From Lama guanicoe (lineage: Eukaryota): DNA of 64,000 nucleotides. The translations under genes were made by a program, and so were the position numbers. The stretch's first letter is position 1, and each line of letters starts with the position of its first letter. Positions 1 through 64,000 of this stretch are shown here, one piece after another. The notes below the pieces were generated by a model, which did no database searches, had not been told where the DNA came from, and saw only the letters and a list, made by a program, of their open reading frames with translations. The DNA is taken from NCBI GenBank assembly GCA_013239625.1, contig MU055362.1, positions 2,681,430-2,745,429 of the forward strand, read 5' to 3'.

Positions 1-1288
1 TCCACCGCTGTGACATTTGCTAATGAATAGCTCTCTTCCTGGAGCCAAAGAAAATTCATTGTCCTGCCACAGGAAAAACATACCACATGTTCCCTGACAG
101 CGCAAAGACGAATGCTGTCTGGACATGCTCACGCTGTACCCACGGCCTTTGGTTGAACCGGCCACACCTGCCTCTGGAACAGAGGTAAAGTCCAGGGCCA
201 TCTCTCTGCCTAGAGATGGGGCTCAGCTGGAGGGTGGAAGGTGGCAGCTCCTGGGAGGCAGGATCCAGGGTCCTGGCCATGAAGCCACAGCGGCTGCCCT
301 GCTGGCTGCTGTGAGTTTGAGGGTGTGTGAGCCCGAGAACCTGCTGGAGGGGCCCAAGGTACTATCGCACCACCTCCCCTGAGCTGCTGCCTGCAATCGG
401 AGGCCACAGCGCCCCCCGCCCACCTTGTTGAACACAGGGAACTCACCACGTAGCAGTCGCCCGCCGGAAAGGGAACGGGTCCTGAGTGAGCTGGAGCTGG
501 GGCAGCTTTCTGACCCACCAGTGGCTCACAAGTTATTTCCTTCCTCTGGACCTCAGATTCCTCACTGTTAAATAAAGACATAGGTGATGGCTTGGAAAAC
601 CGTTCATACTTATCGCTGTTAAACAGGGTCTCAAAATCGGATGACCTCCCCGCTGCTATCGTGTTAAATGAAACATTTGGTAGGTATATTTTCCCCTGCG
701 TACTTTGTGTGAGAAATATCGAAATACGTAAGAAAATATATGTATATTTATAGAAGGAGATATATACATACATCCATAATCGCTAACAGTGGTCCTCTCC
801 AGGTGGTGGAATTATGGGTACATAGTTCTAGCCTTATTTTTTTGAACATAAAAAACTCAAACCCAGGATGTTAGGGTTCAAATGCTGTGCTGCTGGCTCA
901 TTGATGCTGCTGCCTCTGCTTTTAAAGCCCAACAGTAACTCTCCTTCTTGTCCCTGGAGGCTGCAGCCAGCTCATCGCAGGGACCAGGTCCACCTGCCAG
1001 AAGCCCTTGGTAGCCACACCTGCCCATTCTACCCTGTTTCCCCTTCTGGGTTCCCCATGTGGCACACTGGAGCATGCTTTCAGCTGGGAATTGGTGGTGC
1101 CAAACTCCAGTTTCAAAACAGCCCTTGTGGAAGTCTGAGTCCTATATGTTTTTCACCTTTCAGCACTGGACCCATTGCCTCCACCCTAGATTCAAACATC
1201 AACATTCAACATGTTGGCCTGGAGAGGTGAGAACTGGAGTAGAGTGAGGCAGGTGGGTGGAGCTCTGAGGGGTCTTCTCTGCTTTCCA

Positions 1289-1619
1289 GTCTTAGCTTGG
1301 GCTGCTATCACAGGATACCATGGACTGGGTGGCTTATAAACAACAGAAATTATTTCTCATGGTTCTAGAGTCTGGAAGTCCAAGATCAAGGAGCAGGTGG
1401 ATTATCTGTCTGGTGGGGCCCTTCTTCCTGATTCATAGATGGCTGTTTTCTCACTGTGTCTTCAGATGGCCTCTTTTGTAAGGGCACTAACCCCACTCAT
1501 GAGGGCTCCCCCTTCATGACCTAGTCACCTCCCAAAGACTCTACCTCCATCTAGCTTTCCATTGGGGGTTAGGTTTCAACATAACATTGGAGGTGAGCAC
1601 AAACATTCAGTTTATAGCA
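1289..1619 (-). mobile_element. MaLR LTR, MLT1A-like solo LTR
   Basis: Typical antisense MLT1 text: 'gggtggcttataaacaacagaaatttatttctca..gttctagagtctggaagtccaagatcaag', 'aagggcactaaccccactcatgagggc', ending 'tttatagca'. Confidence 0.8.
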
Positions 1620-1879
1620 CTCTCCTTCTCAGCCATTCTCTAAGGGCACTCCTGACCCATACCTGTTCTCTCTGCCCTCCACGCTCTCCTGTAGTAAATC
1701 TGGCCCATGCATCAGAGCCAGCTCGTATGCTGCCTCCTTTTGTGTAGGCTCTGGCAGTAGACTGGAAAAGTGAGTTCCATCTCCCCAGCATGCTTTCCCA
1801 CACTCCTTCTTTAGGTTCCTCTGGGGAACTCCCTCAGGCCATGTGGTCCTTATACGGCTGTCAATCACAGCTCTGTCTC

Positions 1880-2285
1880 TCCCACAGGGAGGTCAGCATA
1901 GGACATAGTCTGGCCAATCAGAGGATCCAACCCCCTGGCCATAGAGATTGGTTCAGAGATGGGCATGTGACCCAAACAGAACCAGTCAGACTCTTCCCTG
2001 TGATTGATGTGAGCATGTTGCAAGAGAGAAGCGGTCTTTTCACTAACACTGCTTACCTGAGATGCTGTGAGTCTGCAGCTGCTGGTGGACACCTTGCCTG
2101 CATAGGAAGAGCACCTCATGCTAAAGAAAGCCATATACAGACAGAGCCCAAATGACATAATTGCTTCAGCCTCTGGATCCAGCTTTACCTGCAGCAGATA
2201 CTCCTGAACTTCTCAATGAGCTGGTAAATCTCCATTTGATTTGAACTGGTTTGATAAGAGGTTCTGTTCCTCGCATCTGAAGGAG
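1880..2285. mobile_element. Old MaLR LTR (MLT1J/K-like)
   Basis: Motifs 'ggccaatcaga', 'gattggttcagagatgggcatgtgaccca', 'ctctggatccagc' characteristic of old MLT1 LTRs. Confidence 0.55.
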
Positions 2286-2689
2286 ACCAGACCAGTTACA
2301 ACTCCTGGTCACCCCCTGCCCATCAGTGCCTCCCAACATGCACCTCCTTGGAGTTAGTAACTCTTATTTAAACTTCTGAGCTACATCGTTACCACTTGCT
2401 ACTGTCCTGCTCCTCAGCAGGACCTCCCTGCTCCTCTTTCGGCCCACAGCTCTGAGACCATAGGTCGTAGCAAAGGGGGATTGAGTGAACCGGAGAAGGA
2501 TGAGTGAACTTCAGGACCCTTTCTCCAGCTGCTCACACTTCTACTCAGGGACAGGCTGGGTCTGAACTTACCTTGCAAAGAGACTTTTAAATACAACAAA
2601 CAGATCCAGCCCGACCAGCCAACATTCCTACTTCAGGAATGAGGCTGGGCTTGGGCAGTGCCTCGATGATCCGGTTCTGATATGATGTT

Positions 2690-3745
2690 GGGACTCCTCC
2701 TCTGAGTGGTGGGGCCTGTGATCTCTTCCCTTGAACATGGGCTGGTCTTCATTCTAAAGCATGGCTGTGATGGTTCACATTGTGTGTCAGTTTGTCTGGG
2801 CTAAGGGATGCCCAGAGAGCTGGTAAAACATTGTTTCTGGGTGTGTCTGTGCAGGTGTCTCTGAAATTGATGAGCATCTGAATTGGTGAACTGAGCAAAG
2901 CAGATGGCCTTCCCCAGTGCAGGTAGGCATCATCCAATGCGCTGACATGCATAGAACAAAGCGGCTGAGGAAGGGTGAATTCATTCCGCTTGAGCAGAAT
3001 GCTTATTCTGTCTGCCTTCTTTGCCCTCAGATGTTGGTGCTTCTGGTTCTTGGGCTTTCAGAGTCACTTCCGGACTTACGCTGTGAGCTCCTGACTCCTA
3101 AAGCCCCACCCCACTCCCCATTCTCGGGCCATTGGACTCAGACTGAATTACACCAGCTTTCCTGGTTCTCCAACTTGCAGATGGTAGATTGTGGGACTTC
3201 TTGGCCTCCATAACTGTGTGAGACACTTCCTATAATAAATCTCCGTTTATATCTCTATGTATGTATCCAATTGGTTCTGTTTCTCCGGAGAACCCTGACT
3301 AATACAATGGCAGTAGTGGAGCTGCTTGACATCTGAACCAAGGCTATAAAAAGCGATCCGGTTTCCATCTGGTGTACACTCTTTCTATTTTTTTGTTTCC
3401 TCCCTTCCTTCCCCTCTCTCTCTCCTTTGACATGTGCTTTGGGAATCCTGAGCCAACATACAAGAAGCCTGGCTACTCTGAAGCTGCCATACTGGAGTGA
3501 CCACATTTGGAGGCCAAACAAAGGTAGAGAGGTGGCTGTCTGAGTCCTCTGAGCTTTTTAACGCCAGACATGTGGATGAGCCTTTGGATGATTCCAGCCC
3601 CCAGCCTCTGAGTTGTTCCAGATGATACCAAGTAGAATAGAGATTAGTTGTTCTTGCTGGGCCCCATGCAAAATGCAGATTTATGAGCAGAATAAATGAT
3701 GTTGTCTTAAGCACTAAGTCCTGGGATGACTTGTTATGCAGTGTC
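2690..3745 (+). mobile_element. MLT1G/H-like LTR interrupted by an MLT2 LTR
   Basis: 'cccttgaacatgggctgg' before the MLT2; after it 'gatgattccagcccccagcc', 'tgcagatttatgagcagaataaatga', 'ttgttatgcag'. Confidence 0.6.
2766..3306 (+). mobile_element. MLT2 (ERVL) solo LTR with perfect 5-bp TSD
   Basis: Starts TGTGATGGTT, ends 'gagaaccctgactaataCA'; ATGGC at 2761-2765 and 3307-3311. Confidence 0.9.
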
Positions 3746-3754
3746 GTTATTTGC

Positions 3755-4380
3755 ACGGTCTGGGCACGTGGACTAGCTCAAGTGTGGGAAGTCAAGCAAA
3801 ACCTCTGCTCAGCTGATCTAGAGCGTCTCTGTTTATACATCTCAAGCATAGTACAAGTATACATATCCGGGTGCCCATCTTTTTCACCATCTCTGGAGTC
3901 ACTATGGTCTTCAGCCAGTACCAAAGGTCTATGCTTGTCAGACCAGGAACACTTGGTTCTATTGCTGACAGAAACCATGCCGACCTTGTCTCTGGTGATT
4001 AAATATAATCACTTGGCCTCCGCTTCTCTAGGATTTCATCTTCCCTATTGAACTGAGGAAACCTAGTTTGATGGCGCTATCATTTCTGGCCTATAGAGAA
4101 AAACCATCATAGAGACCTTCAAGGACATTCTGCAACCCCCACCAAATTATTTCGCAGAGCCTCAGTGATGCGAGTGTCCTCTGGGTCCTCCCAGGGGTGA
4201 ATGAGCAAGTTCTGCACAGTAGATCCACTCTGGTTTTCCAACCTCCCAAGCCCGTGGACACCTTCCTCTGCAGTATACCCAGGAAGTTTTGGCACCTCAA
4301 CCTCATTCATCGTATACCTACTTGGGCCTAGGACTCGGTCAACCAAGCAAGTTGACGAAAAACTGAAGCCCTATGCCTGT
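3755..4380 (-). mobile_element. Degenerate ERVL-class gag fragment
   Basis: ORF 4119-4346 'EVEVPKLPGYTAEEGVHGL...PWEDPEDTRITEALRNNLV' resembles ERVL gag (recalled 'ELEMPDLPWFNVEEGIQRL...WEGPEDIPFTNALRNRFV'). ORF 3778-3978 'YKQRRSRS' resembles 'YKQKTSRS'. Broken by frameshifts and stops. Confidence 0.75.
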
Positions 4381-4439
4381 AACATTTCTCAGTGTACAGC
4401 CTGAATTTAAAATATTAGATGACTTCCCAAGCTGAGGTA

Positions 4440-6590
4440 TTAATGTCAAATATAGTCCCTCTGGGACACCTTGCAGAAGCAAATATAAGACTTTTACTAG
4501 AAATTCTTTCATAGTTCAGGGGCCATGGGATTGCTGAAGATGAACAGAATCCAGACACAAAGGATGTGAAGAATCATCTCAGGGAAGACACGGCACACAG
4601 GATTAATATTTTAAGAACTTGAGAAAATTTGAACATACTAAAGAAAGAAAAAAAATGAAAAGAAGCAATAAGGAAAGAACAGAATACAACAATAACAGAA
4701 AGGAAGATTTGGAAAAGAGCTATATTCAATAATATAGAAGTGAAAAAAGCCATTGAAATAAAGGTACTCAGTGAATAGGTTAAATAGTAGGTTAGACATG
4801 AAGAGAAAATTAGTGATGAAATTATCTCAACCGCAATACGAAATGATAAAGAGAAGGAGTGAGAGATTAGGAGACATGGAAGATAGAATGAGAAAGTCCA
4901 ACATACATCTAATAGGCATTTCAAGACATGTAACATGGAATAAGAGAAAGTAACGTTTATAGAGATAATGGGTGAGAATTTTCTAGAACTGATGAAAGCT
5001 AAGACTCTTCCTATGGAAAATGTACAAGAAGTCCTCTGAAGGCAAAGACAAGTAAATCTACACTTATGTACAATGAGTAAAATTGCAGAAAACCAAAAAC
5101 AAAGAGAAATCTTAAAAGTAACCAGACTCAGATTATTTACTAAAGAGCAATGATTGGGCTGACCAGCAGATTTAGTAACAATAGAGGCCAGAAGACAATG
5201 GAACTATATAATTAAGATACCACTATAAACAATGGTCAATCAAAAAATCTGTGGGCAGCTAAGAATGAGTGCAAAAAAAAAAAAGAGAGAGAGACAGGTT
5301 CAGACTAAGAAAGTCTGAGACTCAAACACTCACAGACCCTTGCTGAAAGAATTACTGAAGCATGTACAGTTGTCCCATGGTATCTGTGAGGCACTGGTTC
5401 CAGGAATCCCTCATGGATATCAAAATCCACAGATGCTCAAGTCCCTTACATAAAGTGGTGAGTGCAATGAATACAGTCGAACCTCTGAGTTTAAGCCCAG
5501 AAGGAAAAGGTAGGATGTAAGAAGTAATTGTAAGGCAATAATTTGATAATTATATGCATATAAGCACTGATTGTATAAAAATTAGCAATGAAATCGCAAA
5601 CAGGTTTGGGGATTCTGAAACACATGGAACTAAAATCCTAGATCACAACGCCTGAAGAAATGGTGGGAAGATTGAAGGCAAGTTGTCCTAAGGTCTTTGC
5701 GTCATTGAGGTGGGGGACACAGACGTTGCTTAACTTGAAACGTTGTGAAGTATTCATATTAAAATATGATAGAAAACTAGCTACGATAGTAAAACAGCAT
5801 ATATGCGTTTGAAATTAGTAGAAAAAGAATCTTTTGAAAATGTGATTCAGGAAAGGAGAAGAAAGCAGCAAAGAAAAAACCAGGCTAAACAGAGAACACA
5901 AAATAGGATGACAGTAGGGAATCCGAGTACTTTAGTCATCACAATGCAGGTAAATGCATTTCACTTGACATCTCAAAGACAGAAATGCTCCAAATGGGTT
6001 ACAAAATAGAACAACAACTTGAATCCAGCTTTGTGCAGCAGCTAACAATGGTGCATCTAAAACATAAGGATACTGAAAGGTCGAAAGAGATGGAAAAAGT
6101 TACATCCAACAACTATTAACCAGAAGAAAGCTAGTGTAGCAATGTTATTATCAGACAAAATTAATGAAAAAGAGGGCCTGACACCATGTGAAAGGAACAA
6201 TTCACCAGGAAGATGTACTTGGACTTGTCTCCTCTACCAACATTATTTCAAATATATACAGAAAGTAGACAGAATTATAAGGAGAAATGGAAACACGTGT
6301 AATCTGAGGGGGAGATTCTAACACAGTTTTCTGGGAAATGAGAGCTCTGGTAGACAAAAAAAATTAATAAAGATATAGTTTTGAACATCATCAATCTTGA
6401 TTGGATGATTACATAGAGAACCCTAACCCTGTATTTATCATTTAAATACATATTTTTCAAGCAAATGTGAAACATTTATAAAAATTGATCACTCACTAGC
6501 CCAAAGCAAGTCTCAACAAATACCAAAGAACCACTATCATACAGACCACATTCTCAAACCACAGTCAAGAAAACTACAAATCAATAGTGA
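4440..6590 (+). mobile_element. Old L1 (L1M-type) ORF1/ORF2-start remnant
   Basis: A-rich plus strand. ORF1-like 'LNSRLD...LGDMEDRMRKSNIHLIGI'; ORF2 endonuclease N-terminus-like 'MTVGNPSTLVITMQVNAF..QRQKCSKWV'. Confidence 0.85.
5366..5487. mobile_element. MER2 (Tigger-derived) fragment nested in L1
   Basis: 'cagttgtcccatggtatctg...ctggttccagga...caaaatccacagatgctcaagtcccttac' matches the recalled MER2 terminus. Confidence 0.7.
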
Positions 6591-7267
6591 AAGTTAGCCA
6601 GAAAAGAGGGGGAAATTATTCTCAGGATTTCCAGCCACACTCACAACATCATGACATCGGGCGTGGGAACCCGGCTGAGAGTTATCACTGTGGGCTGACA
6701 CCCTCTGTTATTACGGGGCAGATCATCCCTCCCTGGGCTGGTGTGTGGGTCCAAGGACAGAGAGTGCATTGTCAGCATAACTTGGCAGGCTCACTAGCTG
6801 GGGGGTCAGTCTTCAAGGCTGACCCCCCAGTGGCAGCAGCTGAGTCAAGGGACAGACTGAGATGACACCTCCGGGGTCTTATCTTTGGCTTTCTCCTTGG
6901 TTGTCCACTGACTCTGGATTCATGTCTGGATAAAAAACCCATCTTCAGGCTGGAAGAAGCCTCTACCTTGAGTGCTGTTGGGACGCCTCTGTTTTCACCT
7001 TCATTCGTCTGTGCTCTAGACCCTGCCAGTCCCTGAGAGTGAGGTGGGGTCTTGCTGAATGAGCACTGCACTGCATATTTTGGCTTTAGGGTGGCTTTGG
7101 GTTTGGTCATTGGGTTTGGCCCAATGCTGGGCCCCCGCTCGGAGGAGGAGTGGCAGTGTGTCAGATGGAGAACGGTCTAAGAGTCAGGCAGCCTGACTTC
7201 TGGTCTGAGCCCTCTCACTAAGCAGTTCTCAAGCAAGTTACTGCTGCCATGAACCCCAGTATGTATC

Positions 7268-7968
7268 TTTTTAAAAAACTGAAGTATAGTTGATTTACAA
7301 TGTGTGTTATTCTCTGGTTTACAGCAAAGTGAGTCAGTTATATATATTCTTTTTCAGATTCCTTTCCATTATGCATTATTACAAGATATTGAATATTGTT
7401 CCCATATGAATATGAGTATGAATATGTGCTATACCATAGGACCCTGTTGTTTATCTATTTTATATATAGTAGTGCCTGCTAATCCCAAACTCCTAATTTA
7501 TCCCTCCCCCATCTTTCCCCCCTGGTAAACATAAGTTTGTTTTCTATGTCTGTGAATCTGTTTCTGTTTTCTAAATAAATTCATTTGTATCATTTTTTAA
7601 AGATTCTATGTATAAATGATATATATCTTTCTCTGTCTGACTTACTTCACTTAGTATGATAATCTCTAGGTCCATCCAAATCTATGTTACTATAAATGAC
7701 ATCATTTCATTCCTTTTTTACGGCCGAGTAGTATTCCATTGTACATATATACTTCTTTACCCAATCATCTGTCAATGGACAGTTAGTTCACTTCCATATC
7801 TTGACTATTTTAAGTAGTGCTTCTGTGAACATTGGAGTGTATATATCTTTTCAAGTTAGAGTTTTCTACGGATATATGCCCAGGAGTAGGATTGCTGGAT
7901 CACATGGTAACTAATTTTAGTTTTTTAAAGAACCTCCATACTGTTCTCCATAGTGGCTGCACCAATCC
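7268..7968 (-). mobile_element. 5'-truncated L1 (cetartiodactyl-type 3' UTR plus ORF2 end)
   Basis: 'gaagtatagttgatttacaatg', 'tctgacttacttcacttagtatgataatctctaggtccatcc', 'gaacctccatactgttctccatagtggctgcaccaat'. Confidence 0.9.
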
Positions 7969-8014
7969 AGTGTATATATTTTTTTAAGATACTCAGCCGA
8001 CCAGAGGGAAGTTA

Positions 8015-8800
8015 AGAATCTGGGAGTTTTATCTAGGACTCTTGGATGCAAATGACAGAAACCCATCTCAGACTGGCTCAAGCAAAAAGGGGATTGATTG
8101 ATGAAGGCAGTCAAAAAGTATAAACTTCCAGTTATAAGAGAAATAAGTACTAGCGATGTAATGTATAACATGATAAATATAATTAACCTGCTGTCTATTA
8201 TATATGAAAGTTGCTAAGAGAGTAAATCCTTAGAGTTCTTATCATAAGAAAATTTTTTTTCTCCTGTTTCTTTAACTTTATTTTATATGAGATGACAGAT
8301 ATTCACTAAACTTACTATGATAATCATTTCATGATGTATGTAAATCAAATCATTACTCTACACCTTAAACTTATACAGTTCTATAAGTCAGTTATATCTC
8401 AATAAAACTGGAAGAAGAAAGGAAAAAAAAGGGGGGATTGATTGGCTGATGAAACTGGGAGGCTCAAGAGTGATGCTGGCTTTAGATGTGACTGGATCCA
8501 GAGCTTCAAACAAGATCATTAAGGCTTTTTTTTCTCTGCGTTGCTCAGCACTGCTGTCCTCTGAGCTGGCTTCAATCTCAGGCAGACGGTGCCCACCCAC
8601 AGCAGAGAGGCCCAGCTGCAGATCCAGGCTTCCATCCAATCAGCTTTAGAGCCTCAGTGGGAAGATAATACCTTTCTTTTTTTTTGATAGTTTCAGCACA
8701 AATCCCAGGATTGAACCTTATTGGTCTGACTTAGGTCTCATGCCCATGCCTGAACTGATCACTGTGGCCAGATGATTGGATGCCCTGGTGGACCGAGGCT
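8015..8800. mobile_element. Old MLT1 LTR split by an L1 insertion
   Basis: 'ttggatgcaaatgacagaaaccc...ctggctcaagcaaaaagggg' resumes after 8444 with 'ctggatccagagcttcaaac...ttggtctgacttaggtctcatgcccatgcctgaac'. Confidence 0.65.
8101..8430 (+). mobile_element. L1MA-like 3' end with TSD
   Basis: L1 3' UTR 'aaacttccagttataag...acaccttaaacttatacag...gttatatctcaataaaactgg' plus A-rich tail; flanked by AAAAAGGGG(GG)ATTGATTG at 8084-8100 and 8426-8444. Confidence 0.85.
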
Positions 8801-9602
8801 TGGTCATGGGCTCACTGCTGGAGCTGGGGGGGAGTGACTTCCCAAGACTTCCAGGGTATCAGGGAAGCAGCAGGCAGCCCAGAGGCAGGCGGTTGTGACC
8901 CTCCCCTCCCCACCATGGTTACTGGGCTGGGATGCAGAGATGAATTTGGATCTTAAATTGCTCACACTCTGGGGAGGGCAGATAAATACACAACGAACCA
9001 TAGTACCAGCCAGACCATTTCAAAGGCTATAATTGCAGCCCACACAAAGTGCTGCCAGAGCCCAAAGGAGGCAGGAATTAACTGTGCCTGGGGACCCAGG
9101 AGGGCTTCTCAGAGGAGGTGATACAGATTTGTCCTCCATCTCTCCCTTTCCTTTCCCTTCTGCCTGCACTCATGGGCAGATGAGACATGCGGTAACTCAG
9201 GGCTAACCCTGGCACAGGACCTGAGCCTCCCCTCCCTCTGAAGGAATTGGCTGCAGCATCAGAAATCTGATTACTGGGGACTGAGTGGCTTCTAAGGGCT
9301 CCTCAAGGACCCTGGCTTCGCACGTCTGAATATGGAAATTTAATAACCATACTTGATATAACCCTCCAGCTCTGTCTGTACCACTCCAGAGAGAATATTA
9401 GTCTTGGTGTTTGCAATTTTACAGACATTAGGGAACTGGTGCAAAAAATACTGGTGCCTGAGTTCATGGGTCTGAGGTGACAGAAGAGGCTGGTTCTGTT
9501 GTTGATAGAATCAGAATGTGAGACATGGATGGCCTTAGAGGTGAGTCAGGCCAGGGGGACGTCACATGGGGTCTGTGAAGTCTCCTGATTTGGAAACAGA
9601 AT

Positions 9603-9622
9603 TGTGTCCGTGTCCGTGTGTG

Positions 9623-9658
<36 letters not shown>
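9603..9658 (+). repeat. Compound (TGTCCG)n/(TG)n microsatellite
   Basis: Directly visible. Confidence 0.95.
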
Positions 9659-9659
<1 letters not shown>

Positions 9660-10474
9660 AGGGGCAGTCCCTAGGGAAAGGGTACTTAGCTCTCATCAGA
9701 TTCACTAAGGGATCTATGAACACCGAAAACTAAGAGCTCGAACCAGGACCCAAACTCTCATTCGGTGATGGAGGAAAATGGAGCCCTGAGGAGAAAATAT
9801 TTCCAAGAGAGCCCCTCGGGTCAGTGTCCGAGTTGGTGCTGAAACTCAGAAGTCCAGATCCTGGCCTGGCGGTGGGGGGCTCTTCCTCCCTTCCTCCAAA
9901 CCAGGGGTTCCCAAGCTGACTAGGCATCAGAACCCTCTGGGAGGCTTGTCAACCCCCACTGTCCTGGGCCGGCGCCAGGCCCCTGAGTAGAGGGCGGCTG
10001 AGCCCCAGGAACCTGAGGGCTTAGCAGGCTCCCATGTGGGTCTCCTGCAGGCCACCCAGACCTGGCGCTGCCACGAAGGTCTGGTCCGGTGCTTGGGAGT
10101 TGCCTGAGAGAAGGCGACAGCTCAGGGCAGCGCAGGCAGGCCTCCCGGGCAGCAGGCCTGGGAGCTGGGCTTCGCCGTTCACTTGCCGAGAAGCCTCAGA
10201 CACATTGTTTTACTTTTACTGAACCGCTGCGTTATCCATCACTTGGGGTAGGCGCTCCCCACCGGGCTGGTGTGAGGATACAGTGTGGGTGAAGGCATTC
10301 TGTAAACCACGGTGTTGGGCTGAGGGGCCTTTCCTTCTAGTTGCTGACCTCTCCTGAAAATTCTGGTTCTGTCTCTCCGCTGCCAGAGACAAGCTGGGAT
10401 AGGGACAGCGGGGAAGCCGAAGGTCTGATTCACTCCAGCCAGAGCCGCGGGCCCCGCTGGATGCACTGTCTGAA

Positions 10475-10493
10475 GGGCGCCCCCTGGTGTCCA
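10475..10493 (-). promoter_or_regulatory. Candidate CTCF binding site
   Basis: Minus strand TGGACACCAGGGGGCGCCC matches the consensus TGGCCACCAGGGGGCGCTA at 16/19; CpG retained; non-repeat context. Confidence 0.65.
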
Positions 10494-11739
10494 TCACCAT
10501 AAATCATCCGCCCTGTTTGGGAATGACCGGTGATGGTCCCCCTCCCCTGAAGTCATCACCTTCTCTTTCCCAGATGGAGTTCCAAACTGAAATGTACAGT
10601 AGGACTGCACATGCTGAACGAATTCTGGTGCACCGTCCTCCCACCTTCCTGCATTCCAGGATAGAGGACGCACAGGAGTGAAGGGTAAACAACACCCACT
10701 GCTTATTGTGAAGTCCAGGAAGCTCACACTTCGTCCCGCTTCTGAAACCTTGGCCTTTCAGGGTCATGAAGATATTCTCCTAATTACTTTCTAGAAGATT
10801 TTGTTTTACTTTCCATGGTCTATACATAAAAAGAAAACCCAAAATTTGCTTAAAGATTAGACATTGGTTGCTGTGGAGTGGAATTCATTTTGGGGCAAAA
10901 ACAGGTAGTAAAAACACCTAAGCTTTGGTTTCCTTAGCTGGGAAATGGGATAATTTCCCCAGGGTGGTTGTGACATTAAATGTGATAATATGTATAAAGT
11001 GCTCAGAGGAGGGGGCGGGCACACAGTAAGCACAGCTCAAGGTGGGCTCTTGTTCTTTTGGGCTCACCTAGTTGTTTTCCAGTTTTCCTACTTGTCAGTG
11101 ACGGTCATGGAGATAATTTCCGGTTTTGCACGCTTACAATCCACGCTGCACAATTAAGCTTGTAAACAGAGGCACTTATGAGTATTTCTGCAGGACAGAT
11201 TCTTGATGATTCCTTGTGCCTCCATCAAATGTCCTCACTAAGGGAAAAAGAGGAAAGGACTAGGAAGACGGTGCCAGGTTCTCAGTCTGTCCCTTGGGAA
11301 AGGATGGGTGAGGAGCTGTCCTTTGAGAAGCTGCTGGAGAAGGGCCAGGAGGAAGAAGATATCTGTAAGACTTGCCCTCAGAAGTGGGGGGAGTGGTTAG
11401 GATGCAGGTGTGGAATAAGAGCCATTTGCTGCAAACGGTGAGAATGAGAAAAATAGCGAGTGGGAGCCTTTGTTCCTTTCAGAGTAGTAATTGCCTTTGA
11501 TGGGCTCTTAATAGGAGTCATTATGTGGTTATTAAGAAGGGAATGTGATGAGCCCAGCTCTGAATAGCTAAGTTCCGGGGTCTCCTGGTTTTTTTAATGC
11601 TGGTTTTTGCCTCTGCAAATAAGGAGCCAGGCAACTTTTCTGGAACCCCCTAGAATCAGGGGTTTTGATCTTAGAGCCCAGCAGGTTGGGACAATGCCTG
11701 AGGGTGCCAGTTACCTCCTGGGGAAGCTAATGCGCGGGC

Positions 11740-11980
11740 AGGGGTGGGAAAGAAAAGGAAAGGAAGATATGAGTAAGGAGGTAGAAAGGGACATTAAGAG
11801 AGGTGGAAGTGATGGAGAGAGATGGGAAGAGACTGAGTAAGGGAGAGAGAGGGGGAGAGGGACTGGAACAGAGAGACAGTGAGCAGAAAGTGAAGGGGAG
11901 AGGAGGTGGGGGACAGAAGTAAAGGGGAGTGGCAGGGGGAGAGACAAAAGGAGAGGCGGAAAAAAAGGCAAATGAAAAGA
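11740..11980 (+). repeat. GA-rich polypurine low-complexity tract
   Basis: About 240 bp, overwhelmingly A/G on the plus strand. Confidence 0.85.
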
Positions 11981-12989
11981 ACATTAGCCCAGAGGGTAAA
12001 TTCTAGAGCTTGAATTCTGCCCCAAGCCAGCATCACTGGCACCATCTGGGAATGCATCCGAATGCTGATTCCCAGGCCCACTCAGCCCTACTGATTTAAT
12101 TTCTATATTTAATAAGAGCCCTGGGTGATGGATGACTACCTGTTTAAGTTTGAAAGCACTGGTTTGGAGCACACCAGGGAAAGGGACTTAAAGTGGCCTA
12201 AAGGCCCCGGGCTTGGAGTGGGCCATGTCAAGGCCAGGGAGACCATCCCGGAAGAGTAAGCTGGGTAGGATCTTGCTGAAAAGAGATGTCAGTTGGAGAA
12301 AAGTGCTCAAGAGAGAAATAAAGCAGAAGAGGGGTTGGAGAGGGCTGGGGGTGGTGGGGAGACTTTGGGTGGTCAGGGGTGCAGACTCTGTTCTGAGTTC
12401 TTTGTTGTGTCATTTAACCCTCACGCCCCCTGAGAGGGAGGTTCATACCCCTGACCCCCTTGGGTGTTTGGCCCAGCCACACTGAATTCACAGCCAGGGG
12501 GGACTTGAGCAGTTCTGGCCCCATTACCCACTCGGCATGAGCTCAAGTCACGGCTGCAGATGGAAACGGCCATCGCCGCCCCTCCTGGGTCTCCCCTGTA
12601 ATGCTTCCTAGCCCTGCCCCGCGTCATCAGGGCATCTGCCTGACACCCAGTCCTGGAAAGTGTGGCTTTCTTCCCAAAGCCCGAGACCTTTGTGCTTTAC
12701 CTAAGAGGGTGCTGACAATGCAGCGGGCTGGTGTGGGTCGAGGGGCTGGTGGCAGGACAGCTAAAGCCTCCTGCACAGCCCCTCCTTTCATGAGCTGTGG
12801 CCAGGAGGGTGACCTGCTCAGGGTTCCCTGGAGACCACTTGGGGTGGGTGAGGCATGTTGACTCCTGGTCTCACCGCCAGAGCCTAAACTGCCCAGGGAT
12901 GCTGGCTGGCTGGAGCCCAGAGGGAGCACAGTGGTCCTCTGCTTGGCGATCTGTGATGCCAGGTCATAGGAATGTCTGGGTAATAGCAA

Positions 12990-13170
12990 AGGCAGATGTA
13001 GCTGTGGACTCAGGATTAGGGGACCAGGGTCCTAGTTCCAACTCATGCCACTGATAAGCTGTGTGATCTTGGGCAAGTCACTATACTTCTCTGAGTCTCA
13101 GTGTGCTTATGTGTAAAACAGAGATGATAAAAATAGTATCTACCTATTGGGCTGTTTTGAGCATAAACGG
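12990..13170 (+). mobile_element. MIR SINE (best-preserved example; similar cores near 10.9k, 25.5k, 26.5k, 27.1k, 28.7k, 29.7k, 31.3k, 31.9k, 34.7k, 37.7k, 55.2k)
   Basis: MIR core 'agctgtgtgatcttgggcaagtcacta..cttctctgagtctcagt...tgtaaaacagagatgataa'. Confidence 0.8.
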
Positions 13171-14349
13171 TATTAGCTGTCAATAATAAAATCAGTAGTA
13201 ATGGATTTTATCTGCATCATTTTCTGCCTATTAACTCTCTGACTTCCTCTATCTTTGGCTCAGCAGTTTGCTTCAGGGACCATTCCCTGCCTATGGAGAG
13301 GAGTCAGGGTTGTATGAGGAGTAGCTCACCCTAGTTGGAGGAGTTCACAGCTGTCTTCGGGCCTAGGAGGAGGTTACTGGTCTCTACAAGTTAAAAAGCT
13401 TCCAGGCACCACCTGGCCAGGCTTTCCCATCAGCCGCCCCTGGGAGTGTTTGGAAACAGATAGTGGGTATGAGGGTGTTTTGAGAAGCATCTTGTCAAGC
13501 CCAAAAGGGAACATTTACTTCCTTCATACCTTCCAGTCCAGGGCCACATTAGCAGGTGTAGACGATGCTCAGTGGGTACTGAACACAGACGGGCTCAGTC
13601 CAAAACGATTTTAAATACATTCAAGGCGTCATCTTGGACCTGAGCTTGGACCTGGGGATGATTCAGAGCTCTGCCACCTGTCTGGGGTTTCTCAGGCCTC
13701 CATGGTCCAACTGACACAGGCAAAGTCCAGACTCCTCTGTGTGGTGCCCGTGGCCTTCCAGGACCTCCTGGCCCTCAGACCTCCCCATCCTGGCCTCAGG
13801 GGCCCTCCCTTCTCCCAGCAGCAGCTCCTGAGGTGGAGTATGCCGTCTGTGTCTCCCAACCTTTGGGAGAGCTGGTGTCCTTCCCAGCAAGCCGGCTCCA
13901 GCCCCTGTCCTCCTGGCTGACTCCTACGGTGAGTCCACCATGGGGCCTGGGAAGCTCAGGCAGGTCTCCCTGCCCTAGCGGGCCCTTGCCATCAGCTTAC
14001 CACCCTCCTCTGAGAGACTGTGGGCTGCTTGCTTGTTCAGCATCTCTTGTTTCCAGAGTGTTCAAAACTCACAGAGTGAAGGACTATTCCTCCACCTTCA
14101 AAAGCCAAAGGGCTCCCTCCATTTGCTTTCTGGAATTGTTTTTCTCTTGCTGCTTTCCACCAAAATGTCAAGGAGTTCCCATTCCCTCTGGTGAGTGGGG
14201 AGGAAAGGGGATACAAAATCTGGTGTTTGTTTTGCACAAATAGCATGAAGCCAAGCTTAATCAGACCAAGCTTATCAAAATGAGAAAATGTGTCTGAAAC
14301 ACTTATTTCCTCTTGCTGCTCTGTCCCTTCTCCCCTCCCCATCCTCCCA

Positions 14350-14487
14350 GAGCTTCTCCACGGAGCCCCAGACCCAGTGAATCAAAATCTCTTGGGGGCG
14401 GGGGCGGGTGAGACCAGGTCTGGGTTTTTTTTTTTTTTAAGGTGTTCCAGGTGATTCTAATGGCAGCCAAGGCTGAGAGCCACTGCT
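14350..14487. mobile_element. MER5A-like hAT MITE
   Basis: 'cccagacccagtgaatcaaaatctct...ccaggtgattctaatggcagccaaggctgagagccactg'. Confidence 0.75.
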
Positions 14488-14962
14488 TCAGGGTAATTAG
14501 GACTAGAAATCCCAGAGGCCAGAGACACGGAAGGGGAGCAACTGTAGGTACTGTGCTATCAATGAGAGACACTGGCATGTCTCTCTTTCCTTTTTCTTAT
14601 TGTTCCTCACAGTGGTTCCTACTTCAGACCCTAACCTCAGAAGCACAAAATAGCTGCAGCAGCTCCAGGCTTCACATCCCCTCAGCTTTAAATCCTCAGG
14701 AGAGAATGTCCCACTCATGACCAAGCATCTCATTGCTGCTTGCCCTCTTTCTCTCTCTGGTTGGCTTTTCTCTGGTTTTCCTCCTACAAATAAGCTTTCT
14801 CCAGCAAGTGGACTGGTGCAGTTTCAGTTTGGGTGGAGAGTTATAATGGGGGACATGTGAGGGGCTGTGGAAGCATGGAGTGGGGTTACTGGCTGGGAGA
14901 GGAGTCAGTAACAGTTAAGGGGAGGCCTAGAGGAGAGGGTGTTCCCAGCAGAGGGACTAGAA

Positions 14963-15815
14963 TGATTTATAATAAGAAATATACAGTTGGTCTCCGTCCT
15001 GTTCCTGGCACCTCCTAAAACCCTTGGAATTTCTTAAGTGGTAAGAGGATAAAGGTGTCTCTTCTTATTTATAACAAGCCCTTTTCAACCACAGCTGAGT
15101 TTATGTTAATGAGGGGCCTTTTGGAAAGCCCCTAAGGATGAGGAGGGGCTGGTTGCCAGGGGAACCAACCATGTGATCAGAGAGTTGAAACTTTGAGTCT
15201 CCCCACCACACCCTATCCTTGGGAGGGAAGAGGGGGCTGAAGGTTGAATCATTCACCAATGGCCAATGACAATCAATCATGCCTATGTAACGAAGCCTCC
15301 ATAAAAATCCTAAATGACAGGGTTCTGAGAGCTTCAGTGTTGGTGAACAAGAACACATCATGTGCCAGAGGGGGGGCACGCCCCAAATCCCCTGGGACAG
15401 AAGCTCCTGTGCCTGGGACCCTTTTGGACCTCACCCTATGACTCTTTATCTGGCTGTTTGTTCGTAGCCTTCAGTATCCTTCGTAATAAACCAATAATCT
15501 AGTAAATAAACTGTTTCCCTGAGCTGTGGGAACCTCCTATTTACATCTGGTCTGTTACATCTGGGTAACAACCTGGATGTGTAAGTGGTTTCTGAAGCGG
15601 GGGGCAGTCTTGTGGGACTGAGCCCTTAACCTATGGAATGTGATGCTCTCTCCAGATAGATTGTGTCAGAATTGAGTTAAATTGTAGGACATCCAGCTGG
15701 TGTTGCAGGATTCCTTGGTGTGGAGAACCACCTGTGACATTGTCAGAAGTGTCCCCAGTGTGACGTGTGCTTTGAGTATTGAGAGTGGACAGAACCCAGG
15801 GGTGTTTCCTATGCA
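14963..15815 (+). mobile_element. MER21-like LTR
   Basis: Begins 'tgatttataataagaaatata..ttggtct...ttcctggcac..cctaaaacccttggaatttc'; contains 'ggctggttgccaggggaaccaaccatgtgat' and 'gtcagaattgagttaaattgtaggaca'. Confidence 0.8.
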
Positions 15816-16089
15816 GGAGGTCATACATGTACATAGCTTAAAAAGATAAGTGGTTTAAAAAGCTAAACATTAAATAGTGCTGTGTGAAGCTTCTGATGTA
15901 AAAACTGCAAAACTGTCCCCCATCCCGCTGCTCAGTGGTAATGATTTTTCTGTTCTTCTAGAAATGTCTTCTGGCTTCTACTTCCATTTCCAGTGTTTAC
16001 GCTGCTCTTTTTTGATTTTTCCATTTTAGGCACTCGTGACTTCCTCCTCTGGAAGATGGGGATTTAACATTCTTGCACCTCCCCTGCCC

Positions 16090-16660
16090 TGGTAGGCCGA
16101 ATTCTGCACCACGCCCCCAACACACACACAGATGCCCCTGCCCTAATCTCCCAAACCTGTGAATGTTACCTTATATGGCAAAAGAGACTTTGCAAATGTG
16201 GTTAAAGTTAAGAACCTTGAAATGGGGAGCTTATCCTGGATTATCTGAGTGGGCTTGATCTAATCACGAGTCCTTAAAAGTGAAAGGCAGTGGAGTAGGT
16301 CAGAGATGTGACAAAGGAAGATGAGGTAGGAGACTGTGGAAGCCCCAGTGCTGGCTTCGAAGGTGGAGGAAAGGGATCAGGAGTCAAGGGACGTGGGTGC
16401 CTCCAGGACGTGGGACTGTCCTCCACCGACAAACGGCAAGGAAACTGGAGCCTCAGTTCTACCGGTGGCAGAGATCTGAATTCTGCCAACAACCTGAGTG
16501 GGCAAGGGGATGGATTGTCCCTGGAGCTCCTTCTGCCCACACCTTGACTTTAGCCCAGTGAGACCCATGTCTGACTTAGGACCCACGAGTGTGAGGTTAA
16601 TAAATTTCCATTGCATCAAGCTACCAAGTTCGTGCAGCAAATTGCATCGATGGAAAACAC
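16090..16660 (+). mobile_element. MLT1D/E-like LTR, flanked by old L1ME-like fragments (about 15820-16080 and 16660-16890)
   Basis: 'acctgtgaatgttaccttatatggcaaaagagactttgca', 'ctgaattctgccaacaacctgagtg', 'cagtgagacccatgtctgact'. Confidence 0.85.
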
Positions 16661-17460
16661 ACCTCCCACTTTGACACACATACTTCCTCATCCCCTTTCC
16701 TTCTGATATATTTGTAACTTAAAACTCAAAATCCAATGTTTACATAAGATTAAACATTGTTTCCAGCCAATCCATGTAGCATACCATAATTACATTTTTT
16801 CTTTTATTTTGGGGTTTTCCCTGGAGTTAACAATTGCCTTTTTTGTTTGCTTAATTTCCCGTCTATTTATGAATTCAGCCCTAAATATTTGGTAACACTC
16901 TATCCGTCAGGTGCTTAGTTGCAAAAAAGCAGAACACCCTCTAGCTAGAAGAATTTGCTACAGGATGTTCACTGGCTCCAGACTCAGGCTTGGAGACGTC
17001 ACACCCAGGGCCAGTGCTCAGACCACAGGGCTGGATGTCAGGGATGCGAGCCCTTTACCCTGCTGTCCCGGAAGGTTAGATGCCTTCTCTGCTAGCGTCT
17101 CTTGACGAGCAGGTGTCTTTCATTGATGTCTGATTCTTAATTGTTTTTTCCGGAAATGAAATCTCACGTGCATCCACTGATTGGCGTGGCTAAGGTCCCA
17201 TGCGCTCATCCTAGCTGCAGGGGTAGGCTGGGAAAGCTCCAAGTTCACCTGGATTAATTGCTCTCTAGATCTGCTGCATCCCGGAATCTCCCCACAACAC
17301 CTTTCTGGGTATTTTCCTTGCCTCTCTCCTGTACTGGACTCTCTGCTTTCTGGATTCCATGTCTTCCTCTTGCTGATTTTAGTGGAGTATCTCCAGTTGG
17401 ATCCTCTAAGTGAATAAATAGGCTTGTCTGCAGGCTTCACTTTTTCAGTATTTGTTATTT

Positions 17461-17636
17461 CAGTGGTTTTCAGTTTTTGCTGCACATTAGAAGCACCGGG
17501 GGAGCTTTTACAACTAGGATATGTGACTTCTCCCTAACGAATTAAATCAAACTTTGGAGGGCGGGGCTCTGGGAATGGTAATTTTTAAGGCTCCTCAGGG
17601 AATTCTAATTGCCAGGCACACTTGAGAGACCTACTG
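17461..17636. mobile_element. MER5-like hAT MITE
   Basis: CAGTGGTTTTCA...CTACTG termini; internal 'gctgcacattagaa', 'aattaaatca'. Confidence 0.7.
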
Positions 17637-19487
17637 TACGGTGATTTAGTTCAGCTGTGTTGAGAAACAATAATAGCAGAAATGTAAGCAGATTCTGTAA
17701 ACTTGTAATCATACACATCAAACGCTGTATACTATGTCCCCCCTCTACAGCAGAAATGGTGGGAAATAATATAGAGTGGGAGCAGGAAATTGTGTTTTCT
17801 CTGACGGATGTTAAATTCTAAGTTAAATATCCCTGAAAGGAAAGCAGGGAAAACATTTTTTACGGGTCTGTCATTCGTCCTTTGAGGACACAAGACAACC
17901 GTGTCAGCACCCAGAGCTCTTTTCTCTTGAGTTGGTCAGACTCCCCCATGAAGAATTTTCCATTTTCCTGCCCCCCCCCCTTTTTGGCCCGCATCCTGAG
18001 ATATGAGCCGGGGAAGAAGACTGTGGGTCTGGATAGCTGACATGTAAGCTTTGGCTTAATTTCCTGTGTTCGGCACCGGTCCTCCATCCCCATCGGTCCT
18101 TGATGCCCCCCAGGGTAGAGATCCTGTTTTCCTTTCTCCAGAGAGTCAGCTCCCAGTCTTCCACGGGGGCAGAAGGGCCACTGGGTCGACTACAAGGAGT
18201 GTGAGGGGTAATGAGGGTCCACCTGGTCCTTAGGTTCATCTCATCATCATCCTCTTGACCCCACTTTGAGCCCTTCTGCCAGGTGCCTGGTGCTGCTGAT
18301 GCCTGGATGGGGTTCTTCCGTGGAAACCAGGTGGGGTCCAGTGCTCTACTTGGCTTTCTCAGTTCTACTCCCTCTGCTTCCTCTCCCTCATCCATCTGCT
18401 TCCTATCTTCCCAAATTTTGTTCCTGCTATTTCTCATTCTTTTTGTTCTTGTGGGCTTATTCCTTTAAAGAATCCCTTTGCTGTGGTTTTAATGGGATGG
18501 TGGGGGTGGGAGGGTGGTGGGGGGAGGAACCACAAGTGAATGTGTTCCACTTATCACCTTTCATCAGACGTTTTCACCATCACCATAATAAGAATTTATT
18601 GTTCACTTTGTGCGAACAGGTGAGTTATTTTAACTTTAGGGGATGGCTAGTTTAATGATTGCAAAGTTAACTTTTCAGGTGTAATTCATTTCCCACGAAG
18701 CACAGATTTCACTGTGAACAAAATGATCTTCTGGAACCTTCCAGGGTGATGGGCTGTGTGAGAGGAAAGGCTCAGTGTTGAACGTTGATGGGACAAACTT
18801 TTTTTTTTTTTAAAGAGACAGCTTGGTTCCTGTTTTGCACAGAAATGTGATGGAATGTATCAGAGATGCCACCGGAGTGGCGAGCTCAGGGATTTACGCT
18901 GTACTTCTTGCTTCGTGTGGGTTTCCGTTCACAGTTGCTGCTGGAGTGTGTTCTACGGACTTTCTTTCCTGAGAGCTAGACTTGTGCATTTGATTTTGTT
19001 TGGACAGACACATTTCTCCCTTTGTTGCCAAATGTCAGGATTTGTAAAGTTGAACTCTGAGCTGTGGTCTGAAATAAAAGAAGTCAGGGTTTCTGGGTAT
19101 TGGATTTCCAGGGAGCTGTCTTGAAATAGGGATCCATGTGGTTCTATTTTTGACTGAGTGGTTCAAGCAGGAGTTAGAGGTGAGGTAGGGCTGTTGTCTG
19201 TGTGGCTCCTGTCTGCTGGCCGGGGAAGGGGAGGCACAGCTGTGGCCAGGTTGAGGACCAGGTTACTTGAGTGAGACCCCAGACAGCAGGTGGGGAAGGA
19301 GGCGTCCGGAAATCCGGACTCTTGGCTGCAGGCAGGTTGCCAGCTCCAGTGAACTTGTGACGAACCATTTCAATGTTTTATCCTCCCTAAGGTGGAGGCA
19401 GCTCTGGGGAGTAGAAAGAGGCCATATTACAAGGAAGAAAGCCAGACCTTGCTAGTTACGAGAGCCTCCCGCCTCCCGCTAACTCTG

Positions 19488-19675
19488 CAGGGGTTGGCAA
19501 ACTTCCTGTTCGGGGCCAGACAGCAAACATCTTAGGCTTTGTGAGCTATGCAGTTGCTGTTGCGTGTTTTCTCTTTGTTTTGTTTTTGTTTTCTGCATCT
19601 CTTTAAAAATGAAAAATCATTCTTAGCTTGCTGGCTTACAAAAGACTTGAGGGCAGGATTTGGCCCACTGGCTAT
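19488..19675. mobile_element. MER58-like hAT-Charlie MITE
   Basis: 'caggggttggcaaactt...gggccagacagcaaacatcttaggctttg...ggatttggccc'. Confidence 0.65.
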
Positions 19676-19994
19676 CTTTTATAAAGCCCTGAATCACATC
19701 ACTCTGTTTACTTCTCTCATAAAACCTCCCAGAATTTGAATTATTTAATTTTCTCTTTTCTCTACTAGTATATGAACTCCTCAAGGGCCAAGGTCGTGGC
19801 TACTTTATTCTCTGCTCTGTCTTTAAGGCCTTGGGCAGTGCCTGTCACAGAGGGGGCATCCCACATTGACCGAATGATTAAATGCATTATAATTTCTAAT
19901 TTCATCTCTGGTAGCACATCTGTAAAACAAGGGACGTGACCTGGGTGGTCTTGGAGGGACCTTCCAGAGTTCAAGTTCTGAGGTTCTACTTCAC

Positions 19995-20325
19995 CCAGCC
20001 CTGTGGGACTTGGGCTCATGTTATAGCTGTATGTGGATTCTCCAGCCATCTCAGCCTGCTCCTGTGTGCAGGCTAGAGGCCAGGTCCTTGGAACTGGCTC
20101 TTGCCTCTCACCTACCTCCTTCCACAACATCGGGTCCATCTTGTTTATGCACAAAGAGAGATTTTTCTGTAAAAACAAGCCTGGTCCTATCCATCTGCTG
20201 TTGATAATTTGCTGCTCCAGCCCTTGTCCAACAGACATGACAGTCAAATTGTTTAACAACCGGTACAAGCACAGGCGCTGACCAATGAGGACAGATGCTG
20301 GATGCAAACCGTTGGAACTGCCCTG
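19995..20325. mobile_element. Old hAT non-autonomous element (Arthur1-like, tentative)
   Basis: End 'tttaacaaccggtac...ctgaccaat.aggacagatgctgg..aaaccgttggaactgccctg' resembles a recalled hAT-Tip100 terminus. Confidence 0.4.
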
Positions 20326-20379
20326 GTGATGTCTCAGAACAGCCTGCAGCTGTTCTCTCTGCCCACTTCCTCAGCCTTG

Positions 20380-20690
20380 CTCCATTCTCCACCCAGGCAT
20401 GAGCGTTCCACCCTGCCCTTCTTTGTTCATGCTATTCCTTGCACCTGGAGTGATGTTCCCTGAGTTGCTTCTCTTTTGCCTGGCCAACTCCAGTGCATCC
20501 TCTACAACCCAACTCGGCTGTCGGCTCCTCTGTCTCCAGGCACACTTAGCTGCTCCCTTCTCTGCTTTCCCCATAGCCCTTCTATGGCATCATTGCCATT
20601 GACTTGGGTTTGTCTCCCCTCTGGCCTTGGTTCTCAATGCCTGACTCCTAAAAGCCTCAATAAATATTTACAGAATGAGAGGGATTGAAA
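20380..20690 (+). mobile_element. L2 3' fragment (other L2 pieces near 19.8k, 25.1k, 31.6k, 36.8k)
   Basis: Pyrimidine-rich 'tgttcatgctattccttgcacctgga' ending 'ctcaataaatatttacagaatga'. Confidence 0.65.
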
Positions 20691-23204
20691 TCAGAAGAAT
20701 GAAACTCCTATGGAGGATTTCAGGGACTGTGAATCCTCTCCTGAGTTTAGACACTCGGCTTCCTCCCTGTGGCAAGGGGGCGTTTTTGTGAGGCTCTTGC
20801 ACACATTGAGTGAATTGCACTGCAGCGCTGGGCAGCTGGTCCTTTAAGAACTGGTACCTGTCCTAAGGGTGCCCAGGACGCTGCAGGAGGCGGGCCATCT
20901 GAGGCTGAGGGGTGGGCATAGCCTTGTACCAGGAGTCCTCTTCCCTCTCTGGGCCCTGGTTCCCTCTCTTTCCCTATGAAGGGATCATTAGATTCCCTCT
21001 GAGGTCCCTTCCAGAGGTAAAGCATCACAGATTCCATTAAAGAAGTGTTGGATTATCAAACACTGTCCATTCTTTAAAGGCCTCCTCCTCTGGGAAGTCT
21101 CCCAGATGCCAGGTCAGAATCCCTCCACCGCACATTGTAATTCTACAACAACAACTGATACAAGCACAGGCGCTGACCAGTCAGGACAGATGCTGGTCTA
21201 GGTCCTGGTTGTTTAGGGCCCTGATGCCTGGTTTCGGTGTGGCCTGGGTAACCTTTCAGTCCATGTTTGCTGACTGCATATGCTTTCTTCTAGGATGCAA
21301 GAAGCCAGAGGCTGAGGATGGCTCCAGCTCTGCCTCGGGGCTGGCTGTTGGCCAAAGGGGCTGAGCCAGGCAGGGAGTGGAGAGGAGGATTTGGGGGATG
21401 CCTCCCCTCTGCCCCCACCTCTGGCCACTCAGGCTTGTGTTTCTCTTTCCCAGGCTCACTCCCTCCCCGCCTGGCCTCTTGGCCACCGCCCTCGGGTTCC
21501 ATGAACTTGGCAGGGAAAGGGGGAATTTTCTGAAGGTGTGACAGCTTAACCAGACAACTGCTTAGCAGACACACTGTAGATATAAATGGTGTGCACAGTG
21601 TGTACGCTCTGGTCCCTTCCCTGGAGGCCCAGAACTGGCTTGGCAAACCGGACCAGCATCCGAAGAACAGCTGTGTTTATGGCAGCTCAAGGAAGGAGGC
21701 TACAGTCTTCCGGGGGAATTTCTGGAGAAGGTGGGGAGATCATTTAGGTCTTGGCAGGGAACAGAGGGGACCCCTGAGTGGGGTCCCTGAGGAGAGAGAG
21801 CTCAGGGATTGCTCACAAAGGGGAGACTGGGGATGAAGGTAATCCCCGTGGGATGGGGTGTTTACCACCCCTGGCTGGAAGGTTCAGGGGCAGGGAGTGG
21901 TGTCAGCCTGAAGGCAGAGCGGGCCACCCTGCCTAGAACTGTCAGCCAGAGGGGAGGACCTAGGCCCTGCTAATCTGTGGCTGAGGCCTCAATTCTCCCA
22001 CCGCTGTCTTCTCTCACGTCCCAGCCTCTTGCTGGGAACTTTCATTGGACGAGTCCAGCTGGAAGCTGAGAGGCTGGGTGGGGAGGCAGAGGAGGATATC
22101 CCTGCAGCGGGCTCCAGTGGATCCCGGCCTGCAGTTCCCTCAGAGCAGGGTCTGGTACAGAGCACGGCAGGCTGTTTTCATGATCACACCGCTTCTGTTT
22201 AATCAGAAAATTTGCCAGGCCCGGAACTCGGTGTGTGGCTTTATTTCCAACTGGATGCCTCCTTTGCTCTAAAAGTAAAGCATCTGAACAGCCCGCGTTT
22301 GGAGTAATTGCTCCTTCTGCTCCTTTTCTCTGACCTTGAAAGAGCCGTTTTCCAGGACCATCGCTAATGGACCTTCACACAATGACAATAAAATATCCTG
22401 GTGCTCAGAGAAAAGGAAGGAGAAGCCACCTTGACTCCTCGTGTTCTCCAGTATCGTGTTACGAAATGGCCAAGGTGATGACTCACCCGCTGCACGCTGT
22501 GCCTTGGCCGCCATTGGCTGGGTCCCTTGGATGTTGGAAACGGCACTGTTTTTCAAAGTCCTTTACCATTTGTGCAAAACCCATCTTCCTCCATTGAGTA
22601 ATGAGTAATGACCAAGAGTTGACTCACTGGGAAGGTCCACTAGACACAAAGCATAGAGAGCTGAGGGCACGTCCGGCTCATCCACATCCCGAGTGGGGCG
22701 GCTCCTGCCAGTGGACGCCTTTGCAACTTTCTGAGTTTTCTGAGACCTGAAAGATGCCTTTAACTGGGAGACTGGATCTGGGCGCTCTCAACAATATTTG
22801 GTCTTTTTCTGCACTTCCAGCATGTAGCCCACCTCAGAGCTCATTGCCTGTCCAGAGGGCCTGCTATTTGGATCCCCAGAGGTTCCTGCTTGTCCCCTCC
22901 TCTTGGCTGGTGGGTGGAAATGAACCCTTGTGCAGGACAGACCTCGAACCCAACCCAGGAGTGAGGGATTGGTGGCCCTGGAAGTTGTCTGACTGCTCTC
23001 TGGCAGTCACAGGAGGCTTCCTTGGAATGGGGATGACCCACTGGGGAGTGCCCAGCAGGGTCGTGAGCTGCCTCTGACCCAGATCTCCAGACGGTGCAGG
23101 TTATGGAGTTCTTGTGGGGTCTTTGATCTATATTTTGGCAGAAAACTGTGTTCAGAAAGCCAAGCTGTGGTGGGGGAGCCTCCTGCTGCATTCTGAGCTG
23201 GTCC

Positions 23205-23620
23205 CTGGCTTCTGGACAGTTTCGTAGGTCAGGTGTTTGACACAAGTCTCACTGAGCTACAATCAGGGTGTCGGCAGGCCTGCTTTGCTTCTGGAGGCTC
23301 TGGGGAGAAGCCTCTAGAGGCTACCTGCCTTCCTTGGCTTGTGGCCCCTTCCTCCATCTTCAAAGCCGGTGCGTTGAGTCTCTCACTTGGTACCTCTTCT
23401 GCCACTTCTTTCTTTATCGCATCTCTGACCCACTCTGCCTCTTCCACCTTTTCAGGACTCATGTGCTTAGACTGGGCCCATCTGGACAATCTACCCATCT
23501 AAAGGTCCTTAACCTTATTCACATCTGTAAATCCTGTGGCTGTTTTAGGTAACATAGTCTCAGGTTCTGGGGATTAGGGCCTGGACATCTTTGCGGAGGG
23601 GCCATTATTCTCCCTACCAC
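23205..23620 (-). mobile_element. MLT1C/D-like LTR
   Basis: 'tctggaggctctggggagaa', 'tccttggcttgtggcccc', 'gtaacatagtctcaggttctggggattaggg', 'ccattattctccctaccac'. Confidence 0.8.
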
Positions 23621-24191
23621 TCCACCCTACTCTGAGGCTTGGGGCTTGAGCCATGGCAGCTTTCCTGTGTTAGAAAGGCACCTCTTCCCTGGAGCCCTCC
23701 TTGACTGCACCAAGCAGAGGCGGCTGCTCTGTACTCTGCACTCCCACGACCCCAGGTGCTCTTTGTCATGCTTGTGTGATAATGCTAATGGTACGTCTCC
23801 CTCCCTAACTGAGAACATGTGGGCAGTGGCCTGACCTGTCTGGATCCCTGGTGTCTGGGGGTGGCGAGTAAGCACACAGGGCTGGCCCGGGGAGCAACTT
23901 CACAAGCTGCTGGGCAGGATGGAGAGCTTCCCCAGGGGCCCAGCAGGAGCAGACAATACCTGCCGTAAGCACATTTCCACTGATCCTTTTCTTCGATCCT
24001 GGGACATCTTGGCAGCAAGGTGAAGCATGGATCAGAATCCCCGTTTTGGGGAGAAAATAGAGGCTCTGAGAGGCGAAGTGACTGCCTGGGCCCCTGGGGA
24101 AGTGACGGAGCAGAATTCTAACGTAGGCCTCCTCACCTGCTCTCATTCTCTGCCCCATCTCGCTCGGTTACTCTTTATTCCTCAAACCACT

Positions 24192-24656
24192 TGTTATGGG
24201 TTGAATTGTTGTCCCCACAGATTTAGACATTCAAGTCCTAATTGCTGATGCCTTAGAACGTGACCTTATCTGGGAATAAGACCACTGCCAAAGTGATGAG
24301 TTAAGATGAGGTCATACTGGAGGAGCGCAGGCCTCTAATCCGGTGTGACCGAGGTCCTTATAAAAGGGGGAACTTTGGAAAAAGACACATGCACGGAGAA
24401 GGCCATGTGCAGAGGAAGGCAGGGGCTGGGATGACGCTTCTACAAGCCAAGGAACACGAAAGATGGCCAGCAAGCCACCGGCAGCCAGGAGAGAGGCCGG
24501 GAGCAGATTCTGTCTCATGTTCATCCAGAAGGAACCAAACCTTGTGACACCTTGGTCTGAGACTCCTGGCCCCCAGAGCTGTGAGACGGTGCACTCCTGT
24601 GGTTTAAGCCACCCAGTTTGTAGTTCTCTGTTTCAGCTGCCCCAGGAACTAAGACA
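24192..24656 (+). mobile_element. MLT1B/C solo LTR
   Basis: Starts TGTTATGGGTTGAATTG; 'gttaagatgaggtcatactgga'; ends 'ggaactaagaCA'. Confidence 0.85.
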
Positions 24657-24774
24657 CTGCCGGCAGATGAAGGCCCAGTCCTCGGAGGTTTGTGAAGCCT
24701 AGCTGAGCTGGCCCCTCCCGGTCCCCCTCCCTCCCGCCCTCCATCCCCTCTAACCACACCGGCCTTCCATGTAT

Positions 24775-25050
24775 TCCAAGTTACAGCTTTTTTGGGATGT
24801 AATGGACATACGATGGGCTGTACGTAAAGTGCGCAATTTGATGAGTTTTGAGCTCTGTATGTACACGTGACACTGTCACCACTAACAAGGTAATGGACAG
24901 ATCAGTCACCTGGTGATCTCTCAGCCCTGCCCCACCTCTCAGCCCAGGCAACAACTGTCACTATAGATTAGTTTGCGTTTTCTAGAATTTTACATAAATG
25001 GACTCTTTCAGTAAGTATTCTTTGTGTTTTGCACACTGGGCTTTTTCCAG
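24775..25050 (-). mobile_element. L1MB/ME-like 3' UTR fragment
   Basis: 'caatttgatgagttttga', 'tgtcactatagattagtttgc.ttttctagaattttacataaatgga'. Confidence 0.7.
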
Positions 25051-28000
25051 TTTCTTAGAACTCCCACCACCTTCCTGCCATGTGGGCTGAACTTCCTCTT
25101 TCTTACTCCTCTTCCCCACTGTTAACATCCCCAGCTCTCATCGGTTCCTCAGAGAAGCCTTCCCTGAGCCCCCACACCAGAAAGACCCCTCGTTTAACAC
25201 ACTTGGCTAGCCCTGCCTCCTCCCTTGGACCCAGCACAGGGCCATTTTACATCATCTGTGTGATTCATTAATGGCTATCTGGCCCCCTAGTCTCTAGAAG
25301 GGGCAGGCCTGTGATGGAGTCTGCTTACCCTTACCCCTGGCACCTGGTTAAAAAGGCAGCCCAGAGGAGGTGCACACCTGCGATGGGAGTGGAGGAGCAC
25401 GGGGCTCAGCAGCTGGGTCCCCGCAGTCAGCTGCCAAGGATCTCAGAGCAGGAGCGCCGAGCCTGCCTTCCTCGGGCTTCAGGTTCCCATCTTTAAAATG
25501 GGCGCAGTAACAGTGCCCACCTCGCTGCATTGTTGGGAGGTCTGAGGGATGTTCTGCATGGAAGGAATTTTCAAAAGCTCCTGACACGTAGTTTGCACTC
25601 AGTAGTGATAGTCAGACGTTTTGCAGGGAGAGGAGCTGCCAAGGAATATGACAGTTCAGGGGTTCCAAGTTGAACTTCTCACTCTTCTTCCAAATGGTGG
25701 GTCTGAGGGTTAGTTCCCGTACACCCCAACTCCCCTCCCCAGATAACAAGCCCCCTTTTGTTGGCCCAGCAGTGCTGGAGAATTAACCGAGCAGAGATAA
25801 ATCACTGGTGCGAGTCTGGTTCCAGTCCAGTGTTGGGACGTCATTGGCTGCTGACAGCGCTACGCTCTCCTCAAGTCCTCTTCCCCGGGACTCAGGCTGG
25901 ATTTATTTGGTGCAGATGTTTCTGTAGTGGACGCTGAATAATGGCCCTGTGGGGCCCATTGGAAGGTAGAGCCGACGGGTGGGCGGGCGAAGTGCAGCTG
26001 TGGCCGTGGCTTTCCCACCATCCTGACATCAAGAAAGCCCCCCGGGCTCTGGAGCCCCTCAGTGTTCCCGAGCAGTCCCCGTGGGGTGTGCGCTGCTCCC
26101 CACCAGGACTTGGCTTAGAGTGAGAACAAGTTGGGACAGGCTCTTGAGGGAGATGGTTTGTCTAGGGTCCATGCCCAACTGAAGGAGCCCTGGAGACAAG
26201 TGCAGGGTAGCACTGGGCTCTGTGGAATTGGGGGACGTGCTGGGTCAGGCCTGGGTGGGGTCTGGGCTCAGGGCACAACTCCAGGCATTGTAGTCCCCGT
26301 GAATGGTGCCCCCTTGGGGTTGTGCAGTGTGCAACCTGCGTAGCTGTACACGGCTGCCCTGTCCAAGGTACTGGTTTGTAGATTAGTGATTCAAGGCAAG
26401 TGCTCAGACCCTGGGGAGCATTGAGGAAAGCAGTAAGGAGTGGAGGGAAAAGCTGGCCATCTGTGGGCAGAGCAGATGGCTCAGAGCCAGCTCTGGCATG
26501 AAAGCTCAAGATCTCGGGTAAAGCCCCCTCAGAGCCTCTGTCGTTTCATCTGTAACACGGGGATCATCTGACATGCCCACTCACTGCGCAGGGTTATTAG
26601 GATTATGTGAGCCGGGGCATGTGGAATCTGTATAAGCTGATGAGTAGGATGGGCAAGTTGTTGCTTAGTTATTGTGGGCCAAGTGTGAGTCACAGGTCTT
26701 CCCCATTATGGTGGTCCCTGGGAGAGGCACATGAGATTTCGATTTTCTGGGCCTCCCTGGGGACTGGATCCAGCAAGGCAGACCCAGAGCTCTGTGTGGG
26801 TGGATGCTGGGGGGTTGAGGGGGAGCCCCAAAGGAGCTGTGCAGAGCAGAGCCTTCCACTCAGCCTCCTGTTCCTGGGGTCTGTGAGCTGAGGGTGGCCA
26901 GGGGAAAGCTGACTGAGCGGGCTCTGAGTGGCCGGGGCTCGGAGTCCCATCTGGCAGGTGTTCCTGAGGCCCAGGCAGTGCTCTGCTCAGTGTCCCCACG
27001 CGGTGTCAACGCATGCTGACAGTAGACTGCAGTCCTGGGTGTTCCGGGGCAGGTGTGGTCCTGTCTCCTGTGGTCTCGGGTGGAGGTTAAGAGGGGGTGC
27101 TCTGGAGCGAGGTTTGAATCCCTATCCCTCTCTTACAGCTCTGTGGCCTTGGGCGAATTGCTTTACTTCCCTGGGCCTCAGTTTCTCCACCCGGAAAGTG
27201 GGGCCTCAGTTTCTCTGCTCTCCTGGAGTGGCTGGGAGAATTCAGTGAGCTCAGAGCTCCACGCAGACCAAGCACTCAGGGGAGGCAAGGAACAAAAAGT
27301 GCCAACGGAAGTGACCTGCCTGGGGACAGGCGCCATGGTTTAGTTGAGCCAGGGCCCTGTTACCCATGGGGGTCACCATTCCTGAGCGCGGAGAACTGTG
27401 CATGTTTGGGTAGCGAGTTGGGGGTGGTGTGTGTGTGTGGGGCGTGCTCTTGCTCTTCACGTCCCGGGTAGGAGTTGAGGTGACCTCCCATTGCTCATTG
27501 CTTCAGGATATTTTTTGGAGGGAAAAATAACAGCAATGAAATTCCCTAGTAATGAAACCCAGTAAATCTCAAAGATTCACATACATGAGGTGGTCCTGGA
27601 TCACTGATCTGCCTTCCCAGACCCCGGGACAGACTCACGCAAAGGAAGTCCCAGATATACGGGTCACACCCCCCCCCCGCGCCCAATGTCTCCAGCTGCA
27701 TTCCTGGTGGTCCCACTTCTTCCTTCTGAATTCTCAAGGCAGCCCCATGGAGGGAAAATGTGGCATTTCTCTGCACTGTCACCAGGTTATTTGGAGAAAC
27801 TGCAGGGCAGTGATCACTCTGAGTCACTTCTGTCTCCCAAGATGAATCCTGTGGCTCAAGGTTGCACCTGACAGATGAGAGTCGGGGTAGTCATCCGTCA
27901 GTGTTCTGGAACCTTCCCCTGCTGCCCAGGGCGGTTCATTCATGCGGGCTGTGTCCTGGCCAGGAGGCACCTTTCTCAGTGGGTATCTCAACTGCAAGTA

Positions 28001-29029
28001 CCTAGAAGCTCATGGAAAAGGGTCAGGCACAGGGCGAGCTGGGCTTCTAGGTGGGGACGGAGACTAGGGGCCCAGCACTTGGAGGCTTGTATCTGAGGCT
28101 CTCCCTCCTGAGATCAAAGGGCCTGAGTATATTATTTTAGTGAATAATAAGGACCCAAAGAAAGATCACTTATTTAGCATTTGCTGTGTCAGACACCGAG
28201 CTCGAGGTCCCTCATACACGCGACCTGGTTGTTCCAGGGCCCCACGTGGCCCGGTCTCTCTCTGCCGGGCGCCGCTTTCAAAGAATGTAGTGTGGTCCCT
28301 GGAGGTGATTAGAGGTGGTTCAGACTCAGTCTCTTGAGGGCTATCAAAGGCAGGAAAGAAGATTCCTGGTGCGGTGTGGGAATTCCAGCTCGCCCTCACA
28401 CTCCGTTCTCCACACCAGACTCTCCCCGAAAGCCCGCACCCACCGCTGCTGCTTCCCCTCCGCCCTCCTACTTAGATAAGATGCGCATTCCCTTCCTACT
28501 GCTGTGTCTGTTTCAATATAGGGCGCTGGTTAGGCGTCACAAAAACCCCATGAACCGAGCTGGCGAAGAGAGAATTCTTTGGGGGAATAGGATGTGGAGA
28601 GTGAGGACTGCCAATACGTAGCACTGAATATCTTTTTATTTTCATGTATGTTATTCCTAATAATCCTCATATCACAACTCGGTGTGGGCAACATCAGTAT
28701 CCCCATTTCACGGATGAGGAAACTGAGGCACAAGGAGGCTAGGGAATCAGACACAGCTGTTTCTGAGTCCAGAGCCCAGGCGCCAGGTGGGACAAAGGGA
28801 CAGCTTTGTCTAAGAGAGTGTGCTTGGCATATCCCCCTTCTGCTGCCTTTTTTCTTTCAAAGGCCTCCTCTTCCAAGAAGTTTCCAGCCTTCAGATTTGC
28901 AGGGCTGTCCTGTTCACGAAGACTCTCGTTTACTCCTCACTGATTTGCACTCTGTCGCACGCTGCTCAGGTCAAGGGGGCAGCAGTAAGTGAGGGAGCAG
29001 GGTGTTCCTGGGTTCCCAGGCCTGCATGC

Positions 29030-29484
29030 TGTTGATCAGCTCTGGCTACCACAGCCGAACACGGCAGACCGGGGGCTTCAACACCAGAGGTTCATTTTCT
29101 CACAGTTCTGGAGGCTGGAAATTGAGATGGAGGTGCCGCCAGGGTTGTTTTCTGGTGAGACCTCTCCCCGTGGCTTGCAGACTGCTGCCTTCTCCCTGTG
29201 TCCTCACATGGACTTGCAGAGAGAGGGAGGGAGAGGGAGAGAGAGGAGGGGAGGAGAGGAGAGAGCGGGAGGGATGGAGAGGGAGGGAGTAAAGAGAGAG
29301 AGCACACCGGTGTCTCTTCCTCTTCTTATAAGGACGCTAGTCCTAGTAGATTAGGGCCCCACCCACGTGATCTCATTTAACTCCAATTATCTCCTTAAAG
29401 ACTCTGTCCGGATACAGTCACATGGAGGGTTAGGGCTTTGACATGTGCTTTTGGGGTTGGGGGGCACATAATTGAGTCCATAAC
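29030..29484 (-). mobile_element. MLT1 LTR containing an expanded GA-rich tract (29217-29300)
   Basis: 'ttttctcacagttctggaggctggaa', 'gtgtcctcacatgg', 'tcttataaggac', 'attagggcccac', ends 'gtccataaca'. Confidence 0.85.
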
Positions 29485-30659
29485 ATCTGCTCAGCCAAGG
29501 GTGGTGGGGCCTAAAGCAATTGTGATGGGACAGGGCAAAAAGGAAGCAGGAGAACCTTCCAGACTATCAGAAAAAGAGAAATGTGGGGCAGGAGGTGCTC
29601 AGCTGGCTCAGGAAGCCGTTCCTGTGCTGCGGCTCTCGGACCCTGACCAAGGGCGTGGCCTTGTGCCTGTGACTCACTGCCTCTGAGCTTCTATTTCCTG
29701 TCTGGAGAATGGGAATACTAGTAGTATCTGCTTCACCAAGTGGCTCTGAGGATAAATTAGGGATTTAATCTAAAGGGATCAGCCCTGTCCCTGGCACACT
29801 GTGAGACAGGAGAGTGGCAGCGATGGAGTAGATGCCCATCAGTTCCTGTGTGAGGTTTGGTTGGGCTGCGTGCGTCCCTCACTCCAGAGGGGTTGATCTG
29901 AGAGATGGGTTAGAGCAGAGCTGCTGTGCCAGAACAGGTGCGGGGCTGGGCCTGAGGCAGATCAGGAGGACAGATGTGACTTGTCCTAGGGCCCCTCAGG
30001 GTTGAGGAGGGGCAGGGCCTGGCAGGCAGACGCGGCAAGCATGCAGTGAGCTGTTTGGTTACTGACCAGGACAAATGCTGGAGACAGGAACAAGCCTGCA
30101 CTGGGGCGTCAGAGGCCAGAGTCAGGAGCCTGGCGGCCCAGTCCTCAAGTCCTTCACGGGATGTGTCTCACCTTCCAGCTCAGCGTCCCTTCCCTTCCCT
30201 TCCTGACAAGCGAGGCACGATTCTGGAGCGTGGTGCTACCAAATGTAGTTGGTGGCATTTGTGGGCCAGCCTTTGTTTCATCCAATAAGATTAAAACTTT
30301 TTTTTTTTTTTGGCAAAGCGCAGTTTCTTCTGTGTGATTTATTGCAATCAGGGTTGTTTTCAAGGATGAGTGCTCAGAGGCGGGAGCATCAGAGTGTTCT
30401 ATCACTCAGAACAATGCATGCTTCCTCCTCATGGTGGCCGGTCCTGACCTGAAAGCCAGTGGTGGTGACCGAATCTGAAAGGCAGAGAGGACACTGAGGT
30501 CAAGGGTCAAGGAGCTGTAGCTCCCACATCAGGTGGCGTTCCTCACCTGGAGTGGCCCATATTCAGTTCTGGATCCTATTTTAAAGGATCCAGGCACTAG
30601 CCTGGGATGGGTGAGTGTCCACCTGAAAAGTCCCGTAGGAAGATTTCCGTGAACCTTCG

Positions 30660-30960
30660 TGGGAAATGATGCTGGCAGGTAGCCCCGGCTCGGGGTCTGC
30701 CTGGATATTATTATGGGCTGAATCAATTGCATCCCTTCCGAATCCTCGAGGCTCGGGGACAGACGACCACTTGTCACAGCCCCTCTACCTGCTCCCGGTG
30801 CACGGTAACACCCCGCGGCCACCTCCCGCCGTTCCGCCCAGCCCACACCTGGCCAGATAAGAGGCAGGCGTCGTGGTGCTTTCCATGGTGGGCGGGTTTC
30901 ATCGTGGGGAGAAAATAAACAAGCTCCTGCTTCCCCTTGTGCTGCCCGCGCGCGTGCACT
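30660..30960. promoter_or_regulatory. Small CpG-rich patch, candidate enhancer
   Basis: About 20 CpGs in 300 bp in a CpG-poor window; AGATAA at 30855-30860, FOX-like AAATAAACA at 30913-30921, CGCGCGCG run near 30947. Confidence 0.4.
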
Positions 30961-33900
30961 TGTTTCTATTTGGGATTGGGAGAAACTCAAAGTGAACTTT
31001 CGTAAAACCTCAGTGGAATTCCTTGGCAAAGCCTTATCTCGGGAAGGAGGAGGCAGCCCGAAGGCTAGCCATCAGTGGTGGGAGGGTGGGTTTTCCTGGG
31101 GTCTTGCTGGCTTGAAGCTTCATTCTTCTCTTTTGTGGGAGCCCCAAGCCTGCCTTTGTGCTTTGTGGGACCCTGTCTGAGGGGCTGAGAGCAGCTTTGT
31201 GCTTTGTCAGCTGCCGGGCTGACTCCCGCCAGCTGATGGTGATGGTACCACTGAGTGAGCTCTTCCTGTGGCCTGGTCAAGTGCTTGATACTTAGGAGCT
31301 CATTTCTCCCTCACAGCAGCCCTCTGTGGAAGGTACTGTTCCTTTCTGCAGGTTTCAGATGTGTCAGCTAAGACCCAGAGAGGTTGTTTAACTTGCCCAG
31401 GGTCACACAGCTAGAAATAGATAGAGTCAGGTTCACATCCACACTTTCCAACTTGAAGTGTGGCTGTGGGTCAGAGAGCTTCCTTGGCTGTAGCTAGCTT
31501 TAGTCTCTTGCTGCCCCTTTTCCTGTCCAAGTTCCCCCAAAGGTCCTCAGTGTCCTCTGGCCTCTAAACCACCACACACGTGCTTCCTCGGCCTGAAACG
31601 TCCTTCCACATGGCCAGCTCCCACTTATTCTCGGGACTTGGCTCAGTGACTACTTCCTCCAGGAAGCTCTCCCTGACCACCCCCAAAGTCCAGGCTGGAT
31701 ACCTCTCCGGGTGCTTCCTGGCACTCTGGGCTTCCCCCGAGCCGATGTTGATCACCCACTGTTGTAAATGGGGCTCCATGTCTTCATCTCCTCCACCAAT
31801 GCAAACGCCTTGAGGGTAGGGCCTGCTCACTAAATGTGTGATGAATAAATGATTGAATGTGAGCTCGAATTTCTTGTTGCAGTAGCTGGTCGGCAACATA
31901 GCCTGGTTGCTGGTTTCCATCCCTCTTTGCCTCCCTGTGTCTCAGTTTCTCATCTGGAAGATGGAGATACTCACAGCCCATCCCTGTAGGGTGGCCGTGA
32001 GTGTAAATGAGAGAACCCACGGGAAGCACTCCGAACAGCCCTGGCCACCTGTGAGCGGTCTTACTGGGCTGGGCACTGTCATCGGGGGCGGGGCAGGGAG
32101 GCTCTGCCCCGGGCTGGCCTAATTCTCCCTCAGGCACCGCTCCCTGGGGTGAATGACTCAGCATTTGGAAATCTGACATCTTATTTAAGGAGCCAGATCA
32201 TGCCCCCATCAAACTAAAGTTATTAGGTGCGGTTAAAGGCCAGCTAACGGGGTAGAGGTGGGGCGGACAGCAAGAAAATTTTCCAGTCAAAACCAAGAGA
32301 CCATATGCCATGGAGGACAGAAAATTAAATGTGTGTGTGTGAGCGCAGGGGGCCGAGGAGGGCCTGAGGCTGGAGATGCCGGAATTCGGGTATGAAATGA
32401 GCCTGGAGGTAGACCTGCCTTGTGGCCACAGGTCTATAGGTGCAATGGTGTACAGACCCTGAAGCCACCCAGAGACTGTCCCTTGGGGAGGACAAGGGTC
32501 TCCCAGCAGGGCTGTAACTCTGAGGGGAGAGTCCTTTTCTCCTGCACCTCTGTGCTGCCTCTTTCAGAGTTTTCCAAACTCCACTTTGCACAAACAAGTC
32601 CCACAAACAAGTGCCTCCGAGAAGAGGGTTCTCTGTCTCTCTCCAGAAAGGCTGGTGGTGGCTTCTTCTCAAGGGCTGTGAATCTCAAGGCCATCCCATC
32701 TGCTGGGTCATAGAACTGTTGCGTTTCAGATGCAGCTGATCTGGGGCCCTGGTTCTGCACATCTGGATTCTAACTGGGAGACATAGGCCAAAGCCAGATA
32801 TGGTTGTGCCCCAGCTTCCTGGAGAAACCTGGTGTTTTCTCAGGGACGAAGAGGGTTTCCTCCAGGGAAGTAAGGAGAGTTTGCTCACAGAAAGTGGGAA
32901 TAACTGAGTTACTCAGGAGACCAGTGGTACCTCTCACCTGCTGGGAGGAGATGGATTTCTTTACTGAAGAGAAGGAGGTGGGGGGTGGGGGGCTCCTGGT
33001 GATCTGATCGGAGGGCTCACAGAGCAAGGAAGGGGATCACCCAAGAAGCCGCTGGCGAGAGCCTGTTTGCCAGAGTATCTGCTGACCCGTGGCTGCTCTC
33101 CAGAAGTGAAACATTTTGCAGTTTTACTCATTTGGGTCCCGTCTACAGTTATGTTCTGAAAGATCATCAATTGTTGGAGCAAGTAAGACCCTGTGCTTTA
33201 AAAGGAAACTGGGCCTATAAAAGTAAGTGTGGTTGGTGACCCAGAAAAATCGGAAGTTTGTACAATTCCTGTGCACGTGTGGATTTCAGGCACTTCAGCT
33301 CTTATTGGCATCGAGCAGCAGGCTGGGGAGACCCGGGGTTCGGGGGTGGTGTCAGCCCCATGAGGTGCAGGCCTTGGCTGCACCCATTATTAGCTTGGCG
33401 TGACCTCGGGCAAGCCACCTGGCCTCCTGAGCCTGGGGAGGACAGGCTCTGAGAAGCCAGGATAATAATAGTGCAGCCATCTCGTCTTGCAGCTCAGGGG
33501 CTATTTGGATTTGAGGTCATTAGGCAGCAGGAAATTAAAAAAATATATCTGCATGAGGGATATTTTCCATTTGGCCCAAGAAGGAAAAATGAGATTTGGG
33601 CACTGTGTGCCTGGTGCTGAGAGGGGCACAGGGGAGAGAGGACCCCGTCCATCTTCCTGTCCCCTCATCTCCAAGGATTGGCTTTGAGTCCCTCTAGAAG
33701 CAGAAGACAAAAGTGGCTGCTTTGGGGGAAACTTTGCAAGATGTGGGGCTCAAGTGCTGCTGCTTGGGGCCCTGGGGACAACATGGGACCCTGACTTGAG
33801 GGCCCTTGTGTCATTTGAACCTGGATACCACCAGGACGGAGGAAACACAGCTAGCTGGCACCTGGAGGGTTTTGTGCTCTGGGAGATGGTGTCTGAACAC

Positions 33901-34939
33901 CAGTGCAAGGGGCAGGGTGAGAGGTGTCCCCTGAGTGGCTGGTAGGCAGCTCTACTCTAGCCTTGGAGTAGAGAAGGCTGGGCAGAGATTGTGCCTGAGC
34001 CCATGGGGGCCCTGGGAACACCCGGGCGAGTTTCAAAGAGGGTGAGACCCTGACAGTGGTGGCATCGAGCTGGTGAGATGCAGGCTCAGTGGTCACGGAG
34101 CCCACAGATGGTACCACCTGCAGGGGTGGCCGAGAACGCTGAGTCACTCTAATACCTGCCTCCTAAGGCTACGGGTCAAATGAGAGCACCGGGAAGGATA
34201 GTGACAATTCAAAGTGCACCCGACCCAGCTGTCTCTCCATCACTCTGAGCCTCACTTTTCAAACTTGTGGTATGAGGGCGATGAGGACGAGCTCCTTCCC
34301 CCAGGTTGTTACAAGGATGGAGTGACGTGAATACTATCTCTTCTTAGGACGGAACGACATGCGAAAAGTCATGCAGCAGAGACCGGTGTCAGTTTCTGTT
34401 TGTGTTGTAACCAGCACCGTACACCTGCATGGTGGACGCTCAGCAGATGCGGGTGAAGGAATGAGCGAGTGCTGCTCCCAAATTCCACTGCGTCTCGTTA
34501 GAGCCCAGAGTGCTATTTGGAGAAGTCCTGTTATGAACACACTCCCACAGAAATAGAAGCAGGACCTGAGCTCTCAGCAATGAAGGCAGCTGGCCGCCCC
34601 TGAGGGCTTGCCTGGCAAGCTATTGTGTGTTGCTTTCTTTAATCCTCACAATGATCCTTTCAGTGGGTCCTATGACTAGAACCCAAGGCCTGTTGCATAG
34701 AAATCCCATTATGAAGCAGAGGGAACTGAGTCTTGGAGAGGCCAGGTGATTTGCCCAAGGTCCTAAGGAGGAAAGAGGCAAAGCCAGGATTGGGAGCAGG
34801 TGGCTTACTCCAGAGCCCAGACTCTCCAGCCCTTCATTTTGCAGTTGATGACAGCACAGAGCTTGGTCCCAGGTACCCAGTGGGCAGACCACCCCTCAAC
34901 TCCATCTCTGGTTAACCAACCCAGGCCCCCACCACACCG

Positions 34940-35950
34940 CACTGCTAATGAGCAGTTTCTACGCGGTGGCAGCCAGGAAACACAAGACCCCAGGCTTCCT
35001 CTAGGAATTACATTAGAGGCTTAAGAGGCAGAGAGTGTTTCAGAATAGCTATTGGAGCCAACAATTATTATTTTTTTGTTACAGTGGGTAAAATTTCCCC
35101 CTCCGTTCTTACTCCCCTGCTAAAAGACTCAATTGAATAAGTAAGAGAAGCAGAAGCATGTGTTATTGGAAAACTGTTTAGTGCAATTACCACTGCAGAC
35201 TTTACTGAATTTGAAAATGATAGATGGCAAATCTTAATTTCCCAAGCTCTCCATCCCGGCAAGCAGTTTGTTAAAGACTAGCAGTGCGGCTAATCTCCGC
35301 NNNNNNNNNNNNNNNNNNNNNNNNNNNNNNNNNNNNNNNNNNNNNNNNNNNNNNNNNNNNNNNNNNNNNNNNNNNNNNNNNNNNNNNNNNNNNNNNNNNN
35401 NNNNNNNNNNNNNNNNNNNNNNNNNNNNNNNNNNNNNNNNNNNNNNNNNNNNNNNNNNNNNNNNNNNNNNNNNNNNNNNNAAACCAGACCCGAAAGCTCT
35501 GTTTACGGCCTTTGGAGAATAAACACTTTGCATTTATTTCTCTGGAAAGAAAAAAAAAAACCACATCAGAAATCATCGAACAATTAAGTAAGGTTTGAAA
35601 ACAAAGTGGTAATAGCCCAGAAGAGAGAGCTATGTCATTCATCAAAAATCAATAACTGTCACGCAGTTGGTATACCAGGGCATTCAAGCAGGGGACTGAT
35701 GGAAGTGGTCAAATATTTCCCCTGGGAAGAACAAGTAAGGGACAAGCGGATGTGTGACTGTGCCGAGTACGGAATTACTTTAAGTGTGCTAATGGGCTTT
35801 ATCCAAGCTATTATACCCTTGAAAAATATTTTGTGTAAATTGCACTGAGTGTCTGATTAGGCCTTTTTATCCCCTGTATTTGGATATTCATTTGTGAATC
35901 CCAACCAGCTGAGATGATTCCATAATATGGTTTTTCTGATCTCCCTCCTG
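34940..35950. promoter_or_regulatory. Candidate conserved non-coding element
   Basis: About 1 kb without recognisable repeats, dense in TAAT/ATTA/TGATTA motifs, CpGs retained; contains a 180-N run. Confidence 0.4.
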
Positions 35951-36019
35951 TCGTTAATAAGGACCCTCCCTGGAAGCAGTTCAGGGATCCTGGCTCCAGC
36001 ATTTTAAAATTCTGCTTGA

Positions 36020-36193
36020 GTAGCTTCACCATATTTATCAAATAGAAATACAGGATGCCCAATTCAATTTGAATAATTTTTTAAAGCATAAGTATATCCC
36101 AACTATTGCATGGGATATACTTATGCTGAAATTATTCATTGCTTATCTGAAATGCAAATTTAACTGGGTTTCCTGTATGAAATCTGTTGTCCT
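36020..36193. mobile_element. MER53 palindromic hAT MITE
   Basis: Inverted arms 'aaatacaggatgcccaattcaatttg' / 'caaatttaactgggtttcctgtat'; central 'agcataagtatatccca...tgggatatacttatgct'. Confidence 0.85.
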
Positions 36194-37094
36194 GGGTCTC
36201 AGGGGTCCAACAGAGTGAGGAGGTAATTCTCTGCCCTGCCCTGCCCTGCCAGCCTCAGGCCTGTGCTTCCTTTAACAGGAGAATGAGAAGTGTATGGACA
36301 GGATGTGTGTGTGCGTGACTAATCTTGTTAAGTCACAGTGTAATTGTGGCTCTTATTTGCCAGAGGCACCAATCAAAGTCAAGTACAAAAAGTCACCCAC
36401 TTGGAAATGACCAAACACCCACTTACAACAGTCACTACATAGGGGGAATGCTTCTGGAGGTTTTCCCATTGAAAGAGGGTTGCTGGACTTCCTTTTCTGG
36501 GCTGGGAGTTAACTGTCCCCAGTTTTTGGAGCTAGTCCCCAGTCATTTTCCGGAGCTGGGCCAGAAGAAGGACCTGAGGCTTATATGTGGGGTGTGATGT
36601 TCAATTCAGGGCTGAAAGGGTGGGTTTCTGTGAACTGTGGCCCTGGCCAAGGGCAGCTTCATTGTTGTAACTTCTATCCATGCAATACAATTTGCAGAAA
36701 TCTGGTAATTGGCAGACGATGCATTCACTAGACTACTGTATTGGATTCAGGTTGATGGAGCTAAGTCAAACCCAACACACACATTCAGTTCAACAAGTGG
36801 AAATTCAGTATCTGCTGCCCTGGCTCATGCACCCTAGGGGGCCCAAAGCCAGATGATGGTCAGCCACCCAGGGATGCCTTGGCCAGCAGGGAGAGAGTCA
36901 AGCATAGATGTCACTTGAGAATCAGCAGACGGGCCAAGTTCCAGAGCAGATGCAGAAATACAGTGCCATGAGAACGTGCAGGAGGAAGAGATGGAGTTCA
37001 CCTGGGGAGTCTCCGAAGCCTTCTTGGAGGAGAGGGATTCACAGCTGATCTTTTAGGTGGCTGTGTATTAGATTAGTTAGCAATAAAAAGTATA

Positions 37095-37260
37095 TCTCTT
37101 ACAAGGACATTCTCATTGGATTTGGGGGCTACCCCAATTCAGTATGACCTCATCTCAATTCTTACCTTCATTACATCTGCAAAGACCCTATTTCTAGATA
37201 AGATCACATTCTGAGTTTCCATGTAGACATGAATTTTTGGAGACTGTTCAACCCACTACA
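37095..37260 (-). mobile_element. MLT1 LTR fragment
   Basis: 'tatgacctcatct...ttacatctgcaaagaccctattt...ttcaacccactaca'. Confidence 0.75.
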
Positions 37261-38189
37261 GTTGTCAATGATAAAATCTTAACAGATTTCGAAAAAGGTA
37301 GAGATTTCTGCCTTCCCTTGAACAATCAGATCTGGCAGTGGGCCGGGTGGGAGGGGCAGCTGGCCTTTTCCCAGGCACCTGGTGCTCCACTCAGTTCTTC
37401 ACCTGCCCAAGCCCTGCTTTAGTTTAGGAAGAGCCATCACAGGGCCTCTGTAAGGCCGGAACCTGCTTCCTGCTCTCCCATCTCCTTCCCAATGTCTCCT
37501 TCCCAAAACACATTTATTCTCTGCATGAGCTACTGGTTAATGGTTTTTATCTCCAAGGTCAGAAATATTTGATTCCAACTAGGGACACCAAATTGAAACC
37601 CATACAGTGTCAAAAATGCAGGACAGGTGATAATTGAGAGCCCTGTGACATAGGACAGGGAGAGAGGGTGTAGGCTCCCAAGCCAGGCAAGCCGTGCAGC
37701 TCCTGCTCTTTTCCCTGTGTGGTCTTGGGTAAGTAACTCAGTCTTAGCTAGCCTCAGTTTCAAACCTATGAAATGGGTATGATAACAGTTCCTTTCAATG
37801 TTGTGAGACCTTGAAAGACTATGCATAAAGTGCCAAGCACAGTCCTGGCATGTAATAGAGGCTTAATAAATGTCTGGTGAGTAAATGATGAATGAGCTAG
37901 TTGTCTGAATTTTGAGTCACTTCCAGCTAAAACAGGATAAATGGTTCAGGTGCAAATAATAGTGTCCACGCCACACTGATGAAATCAGAAAGGATGATAA
38001 AATGTTCCAAGAAACATTCTTGTTGGCCCTGCAATGCAATAAACTATGTCCTTTTTTCAGTCAAAAGGAAATTCACTCCAAGATCAATAAATAGTAATTC
38101 CAGAAATAGCAATAATGATAAACGTCAATGGTTACCCTCAAAGATGTGACGTTTGCATAATTAGAGAGCAAAGTGAGAGATTTTTCGAG

Positions 38190-38470
38190 CATCTAGGATA
38201 GTATTTCCAATTGTGTGTGTTCTAAAGGAAGTTAACAGGTGTTCTGTGAAAAAAGGGTTCCTGGTTAAACAACGTGGGAAAATCTTCAAGTATCAAAGTC
38301 GTCTTTACTGCAGGAATTTCAGAGCCTTTAATAAGTTAATATGGAGTATGAATTTCCTAAATGAGGATACAGCATGAAATATTTCCCAAATATATTTGGG
38401 CAGAGGAAAACTGCCTCCCCCAACCCCTCTTTTGGGGCTAGCACTGCATGGAGCACAGCACTGGGAAGGC
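38190..38470. mobile_element. MER103-like hAT element
   Basis: 'ctttactgcagga.tttcagagcctttaat', 'tatttcccaaa.atattt'. Confidence 0.6.
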
Positions 38471-39249
38471 ACATCAGGATTTTTGGTGAGCACCGTCCCT
38501 GCCAAATGCTAGACATTCTTGTAGGTTTCAGGAGGGCTCTAATCCTGGAGAGAGCCGGCTGGCTGCCAGCCCTGGGATTTTGGTTATTAAATGACAGGCT
38601 GATCAAAGGGCTTTGAGTATGGAAGGAAAGACCCTGGGCATTGAGCCTGGCTGAGAGCTGTCATCTGTAAAGCAACTGGTGAGAGATTCCTGTAGGCCCC
38701 TACAGCCCGAATAGGAAGGGTTGGGAAGAGCCATGTCAGGGATCCCACTGCCCCAAGCGGGCTCCCATCTCTCTCTGCTTCCAGGTCCTCCAGGGCCAAA
38801 TGTCATCTTCAGAAGAGCTTCCTGCAATGTCTCCTGAAGTGCTGGGGTACAGGGCTTCCTGGGGCCTGCGGTCAGGGGATGCCTGTTCCTGAAGATGTCA
38901 CCTTTAGTCTTCTTATTTCTCTGCCACCAATCCCCACCAGCTGACTCTGCCCAGTAAACCATGCCCCCTCACCGAGGCTCAGGACCCAGGCTACACTCAT
39001 TAGCCTTAGCGCTGAAGCCTTAGACTCTAAGTCATCCTTTACAATTCCTCTGCTCATATCTCTTGGCAGTTCAGTCACATGACTCTCCTAGCTGCAAGGG
39101 AGCCGGGGAAATGAGCCTTTTGCCTGAGTGTCCTTGTGTCCACCTAAAAATTAAGGCTCTCTTAAATAAAAAGAAGGGGATTCTGGGAGGACACTGGGAG
39201 GTAACTAGCAGTATGCTAGAATATCCTTTACTTAACTTTGGACAAGCCA

Positions 39250-39750
39250 CTCTTTTTGTTTTAATTAATTAATTAAAATTCTATACGTGTTCATTGGTGA
39301 AAAGCTGAAAAATGTGGGCAATTTTCAAAAAGAAAAAAGCTATCGATGACCAATACTCCTGCTATTCCTAGAGATAACTATTATTAGCATTGTATATAGA
39401 TGTCCTCCCCCCCAATTTCAAGGTCATATTTTAAATTCAATTCTATATCTTGCTTTTTCACCATATTTTTGCATGTCATTGAAAACTCTTCACAAATATT
39501 TTTAACAATGACACGAGACTTATATGACTATAATTCTATGTACCATAATTTACTTGGTCATTCCTCTAATGGATATTGAAAATTGTTAGCAATTTTTCAT
39601 TATTAACAGTAAAGAACATTTCCTGGGTTTTGACCTCTTTTTTGGATTATTTCCTCAAGGTTGGTTCCTAGAAGTGAAATTACTGGTTCCCATGGGCAGA
39701 CCTTTGAAAGTTTCTTGCTATACAGTGCCAAATTGCTTTCCTGAAAGCTG
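39250..39750 (-). mobile_element. Old L1ME-like 3' fragment
   Basis: 'atgtaccataatttactt', 'ttcctagaagtgaaattactgg', 'tgccaaattgctttcc'. Confidence 0.7.
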
Positions 39751-39818
39751 ATTCACCTCACTTCTTCAGGATTAAGAAGAAACGAAGGTCTTAAAAAATC
39801 TTGTTGGCCTTTACTTTT

Positions 39819-40570
39819 GTGATGGTGGTGGTCCATTGATTGTTGAAAGATTCTCCTCTGTGCCCTGTTAGCTAAGTGGCATCCTGCTACACAGCTGATG
39901 TCTCTGTGCTGTTGAGAGGATGGGGACCATGGGCACTGTAGCCCATAGACTGGGCAGCCTCCAGGATCTCATTAATGTTCCAGAGAGGTCTTTGGCAATA
40001 GCCTGTGCCTCATGTGTTGGATAATGCTGGCCATCCATCACTCGTGACATTTTCACCCTTCTCAGTGTTGTCCAGGTTCTTTCTGTCCCTTGCGGGTTCT
40101 TTGAGGGCTCTGATGGTCAGAAAAGAGGGTAAAAACTACCACTACAGGGAACTATCTTCTATATCTTGCAGTAACCTGTGATGAAAAAGAATATGAAAAG
40201 GGATATATGAATGTATATGTATGACTGAAACATTATGCTGTACACAAGAAATTGATGCAACATTGTAAACTGAATATACTTCAATTAAACCAAACAAAAA
40301 GCCCCCAAATCTACCATTACAGCCTAGTCTGTCCGTTCTGAAGGGTCAGTTTCATTGATGTCTTTAGCTTCTCCCATCACCAGTTGCCTTGGCAATGTTG
40401 TCACCAGCTCTTAAGGAGATGGACTAGAGGCCAATCTGTGGGGCCATAACAGAGACAGGATCAGTTTCCCAACCAGAGCAGCAGCAGCTGCTGTCAAATA
40501 AACCAGGATATGAGACAACCAAAGAAAGCTGAAGCTTTGACTTCTGCAAGCCTGAAGAGGAGAGCTCTCC
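39819..40570 (-). pseudogene. RPL12: RPL12 (uL11) processed pseudogene
   Basis: Minus-strand translation 'APQIG..GDNIAKATGD', 'KLTLQN', 'IRALKEPARDRK', 'AKDLSGT.INEILEAAQSMG' versus RPL12 'APKIG..GDDIAKATGD, KLTIQN, IKALKEPPRDRK, ARELSGTIKEILGTAQSVG'. No introns; stops and frameshifts; stop at 39868-39870; UTR-like sequence on both sides; TSD gcctttMctttt at 39807-39818 and 40571-40582. Confidence 0.92.
40148..40306 (+). mobile_element. Short L1 3' end inserted in the RPL12 pseudogene
   Basis: 'gtatgactgaaacattatgctgtacac..gaaattga..caacattgtaaactga.tatacttcaat'; 16-bp TSD aaaactaccactacag (40132-40147) / aaatctaccattacag (40307-40322). Confidence 0.85.
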
Positions 40571-40606
40571 GCCTTTCCTTTTCAAAAAAAAAAAAATGAA
40601 AAAGAC

Positions 40607-41337
40607 CTTTTTATTTTAGAAATGTTTAAGATTTATAGCAAAATTGCAAAGATAGTACAGAGTTTCCATATACCAAGACCCAGTTTCCCCTATATTAACC
40701 CCTTACATTAGCATGGTACATTGGTCATGAGGCATGAACAGTTATTGACACATTATTATTAACTGGAGTCCATACTTCATTCAGAGTTCCTTAGTTTTTT
40801 TTTTAAACAAGTGTCCTTTTTCTGATCCAGAATCCCATNNNNNNNNNNNNNNNNNNNNNNNNNNNNNNNNNNNNNNNNNNNNNNNNNNNNNNNNNNNNNN
40901 NNNNNNNNNNNNNNNNNNNNNNNNNNNNNNNNNNNNNNNNNNNNNNNNNNNNNNNNNNNNNNNNNNNNNNNNNNNNNNNNNNNNNNNNNCTCCCTTCGTT
41001 TTGGGAGGAGGCCACGGAGGTAAACTGCCATTCTGATCACATCAAGGGTATGTACTATCCGCATGACAGCACTGTTGGTGTTAACCTTGATCAACTGGCG
41101 TAAGTAGTGTTTCTCAGATTTCTTTTGTGCAAAGTGACTTTTTTCCTCCTCCTTTTCTTACCGTGCTCTTTGGATGAAAGTTGCTATGTGCAGCCCATGC
41201 TTAAGAAATGGGGACTTATGTTCCACCTCCTTGTGGGTAAAGTATTTACATAAACTATTTGGAATCCCTTTGCATGGAAGTTTTGTCTATTCTTCCCCAT
41301 TGATATTTTTATTAGTTCAGGTGGTGGATTCATGGAT
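40607..41337 (-). mobile_element. L1MC/MD-like 3' UTR (host element; resumes at 49408-49495)
   Basis: 'aaaattgcaaagatagtacaga', 'cattattattaact', 'ttacataaactatttggaat'; continuation 'ggactcatggata...taatccaatactacttt' at 49408. Confidence 0.75.
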
Positions 41338-41354
41338 TTTGCACAAATTATACA

Positions 41355-41547
41355 TTTTTTTTAATTGAAGTATAGTCTGTTTACAATGTGTCAATTTCTG
41401 GTGTACAGGATAATAGCTCAGTCATACATATGCAAAAATATATTTGTTTTCATATTCTTTTTCATTATAGGTTACTATGAGATATTGAATATAATTCCCT
41501 GTGCTGAACAGTATAAACTCACTTATCTGTTTTATCTATAGTAGCTA
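41355..41547 (-). mobile_element. Lineage-specific L1 3' end
   Basis: T tail followed by 'aattgaagtatagtc.gtttacaatg...ttttcattataggttact..gagatattgaatata.ttccctgtgct'. Confidence 0.85.
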
Positions 41548-41995
41548 TAGCAGCATTATTGACATACACTACACAATTTACCCACTTAAAGTATACAACT
41601 CAATTTATTACGACTACTACTATTATTATTATTATTATTTAGCATCCAGAGTTGTTGGAGTCAGGACAGACATAGAATCAGCTCCCCATCCAGGGCAGCA
41701 GCAGCTGGTGTCAAAACCTAAGAAAGTCGAGACAACCATAGCCACAATCAATGTTAGAATATTTTTGTCACTGCACAAAGAGACCCCATAACAATTAGCA
41801 GCCACTCACCATTTCCTCCTNNNNNNNNNNNNNNNNNNNNNNNNNNNNNNNNNNNNNNNNNNNNNNNNNNNNNNNNNNNNNNNNNNNNNNNNNNNNNNNN
41901 NNNNNNNNNNNNNNNNNNNNNNNNNNNNNNNNNNNNNNNNNNNNNNNNNNNNNNNNNNNNNNNNNNNNNNNNNNNNNNNNNNNNNNNNNNNNNNN

Positions 41996-42265
41996 TTTAC
42001 AATGCTGTGTCAAATTCCTGTGTAGAGCACAATTTTTCTGTCATCCATGAACATATATATGTTCATTGTTACATTTCTTTTCTCTGTGAGCTACCATAAG
42101 ATCTTGTATATATTTCCCTGTGCTATACAGTATAATCTTATCTATTCTACATTTTGAACTCCCAGTCTGTCCCTTCCCACCCCCCGCCCCCTTGGCAACC
42201 ACAAGTTTGTATTCTATGTCTATGAGTCTGTTTCTGTTTTGTATTTATGTTTTTTTGTTAGATTC
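41996..42265 (-). mobile_element. Young camelid-type L1 3' UTR fragment
   Basis: 'tttacaatgctgtgtcaaattcctgtgtagagcacaattttt...cccttggcaaccacaagtttgtattctatgtc'; similar to 42848-43148; left end hidden in Ns. Confidence 0.85.
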
Positions 42266-42818
42266 ACTTAGCATGTTTTCAAGTCAAGTTTCANNNNNNN
42301 NNNNNNNNNNNNNNNNNNNNNNNNNNNNNNNNNNNNNNNNNNNNNNNNNNNNNNNNNNNNNNNNNNNNNNNNNNNNNNNNNNNNNNNNNNNNNNNNNNNN
42401 NNNNNNNNNNNNNNNNNNNNNNNNNNNNNNNNNNNNNNNNNNNNNNNNNNNNNNNNNNTTTGCGTAGATATATGTNNNNNNNNNNNNNNNNNNNNNNNNN
42501 NNNNNNNNNNNNNNNNNNNNNNNNNNNNNNNNNNNNNNNNNNNNNNNNNNNNNNNNNNNNNNNNNNNNNNNNNNNNNNNNNNNNNNNNNNNNNNNNNNNN
42601 NNNNNNNNNNNNNNNNNNNNNNNNNNNNNNNNNNNNNNNNNNNNNNNNNNNNNNAGGTTATAGTTAGGTCAACTGTCATTTTATTATTGAGTTGTATAAG
42701 CTCTTTATATATTCTAGATATAAGACCCTTAACAGATATATGATTTGCAAATATTTTCTTGCATTCTGTGGATTGTCTTTTCATTTTCTTGATGTTACAT
42801 TTTGAAGCACATATTTTT

Positions 42819-43671
42819 TTAACATTTTTTATTGATTTATAATCATTTTACAATGTTGTGTCAAATTCCAGTGTTCAGCACAATTTTTCAGTCATTCATG
42901 GACATATACACACTCATTGTCACATTTTTTTCTCTGTGATTTATCATAACATTTTGTGTATATTTCCCTGTGCTATACAGTGTAATCTTGTTTATCTATT
43001 CTACAATTTTGAAATCCCAGTCTATCCCTTCCCACCCTCTACCCCCCTGGTAACCACAAGTCTGTATTCTCTGTCCATGAGTCTATTTCTGTCCTGTATT
43101 TATGCTTTGTATTTGTTTGTTTGTTTCTTTTTGTTTTTGCTTTTTAGATTCCACATATGAGCGATCTCATATGGTATTTTTCTTTCTCTTTCTGGCTTAC
43201 TTCACTTAGAATGNNNNNNNNNNNNNNNNNNNNNNNNNNNNNNNNNNNNNNNNNNNNNNNNNNNNNNNNNNNNNNNNNNNNNNNNNNNNNNNNNNNNNNN
43301 NNNNNNNNNNNNNNNNNNNNNNNNNNNNNNNNNNNNNNNNNNNNNNNNNNNNNNNNNNNNNNNNNNNNNNNNNNNNNNNNNNNNNNNNNNNNNNNNNNNN
43401 NNTCCTGAAGTAGATTTCCTTCTGGATACAAGCCCAGGAGTGGGATTCCTGGGTCATATGGTAAGNNNNNNNNNNNNNNNNNNNNNNNNNNNNNNNNNNN
43501 NNNNNNNNNNNNNNNNNNNNNNNNNNNNNNNNNNNNNNNNNNNNNNNNNNNNNNNNNNNNNNNNNNNNNNNNNNNNNNNNNNNNNNNNNNNNNNNNNNNN
43601 ATGACGGCCATTCTGACTGGTGTGAGGTGATACCTCATTGTAGTTTTGATTTGCATTTCTCTGATAATTAG
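42819..43671 (-). mobile_element. Young 5'-truncated L1 with perfect 16-bp TSD
   Basis: ORF2 C-terminus 'MQIKTTMRYHLTPVRMAV..LPYDPGIPLLGLYP..ILSEVSQKEKEKYHMRSLICGI'; TGAAGCACATATTTTT at 42803-42818 and 43672-43687. Confidence 0.95.
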
Positions 43672-44339
43672 TGAAGCACATATTTTTGACTTTGATGTAG
43701 TCTAATTTGTCTTTTTTTCCTTTTGTTGCTTGTGCTTTTGGTGTCTTACTCAAGAAACTATTGCCTGGTCCAAGATGATGAAGACTTATGCCTATAGTTT
43801 CATCTAAGAGTTTTAGTTTTAGCTTTCACATTTAGGTTTGATCCATTTTAAGTTAGTTTTTGGATATGATATGAGGTAGGAGTCCAATTCCATTCTTTTG
43901 TCTGTGGATATGCAGTTGTCCCAGCACCATATTTTTCCCCATTGAATGATCTTGGAACCCTTGTCAAAAATCAACTGACCATAAACAGAAGAATTTATTT
44001 CTCAACTCTCAATTCTGTTCCATTGATCTAAATGTCTATCCTTAGGTCAGTATCACACTGTCTTGATTAGTGTAGATTTGTAGTAAGTTTTTGAAATCAA
44101 GAAGTCTGACTCCTCCAACATTGTTTTTGTTTTTCAAGATTATTTTGGATCTTGAGGGTACCTTAAACTTCTGTATGAATTTTAGGATATGCTTGTCAAT
44201 TTCTGCAAAGAAAGCAGCTGGGATTTTGATACACATTGTGATAAATCTGTAGATAACTTTGAAGAATATTACCATCTTAACAGTAATAAGTCTGGTCCAT
44301 GAACATGGGATGTCTTTCTATACAAATTATATTTTTATT

Positions 44340-45120
44340 AAAATAGTCTCTCATACTGAATAAGTAAAAGGTAGCATGTAGAGCAATGTACATTTGGTAT
44401 TTTATAATTGTCATCATTCATGTTGTAATATCCAAAATAGTTTTCTTTGATATAAATTGAGAATGTGAGGTTTCACTGTGATTATGAATATCTGTATATT
44501 TCTACCTTAATACCAGCCGGGAAATCATACAAAAGAGTGTGTAACAACGTTTATATTCCTTATATTTCACTTGTATCATTCAACATGATGTAGCACAAAA
44601 GTCAGAATGCATCCTGTGGCAAGATTCTTACCTGAAGTATTGAGCCAACAGAGCTGAAGTGGCCCCTTATGTCCTGAAAGTACATTACATGGCCTCTATT
44701 GTCTGAGTAAAAGGCTCAATTGAAAAAAGTTGGAACTTAACCAAAATTGGATTTTCCCTAACACAAGAGAATTGCCTTGAGTCATCCTGCTTGCTGCATT
44801 GTTGGATAGAAAACCTTGGTAAAGCAATATGCCCTGGAAATTGTTAAGCTGCTTTGTGCCTTGGAGGAAAATTTAAAAACTAAAGCAATTCCTCTGTCAA
44901 ATGTTCTCATTCATTCCAGAACTATCAAAATCTATTCCAATATTTTGAAGCATATTGTGCAGAAATTGCATTTATCTTCATCATGCATTGGGATGAGAGT
45001 ATTGATAGCTCTTAATACAGCCAACCTTGATTTTCATCTGTTATCTGCACAAGGACAGCATCAAACAAAGATTTCTATTTTCCAAGCCTGTTTGGAAAGT
45101 TCAAAGACTTCTGTGGTTTT
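44340..45120 (+). mobile_element. hAT (Charlie/Buster, ZBED8-related) transposase 5' fragment, degenerate
   Basis: 'LVKQYALEIVKLL...KAIPLSNVLIHSR...ILKHIVQKL' resembles ZBED8/Buster3 (recalled 'LVKPCALEIAQIV...QQVPLSDDVIHSR...ILQQVLEDI'). Upstream BED-like 'FTCII..D..QKSECIL'; downstream 'DESID' and 'FLFSKP' in shifted frames. Confidence 0.85.
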
Positions 45121-45124
45121 CCTA

Positions 45125-48100
45125 AAATTAAAAATTGAATTTTGAGATGAATGTAGATTCACATGCAGTTTTAAGAATTAATACAGTGATCTCTTATATG
45201 CTTAATATGGTTTTCCCCAATGGTAACATCTTACAAAACTATAGTACAATGTCACCACGAGAATATTAACAGTCATATGAGCAAGATACAAAATATTTCC
45301 ATCACCATAAGGATCCCTCATTGTTGCCCTTTTATAGTTACATTCACTTCCCTCCTACCTCCATCCCCTCCTGGACCCCAAGCAACCACTACTCTGTTCT
45401 ACATTTTTATATTTTTGTCATTTGAAGAATATTATATAAATGGAACTATTATAGTATGTAACCTTTTAGAATTGGCTTTCTCTTTTTTTTCCACTTGGAG
45501 TAATTCTCTGAAGATTCATTCATGTTGTTTATATTAACAGTTTGTTCCATTTTATTATTAAGNNNNNNNNNNNNNNNNNNNNNNNNNNNNNNNNNNNNNN
45601 NNNNNNNNNNNNNNNNNNNNNNNNNNNNNNNNNNNNNNNNNNNNNNNNNNNNNNNNNNNNNNNNNNNNNNNNNNNNNNNNNNNNNNNNNNNNNNNNNNNN
45701 NNNNNNNNNNNNNNNNNNNNNNNNNNNNNNNNNNNNNNNNNNNNNNNNNNNNNNNNNNNNNNNNNNNNNNNNNNNNNNNNNNNNNNNNNNNCGGAGTGAC
45801 TCTACCACTATATTTCCACAAGCAATGTGTAAGTGACCCCGTACCTCCGTATCCTTGTCAGCATTTGATGTTGTTATTATTTTTCATTTTAGTCATTTGA
45901 TGGATTGTAGTCATGTCTCATTGTGGCTTTAATTCCATTTTAACTAATGATGTTGAACATCTTTTCATGTGCTTGTTTGCCATTGAATATTCCCTTTGAT
46001 GAAATGTCTGTTTATGCCTTTTGTCCACCTAAAAATTAGATTGTCTTTTTTACCCTTGGTTCTTTACATATTTTAGATATTAGTCATTTCTTGGGTATGT
46101 ATTCTATAAATATTTTCTCTATATAGCTTGTTCTTTTATCTTCTTACCAGGTCTTTTATGGAACAAAGGTTTTAAATTTTGATGAACTCAAATTTGTCAG
46201 TTTTTTTCTTTTCTGGATCATGTTTTTGGTATCAAATCTAAGAATGGTTTGTCTAGTCTTAGAGACTCAAGTTTTTTCCTATTTTATTCTAAAAGTTTTA
46301 CAGTTTTATGTTTTACACTTAAGTCCATAATCCATTTTGAGTTAATTTTTATATAAGGTATGAGACTTGACTAGAGGTCCCCTCTTTTTCTTTTCTGCCT
46401 ACAGATGTATAATTGCTCTAGTATTGTTTAAAGGCTAACTTCCCTTCACCAAAATCCTTTTGTACCTTTGTCAAAAGTCAGTTGGACATATTTGTGTTGG
46501 TGTATTTCTGAGTTTTCTATTTTGTTTATTAATTTTGTGTCTATCCCTCCACTAATGCCACACAGTCTTGATTGCAGTAGCTTTGTTCTTCTTTTTCCGA
46601 ATTGTTTTTGTTCTTGTAGTTCCTTTGCTCTTCCATATAAACTTTAGAATAACCTTGTCTATATCTACAAAAATTCTTGCCAGAATTTGGAAAGTAATCA
46701 GTTTGGGGAGAATTGACATCTTTATTGCGTTGAGTCTTCCAGCCTATGAACACAGAACATCTCTCTTTATTTATAAATTCTTTAATTTCTTTAATCAACA
46801 CTTTGTAGTTTTCAACATGCAAGTCCTGTCAATATTTTGTTAGATTTATACTTATTTCAACTTGGGGGGGGTAGTTTGAAATGCTACTGTATTTTTTAAT
46901 TCCATTGTCTACATGTTTATTGCTAGTATATAGAAATACAATAAATTTTTGTAAGTTTATCTATATTCTATAACCTTGCAAAAATCACTTACTATATCTA
47001 GGAGTTTCTGTAGATTCCTTTAATTTTTCTATGTAAATAGTCATGTCATTTGCAAGGAAAGACTGTTTTATTTCTTCCTTTTTTATCTGTATGACTTTTG
47101 TTTCTTTTTCTGGCTTTATTGCTCTGGCTAGACCATTTTGCACTATGTTAAATAAGAGTAAATATTCTTGCCTTGTTTCCAGTTTTAGAGAGAAAGCATC
47201 GACTTGCACTGTGAAGTAGAACATTGGCTGTCAGTTTTTGTAGATGCTCTTAATCACATTGAGAAAGTTCTCTCTGTTCCTGTTTGCTGAGAGTTTTTAA
47301 CATAAACGTGTTTTGAATTTTTTTTTTGTGAAGTGATTTTTTTGCATCAGTTGAGATGAACATGTGGTTGTTCTTAATTAGCTTGTTAATATGATGGATT
47401 ATATTGATTGATTTTTCAATATTGAATCAGCCTTGCATCCATTGGAATAAACCTCAGTTAGTCTTGGAGGATAATTCTTGTTAAATATTGCTGAATTTTA
47501 TTTTGTTAAGGATTTTTGTGTCCACATTAAGGAGGGATATTGGTCTGTGGTTTTCTCTTTTTGTATTGGTAGCAGAGTGATAATAGCTTCATAAAATGAA
47601 CTGGGAGTTGTTGCTCCCTCTTCTATGGGATCTTTCACATATTTTTTCTTATAATGTTCTTCCTTCCTTCTTGATGTTATAAGGTTTTTTCTTTTATTGT
47701 TTTCTGTTTAGAGAGCCTCCTTTAGCCATTCGTTTAGAGTAGACCTGCTGGAAACAAATTCTCTTAGTTTTTTTTTAATATGAGAATTTTTCCCCCTCTC
47801 CGTTCTATAGGATATTTTTGCTGGGTGTGGGCTTCTAGGTTAATAGTTCTTTCTTTCACCACCTGGAAAATACTGTGCCACTTCCTGCTGGCCTCTGTGG
47901 TGTCTGGTAAGAAATCCACTATCATTCTAATTATTTTTCNNNNNNNNNNNNNNNNNNNNNNNNNNNNNNNNNNNNNNNNNNNNNNNNNNNNNNNNNNNNN
48001 NNNNNNNNNNNNNNNNNNNNNNNNNNNNNNNNNNNNNNNNNNNNNNNNNNNNNNNNNNNNNNNNNNNCAGATTGGTAGGTTTACACCAATTGCTGAATTT

Positions 48101-49404
48101 GGGAAGTTTTCAGCCATTATTTCTTTGAGTGCCTTTTCAGCCTCACCCAATCTCTCTTCTCCTGTAGGACACTGATGGCATGAATGTTAGATCTTTATTG
48201 TAGTACTATAGGTCCCCGAGGCTCTGTTCCCCTTTTTTCTTAAAAGTGTATTTTCTTCTTTAGTTCAGGTTGGGTAATTTCTATTGCTCTGTCATCCAGT
48301 TCCCTGATTCTTTCTTCTTGTTCCCTCTTGGCTATTGAGCCCAACCAATGAGCTTTTATTTCAGTCATTGTGTTTTCCATTTCCAGACTTTCTGACTCTT
48401 CTTTATATATTCTATTTCTTTGCTGAGGTTTTCTGTCTTTTCATTTGCTTCAGATGCATTTGTAATTGCTTGCTGAAGCATTTTTATCATCACTGCTTTT
48501 AAATCTTTGTCACATAATTCTAATGTTTCTGTCCTCTTTATGTTGCCATCTATTGATTTTTTTTAAATTTAGTTTTAGCTCTTTGTGGGTCTTCATGTGA
48601 TGAGTATTTTTGGCTGAAACCCAGGAATTTTTGTATTATGTTACGAGACTTTGTAGTTTACTTAATCTTCTCGTTTTAGCTGGGATTCTCTGCTACCACT
48701 TCAGGAGGGAAGTTGTAGTGCTGCCTTCTTCCTGCCAGGTGCAGGTAGAAGTCCAGATTTCCTACTTGGCACTTGTTGACATCTGAGGTGTGGGGGGTCG
48801 GGGGGTGTACTCCTTGTTACTGCTGGTTAGGAGTTCTGGCTCCCCATGTGGGTGTCACTGACACTGCAGGGGTGGGCGTGGGGCTCCTTACTGCTGTGCA
48901 TGGATGGGATAAAAGCCCTGGCTCCCTCCTTGATCTTCTCTGATACCATCTGGGTGGAGGTGTTGGGGCATCTTGTTATAGTCTCGAGAAGGTGGAAATC
49001 TAGGCCCCCCACTTGGCCTTTGCTGGCATGGGTAGAGGTGGAGCCACAAGTTTTTACCATGGTATTTGGCTGGAGTAGAGTGGTTATTGGCTAAAAATGT
49101 TTGTTTCTGGCCCTTTGTGTAGAAAGAGCAGGCTTTTGTTGGGGCTTTTTAAACATTTTGTCTGTGTGTCTTGGCGCTTCTGTGTTGTTGGCTTCTTCTA
49201 CTCCATGCAGAGAATATATGAAGCAAAAAGAAAACTTAGGGAACTCACAGTGTCATTTCTTGGACTCCAAGGTCCCTAGCTGGTCTACCTCTTCCCTTCA
49301 GTCTACTGCTGTGTTCTATATATAATGTTTAGGGGTTTTAGTCATACATAGTGGAAAAAATAGGGGAAAGTATGTCTAGTTAATCTTCCTAAAAGTGGAA
49401 GTAT
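45125..49404 (-). mobile_element. L1MC-like element with both 5' and 3' ends, internally deleted
   Basis: 3' UTR 'tgtagattcacatgcagtt'; ORF2 'ENYKVLIKEIKE', 'FLANDMTIYIE'; ORF1 'EIMAENFPN..IRMIVDF'; 5' terminus-like 'acttccacttttaggaagat' at about 49383-49402. Confidence 0.85.
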
Positions 49405-51354
49405 CTTGTGGACTCATGGATACTTGTTTTATGCTTAGGTTCTAATCCAATACTACTTTGTTTCTTCTTTTGCTCAAAAATTTCCAGTTATAGTAGTTGG
49501 TTGTGTTTTTCCTTTTGCTTCAGAATCCACCTGAGCTGCTTCCATGACCAAGGAAGGAAGAAACCCTACAGAAAGGTCAGGGTGGAAGAAAAGGCTTGGC
49601 TTCTTGGCTTCAAGACCCATAGCTTGAGTAGAGGTCTGACCTGAAGCCATTTCTGTGGCTCCCGCAATCGCTGTCCTACATAAATTGGATGTGGCTTGAT
49701 TAACTGATTGCAGGGCAAAGGTCCCAGACCCCAGCCTCTCCTCCCTGGGGACTTGATCCTGCCCATTTGATTTGTGACAATTCTTTCTCCCACCTTAGCT
49801 TGGGAGGAAATGGGATGCAGCCAGGGNNNNNNNNNNNNNNNNNNNNNNNNNNNNNNNNNNNNNNNNNNNNNNNNNNNNNNNNNNNNNNNNNNNNNNNNNN
49901 NNNNNNNNNNNNNNNNNNNNNNNNNNNNNNNNNNNNNNNNNNNNNNNNNNNNNNNNNNNNNNNNNNNNNNNNNNNNNNNNNNNNNNNNNNNNNNNNNNTA
50001 TCTAAATATAGGTAATCTTTCCTAATCAAATGATAAATGTGTGTGTCCCAAATAGAAGGCACATAGTTAGCCACCTCGTTACAGAAGTTCAGGTGAATAA
50101 TGGAAATATTACTGGCATGACACCAGATCAGATGCTCTGGGACACTCAGTACTTGGATGTCAGGGCTCTCTGAGGTTTTTGGTGAAAGATCCTTCCTGGG
50201 AGCAGAGGTAGCCCTCACAAGCCTTTTAGAATGATATTCCAGGTACTTCTTATTCCTGGCAGCACGTGATTGTGTGTGTAGGAGGTTATGCTGTGAACAG
50301 CCAGCATCTGGCTCTATCTCCAGTCCTTCCTGAGGGACCCCAACTGAGGGGCATCTCAGTTCCAGACTTAGCGGGTGTCTAGGACTCATTTCCTCTTCAT
50401 GTAAAGGGAAATTCACAGTGTTAGAGCTGGCAGGAACCTAATTACTGCTTCTCTATAGAAACCCTGGTTGCTGTTTAGAAACATCTGGAAAAATAAAAAA
50501 CAGTAATGCTGGGGCCCCACCTGCAGAGGTTCTGATTCTTTACACCAGAGGGATCAAGTAGGTAGTGTTATGATCTCCATTTAACAGATAGATACCCTGA
50601 GGCCTGGATTAAATTCCTCTCAGACCTGAGAGTTGCTCATGGTGGAGGATTTGAACCCAGGTGGTCTGAGTCTGGAGTCCCAGACCTTAACCAACACACT
50701 GCCTGGAGGTGGGCCTTCGCACGTGTTGGTTTTCTTCTATACCAATGAATGTTAGAATCACCTGGGGAGATTTTCACAAACATGGTCACCTGTACCCCAC
50801 TCCCTGATTCTAGTTTAACTGGGCTGGTGTGAGGTTAGCGCATTGAGGGGCTTTTAAATATCTCCAGGGGATTTGAATGGACATGCGGGGTCAAGGACCC
50901 TGATTTAAGCTCAATCTGTGGACTACTCCCCAGTGCCTAGAAACAGACCCCAATTCCCAGAGGTGGAAGTCAGCCAGAGGTAGTACCAGGACTCAGATGC
51001 TGACCAGCTTTCTATGCAGAAGGGGCATCTGGCTGAATAAGGCCTTTAATTTTTTTTATTTACTTATTTTTGGGGTTTACATTGTTTTTGTTGAGAACAT
51101 TAAGAGATTGAGAAATTTCACATAGAAGCCCAGGTTTCAGAATTCACTAGAAATATCAGCGTATCTGGTGACACTGGGCTAAAGCTGAGAAGGGTTGTTC
51201 TCTCCAGTTAGACATGTCCCCTCTGCCTTCCTGGCCTTCTCATGGCTGGTCCCCAAGGGCACTGGTATTTATAACCACTGTACTCCTCCCATGATGTCCT
51301 TCCTCACAAAAATTTGTGTTGTTGTCTTGTTACGATTCTAGATTTAAGCACCTT

Positions 51355-51570
51355 AAGGTTTTCAACCTGGGGACAACTCTGTCCCCTAGGGACATTTGGC
51401 AATGTCTCAAGTTCTGTGGGGTTGTCACAATGAGGGTGGGGGACAGTGCTACAAGCTTCTAGTGGGTAGAGGTCAGAGATACTGCTATACATCCTACCAT
51501 GCACAGGCCAGCCCCACAACGAAGAATTTTCCAGCCCTGAGAATCAGTAGTGCTAAGGTGGAGAAACTGC
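51355..51570. mobile_element. MER20 hAT element (copy 1)
   Basis: 'tcaacctgggg...gggacatttggcaatgtct...ttgtcacaa...tctagtgggtagaggtcaga..tgct..acatccta..atgcacagg'. Confidence 0.9.
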
Positions 51571-53884
51571 CTTGAGGTAGTGTCTGCGCCTCTTGCTCAT
51601 CTCTGATTTCAGAATCCACCTGAGCTGCTTCCATGGCCAAGGAAGGAAGAAACCCTACAGAAAGGTCAGGGTGAAAGAAAAGGCTTGGCTTCTTGGCTTC
51701 AAGACCCATAGCTTGAGTAGAGGTCTGACCTGAAGCCATTTCTGTGGCTCCCGCAATCGCTGTCCTACATAAATTGGATGTGGCTTGATTAACTGATTGC
51801 AGGGCAAAGGTCCCAGACCCCAGCCTCTCCTCCCTGGGGACTTGATCCTGCCCATTTGATTTGTGACAATTCTTTCTCCCACCTTAGCTTGGGAGGAAAT
51901 GGGATGCAGCCAGGGTGATCACTTATCTAGGGTGACAGCAAGTAAACATGAAAAATGTGCTAGGGAACACAAAAGGACAGCGATCAGAAAGGCTTTTTCT
52001 TTCAACCTAAATCATGATGTTTTGGGCGTCGGCTAGAGTTTCCCAAACTTCAGAATCCACCTGAGCTGCTTCCATGACCAAGGAAGGAAGAAACCCTACA
52101 GAAAGGTCAGGGTGGAAGAAAAGGCTTGGCTTCTTGGCTTCAAGACCCATAGCTTGAGTAGAGGTCTGACCTGAAGCCATTTCTGTGGCTCCCGCAATCG
52201 CTGTCCTACATAAATTGGATGTGGCTTGATTAACTGATTGCAGGGCAAAGGTCCCAGACCCCAGCCTCTCCTCCCTGGGGACTTGATCCTGCCCATTTGA
52301 TTTGTGACAATTCTTTCTCCCACCTTAGCTTGGGAGGAAATGGGATGCAGCCAGGGTGATCACTTATCTAGGGTGACAGCAAGTAAACATGAAAAATGTG
52401 CTAGGGAACACAAAAGGACAGCGATCAGAAAGGCTTTTTCTTTCAACCTAAATCATGATGTTTTGGGCGTCGGCTAGAGTTTCCCAAGTTATTTATAACT
52501 GTCCATCCCTGTTAAGGGATATATGTTTTATCTAAATATAGGTAATCTTTCCTAATCAAATGATAAATGTGTGTGTCCCAAATAGAAGGCGCATAGTTAG
52601 CCACCTCGTTACAGAAGTTCAGGTGAATAATGGAAATATTACTGGCATGACACCAGATCAGATGCTCTGGGACACTCAGTACTTGGATGTCAGGGCTCTC
52701 TGAGGTTTTTGGTGAAAGATCCTTCCTGGGAGCAGAGGTAGCCCTCACAAGCCTTTTAGAATGATATTCCAGGTACTTCTTATTCCTGGCAGCACGTGAT
52801 TGTGTGTGTAGGAGGTTATGCTGTGAACAGCCAGCATCTGGCTCTATCTCCAGTCCTTCCTGAGGGACCCCAACTGAGGGGCATCTCAGTTCCAGACTTA
52901 GCGGGTGTCTAGGACTCATTTCCTCTTCATGTAAAGGGAAATTCACAGTGTTAGAGCTGGCAGGAACCTAATTACTGCTTCTCTATAGAAACCCTGGTTG
53001 CTGTTTAGAAACATCTGGAAAAATAAAAAACAGTAATGCTGGGGCCCCACCTGCAGAGGTTCTGATTCTTTACACCAGAGGGATCAAGTAGGTAGTGTTA
53101 TGATCTCCATTTAACAGGTAGATACCCTGAGGCCTGGATTAAATTCCTCTCAGACCTGAGAGTTGCTCATGGTGGAGGATTTGAACCCAGGTGGTCTGAG
53201 TCTGGAGTCCCAGACCTTAACCAACACACTGCCTGGAGGTGGGCCTTCGCACGTGTTGGTTTTCTTCTATACCAATGAATGTTAGAATCACCTGGGGAGA
53301 TTTTCACAAACATGGTCACCTGTACCCCACTCCCTGATTCTAGTTTAACTGGGCTGGTGTGAGGTTAGCGCATGGAGGGGCTTTTAAATATCTCCAGGGG
53401 ATTTGAATGGACATGCGGGGTCAAGGACCCTGATTTAAGCTCAATCTGTGGACTACTCCCCAGTGCCTAGAAACAGACCCCAATTCCCAGAGGTGGAAGT
53501 CAGCCAGAGGTAGTACCAGGACTCAGATGCTGACCAGCTTTCTATGCAGAAGGGGCATCTGGCTGAATAAGGCCTTTAATTTTTTTTATTTACTTATTTT
53601 TGGGGTTTACATTGTTTTTGTTGAGAACATTAAGAGATTGAGAAATTTCACATAGAAGCCCAGGTTTCAGAATTCACTAGAAATATCAGCGTATCTGGTG
53701 ACACTGGGCTAAAGCTGAGAAGGGTTGTTCTCTCCAGTTAGACATGTCCCCTCGGCCTTCCTGGCCTTCTCATGGCTGGTCCCCAAGGGCACTGGTATTT
53801 ATAACCACTGTACTCCTCCCATGATGTCCTTCCTCACAAAAATTTGTGTTGTTGTCTTGTTACGATTCTAGATTTAAGCACCTT

Positions 53885-54100
53885 AAGGTTTTCAACCTGG
53901 GGACAACTCTGTCCCCTAGGGACATTTGGCAATGTCTCAAGTTCTGTGGGGTTGTCACAATGAGGGTGGGGGACAGTGCTACAAGCTTCTAGTGGGTAGA
54001 GGTCAGAGATACTGCTATACATCCTACCATGCACAGGCCAGCCCCACAACGAAGAATTTTCCAGCCCTGAGAATCAGTAGTGCTAAGGTGGAGAAACTGC
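53885..54100. mobile_element. MER20 hAT element (duplicated copy)
   Basis: Same sequence as 51355-51570, shifted by 2530 bp. Confidence 0.9.
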
Positions 54101-54379
54101 CTTGAGGTAGTGTCTGCGCCTCTTGCTCATCTCTGAGCACCCCAGTCTCTGGGCCTGGCTGGTGGCACATAGTAGATGGTCAATTAAATGTCAGCTGGCA
54201 GACCGTGCTGGCTTATCCTCCACTCCTGCTGGGTTTCCACCTAATGCATCGTTGCTTTGCTCTGTGGGCACCATATGGCCCCGAGATAAATGAGTGAGTC
54301 AGTACAAAGCCTACCATATGCAAAGTAAGTGATCTTATGAATGAAATCCAGAGCAGGGACACAATGGTTTCATCTGAAG

Positions 54380-54720
54380 ACGGAGACTAATTAAACACAA
54401 GATTGCTGCCAGTGCATTTGTTGGGAGAACCGAAGGTGTTCTGCGGTGGGAAGACTCTTTGCTCATTCTGAGGGGAGAGGAATAGGGAGGTAGTCTTAAT
54501 CACGCTTTTACTGATCAAAGGTGTCCTTAAAATCAGTCCTTTCATTAACTGGGTGAGGAATGAGACGGACCCAGTGGGATGTTTCAGGCGGCATAAATTA
54601 ATTATAAATTGCTGCAAATGACCTGCCTGGAATCTAACTCCCATGCCTTTGCAGGAAAGGTTCAGAGGACTTCAGTTAATGCTCTGAGGGAGCTGACATT
54701 AAATAAGCCATGCTGGGGTG
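54380..54720. promoter_or_regulatory. Candidate developmental enhancer
   Basis: CTAATTAA near 54386, TCF/LEF-type GATCAAAGG at 54513-54521, CATAAATTAATTATAAATT at 54592-54610; no recognisable repeat. Confidence 0.4.
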
Positions 54721-54844
54721 TGCCAAACCGAGGCTCCATGTCACCCTTTTGGTGACCACGTGGGAATGGGGGCCATGTCAGACTTAGCCTAGCCACCACT
54801 GTGTCTGGCCTTGCAGCTATGTCCAGGACGAGGTGGCCAATTTA

Positions 54845-54940
54845 CGGTGACCAGCCATCCAGGTTTTTCTGGGATTGTCCCAGTTTTAGTGTGAAAGTTC
54901 TGGATCCTGGGAAATCCCTCCTCAGGATGGGTAAAGTCCT
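54845..54940. mobile_element. MER94-like hAT fragment
   Basis: 'ggtgaccagccatccaggttt..ctgggattgtcccagttttag..tgaaagt...tcctgggaaa'. Confidence 0.6.
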
Positions 54941-55789
54941 GAATTTCAGCGAGGGGAGTAGAAGTTATAGGACAAACACAAAGCCCACACTGTAGCCCCA
55001 AATAACACTGTTCTAGTGCCCAGTGGATATGGAATAGGTCATTTGCCTTCTGTAGTTGCTATGGCCGTTCCACCCCCGACTGCTGATGTTGGCAACCCTG
55101 GGTAGACTTTTGAAGCTGCCCTATGCTCACCCTTGCTCTGTATCTGGCCAGAGATGAATGACCAAAGTGTGACTTCTGGTCAGGTGTCTGGGTGCAGTTT
55201 CCCACATGAGCTCATGGTAGCTATGTGGCCTTGGGAAGGCTGTCTAACCTCTTCAGGGCTCATTTCCCCCATCTATTCCATGGGGATAATAAGAGCACCC
55301 CACACCGAGATTTGTAATGAGCATCAAAGGAGACAGTCATAAAATGCCTACAGAAGGGCTTTGTTCAGATTAAGTGATCAATAAATCTTAACTGCCACTA
55401 ATAAAATAATTGTACTGTAATAATCATTGTTATTGCCATTATTATCACTATTATTGTTGGAATAAGCCTCTGAATGCATGTGATCAGGCAGCGTGGAGTA
55501 GCCCAGGTCTTTGCCCTGAGCATCTTTCCCACCAGCATTAGCTATTCTGTGAATGTGCAGGAGTGGTGGGGGCTTCTTTTGTATGTGGCAGGGAGACATG
55601 GGGTGATTGCTCTCTGGGGGGCTTGAGCTCCAGTCACCTGGGCAGGGACCTGGGGGTGGAGGTGGAAAATGGGGAGAAGACCAGCTGGGGCCCCCAAAGA
55701 GCTAAGTTTAGAAGCACCATGAACCCTCTCATCCTTCTCCCTAGGGGGCTCCCTTCCTGAGTTGTGATTTTGGTGTCCTACACACTGTG

Positions 55790-58700
55790 AAACCATCACC
55801 ACAATCAAGAAAATAAAGTTTGTAATATCTCACTCCCTAACCTAAGGCTACAAAGATTTTCTCCTCTGTCTTTTCATCCAGAGTTTTGTCGCTTTACCTT
55901 TTATTTAAATCTCTGACCCATTTCGAATTGAACTTCAAGATGTGTGGTCCATGTTTTTGCGATGGACATCCAACTCTTCCAGCACCATCTGCAGATAGGA
56001 CTGTCCTCTCTCTATGGCGCTGCCTTTGCCCCTTTGACAAAACTTAGTTGTCCACATATGTGTGGTCTTTTTCCTCAACTCTATTCTGTTCCATTGATCT
56101 CTGTCTCTTGTGACACCAGCACAACCCTGTCTGGATTACCGTAGCTTTTCGAAGTCTTCAATATTACTCTTTTTCAAAGTACCCTCCAATAAAATGCTAA
56201 CTAGAAGTAATGCGTATGGACACCCATGCCTTGTTCCTGATCTTAGGGGGAAAGGCAATAGTCTTTTTTTTTTTTAAATCAAGTATGATGTTGACTGTAG
56301 ACTTTTTGTAGACGCCCTTTATGAGGCTGGGAAGTTCCCTCAATCCCTAGTTTGCTGAGAGATTTTATGAGGAATGGATGTTGGATTTAGTTAAATTGAT
56401 TTTCTGAGTCTGTTGAGATAATCATATGGTTTTTCTAGTTTTAATTTATTAATATGGTGAATTATATCCATTGATTTTTGAATGTTAAATCAATATTTCG
56501 TTTCTAGGATAAATGCCACCATGTATGAAATTTTTATATATTTTTGGATTTGCTTGATAAAACTATGTTTGGAATTTTTGCATCTATGTTCATGAGGGAT
56601 TTTGGTCTTAAGTTTATTCTCTTGTGATATCTATCAGGCTGTGGCATCAGGGTAATGCTGGCCTCTGAGAATGAACTAGGAAGTGCTTTCTCCTCTTCAA
56701 TTTTCTGAGTTTGTGTAAGTTGGCATTATTTCATCTTTAAATGTTTGGAAGCATTTACCAGTGAGTTTTCTTTGTAGGAAGTTTTTAAACTATAAATTCA
56801 TTTTTTAAAATAAATAAAAGACTCTTCCACGTATTTATTACTTCTTGAGTGAGTTTTGGTAATTTGTTTTTCAAGGGGTTTTTCCATTTTATTGAAGTTG
56901 CCAAAGTTATTGGCATAAAGTTTATTATAATAGCTCCTTTACTATCATTTTATTATCTGTAGGATCTATAATAATATTGTAGATTCCTGATGCTGGCAAT
57001 CTGTGTATGGCTTTTTTTTCCTGATCAGCCTGGCTCAGATTTATCAATTTCATTAATGTTCTTTAAGAATCGGCTTCGGGTTTCATTGATTTTTCTCAAT
57101 TGTTTTTCTGTTTTCTCACTGATTTCTGGTCTTTCTGATTTTCTTTCTTCTACTTACTTCAGGTTTAATTTGCTCTTCTTTATCTAGTTTCTTAAGGTAG
57201 AAGGTGGGGGTCATTGATTTGAGAACTTTCCTCTTTTATAGTAGAGCTGTTTAGTGTTACAAATTTCCTTTCACATACTGCTTTAATGGCACCTAACAAA
57301 TTTTTAGATGTTGCGTTTCATTTTAATTTGCTTCAGAATACATTTTGTCTCCCTTGTGATGTTTTCTTTGAGCTAAGCGCTTTTTAAAAATGTGTCATTT
57401 AGTCTCCAAACATTTGAAGATGTTCCGGAGATCTTTCTGTTATTTATTTCTAATTACATTCTGTTGTGGAAAAAGAATATACTCTGTATGACTTGAATTT
57501 TCAATTTATTGTTTAATGGGCCAGAATCTTGGTAAATGTTTTGTGTGCACATGAAAAAAATGTGTGTTCTGCTGTTACAAAGTCGTTTTTAAATATCAAT
57601 TAGGTCGAGTTGATTGATTGTGTTCAGTCTCCTACATCCTTACTGACTTTCTGCCTCCTTGCTCCTGGTAATATTCTTTGCTCTTAAATATAATTTGTCT
57701 GATGTAAATATAACCAGCTTGCCTCATGAACACTGTAAGGTAATAAATTTTTTGTTATAAGCCTCCAAGTTTGTGATAATTAGTTATGCAGCAATAGAAA
57801 ACCAGTTCATAGGGTGTAGAGTTCTAGGCTGAAGTTTTTTTTTTCTGGACTTTAAAGATATAACTGACTCTTCTTGCTTCCGTTACATCTGAGGAGAAAT
57901 CTGCTATCATCTTTCTCTTTCTTTTTTTCAATGTATGCAATGTGACTTTTTATAAGCTTTGGCTACTTTTACAGTTTTTTTCTTTGCAACTGATTTTGAA
58001 ATAACACGACTAGAATGTGTCTTGGGATCGTTTTCTTCCGATGTGTTGTGTTCAGGTGCGTTGAGCTGCTTGGATCTGTGGGTTTATATTTTTCATTAAA
58101 TTTGGAAGCATTTCAGCCATGATTTCTTCAAATATTTTTTCCTATGGTCCTTGCCTTCCTTTCTCTTCTTTTTTGGGGACTCAGTCTCACATACATTGGG
58201 TTGCTTGAGTTCACTGACGGTTTGTTCATTTTTAAAAATTCATTTTTTCTCTCTGTTTTTCATTTTGGAGAGACTTCACTGTTATGCCTTCAAGTTTACC
58301 AACCTTTTCTTCTGTGATGTTTGGTTTGCCATTAATTCCACTGAGTGTATTTTTAACCTCAGACACTGTAGTTTTAATCTGTTGAGTTTGGTCTTTTTTT
58401 ATATCTTCCATGTCTCTAATTTTTCAAACATATGTAATACAGTTTAATACTCTTTTAATGTTCTTGTCTGATAGTTCTAATATCTATGTCAGTTCTGGAT
58501 AAGTTTCAACTGATTATTTTTTTTCCCTTATCATGGCTGTTATTTTCCTGTTTCTTTGCATGCCTGGTAATTTTTCACTGGATTCCAGACTTTTGACTTT
58601 TAACCCTTTGTGTGCTGCATGCTTTTGTTTTCCTATAGATGTTATTGAACATTGTTCTGGAATGTACTTAACATTACTTGGAAACATTTGATCCTTTTGA

Positions 58701-59300
58701 GTCTTGCTTTTTAAATTTGTTAGGCAGGACCAGAGCTGTGTTTAGTTTGGGTTAATTACTTCCCCCTACGGAGGCGAGGCTCTTACCCTGTGAATGATGA
58801 GATTCCCCAGTATGATGGGACAGGTGCTGTTCCAGGTCCTGTTCAGTGCTGTGTACTGGCCCCTCTGATCCTTTCGGATTGCTCGTGCTCGTCTGGGCAG
58901 TTTCCTCACACGCTGTGCAGATCAGCACTCTGCTAGCTGCTTCTAGGGGACCTCTGCAGGTCTCTGGAGTTTCCTCTCTGTGAAGTTTTCTTCTCTCTGG
59001 TACCTTGTCCTAAGAGCCCTAGCTGCTCTTGGACTTGGTTCTCTCTCCTCAACTCAGGGCTTCTCCTGGGTTCCCCCACATTCTCACCCTTAGTGCGGCA
59101 TTCTGGAAGCTCTCCCATGGCAGCAAGCTGGACCACTTGTGCGCTAACCTGGTCTATTTCCTGACTCCCTGGGACCATTGTTTTTCATTGCCCAGTGATC
59201 AGTCTCTTGAAAACTGTTGTTTCAAACATTTTTGTCCAGTATTTCAGGCAAGAGGGTAAATCTCGTTCCTCTTTTTCCACCTTGGCTGGAAGCAGAAGTC
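55790..59300 (-). mobile_element. Old L1M element (ORF2, ORF1, 5' UTR), with a small MLT fragment near 57716-57810
   Basis: 'ccttgttcctgatcttagggggaaa', 'catctatgttcatgagggat', 'gtaatgctggcctc'; 5' terminus-like 'cttggctggaagcagaagtc'. Confidence 0.85.
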
Positions 59301-59612
59301 TAAACCTTCTGTGTTCTGTGGTCAGAATCCACCGACATTCTGGCTTAAACTTGCTGTTGTGATTACAAGGATCAGACATTTTACTACTTCCTCTTCTTAT
59401 CTAATCTGCCTTCTTGCAATGTTTTGATGACCTCTCTGCTTTCCCCTGAATGCTGTAACTTAATACATTCTATTTTTACTCGCTAATCTTGATTGACTTT
59501 CATCCCTTAATGCAATAACTTTTTCTTCTGCCCAGTACTATCTGACATACACACAATGCATTTCTTCTTCACTCTCCCATCCATCAGCCAAGGAATGGCA
59601 GTACTGCCCTGC

Positions 59613-59995
59613 TGCAATTGACTGAATTGTGTCCCCCCACCCACCACCAATATCATAGGTGGAAGCCCTAACCCCCAGTGTGATGGTATTTGGAGGTGGG
59701 GCCTTTGGGAGGTAATTAAGTTTAGACGAGGTCACGAGAGTGGGACCCCTCGATGGGAGTAGTGCCTTTTAGGAAGCGCTCTTTCTCTCTCTCTCCATGT
59801 GCACACACGGAGGAAAGGCTGTGTGAAGCCATACAGAGAAGGGGGCTGTCTGCAAGCCAGCAGGAGCTCTCACCAGAAACCAACCCCTGTTAGACCTTGG
59901 TCTCGGACTTTCCAGCCTCCAGAACTGTGAGAAAGTAATTTTCTGTTGTCTAACCCAGTCTATGGTTTTTTATGATGGAGACCTAAGAAGACAAA
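59613..59995 (+). mobile_element. MLT1A-like LTR
   Basis: 'cctaacccccagtgtgatggtatttggaggtggggcctttgggaggtaatta', 'cagcctccagaactgtgaga'. Confidence 0.9.
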
Positions 59996-60089
59996 CAGAT
60001 CTGGCACCTCTCCGTTAGTCTGTCTTCTTACTCAAGCTGCTCTCTGGGTTTTTTTCTCCCCTTCAAGCTATTCTGTAACCTGTGCTCTA

Positions 60090-60525
60090 GTGTGTTTCTC
60101 CCTCTCCTTCTCCTTTTAACCCCCGCGCTATCCTAGACAAGCCTCCTCATCCTGGTCTATAGGAGCCTTTTTCTTTCCAGGCCCTCTGTTTACACAAGAT
60201 GTCACGGTATTCCTTTAAAGCACAGTTCCAGTCAGGGCCCACCTCTTCTCTCACAGCTTCAGTGACTCCCGTTGTCCTCGGAAATAGTGTTCAATAGTTC
60301 CTTCCTCCACGATGCCTTTTTCAATCTGCCAGTTGGATGTATTTTCTCCTTTGTGTCCTCACAGGGGGTTTGTTTTCTCCTCCAGTCCCTGTACACATTC
60401 CTTTCTCCCTTGTCATTGGCTGTGAGCTGCCACCTCCTTATCAGCCTGCAGACTCCTTGGTGATGCACCAGCATCAGAGCACCTCACAGAATTTTGCGCG
60501 TATCAGTGCTCACCAAATGCCTGCA
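60090..60525 (+). mobile_element. L2 3' fragment
   Basis: Pyrimidine-rich; ends 'ttggctgtgagct...cagtgctcaccaaatg'. Confidence 0.5.
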
Positions 60526-63194
60526 TCCATATTTCCCAGTTTCTTTAAAGGGTCTGGATTTTAAAATGACATTAAAATAAATTTTAAAATAAGAATAGAA
60601 AACCACCATAATAACTCTCGTCTTGTTTTTGCATTTCAGTCCTCTGTCTTTGTATCTGCATTTTCAGAGCTTTATTCATAATCAACATATAAATCAAAGT
60701 TCTTTTTTCTTAAATGTACCGCCTTGCCCATTTCCTCCTGTATTTAGCTATATCAATTTCAAGTAACTGTAACATCCTACTATATAGAAGTACCATAACT
60801 TACTAGGTTCTGTTAAGATTTATTGGATTCAAGTTTGTGGAAATGTGACCTGATTTCAGGTTTCTTGTTCTTGTTCAGGGAAACTGACCCTGTTTTGGCC
60901 TCAGTTATATTCCTTCAATTAATATAACTTAGCCCCTCCACTGGTTTCCATGAGAAATACGAGCAGAACAAGCACTTTTGGGCCATTTTAACAGAAGATC
61001 TATGGGCCTAGTCAGGGGTCACATTGCCCAGCGTAGAATCCTTTACTTGAAAAATCCTCATTAACCGCGATCTCTTCTCTATAAAGGACCACCAATCCAA
61101 CTCCCTCTGCCCCTTCCCATACACCATGTCCAGCCTTCTTTCTCAGTTTCATGAAAGTTCATGAAAATTCTCATTCTTGTGTTATTCAGAGCAGAGCACT
61201 TTGCCCCAGCAACCTCTTCCACTGTGCAGAACCAAACTCCGTAAAACAGAGTCCTCCAGGTATGGGATACACCCTCCTGGGTGGATACAAAGCATAGGAT
61301 ATTATAAATAACATCCCTCAAACCACTCTCCATCTCCAGCCCAGACTACGTAAAGGATGGAGATAAGAGAAAAGTGGTGCACACAGCACGGGACTCACTA
61401 TGCGCTCCCTACGTCTCTTGGGGTGAAGCTTAGTTCGAGTCTCTGGGATGCTCTGTCCATGAGCACCAGTAGCCACCCAATCTAAGGTCTATCAAGGCTG
61501 GGCTTATATTTGAAGGTGTTGATAGGGGCTGGCTTTTGGCATGTGGAAGGGGAAATGTGGACAATTAGGAGCTTTCATGGCAATGCATATATTTGGAATA
61601 GAGTTCCTGGTCCTGGGATACTGCCCGGGCAAGTGTGGCTCTCAGGGAAGCTGAGATGCCTGCTCATCTTAAAGGAGTCGCTGCTGCAGGCCGAGTGCTC
61701 CTCTCTTCCTTCTTTCCATCTTCTGGAACCAGTGTCTTGATGGTGCCAGACTCTTACTTTTCATGGCCAGTTATTGGCATTCTCTGGGTTGAAGAAACCC
61801 GGATCAAATTGGCCTAAGCAAGAACGGGTTCATGCTCAAACTGCTGGGAAGGGCCCCAGACAGCTTGTGGAGCTGGTAAGAGAGCTTCAGCAACCAGGTT
61901 CTGGCTAAAATTATACTCAAAACTGCAGTGACTTGCTCCCTTCCCTGAACGTCCCCATTTCATCTCATGCTTGGTGACAACTGACAACAGGCCCTTTTCT
62001 CCATGTTTCGGGGTGGGGAGCCACTGGAAGATTCCCCTTTGTGTCCTTCTGGCATCAGGACCTTCAGCTCCAAATTGGTACGTTTCAGAGGCAGACCAAG
62101 TGGTCCAGCCTGGGGGATCATGGCCTCCTCTGGACTGACCCTGCCCAGGAGAATTGGATACTGTGATGGGTCAGTCCCAGATGTGGAGATAAATAGTGGA
62201 AGTGGGGAGACTGGAAAGCTTGAGCATCAGATAGACAATCCTGTTCTGTAGCACGGGGGCCCACTCCTTCCTGCGTTCAGGAAATGGCTGCTCATACTGG
62301 TGACTCAGTTTTGAACTGATGTCTCCACAGACTCTGTCCAATTCCAGATCATTAAATCTCACTTACCTTGCTTAAGCTCAGGTAGGATTCTAACCATTTT
62401 GAAACTCTCTTTTAGAAATCATACTGAAATGAATGTGGTCATATGATCCATTACACATTAACACAAACTAACACCTTTCTACTTTCTGGTATAAAGGTGT
62501 TCACTCTCTGGGTATACATTTCATACAATGCCTGCGTGTATGATCAAACATGTCTAATTTGAATTACTTGTGGCAAAGGGCAGCCTGGGTTAGAAAAACA
62601 TCTGAGTCCTAATTTATATTTTAAATAACTCAAGTTTCCATGTTACTGCTTAGGGTTCTAACTGCAGACAAAGTCCGCTCTGGGTGGTTTAGGTAGAAAT
62701 GACTTATTAGGAAATCTAGCAAGCCCACAGAAGGGTTGGGATGGCTGATGAGATAGTCCTGAGGCCACACTTCAGGAATGAGTCCCAAAACCATGTTGCA
62801 GAACTCAGCTGCCAAGGGAGCTGCTGCCTCTCCATGGTCAGAAAGCTGCTGAACGGGGATACTGACAAGGCTAGGATCTGTCAGCAACGTGGGTACATTG
62901 CGCGTCTTCCTCTCCTTGTAATCCCTTCCCAAGTCGAAGTCTTGTGCAACTACCTCTCTCTCCCTGGGACTTTGTTCTCAGTCAAGGTCTTGTGCAAGTA
63001 CACGTGACTATTGGACATAAACCACACCTGCAACTCTAGGTGCAAGGGAGTTTGGGAAAGCCCTTGCATGAGCTTTCCAGGCTCTGTGCAGTAGAAGGGG
63101 GGTTTGGGGGTTGGAACAGATGTTGAATGAGCATCTTCTCTGTTTGGATTCCCCATAATGCCGCCCATGGAGAAGATGCTTGATAAATGTTGGT

Positions 63195-63480
63195 TCAAAT
63201 GTGCGTGTATTTGTGTGCCCAATATGATGGTATTTGGAGGTAGGGCCTTTGAGAGTTAATTGGGTCATGAAGGTGGACCCTCACAAATGAGATTAGTGCC
63301 TTTACAAATGAGACCTCAGAGGCTCCCTTGCTCCTTCTACCATGTAAGGTTACAGTGAGAAGATGGTCATGTACCAACCAGGAAGCAGCCTTGAACTTGG
63401 ACTTCCTGACCAAGGAATGAATTTCTTCTGTTTATAAACCACCCAATCTATGATGTAGCAGCTTGAACGGACCAAGACAG
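63195..63480 (+). mobile_element. MLT1A-like LTR
   Basis: 'gatggtatttggaggtagggcctttg...gggtcatgaaggtggaccctcac..atgagattagtgcc...tgtttataaaccaccca'. Confidence 0.85.
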
Positions 63481-64000
63481 TGTAAGAGTGAGAACAGAAA
63501 GCACTGAACTGGGAGTCAGCTGACCCTAATTCTGAGTAAATCCTCTTCTCTATCCGGGCATCACTTTCTTTATCTTTCAGGTTATGGAGTTTGACTAAAG
63601 GCTCTTGCAGTTTGAAATAGTCCATGATCCTCTGAATTTTTTGGTAACAACTAAGATCCAAGGAAGGAAATCAATGAAGTCGATGGTAGAAGCTTTTGGT
63701 TTTGATTTGCTGATACCTGCCCATTTTCCTAAAAGCGTCTGAGGAGATGGGGAATCTTTAGACATTTTCATGTTATGTATATGCACATCTTCACCTAAGG
63801 GAAAGTGGCAGTTCTTTTAAAAGTGTCAACTCATGAGCACCGTAGAAAAGCCAGGGACATTCCCTTCTGTCTCTGCCACCACTGACCCTGCTATTTGCCT
63901 GTCTACGCCACCTTTCCAAACTCCCTTGCATCCAGAACTGCAGAATAGTTCTGGCTTTGGAATCAGACTATCTTGTGACTTTAAGCTGGATAAAATATGT

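What the first reader, a model, noticed from the sequence alone, without database searches (positions are those of the whole stretch)
41324..49421. Apparent ancient L1 3' transduction carrying half of a hAT (Buster/Charlie) transposase
Seen in sequence: the host L1 3' UTR stops at GTGGATTCATGGAT (41324-41337) and resumes at GTGGACTCATGGAT (49408-49421), a 13/14 match. Reading the minus strand between these repeats gives: an L1 5' terminus directly at the repeat, ORF1, ORF2, the 3' UTR end (about 45125), then about 0.8 kb of antisense hAT transposase, then AATAAA (44334-44339). After removing the later L1MB insert, the second repeat follows that AATAAA by about 15-20 nt. The transposase is cut mid-ORF at the L1 3' end, and its other half is absent beyond 49421. 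Established: L1 read-through to a downstream polyA signal mobilises flanking DNA. Inference: a source L1 sitting inside a Charlie element moved the DNA-transposon fragment through RNA. Caveats: little polyA tail survives and the nick site is not clearly TTTT/AA.
Basis: partly seen in the sequence, partly recalled or inferred. Interest (0 to 1): 0.75.

Follow-up and report, generated by a model that had tools for sequence, protein, structure and literature searches.

The report
Ancient L1 carrying a DNA-transposon fragment
An old, dead LINE-1 copy in a mammalian genome seems to have been inserted together with a broken piece of a DNA transposon that lay behind its parent copy, which is a neat fossil of a well-known process rather than a new mechanism.

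Summary
The 13/14 direct repeat (41324-37, 49408-21) is the only such pair in the window. It encloses, on the minus strand, an old L1 (ORF1 and ORF2 match PDB L1 proteins). Behind the L1 lie about 0.8 kb of antisense Buster/ZBED8-type hAT sequence and the only AATAAA of that stretch, 17-19 nt from the repeat once a later L1 with its own TSD is removed. The hAT piece has no TIRs or 8-bp TSD, and the L1 has no TSD of its own at its 3' end. Corrections: the piece covers about 37% of the transposase (aa 2 to about 220 of 597), not half, and the L1 lacks ORF2 aa 1 to about 500, including the endonuclease. Best reading: one L1 3' transduction from a parent L1 inside a Charlie-type element (about 0.75). 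Not shown: source locus, empty site, host continuity, the exact L1 5' terminus, a poly(A) tail (3-4 A only) and a TTTT/AA nick. 3' transduction is textbook, and DNA-transposon fragments moved by L1 machinery are published. Interest is low (0.25).

The parts
40593..41337 (-). Host old L1 3' UTR, left piece, with its 3' terminus near 40600 (L1MC3-like: label recalled, untested)
   Evidence: Its terminal 155 nt align to the 3' end of the inner L1, 105/145, null 0 of 1000; sequence
41324..41337 (.). Outer target-site duplication, copy at the 3' end of the inserted block
   Evidence: 13/14 with 49408-49421, the only such pair. Extends 4-5 nt with one mismatch and one gap when read on the minus strand
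41338..41342 (-). Last bases of the block; only 3-4 A before the TSD, so no real poly(A) tail survives
41343..44341 (-). Later 5'-truncated L1 (L1MB-like: label recalled) with its own TSD copies at 41343-41364 and 44322-44341. It landed in the A-rich end of the block and holds still younger inserts
   Evidence: TSD 19/20, null 16 of 3000. ORF2 aa 800-877 from 44317. Aligns to the inner L1 up to 44322, 405/584
42803..43687 (-). Young 5'-truncated L1 inside the L1MB-like insert, with a 16-bp perfect TSD (42803-42818 / 43672-43687)
   Evidence: overlapping 8-mers; self-BLAST
44334..44339 (-). AATAAA, the only AATAAA or ATTAAA on the minus strand between 44320 and 45140. Candidate cryptic polyadenylation signal, or part of a decayed A-tail
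   Evidence: chance of lying 10-30 nt from the end was 107 and 249 of 5000 under two composition models
44322..44520 (+). Presumed 5' non-coding part of the hAT element, without a terminal inverted repeat
   Evidence: Lies directly upstream of transposase codon 2. No CAG near the edge. The best inverted match between the edges is chance (298 of 3000). Assignment to the element is inferred
44525..45122 (+). Decayed N-terminal third of a Buster/ZBED8-clade hAT transposase, aa 2 to about 220 of 597. It holds the zinc-finger region and the first catalytic Asp motif; the second Asp, CxxH, RW and catalytic Glu regions are absent
   Evidence: The edge is uncertain by about 35 nt (alignments end between 45106 and 45158)
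45124..47628 (-). Inner L1 (L1MC1-like: label recalled): ORF2 from aa about 503 onward, then the 3' UTR with terminus at about 45124-45135
   Evidence: (362/511 with the second L1)
47629..49407 (-). Inner L1 5' part: 5' UTR and ORF1, joined directly to ORF2 aa about 503; about 1.5 kb including the endonuclease is missing
   Evidence: ORF1. 47632-47935 matches the second L1's ORF1 end (0 of 300 null), not its ORF2 5' half (90 of 300). GC-rich 5' UTR core at 48680-49040. The exact first base is not shown by tools
49408..49421 (.). Outer target-site duplication, copy abutting the L1 5' end
49408..49515 (-). Presumed right piece of the host L1 3' UTR (about 110 nt)
   Evidence: T-rich like the left piece. 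Continuity with the left piece rests on recall of the consensus and was not tested

Best explanation
This is a fossil of one L1 3' transduction. Step 1 (inferred): at another locus an L1MC-type L1 inserted, antisense, into the transposase gene of a Charlie/Buster hAT element at about codon 220. Step 2 (established mechanism, inferred here): transcription from the L1's first base ran past its weak poly(A) signal, through the 5' part of the hAT element on its antisense strand, and ended at the first AATAAA about 0.8 kb downstream, short of the hAT 5' TIR. Step 3 (fits what is shown): the L1+hAT RNA was reverse-transcribed into the 3' UTR of an older L1 here, duplicating 14 or more bp around the whole unit. 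Step 4 (shown by nested TSDs): an L1MB-like element inserted into the A-rich end, and younger repeats followed. About 1.5 kb of ORF2 was lost at an unknown time. The unit is inert today: frameshifts and stops throughout, no endonuclease, two of three catalytic residues of the transposase absent.
For: A 13/14 repeat brackets L1 and hAT together and is unique in the window. The L1 has no TSD around itself: no shared 6-mer between its 3' edge and its 5' flank. The hAT piece has neither TIRs nor an 8-bp TSD: the longest shared word at its edges is 7 nt, A/T only, and the inverted match is chance. The transposase ends within about 20 nt of the L1 3' terminus, and the remaining 63% is nowhere in the window. 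The single minus-strand AATAAA sits 17-19 nt from the TSD (chance 2-5%). The 0.8 kb length is within the 50-1600 bp of confirmed transduced flanks (PMC3024322 passage).
Against: Only 3-4 A lie before the TSD, and the site does not read TTTT/AA. The AATAAA lies in an A-rich stretch and could be a decayed tail rather than a signal. The inner L1 is not intact, so its 5' and 3' parts are linked only by order, strand and the outer TSD. The same deletion shows that kilobase losses happened in this block, which keeps the serial-events rival alive. The 5' terminus test was not significant (419 of 2000). Source locus, empty site and host continuity are untested. 1,200 nt of the block are N.
Confidence: 0.75

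Rival explanations
1. Serial insertions plus deletions in place. The L1 inserted with the 14-bp TSD, a Charlie element later cut-and-pasted into its A-tail, and deletions removed both TIRs and 63% of the transposase.
For: A deletion of about 1.5 kb did occur inside this L1, and its A-rich end attracted other insertions. No poly(A) tail is seen.
Against: It needs two deletions that each stop within about 20 nt of an existing boundary (the L1 3' terminus and the TSD) without removing it. No TIR or 8-bp TSD remnant was found.
Confidence: 0.1
2. The block holds two L1 events: a 5' UTR-ORF1 piece at the TSD and a separate 5'-truncated L1 (with or without the hAT tail), joined at about 47628.
For: ORF1 runs straight into ORF2 aa about 503. 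The subfamilies of the two parts could not be assigned with tools.
Against: Both parts have the same strand and correct order. One TSD surrounds everything. By recall, this type of 5' end goes with this type of 3' end. Internal deletions are common in old L1s.
Confidence: 0.06
3. Template switch during reverse transcription. Priming began on a separate polyadenylated RNA antisense to a Charlie copy, then jumped to the 3' end of an L1 RNA, so no source locus with this junction ever existed.
For: It would give the same outer TSD and no inner TSD. No clear A-tail of a parent L1 is seen between L1 and hAT.
Against: The switch would have to land on the last bases of the L1 3' UTR. Read-through explains that position without coincidence.
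Confidence: 0.05
4. DNA-level copy (break repair or segmental duplication) of an L1/Charlie stretch from elsewhere, with a short duplication at the target.
For: No poly(A) tail and no clear endonuclease site. A recent DNA-level duplication lies about 100 nt to the right.
Against: The ends coincide with RNA landmarks: the presumed L1 start at one end and AATAAA plus 17-19 nt at the other. The neighbouring duplication is over 99% identical, so far younger.
Confidence: 0.04

Closest known systems
L1 3' transduction (Goodier 2000 and Pickeral 2000, seen only as reference entries; described in PMC13756887 and PMC3024322, passages read)
   Same: One TSD surrounds L1 plus downstream non-L1 DNA. The L1 has no TSD at its own 3' end. 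A downstream AATAAA lies near the end. The flank length (0.8 kb) is within the 50-1600 bp reported; 26 confirmed cases among 302 full-length L1HS.
   Different: The published cases I read concern young L1s with a visible tail and a mapped source. This one is old (about 70% identity to other old L1s in the window), has lost its tail and about 500 codons of ORF2, and its source is unknown.
Retro-DNAs (Tang and Liang, PMC11195612; abstract, section 12 and passages read)
   Same: A hAT-Charlie fragment without TIRs and with a TSD of 8 bp or more, attributed to L1 machinery. 317 of their 748 events are hAT-Charlie, including a 446-bp Charlie1a piece with a 13-bp TSD.
   Different: Retro-DNAs are stand-alone fragments. 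The authors removed all candidates within 50 bp of a retrotransposon because these could be transductions, so this case is of the kind they filtered out. It is also longer than their mean (209 bp) and not primate-lineage-specific as far as can be judged.
Buster-group hAT transposons / ZBED8-FAM200C-like transposases (Charlie family in mammals; PMC12637253 passages)
   Same: The transposase piece matches named ZBED8-like proteins of spider, lobster, moth, crocodile and sponge.
   Different: Intact elements are 2.5-3.0 kb with a 597-677 aa ORF, 14-16 bp TIRs and an 8-bp TSD. This piece is 0.8 kb, with about 220 decayed codons, no TIR and no 8-bp TSD. The exact Charlie subfamily was not identified.
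SpIREs, spliced L1 retrocopies (PMC5860796; passages read)
   Same: An L1 copy with both ends but an internal stretch missing.
   Different: SpIREs lose intra-5' UTR or 5' UTR/ORF1 sequence. Here the loss runs from the end of ORF1 to ORF2 aa about 503, and splice sites could not be checked without a consensus.

Membership tests
L1 3' transduction | One TSD (about 7-20 bp) encloses the L1 and downstream non-L1 DNA | tested here: met
   13/14, unique in the window, null 1-17 of 4000
L1 3' transduction | The 5' TSD has no partner at the L1's own 3' end | tested here: met
   No shared 6-mer between 45085-45140 and 49395-49445
L1 3' transduction | Polyadenylation signal 10-30 nt before the end of the transduced DNA | tested here: met
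   Only AATAAA or ATTAAA in 44320-45140 on minus, 17-19 nt from the TSD; chance 107 and 249 of 5000
L1 3' transduction | Poly(A) tail before the 3' TSD | tested here: inconclusive
   3-4 A only, after an A-rich stretch. Tails shorten with age (PMC13756887 passage)
L1 3' transduction | L1 endonuclease site TTTT/AA at the TSD edge | tested here: inconclusive
   Not present at the 14-bp edge. The copies extend 4-5 nt with a mismatch and a gap into A-rich bases, so the true edge is uncertain
L1 3' transduction | Source locus with the same L1/flank junction and the flank continuing | not testable with these tools
   No vertebrate genome collection on hand; nothing in the window
L1 3' transduction | Empty site, or host sequence contiguous across the TSD | not testable with these tools
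   No repeat consensus library; no second host copy in the window; paper motif search 0 hits. Recall favours contiguity
L1 3' transduction | For a full-length copy, the L1's first base abuts the 5' TSD | tested here: inconclusive
   Comparison with the second L1's 5' end gave 419 of 2000. An anchored view shows a similar short motif. Distance from ORF1 and GC profile fit
Buster/Charlie hAT cut-and-paste insertion | Buster-type transposase sequence | tested here: met
   15 hits at E <= 0.001; 4 of 6 looked up are named ZBED8-like; HMM of 28 named proteins gave iE 5e-15
Buster/Charlie hAT cut-and-paste insertion | 14-16 bp TIRs at both ends | tested here: not met
   Best inverted match 18/24, AT-rich, null 298 of 3000
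Buster/Charlie hAT cut-and-paste insertion | 8-bp TSD around the element | tested here: not met
   Longest shared word at the edges 7 nt, A/T only
Buster/Charlie hAT cut-and-paste insertion | Complete DDE transposase of about 600 aa | tested here: not met
   Covers aa 2 to about 220 of 597; motifs at 244, 274, 335 and 550 of the reference are absent
Retro-DNA (PMC11195612) | DNA-transposon fragment without TIRs and with a TSD of 8 bp or more | tested here: met
   the TSD encloses the L1 as well
Retro-DNA (PMC11195612) | Not within 50 bp of a retrotransposon | tested here: not met
   Abuts the L1 3' end; criterion read. Not filed as a retro-DNA
SpIRE (PMC5860796) | Internal loss bounded by splice donor and acceptor in the 5' UTR or ORF1 | not testable with these tools

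The most novel reading that the evidence does not exclude
The L1-Charlie unit was not a one-off. It was a small propagating lineage in early placental mammals: an L1MC source whose 3' UTR was extended by an antisense hAT fragment that supplied the working poly(A) signal. It may already have lacked the endonuclease half of ORF2 and been copied in trans. Siblings with the same junction would mark an uncatalogued chimeric class I/class II family and would order L1MC and Charlie activity in time.
Probability: 0.12. Interest if true: 0.55.

Novelty: new member of a known kind. Interest (0 to 1): 0.25.

Why it matters
If right, it is a readable record of an L1 3' transduction far older than the young human and dog cases in the papers I read. 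It also shows a DNA-transposon fragment spread through RNA as a passenger. Repeat annotation would count it as an independent Charlie insertion, which slightly distorts copy counts and nesting-based age orders. A source or sibling locus would give a parent-child link and a phylogenetic marker for early placental mammals. It adds no new mechanism, and nothing suggests a present function.

Tried and rejected
Protein searches that failed: Pfam on 9 stop-free frames of the block gave only 3 sub-threshold, unrelated hits. The word-index search with the hAT frame scored 0 of 379 candidates, and PDB gave 0. The Atlas gave a lead only (score 0.86, FAM200/ZBED5). A 44-aa ORF2 frame found 0 PDB hits; the neighbouring frame worked. 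A search for a full-length ORF2p gave 1 unnamed 260-aa hit, so ORF2 coordinates rest on three PDB alignments and on the second L1 of the window. Other copies of the host pieces in the window: none above background. L1 5'-terminus test: not significant. The L1MB-like and 8.1-8.4 kb 3' ends did not align significantly to the inner L1 or the host (937, 660 and 397 of 1000), so their labels are recall only. Rfam: 0 matches. Gene context: 0 of 229 frames of 72 aa or more, outside 40500-49500 and 52000-54200, hit Pfam at E <= 0.005, so the locus is not named. Rejected: a TIR pair at the hAT edges (chance); a domesticated ZBED8/FAM200-like gene (many frameshifts and stops); filing as retro-DNA (fails the authors' own filter). 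Szak 2003 (PMC156586) was not held. No fold or complex job was run, since nothing here encodes a protein. The bacterial/archaeal, phage and plasmid collections were not searched, as they do not bear on a mammalian repeat. No supplements were opened; those of PMC11195612 list retained retro-DNAs and could bear on the comparison.
Full report
SETTING. The window is mammalian-type DNA (CpG observed/expected 0.25; frames matching L1 ORF1p and ORF2p). The finding lies in an AT-rich pile of nested repeats. None covers a junction used below. No repeat consensus library and no vertebrate genome collection were on hand. All subfamily labels (L1MC1, L1MC3, L1MB, Charlie) are therefore recalled and come from no call.

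1. THE OBSERVATION. The two 14-mers and the AATAAA are at the stated coordinates. The repeat is more than chance. It is the only pair at 13/14 or better between 40600-41545 and 49000-49520. Neither copy has another match within 2 mismatches in the window. Random pairs of junction-sized windows reach 13/14 in 2, 3 and 17 of 4000 trials (40-49.5 kb) and 1, 4 and 8 of 4000 (0-49.5 kb) for search widths of 10, 30 and 60 nt. A local-alignment null gave 21 of 3000. Read on the minus strand, the copies extend 4-5 nt with one mismatch and one gap, so the true TSD may be up to about 19 bp.

2. THE INNER L1. ORF1 matches PDB ORF1p chains (E 2e-8). ORF2 matches at aa 524-548 and 647-710. The 3' end at about 45124-45135 aligns with the host L1's own 3' end at 40593-40748 (105/145, null 0 of 1000), which supports both being L1 3' termini of related subfamilies. 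Since aa 524 lies at 47567, ORF2 begins near aa 503 at about 47628. The alignment to a second old L1 at 55.8-59.3 kb (362/511) loses register there. The next 300 nt match that element's ORF1 end (null 0 of 300), not its ORF2 5' half (90 of 300). About 1.5 kb, including the endonuclease domain, is gone. That 49407 is the L1's first base fits the distance from ORF1, the GC profile and my recall. The tool test against the second L1's 5' end was not significant (419 of 2000).

3. THE hAT PIECE. Pfam, the word-index search and PDB missed it. The Atlas gave a lead (FAM200/ZBED5, 0.86). The exhaustive search found 15 proteins at E <= 0.001. Of 6 looked up, 4 are named ZBED8-like proteins of spiders and a sponge. 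I took 28 named non-human proteins (27, 1) and built an HMM, which hit 44582-44998 at iE 5e-15. Frameshift-aware alignments to 5 of them run from codon 2 at 44525 (codon 1 at 44551 for the sponge fragment) to between 45106 and 45158. The conserved run ends near aa 217-222 of a 597-aa reference, within about 20 nt of the L1 3' end. The piece is thus about 37% of the ORF plus about 200 nt upstream, 0.8 kb in all. Intact Buster elements are 2.5-3.0 kb. It has many frameshifts and stops. No C-terminal part is in the window: the best HMM match beyond position 210 had iE 6, and the best of 90 hits from 9 C-terminal queries had E 0.26. It has no TIR: the best inverted match is 18/24, AT-rich, null 298 of 3000. 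It has no 8-bp TSD: the longest shared edge word is 7 nt, A/T only.

4. THE 3' END OF THE BLOCK. The later L1 (ORF2 aa 800-877 from 44317) has a TSD of its own (19/20 with a 2-nt gap; null 16 of 3000). Without it, AATAAA lies 17-19 nt from the outer TSD. It is the only AATAAA or ATTAAA on the minus strand in 44320-45140. Chance placement was 107 and 249 of 5000 under two models, which is modest support. Against: only 3-4 A precede the TSD, the site does not read TTTT/AA, and the hexamer could be part of a decayed tail. The inner L1 has no TSD partner at its own 3' end, which argues that L1 and hAT arrived as one unit.

5. MECHANISM. Shown: the anatomy, the nested TSDs, the missing TIRs, and the coincidence of the transposase break with the L1 3' end. 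Established: L1 has a weak poly(A) signal and carries downstream DNA, and tails shorten with age (PMC13756887). Inferred: a parent L1 sat antisense in a Charlie transposase gene, and read-through to the first AATAAA made the unit that was inserted here (0.75). Rivals: serial insertion plus two well-placed deletions (0.10), two L1 events (0.06), template switch (0.05), DNA-level copy (0.04). The tests that confirm a transduction in the literature, a source locus and an empty allele, stay open, as does host continuity.

6. COMPARISON AND NOVELTY. It works like an L1 3' transduction: 3 of 8 listed features are met, 3 are inconclusive, 2 are not testable, and none failed. It is not a cut-and-paste hAT insertion (3 of 4 features failed). 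It is not a retro-DNA, because Tang and Liang removed fragments within 50 bp of a retrotransposon as possible transductions. That filter shows such cases are expected. The same paper reports 317 hAT-Charlie events among 748, and RISCI confirmed 26 transductions among 302 full-length L1HS, 50-1600 bp long. I saw no report of this event or of an L1MC-Charlie chimera in the listings of ten searches. That is weak evidence: the terms with a 3-prime could not match the printed sign, and subscription papers are not held. Papers seen: PMC11195612 (abstract, section 12, passages); PMC5753468, PMC3024322, PMC5860796, PMC12637253 and PMC13756887 (passages); all others as listings only; Goodier 2000, Pickeral 2000 and Szak 2003 as reference entries only.

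7. VERDICT. A real and carefully read structure, probably a true ancient 3' transduction, with two corrections (a third of the transposase, not half; ORF2 partly deleted). New member of a known kind, interest 0.25. The bolder reading, a small chimeric L1-hAT lineage, has probability about 0.12 and would deserve 0.55.

Noticed in passing
window 49518-54136: Near-identical local duplication with the pattern X-Y, partial X, X-Y (99.4-100% identity). All three X copies start at the same few bases, and both junctions jump back to that point. Either an assembly artefact or a very recent template-switch duplication. It starts about 100 nt right of the second TSD copy.
   Followed up: partly
window 47600-47680: ORF1 end joined to ORF2 aa about 503 in the inner L1. 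Whether this is a genomic deletion or was already in the RNA is unknown.
   Followed up: partly
window 55800-59300: A second old L1 on the minus strand with a presumed 5' end, ORF1, the 5' half of ORF2 and internal deletions (ORF2 regions far apart in an intact element lie about 150 nt apart at 56068-56492). Used here as an internal reference.
   Followed up: partly
window 4400-6620: A-rich plus-strand stretch that reads like ORF1 and the start of ORF2 of another old L1, with a short different insert near 5360-5490 that resembles a Tigger-type end (by eye and recall).
   Followed up: no
window 40144-40289, 41358-41534, 41996-42259, 42825-43660, 7277-7950: Several younger, related L1 or SINE 3'-end copies, 68-85% alike. 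They look camelid-like by recall, untested. One pair is inverted across the host L1's 3' part (40144-40289 vs 41360-41502, 82%).
   Followed up: no
window 40439-40498 and 41656-41715: A short unidentified repeat (42/50; 80% over 60 nt). The second copy interrupts the L1MB-like 3' end, and no TSD was found.
   Followed up: partly
window 1-64000: No Rfam family and no Pfam hit in 229 long frames, although 20-34 kb is GC-rich. Short exons would have been missed.
   Followed up: partly
window 1319-1595, 29096-29481, 59617-59934, 63218-63452: Related dispersed repeats, 69-89% alike, resembling MaLR-type LTRs by recall.
   Followed up: no
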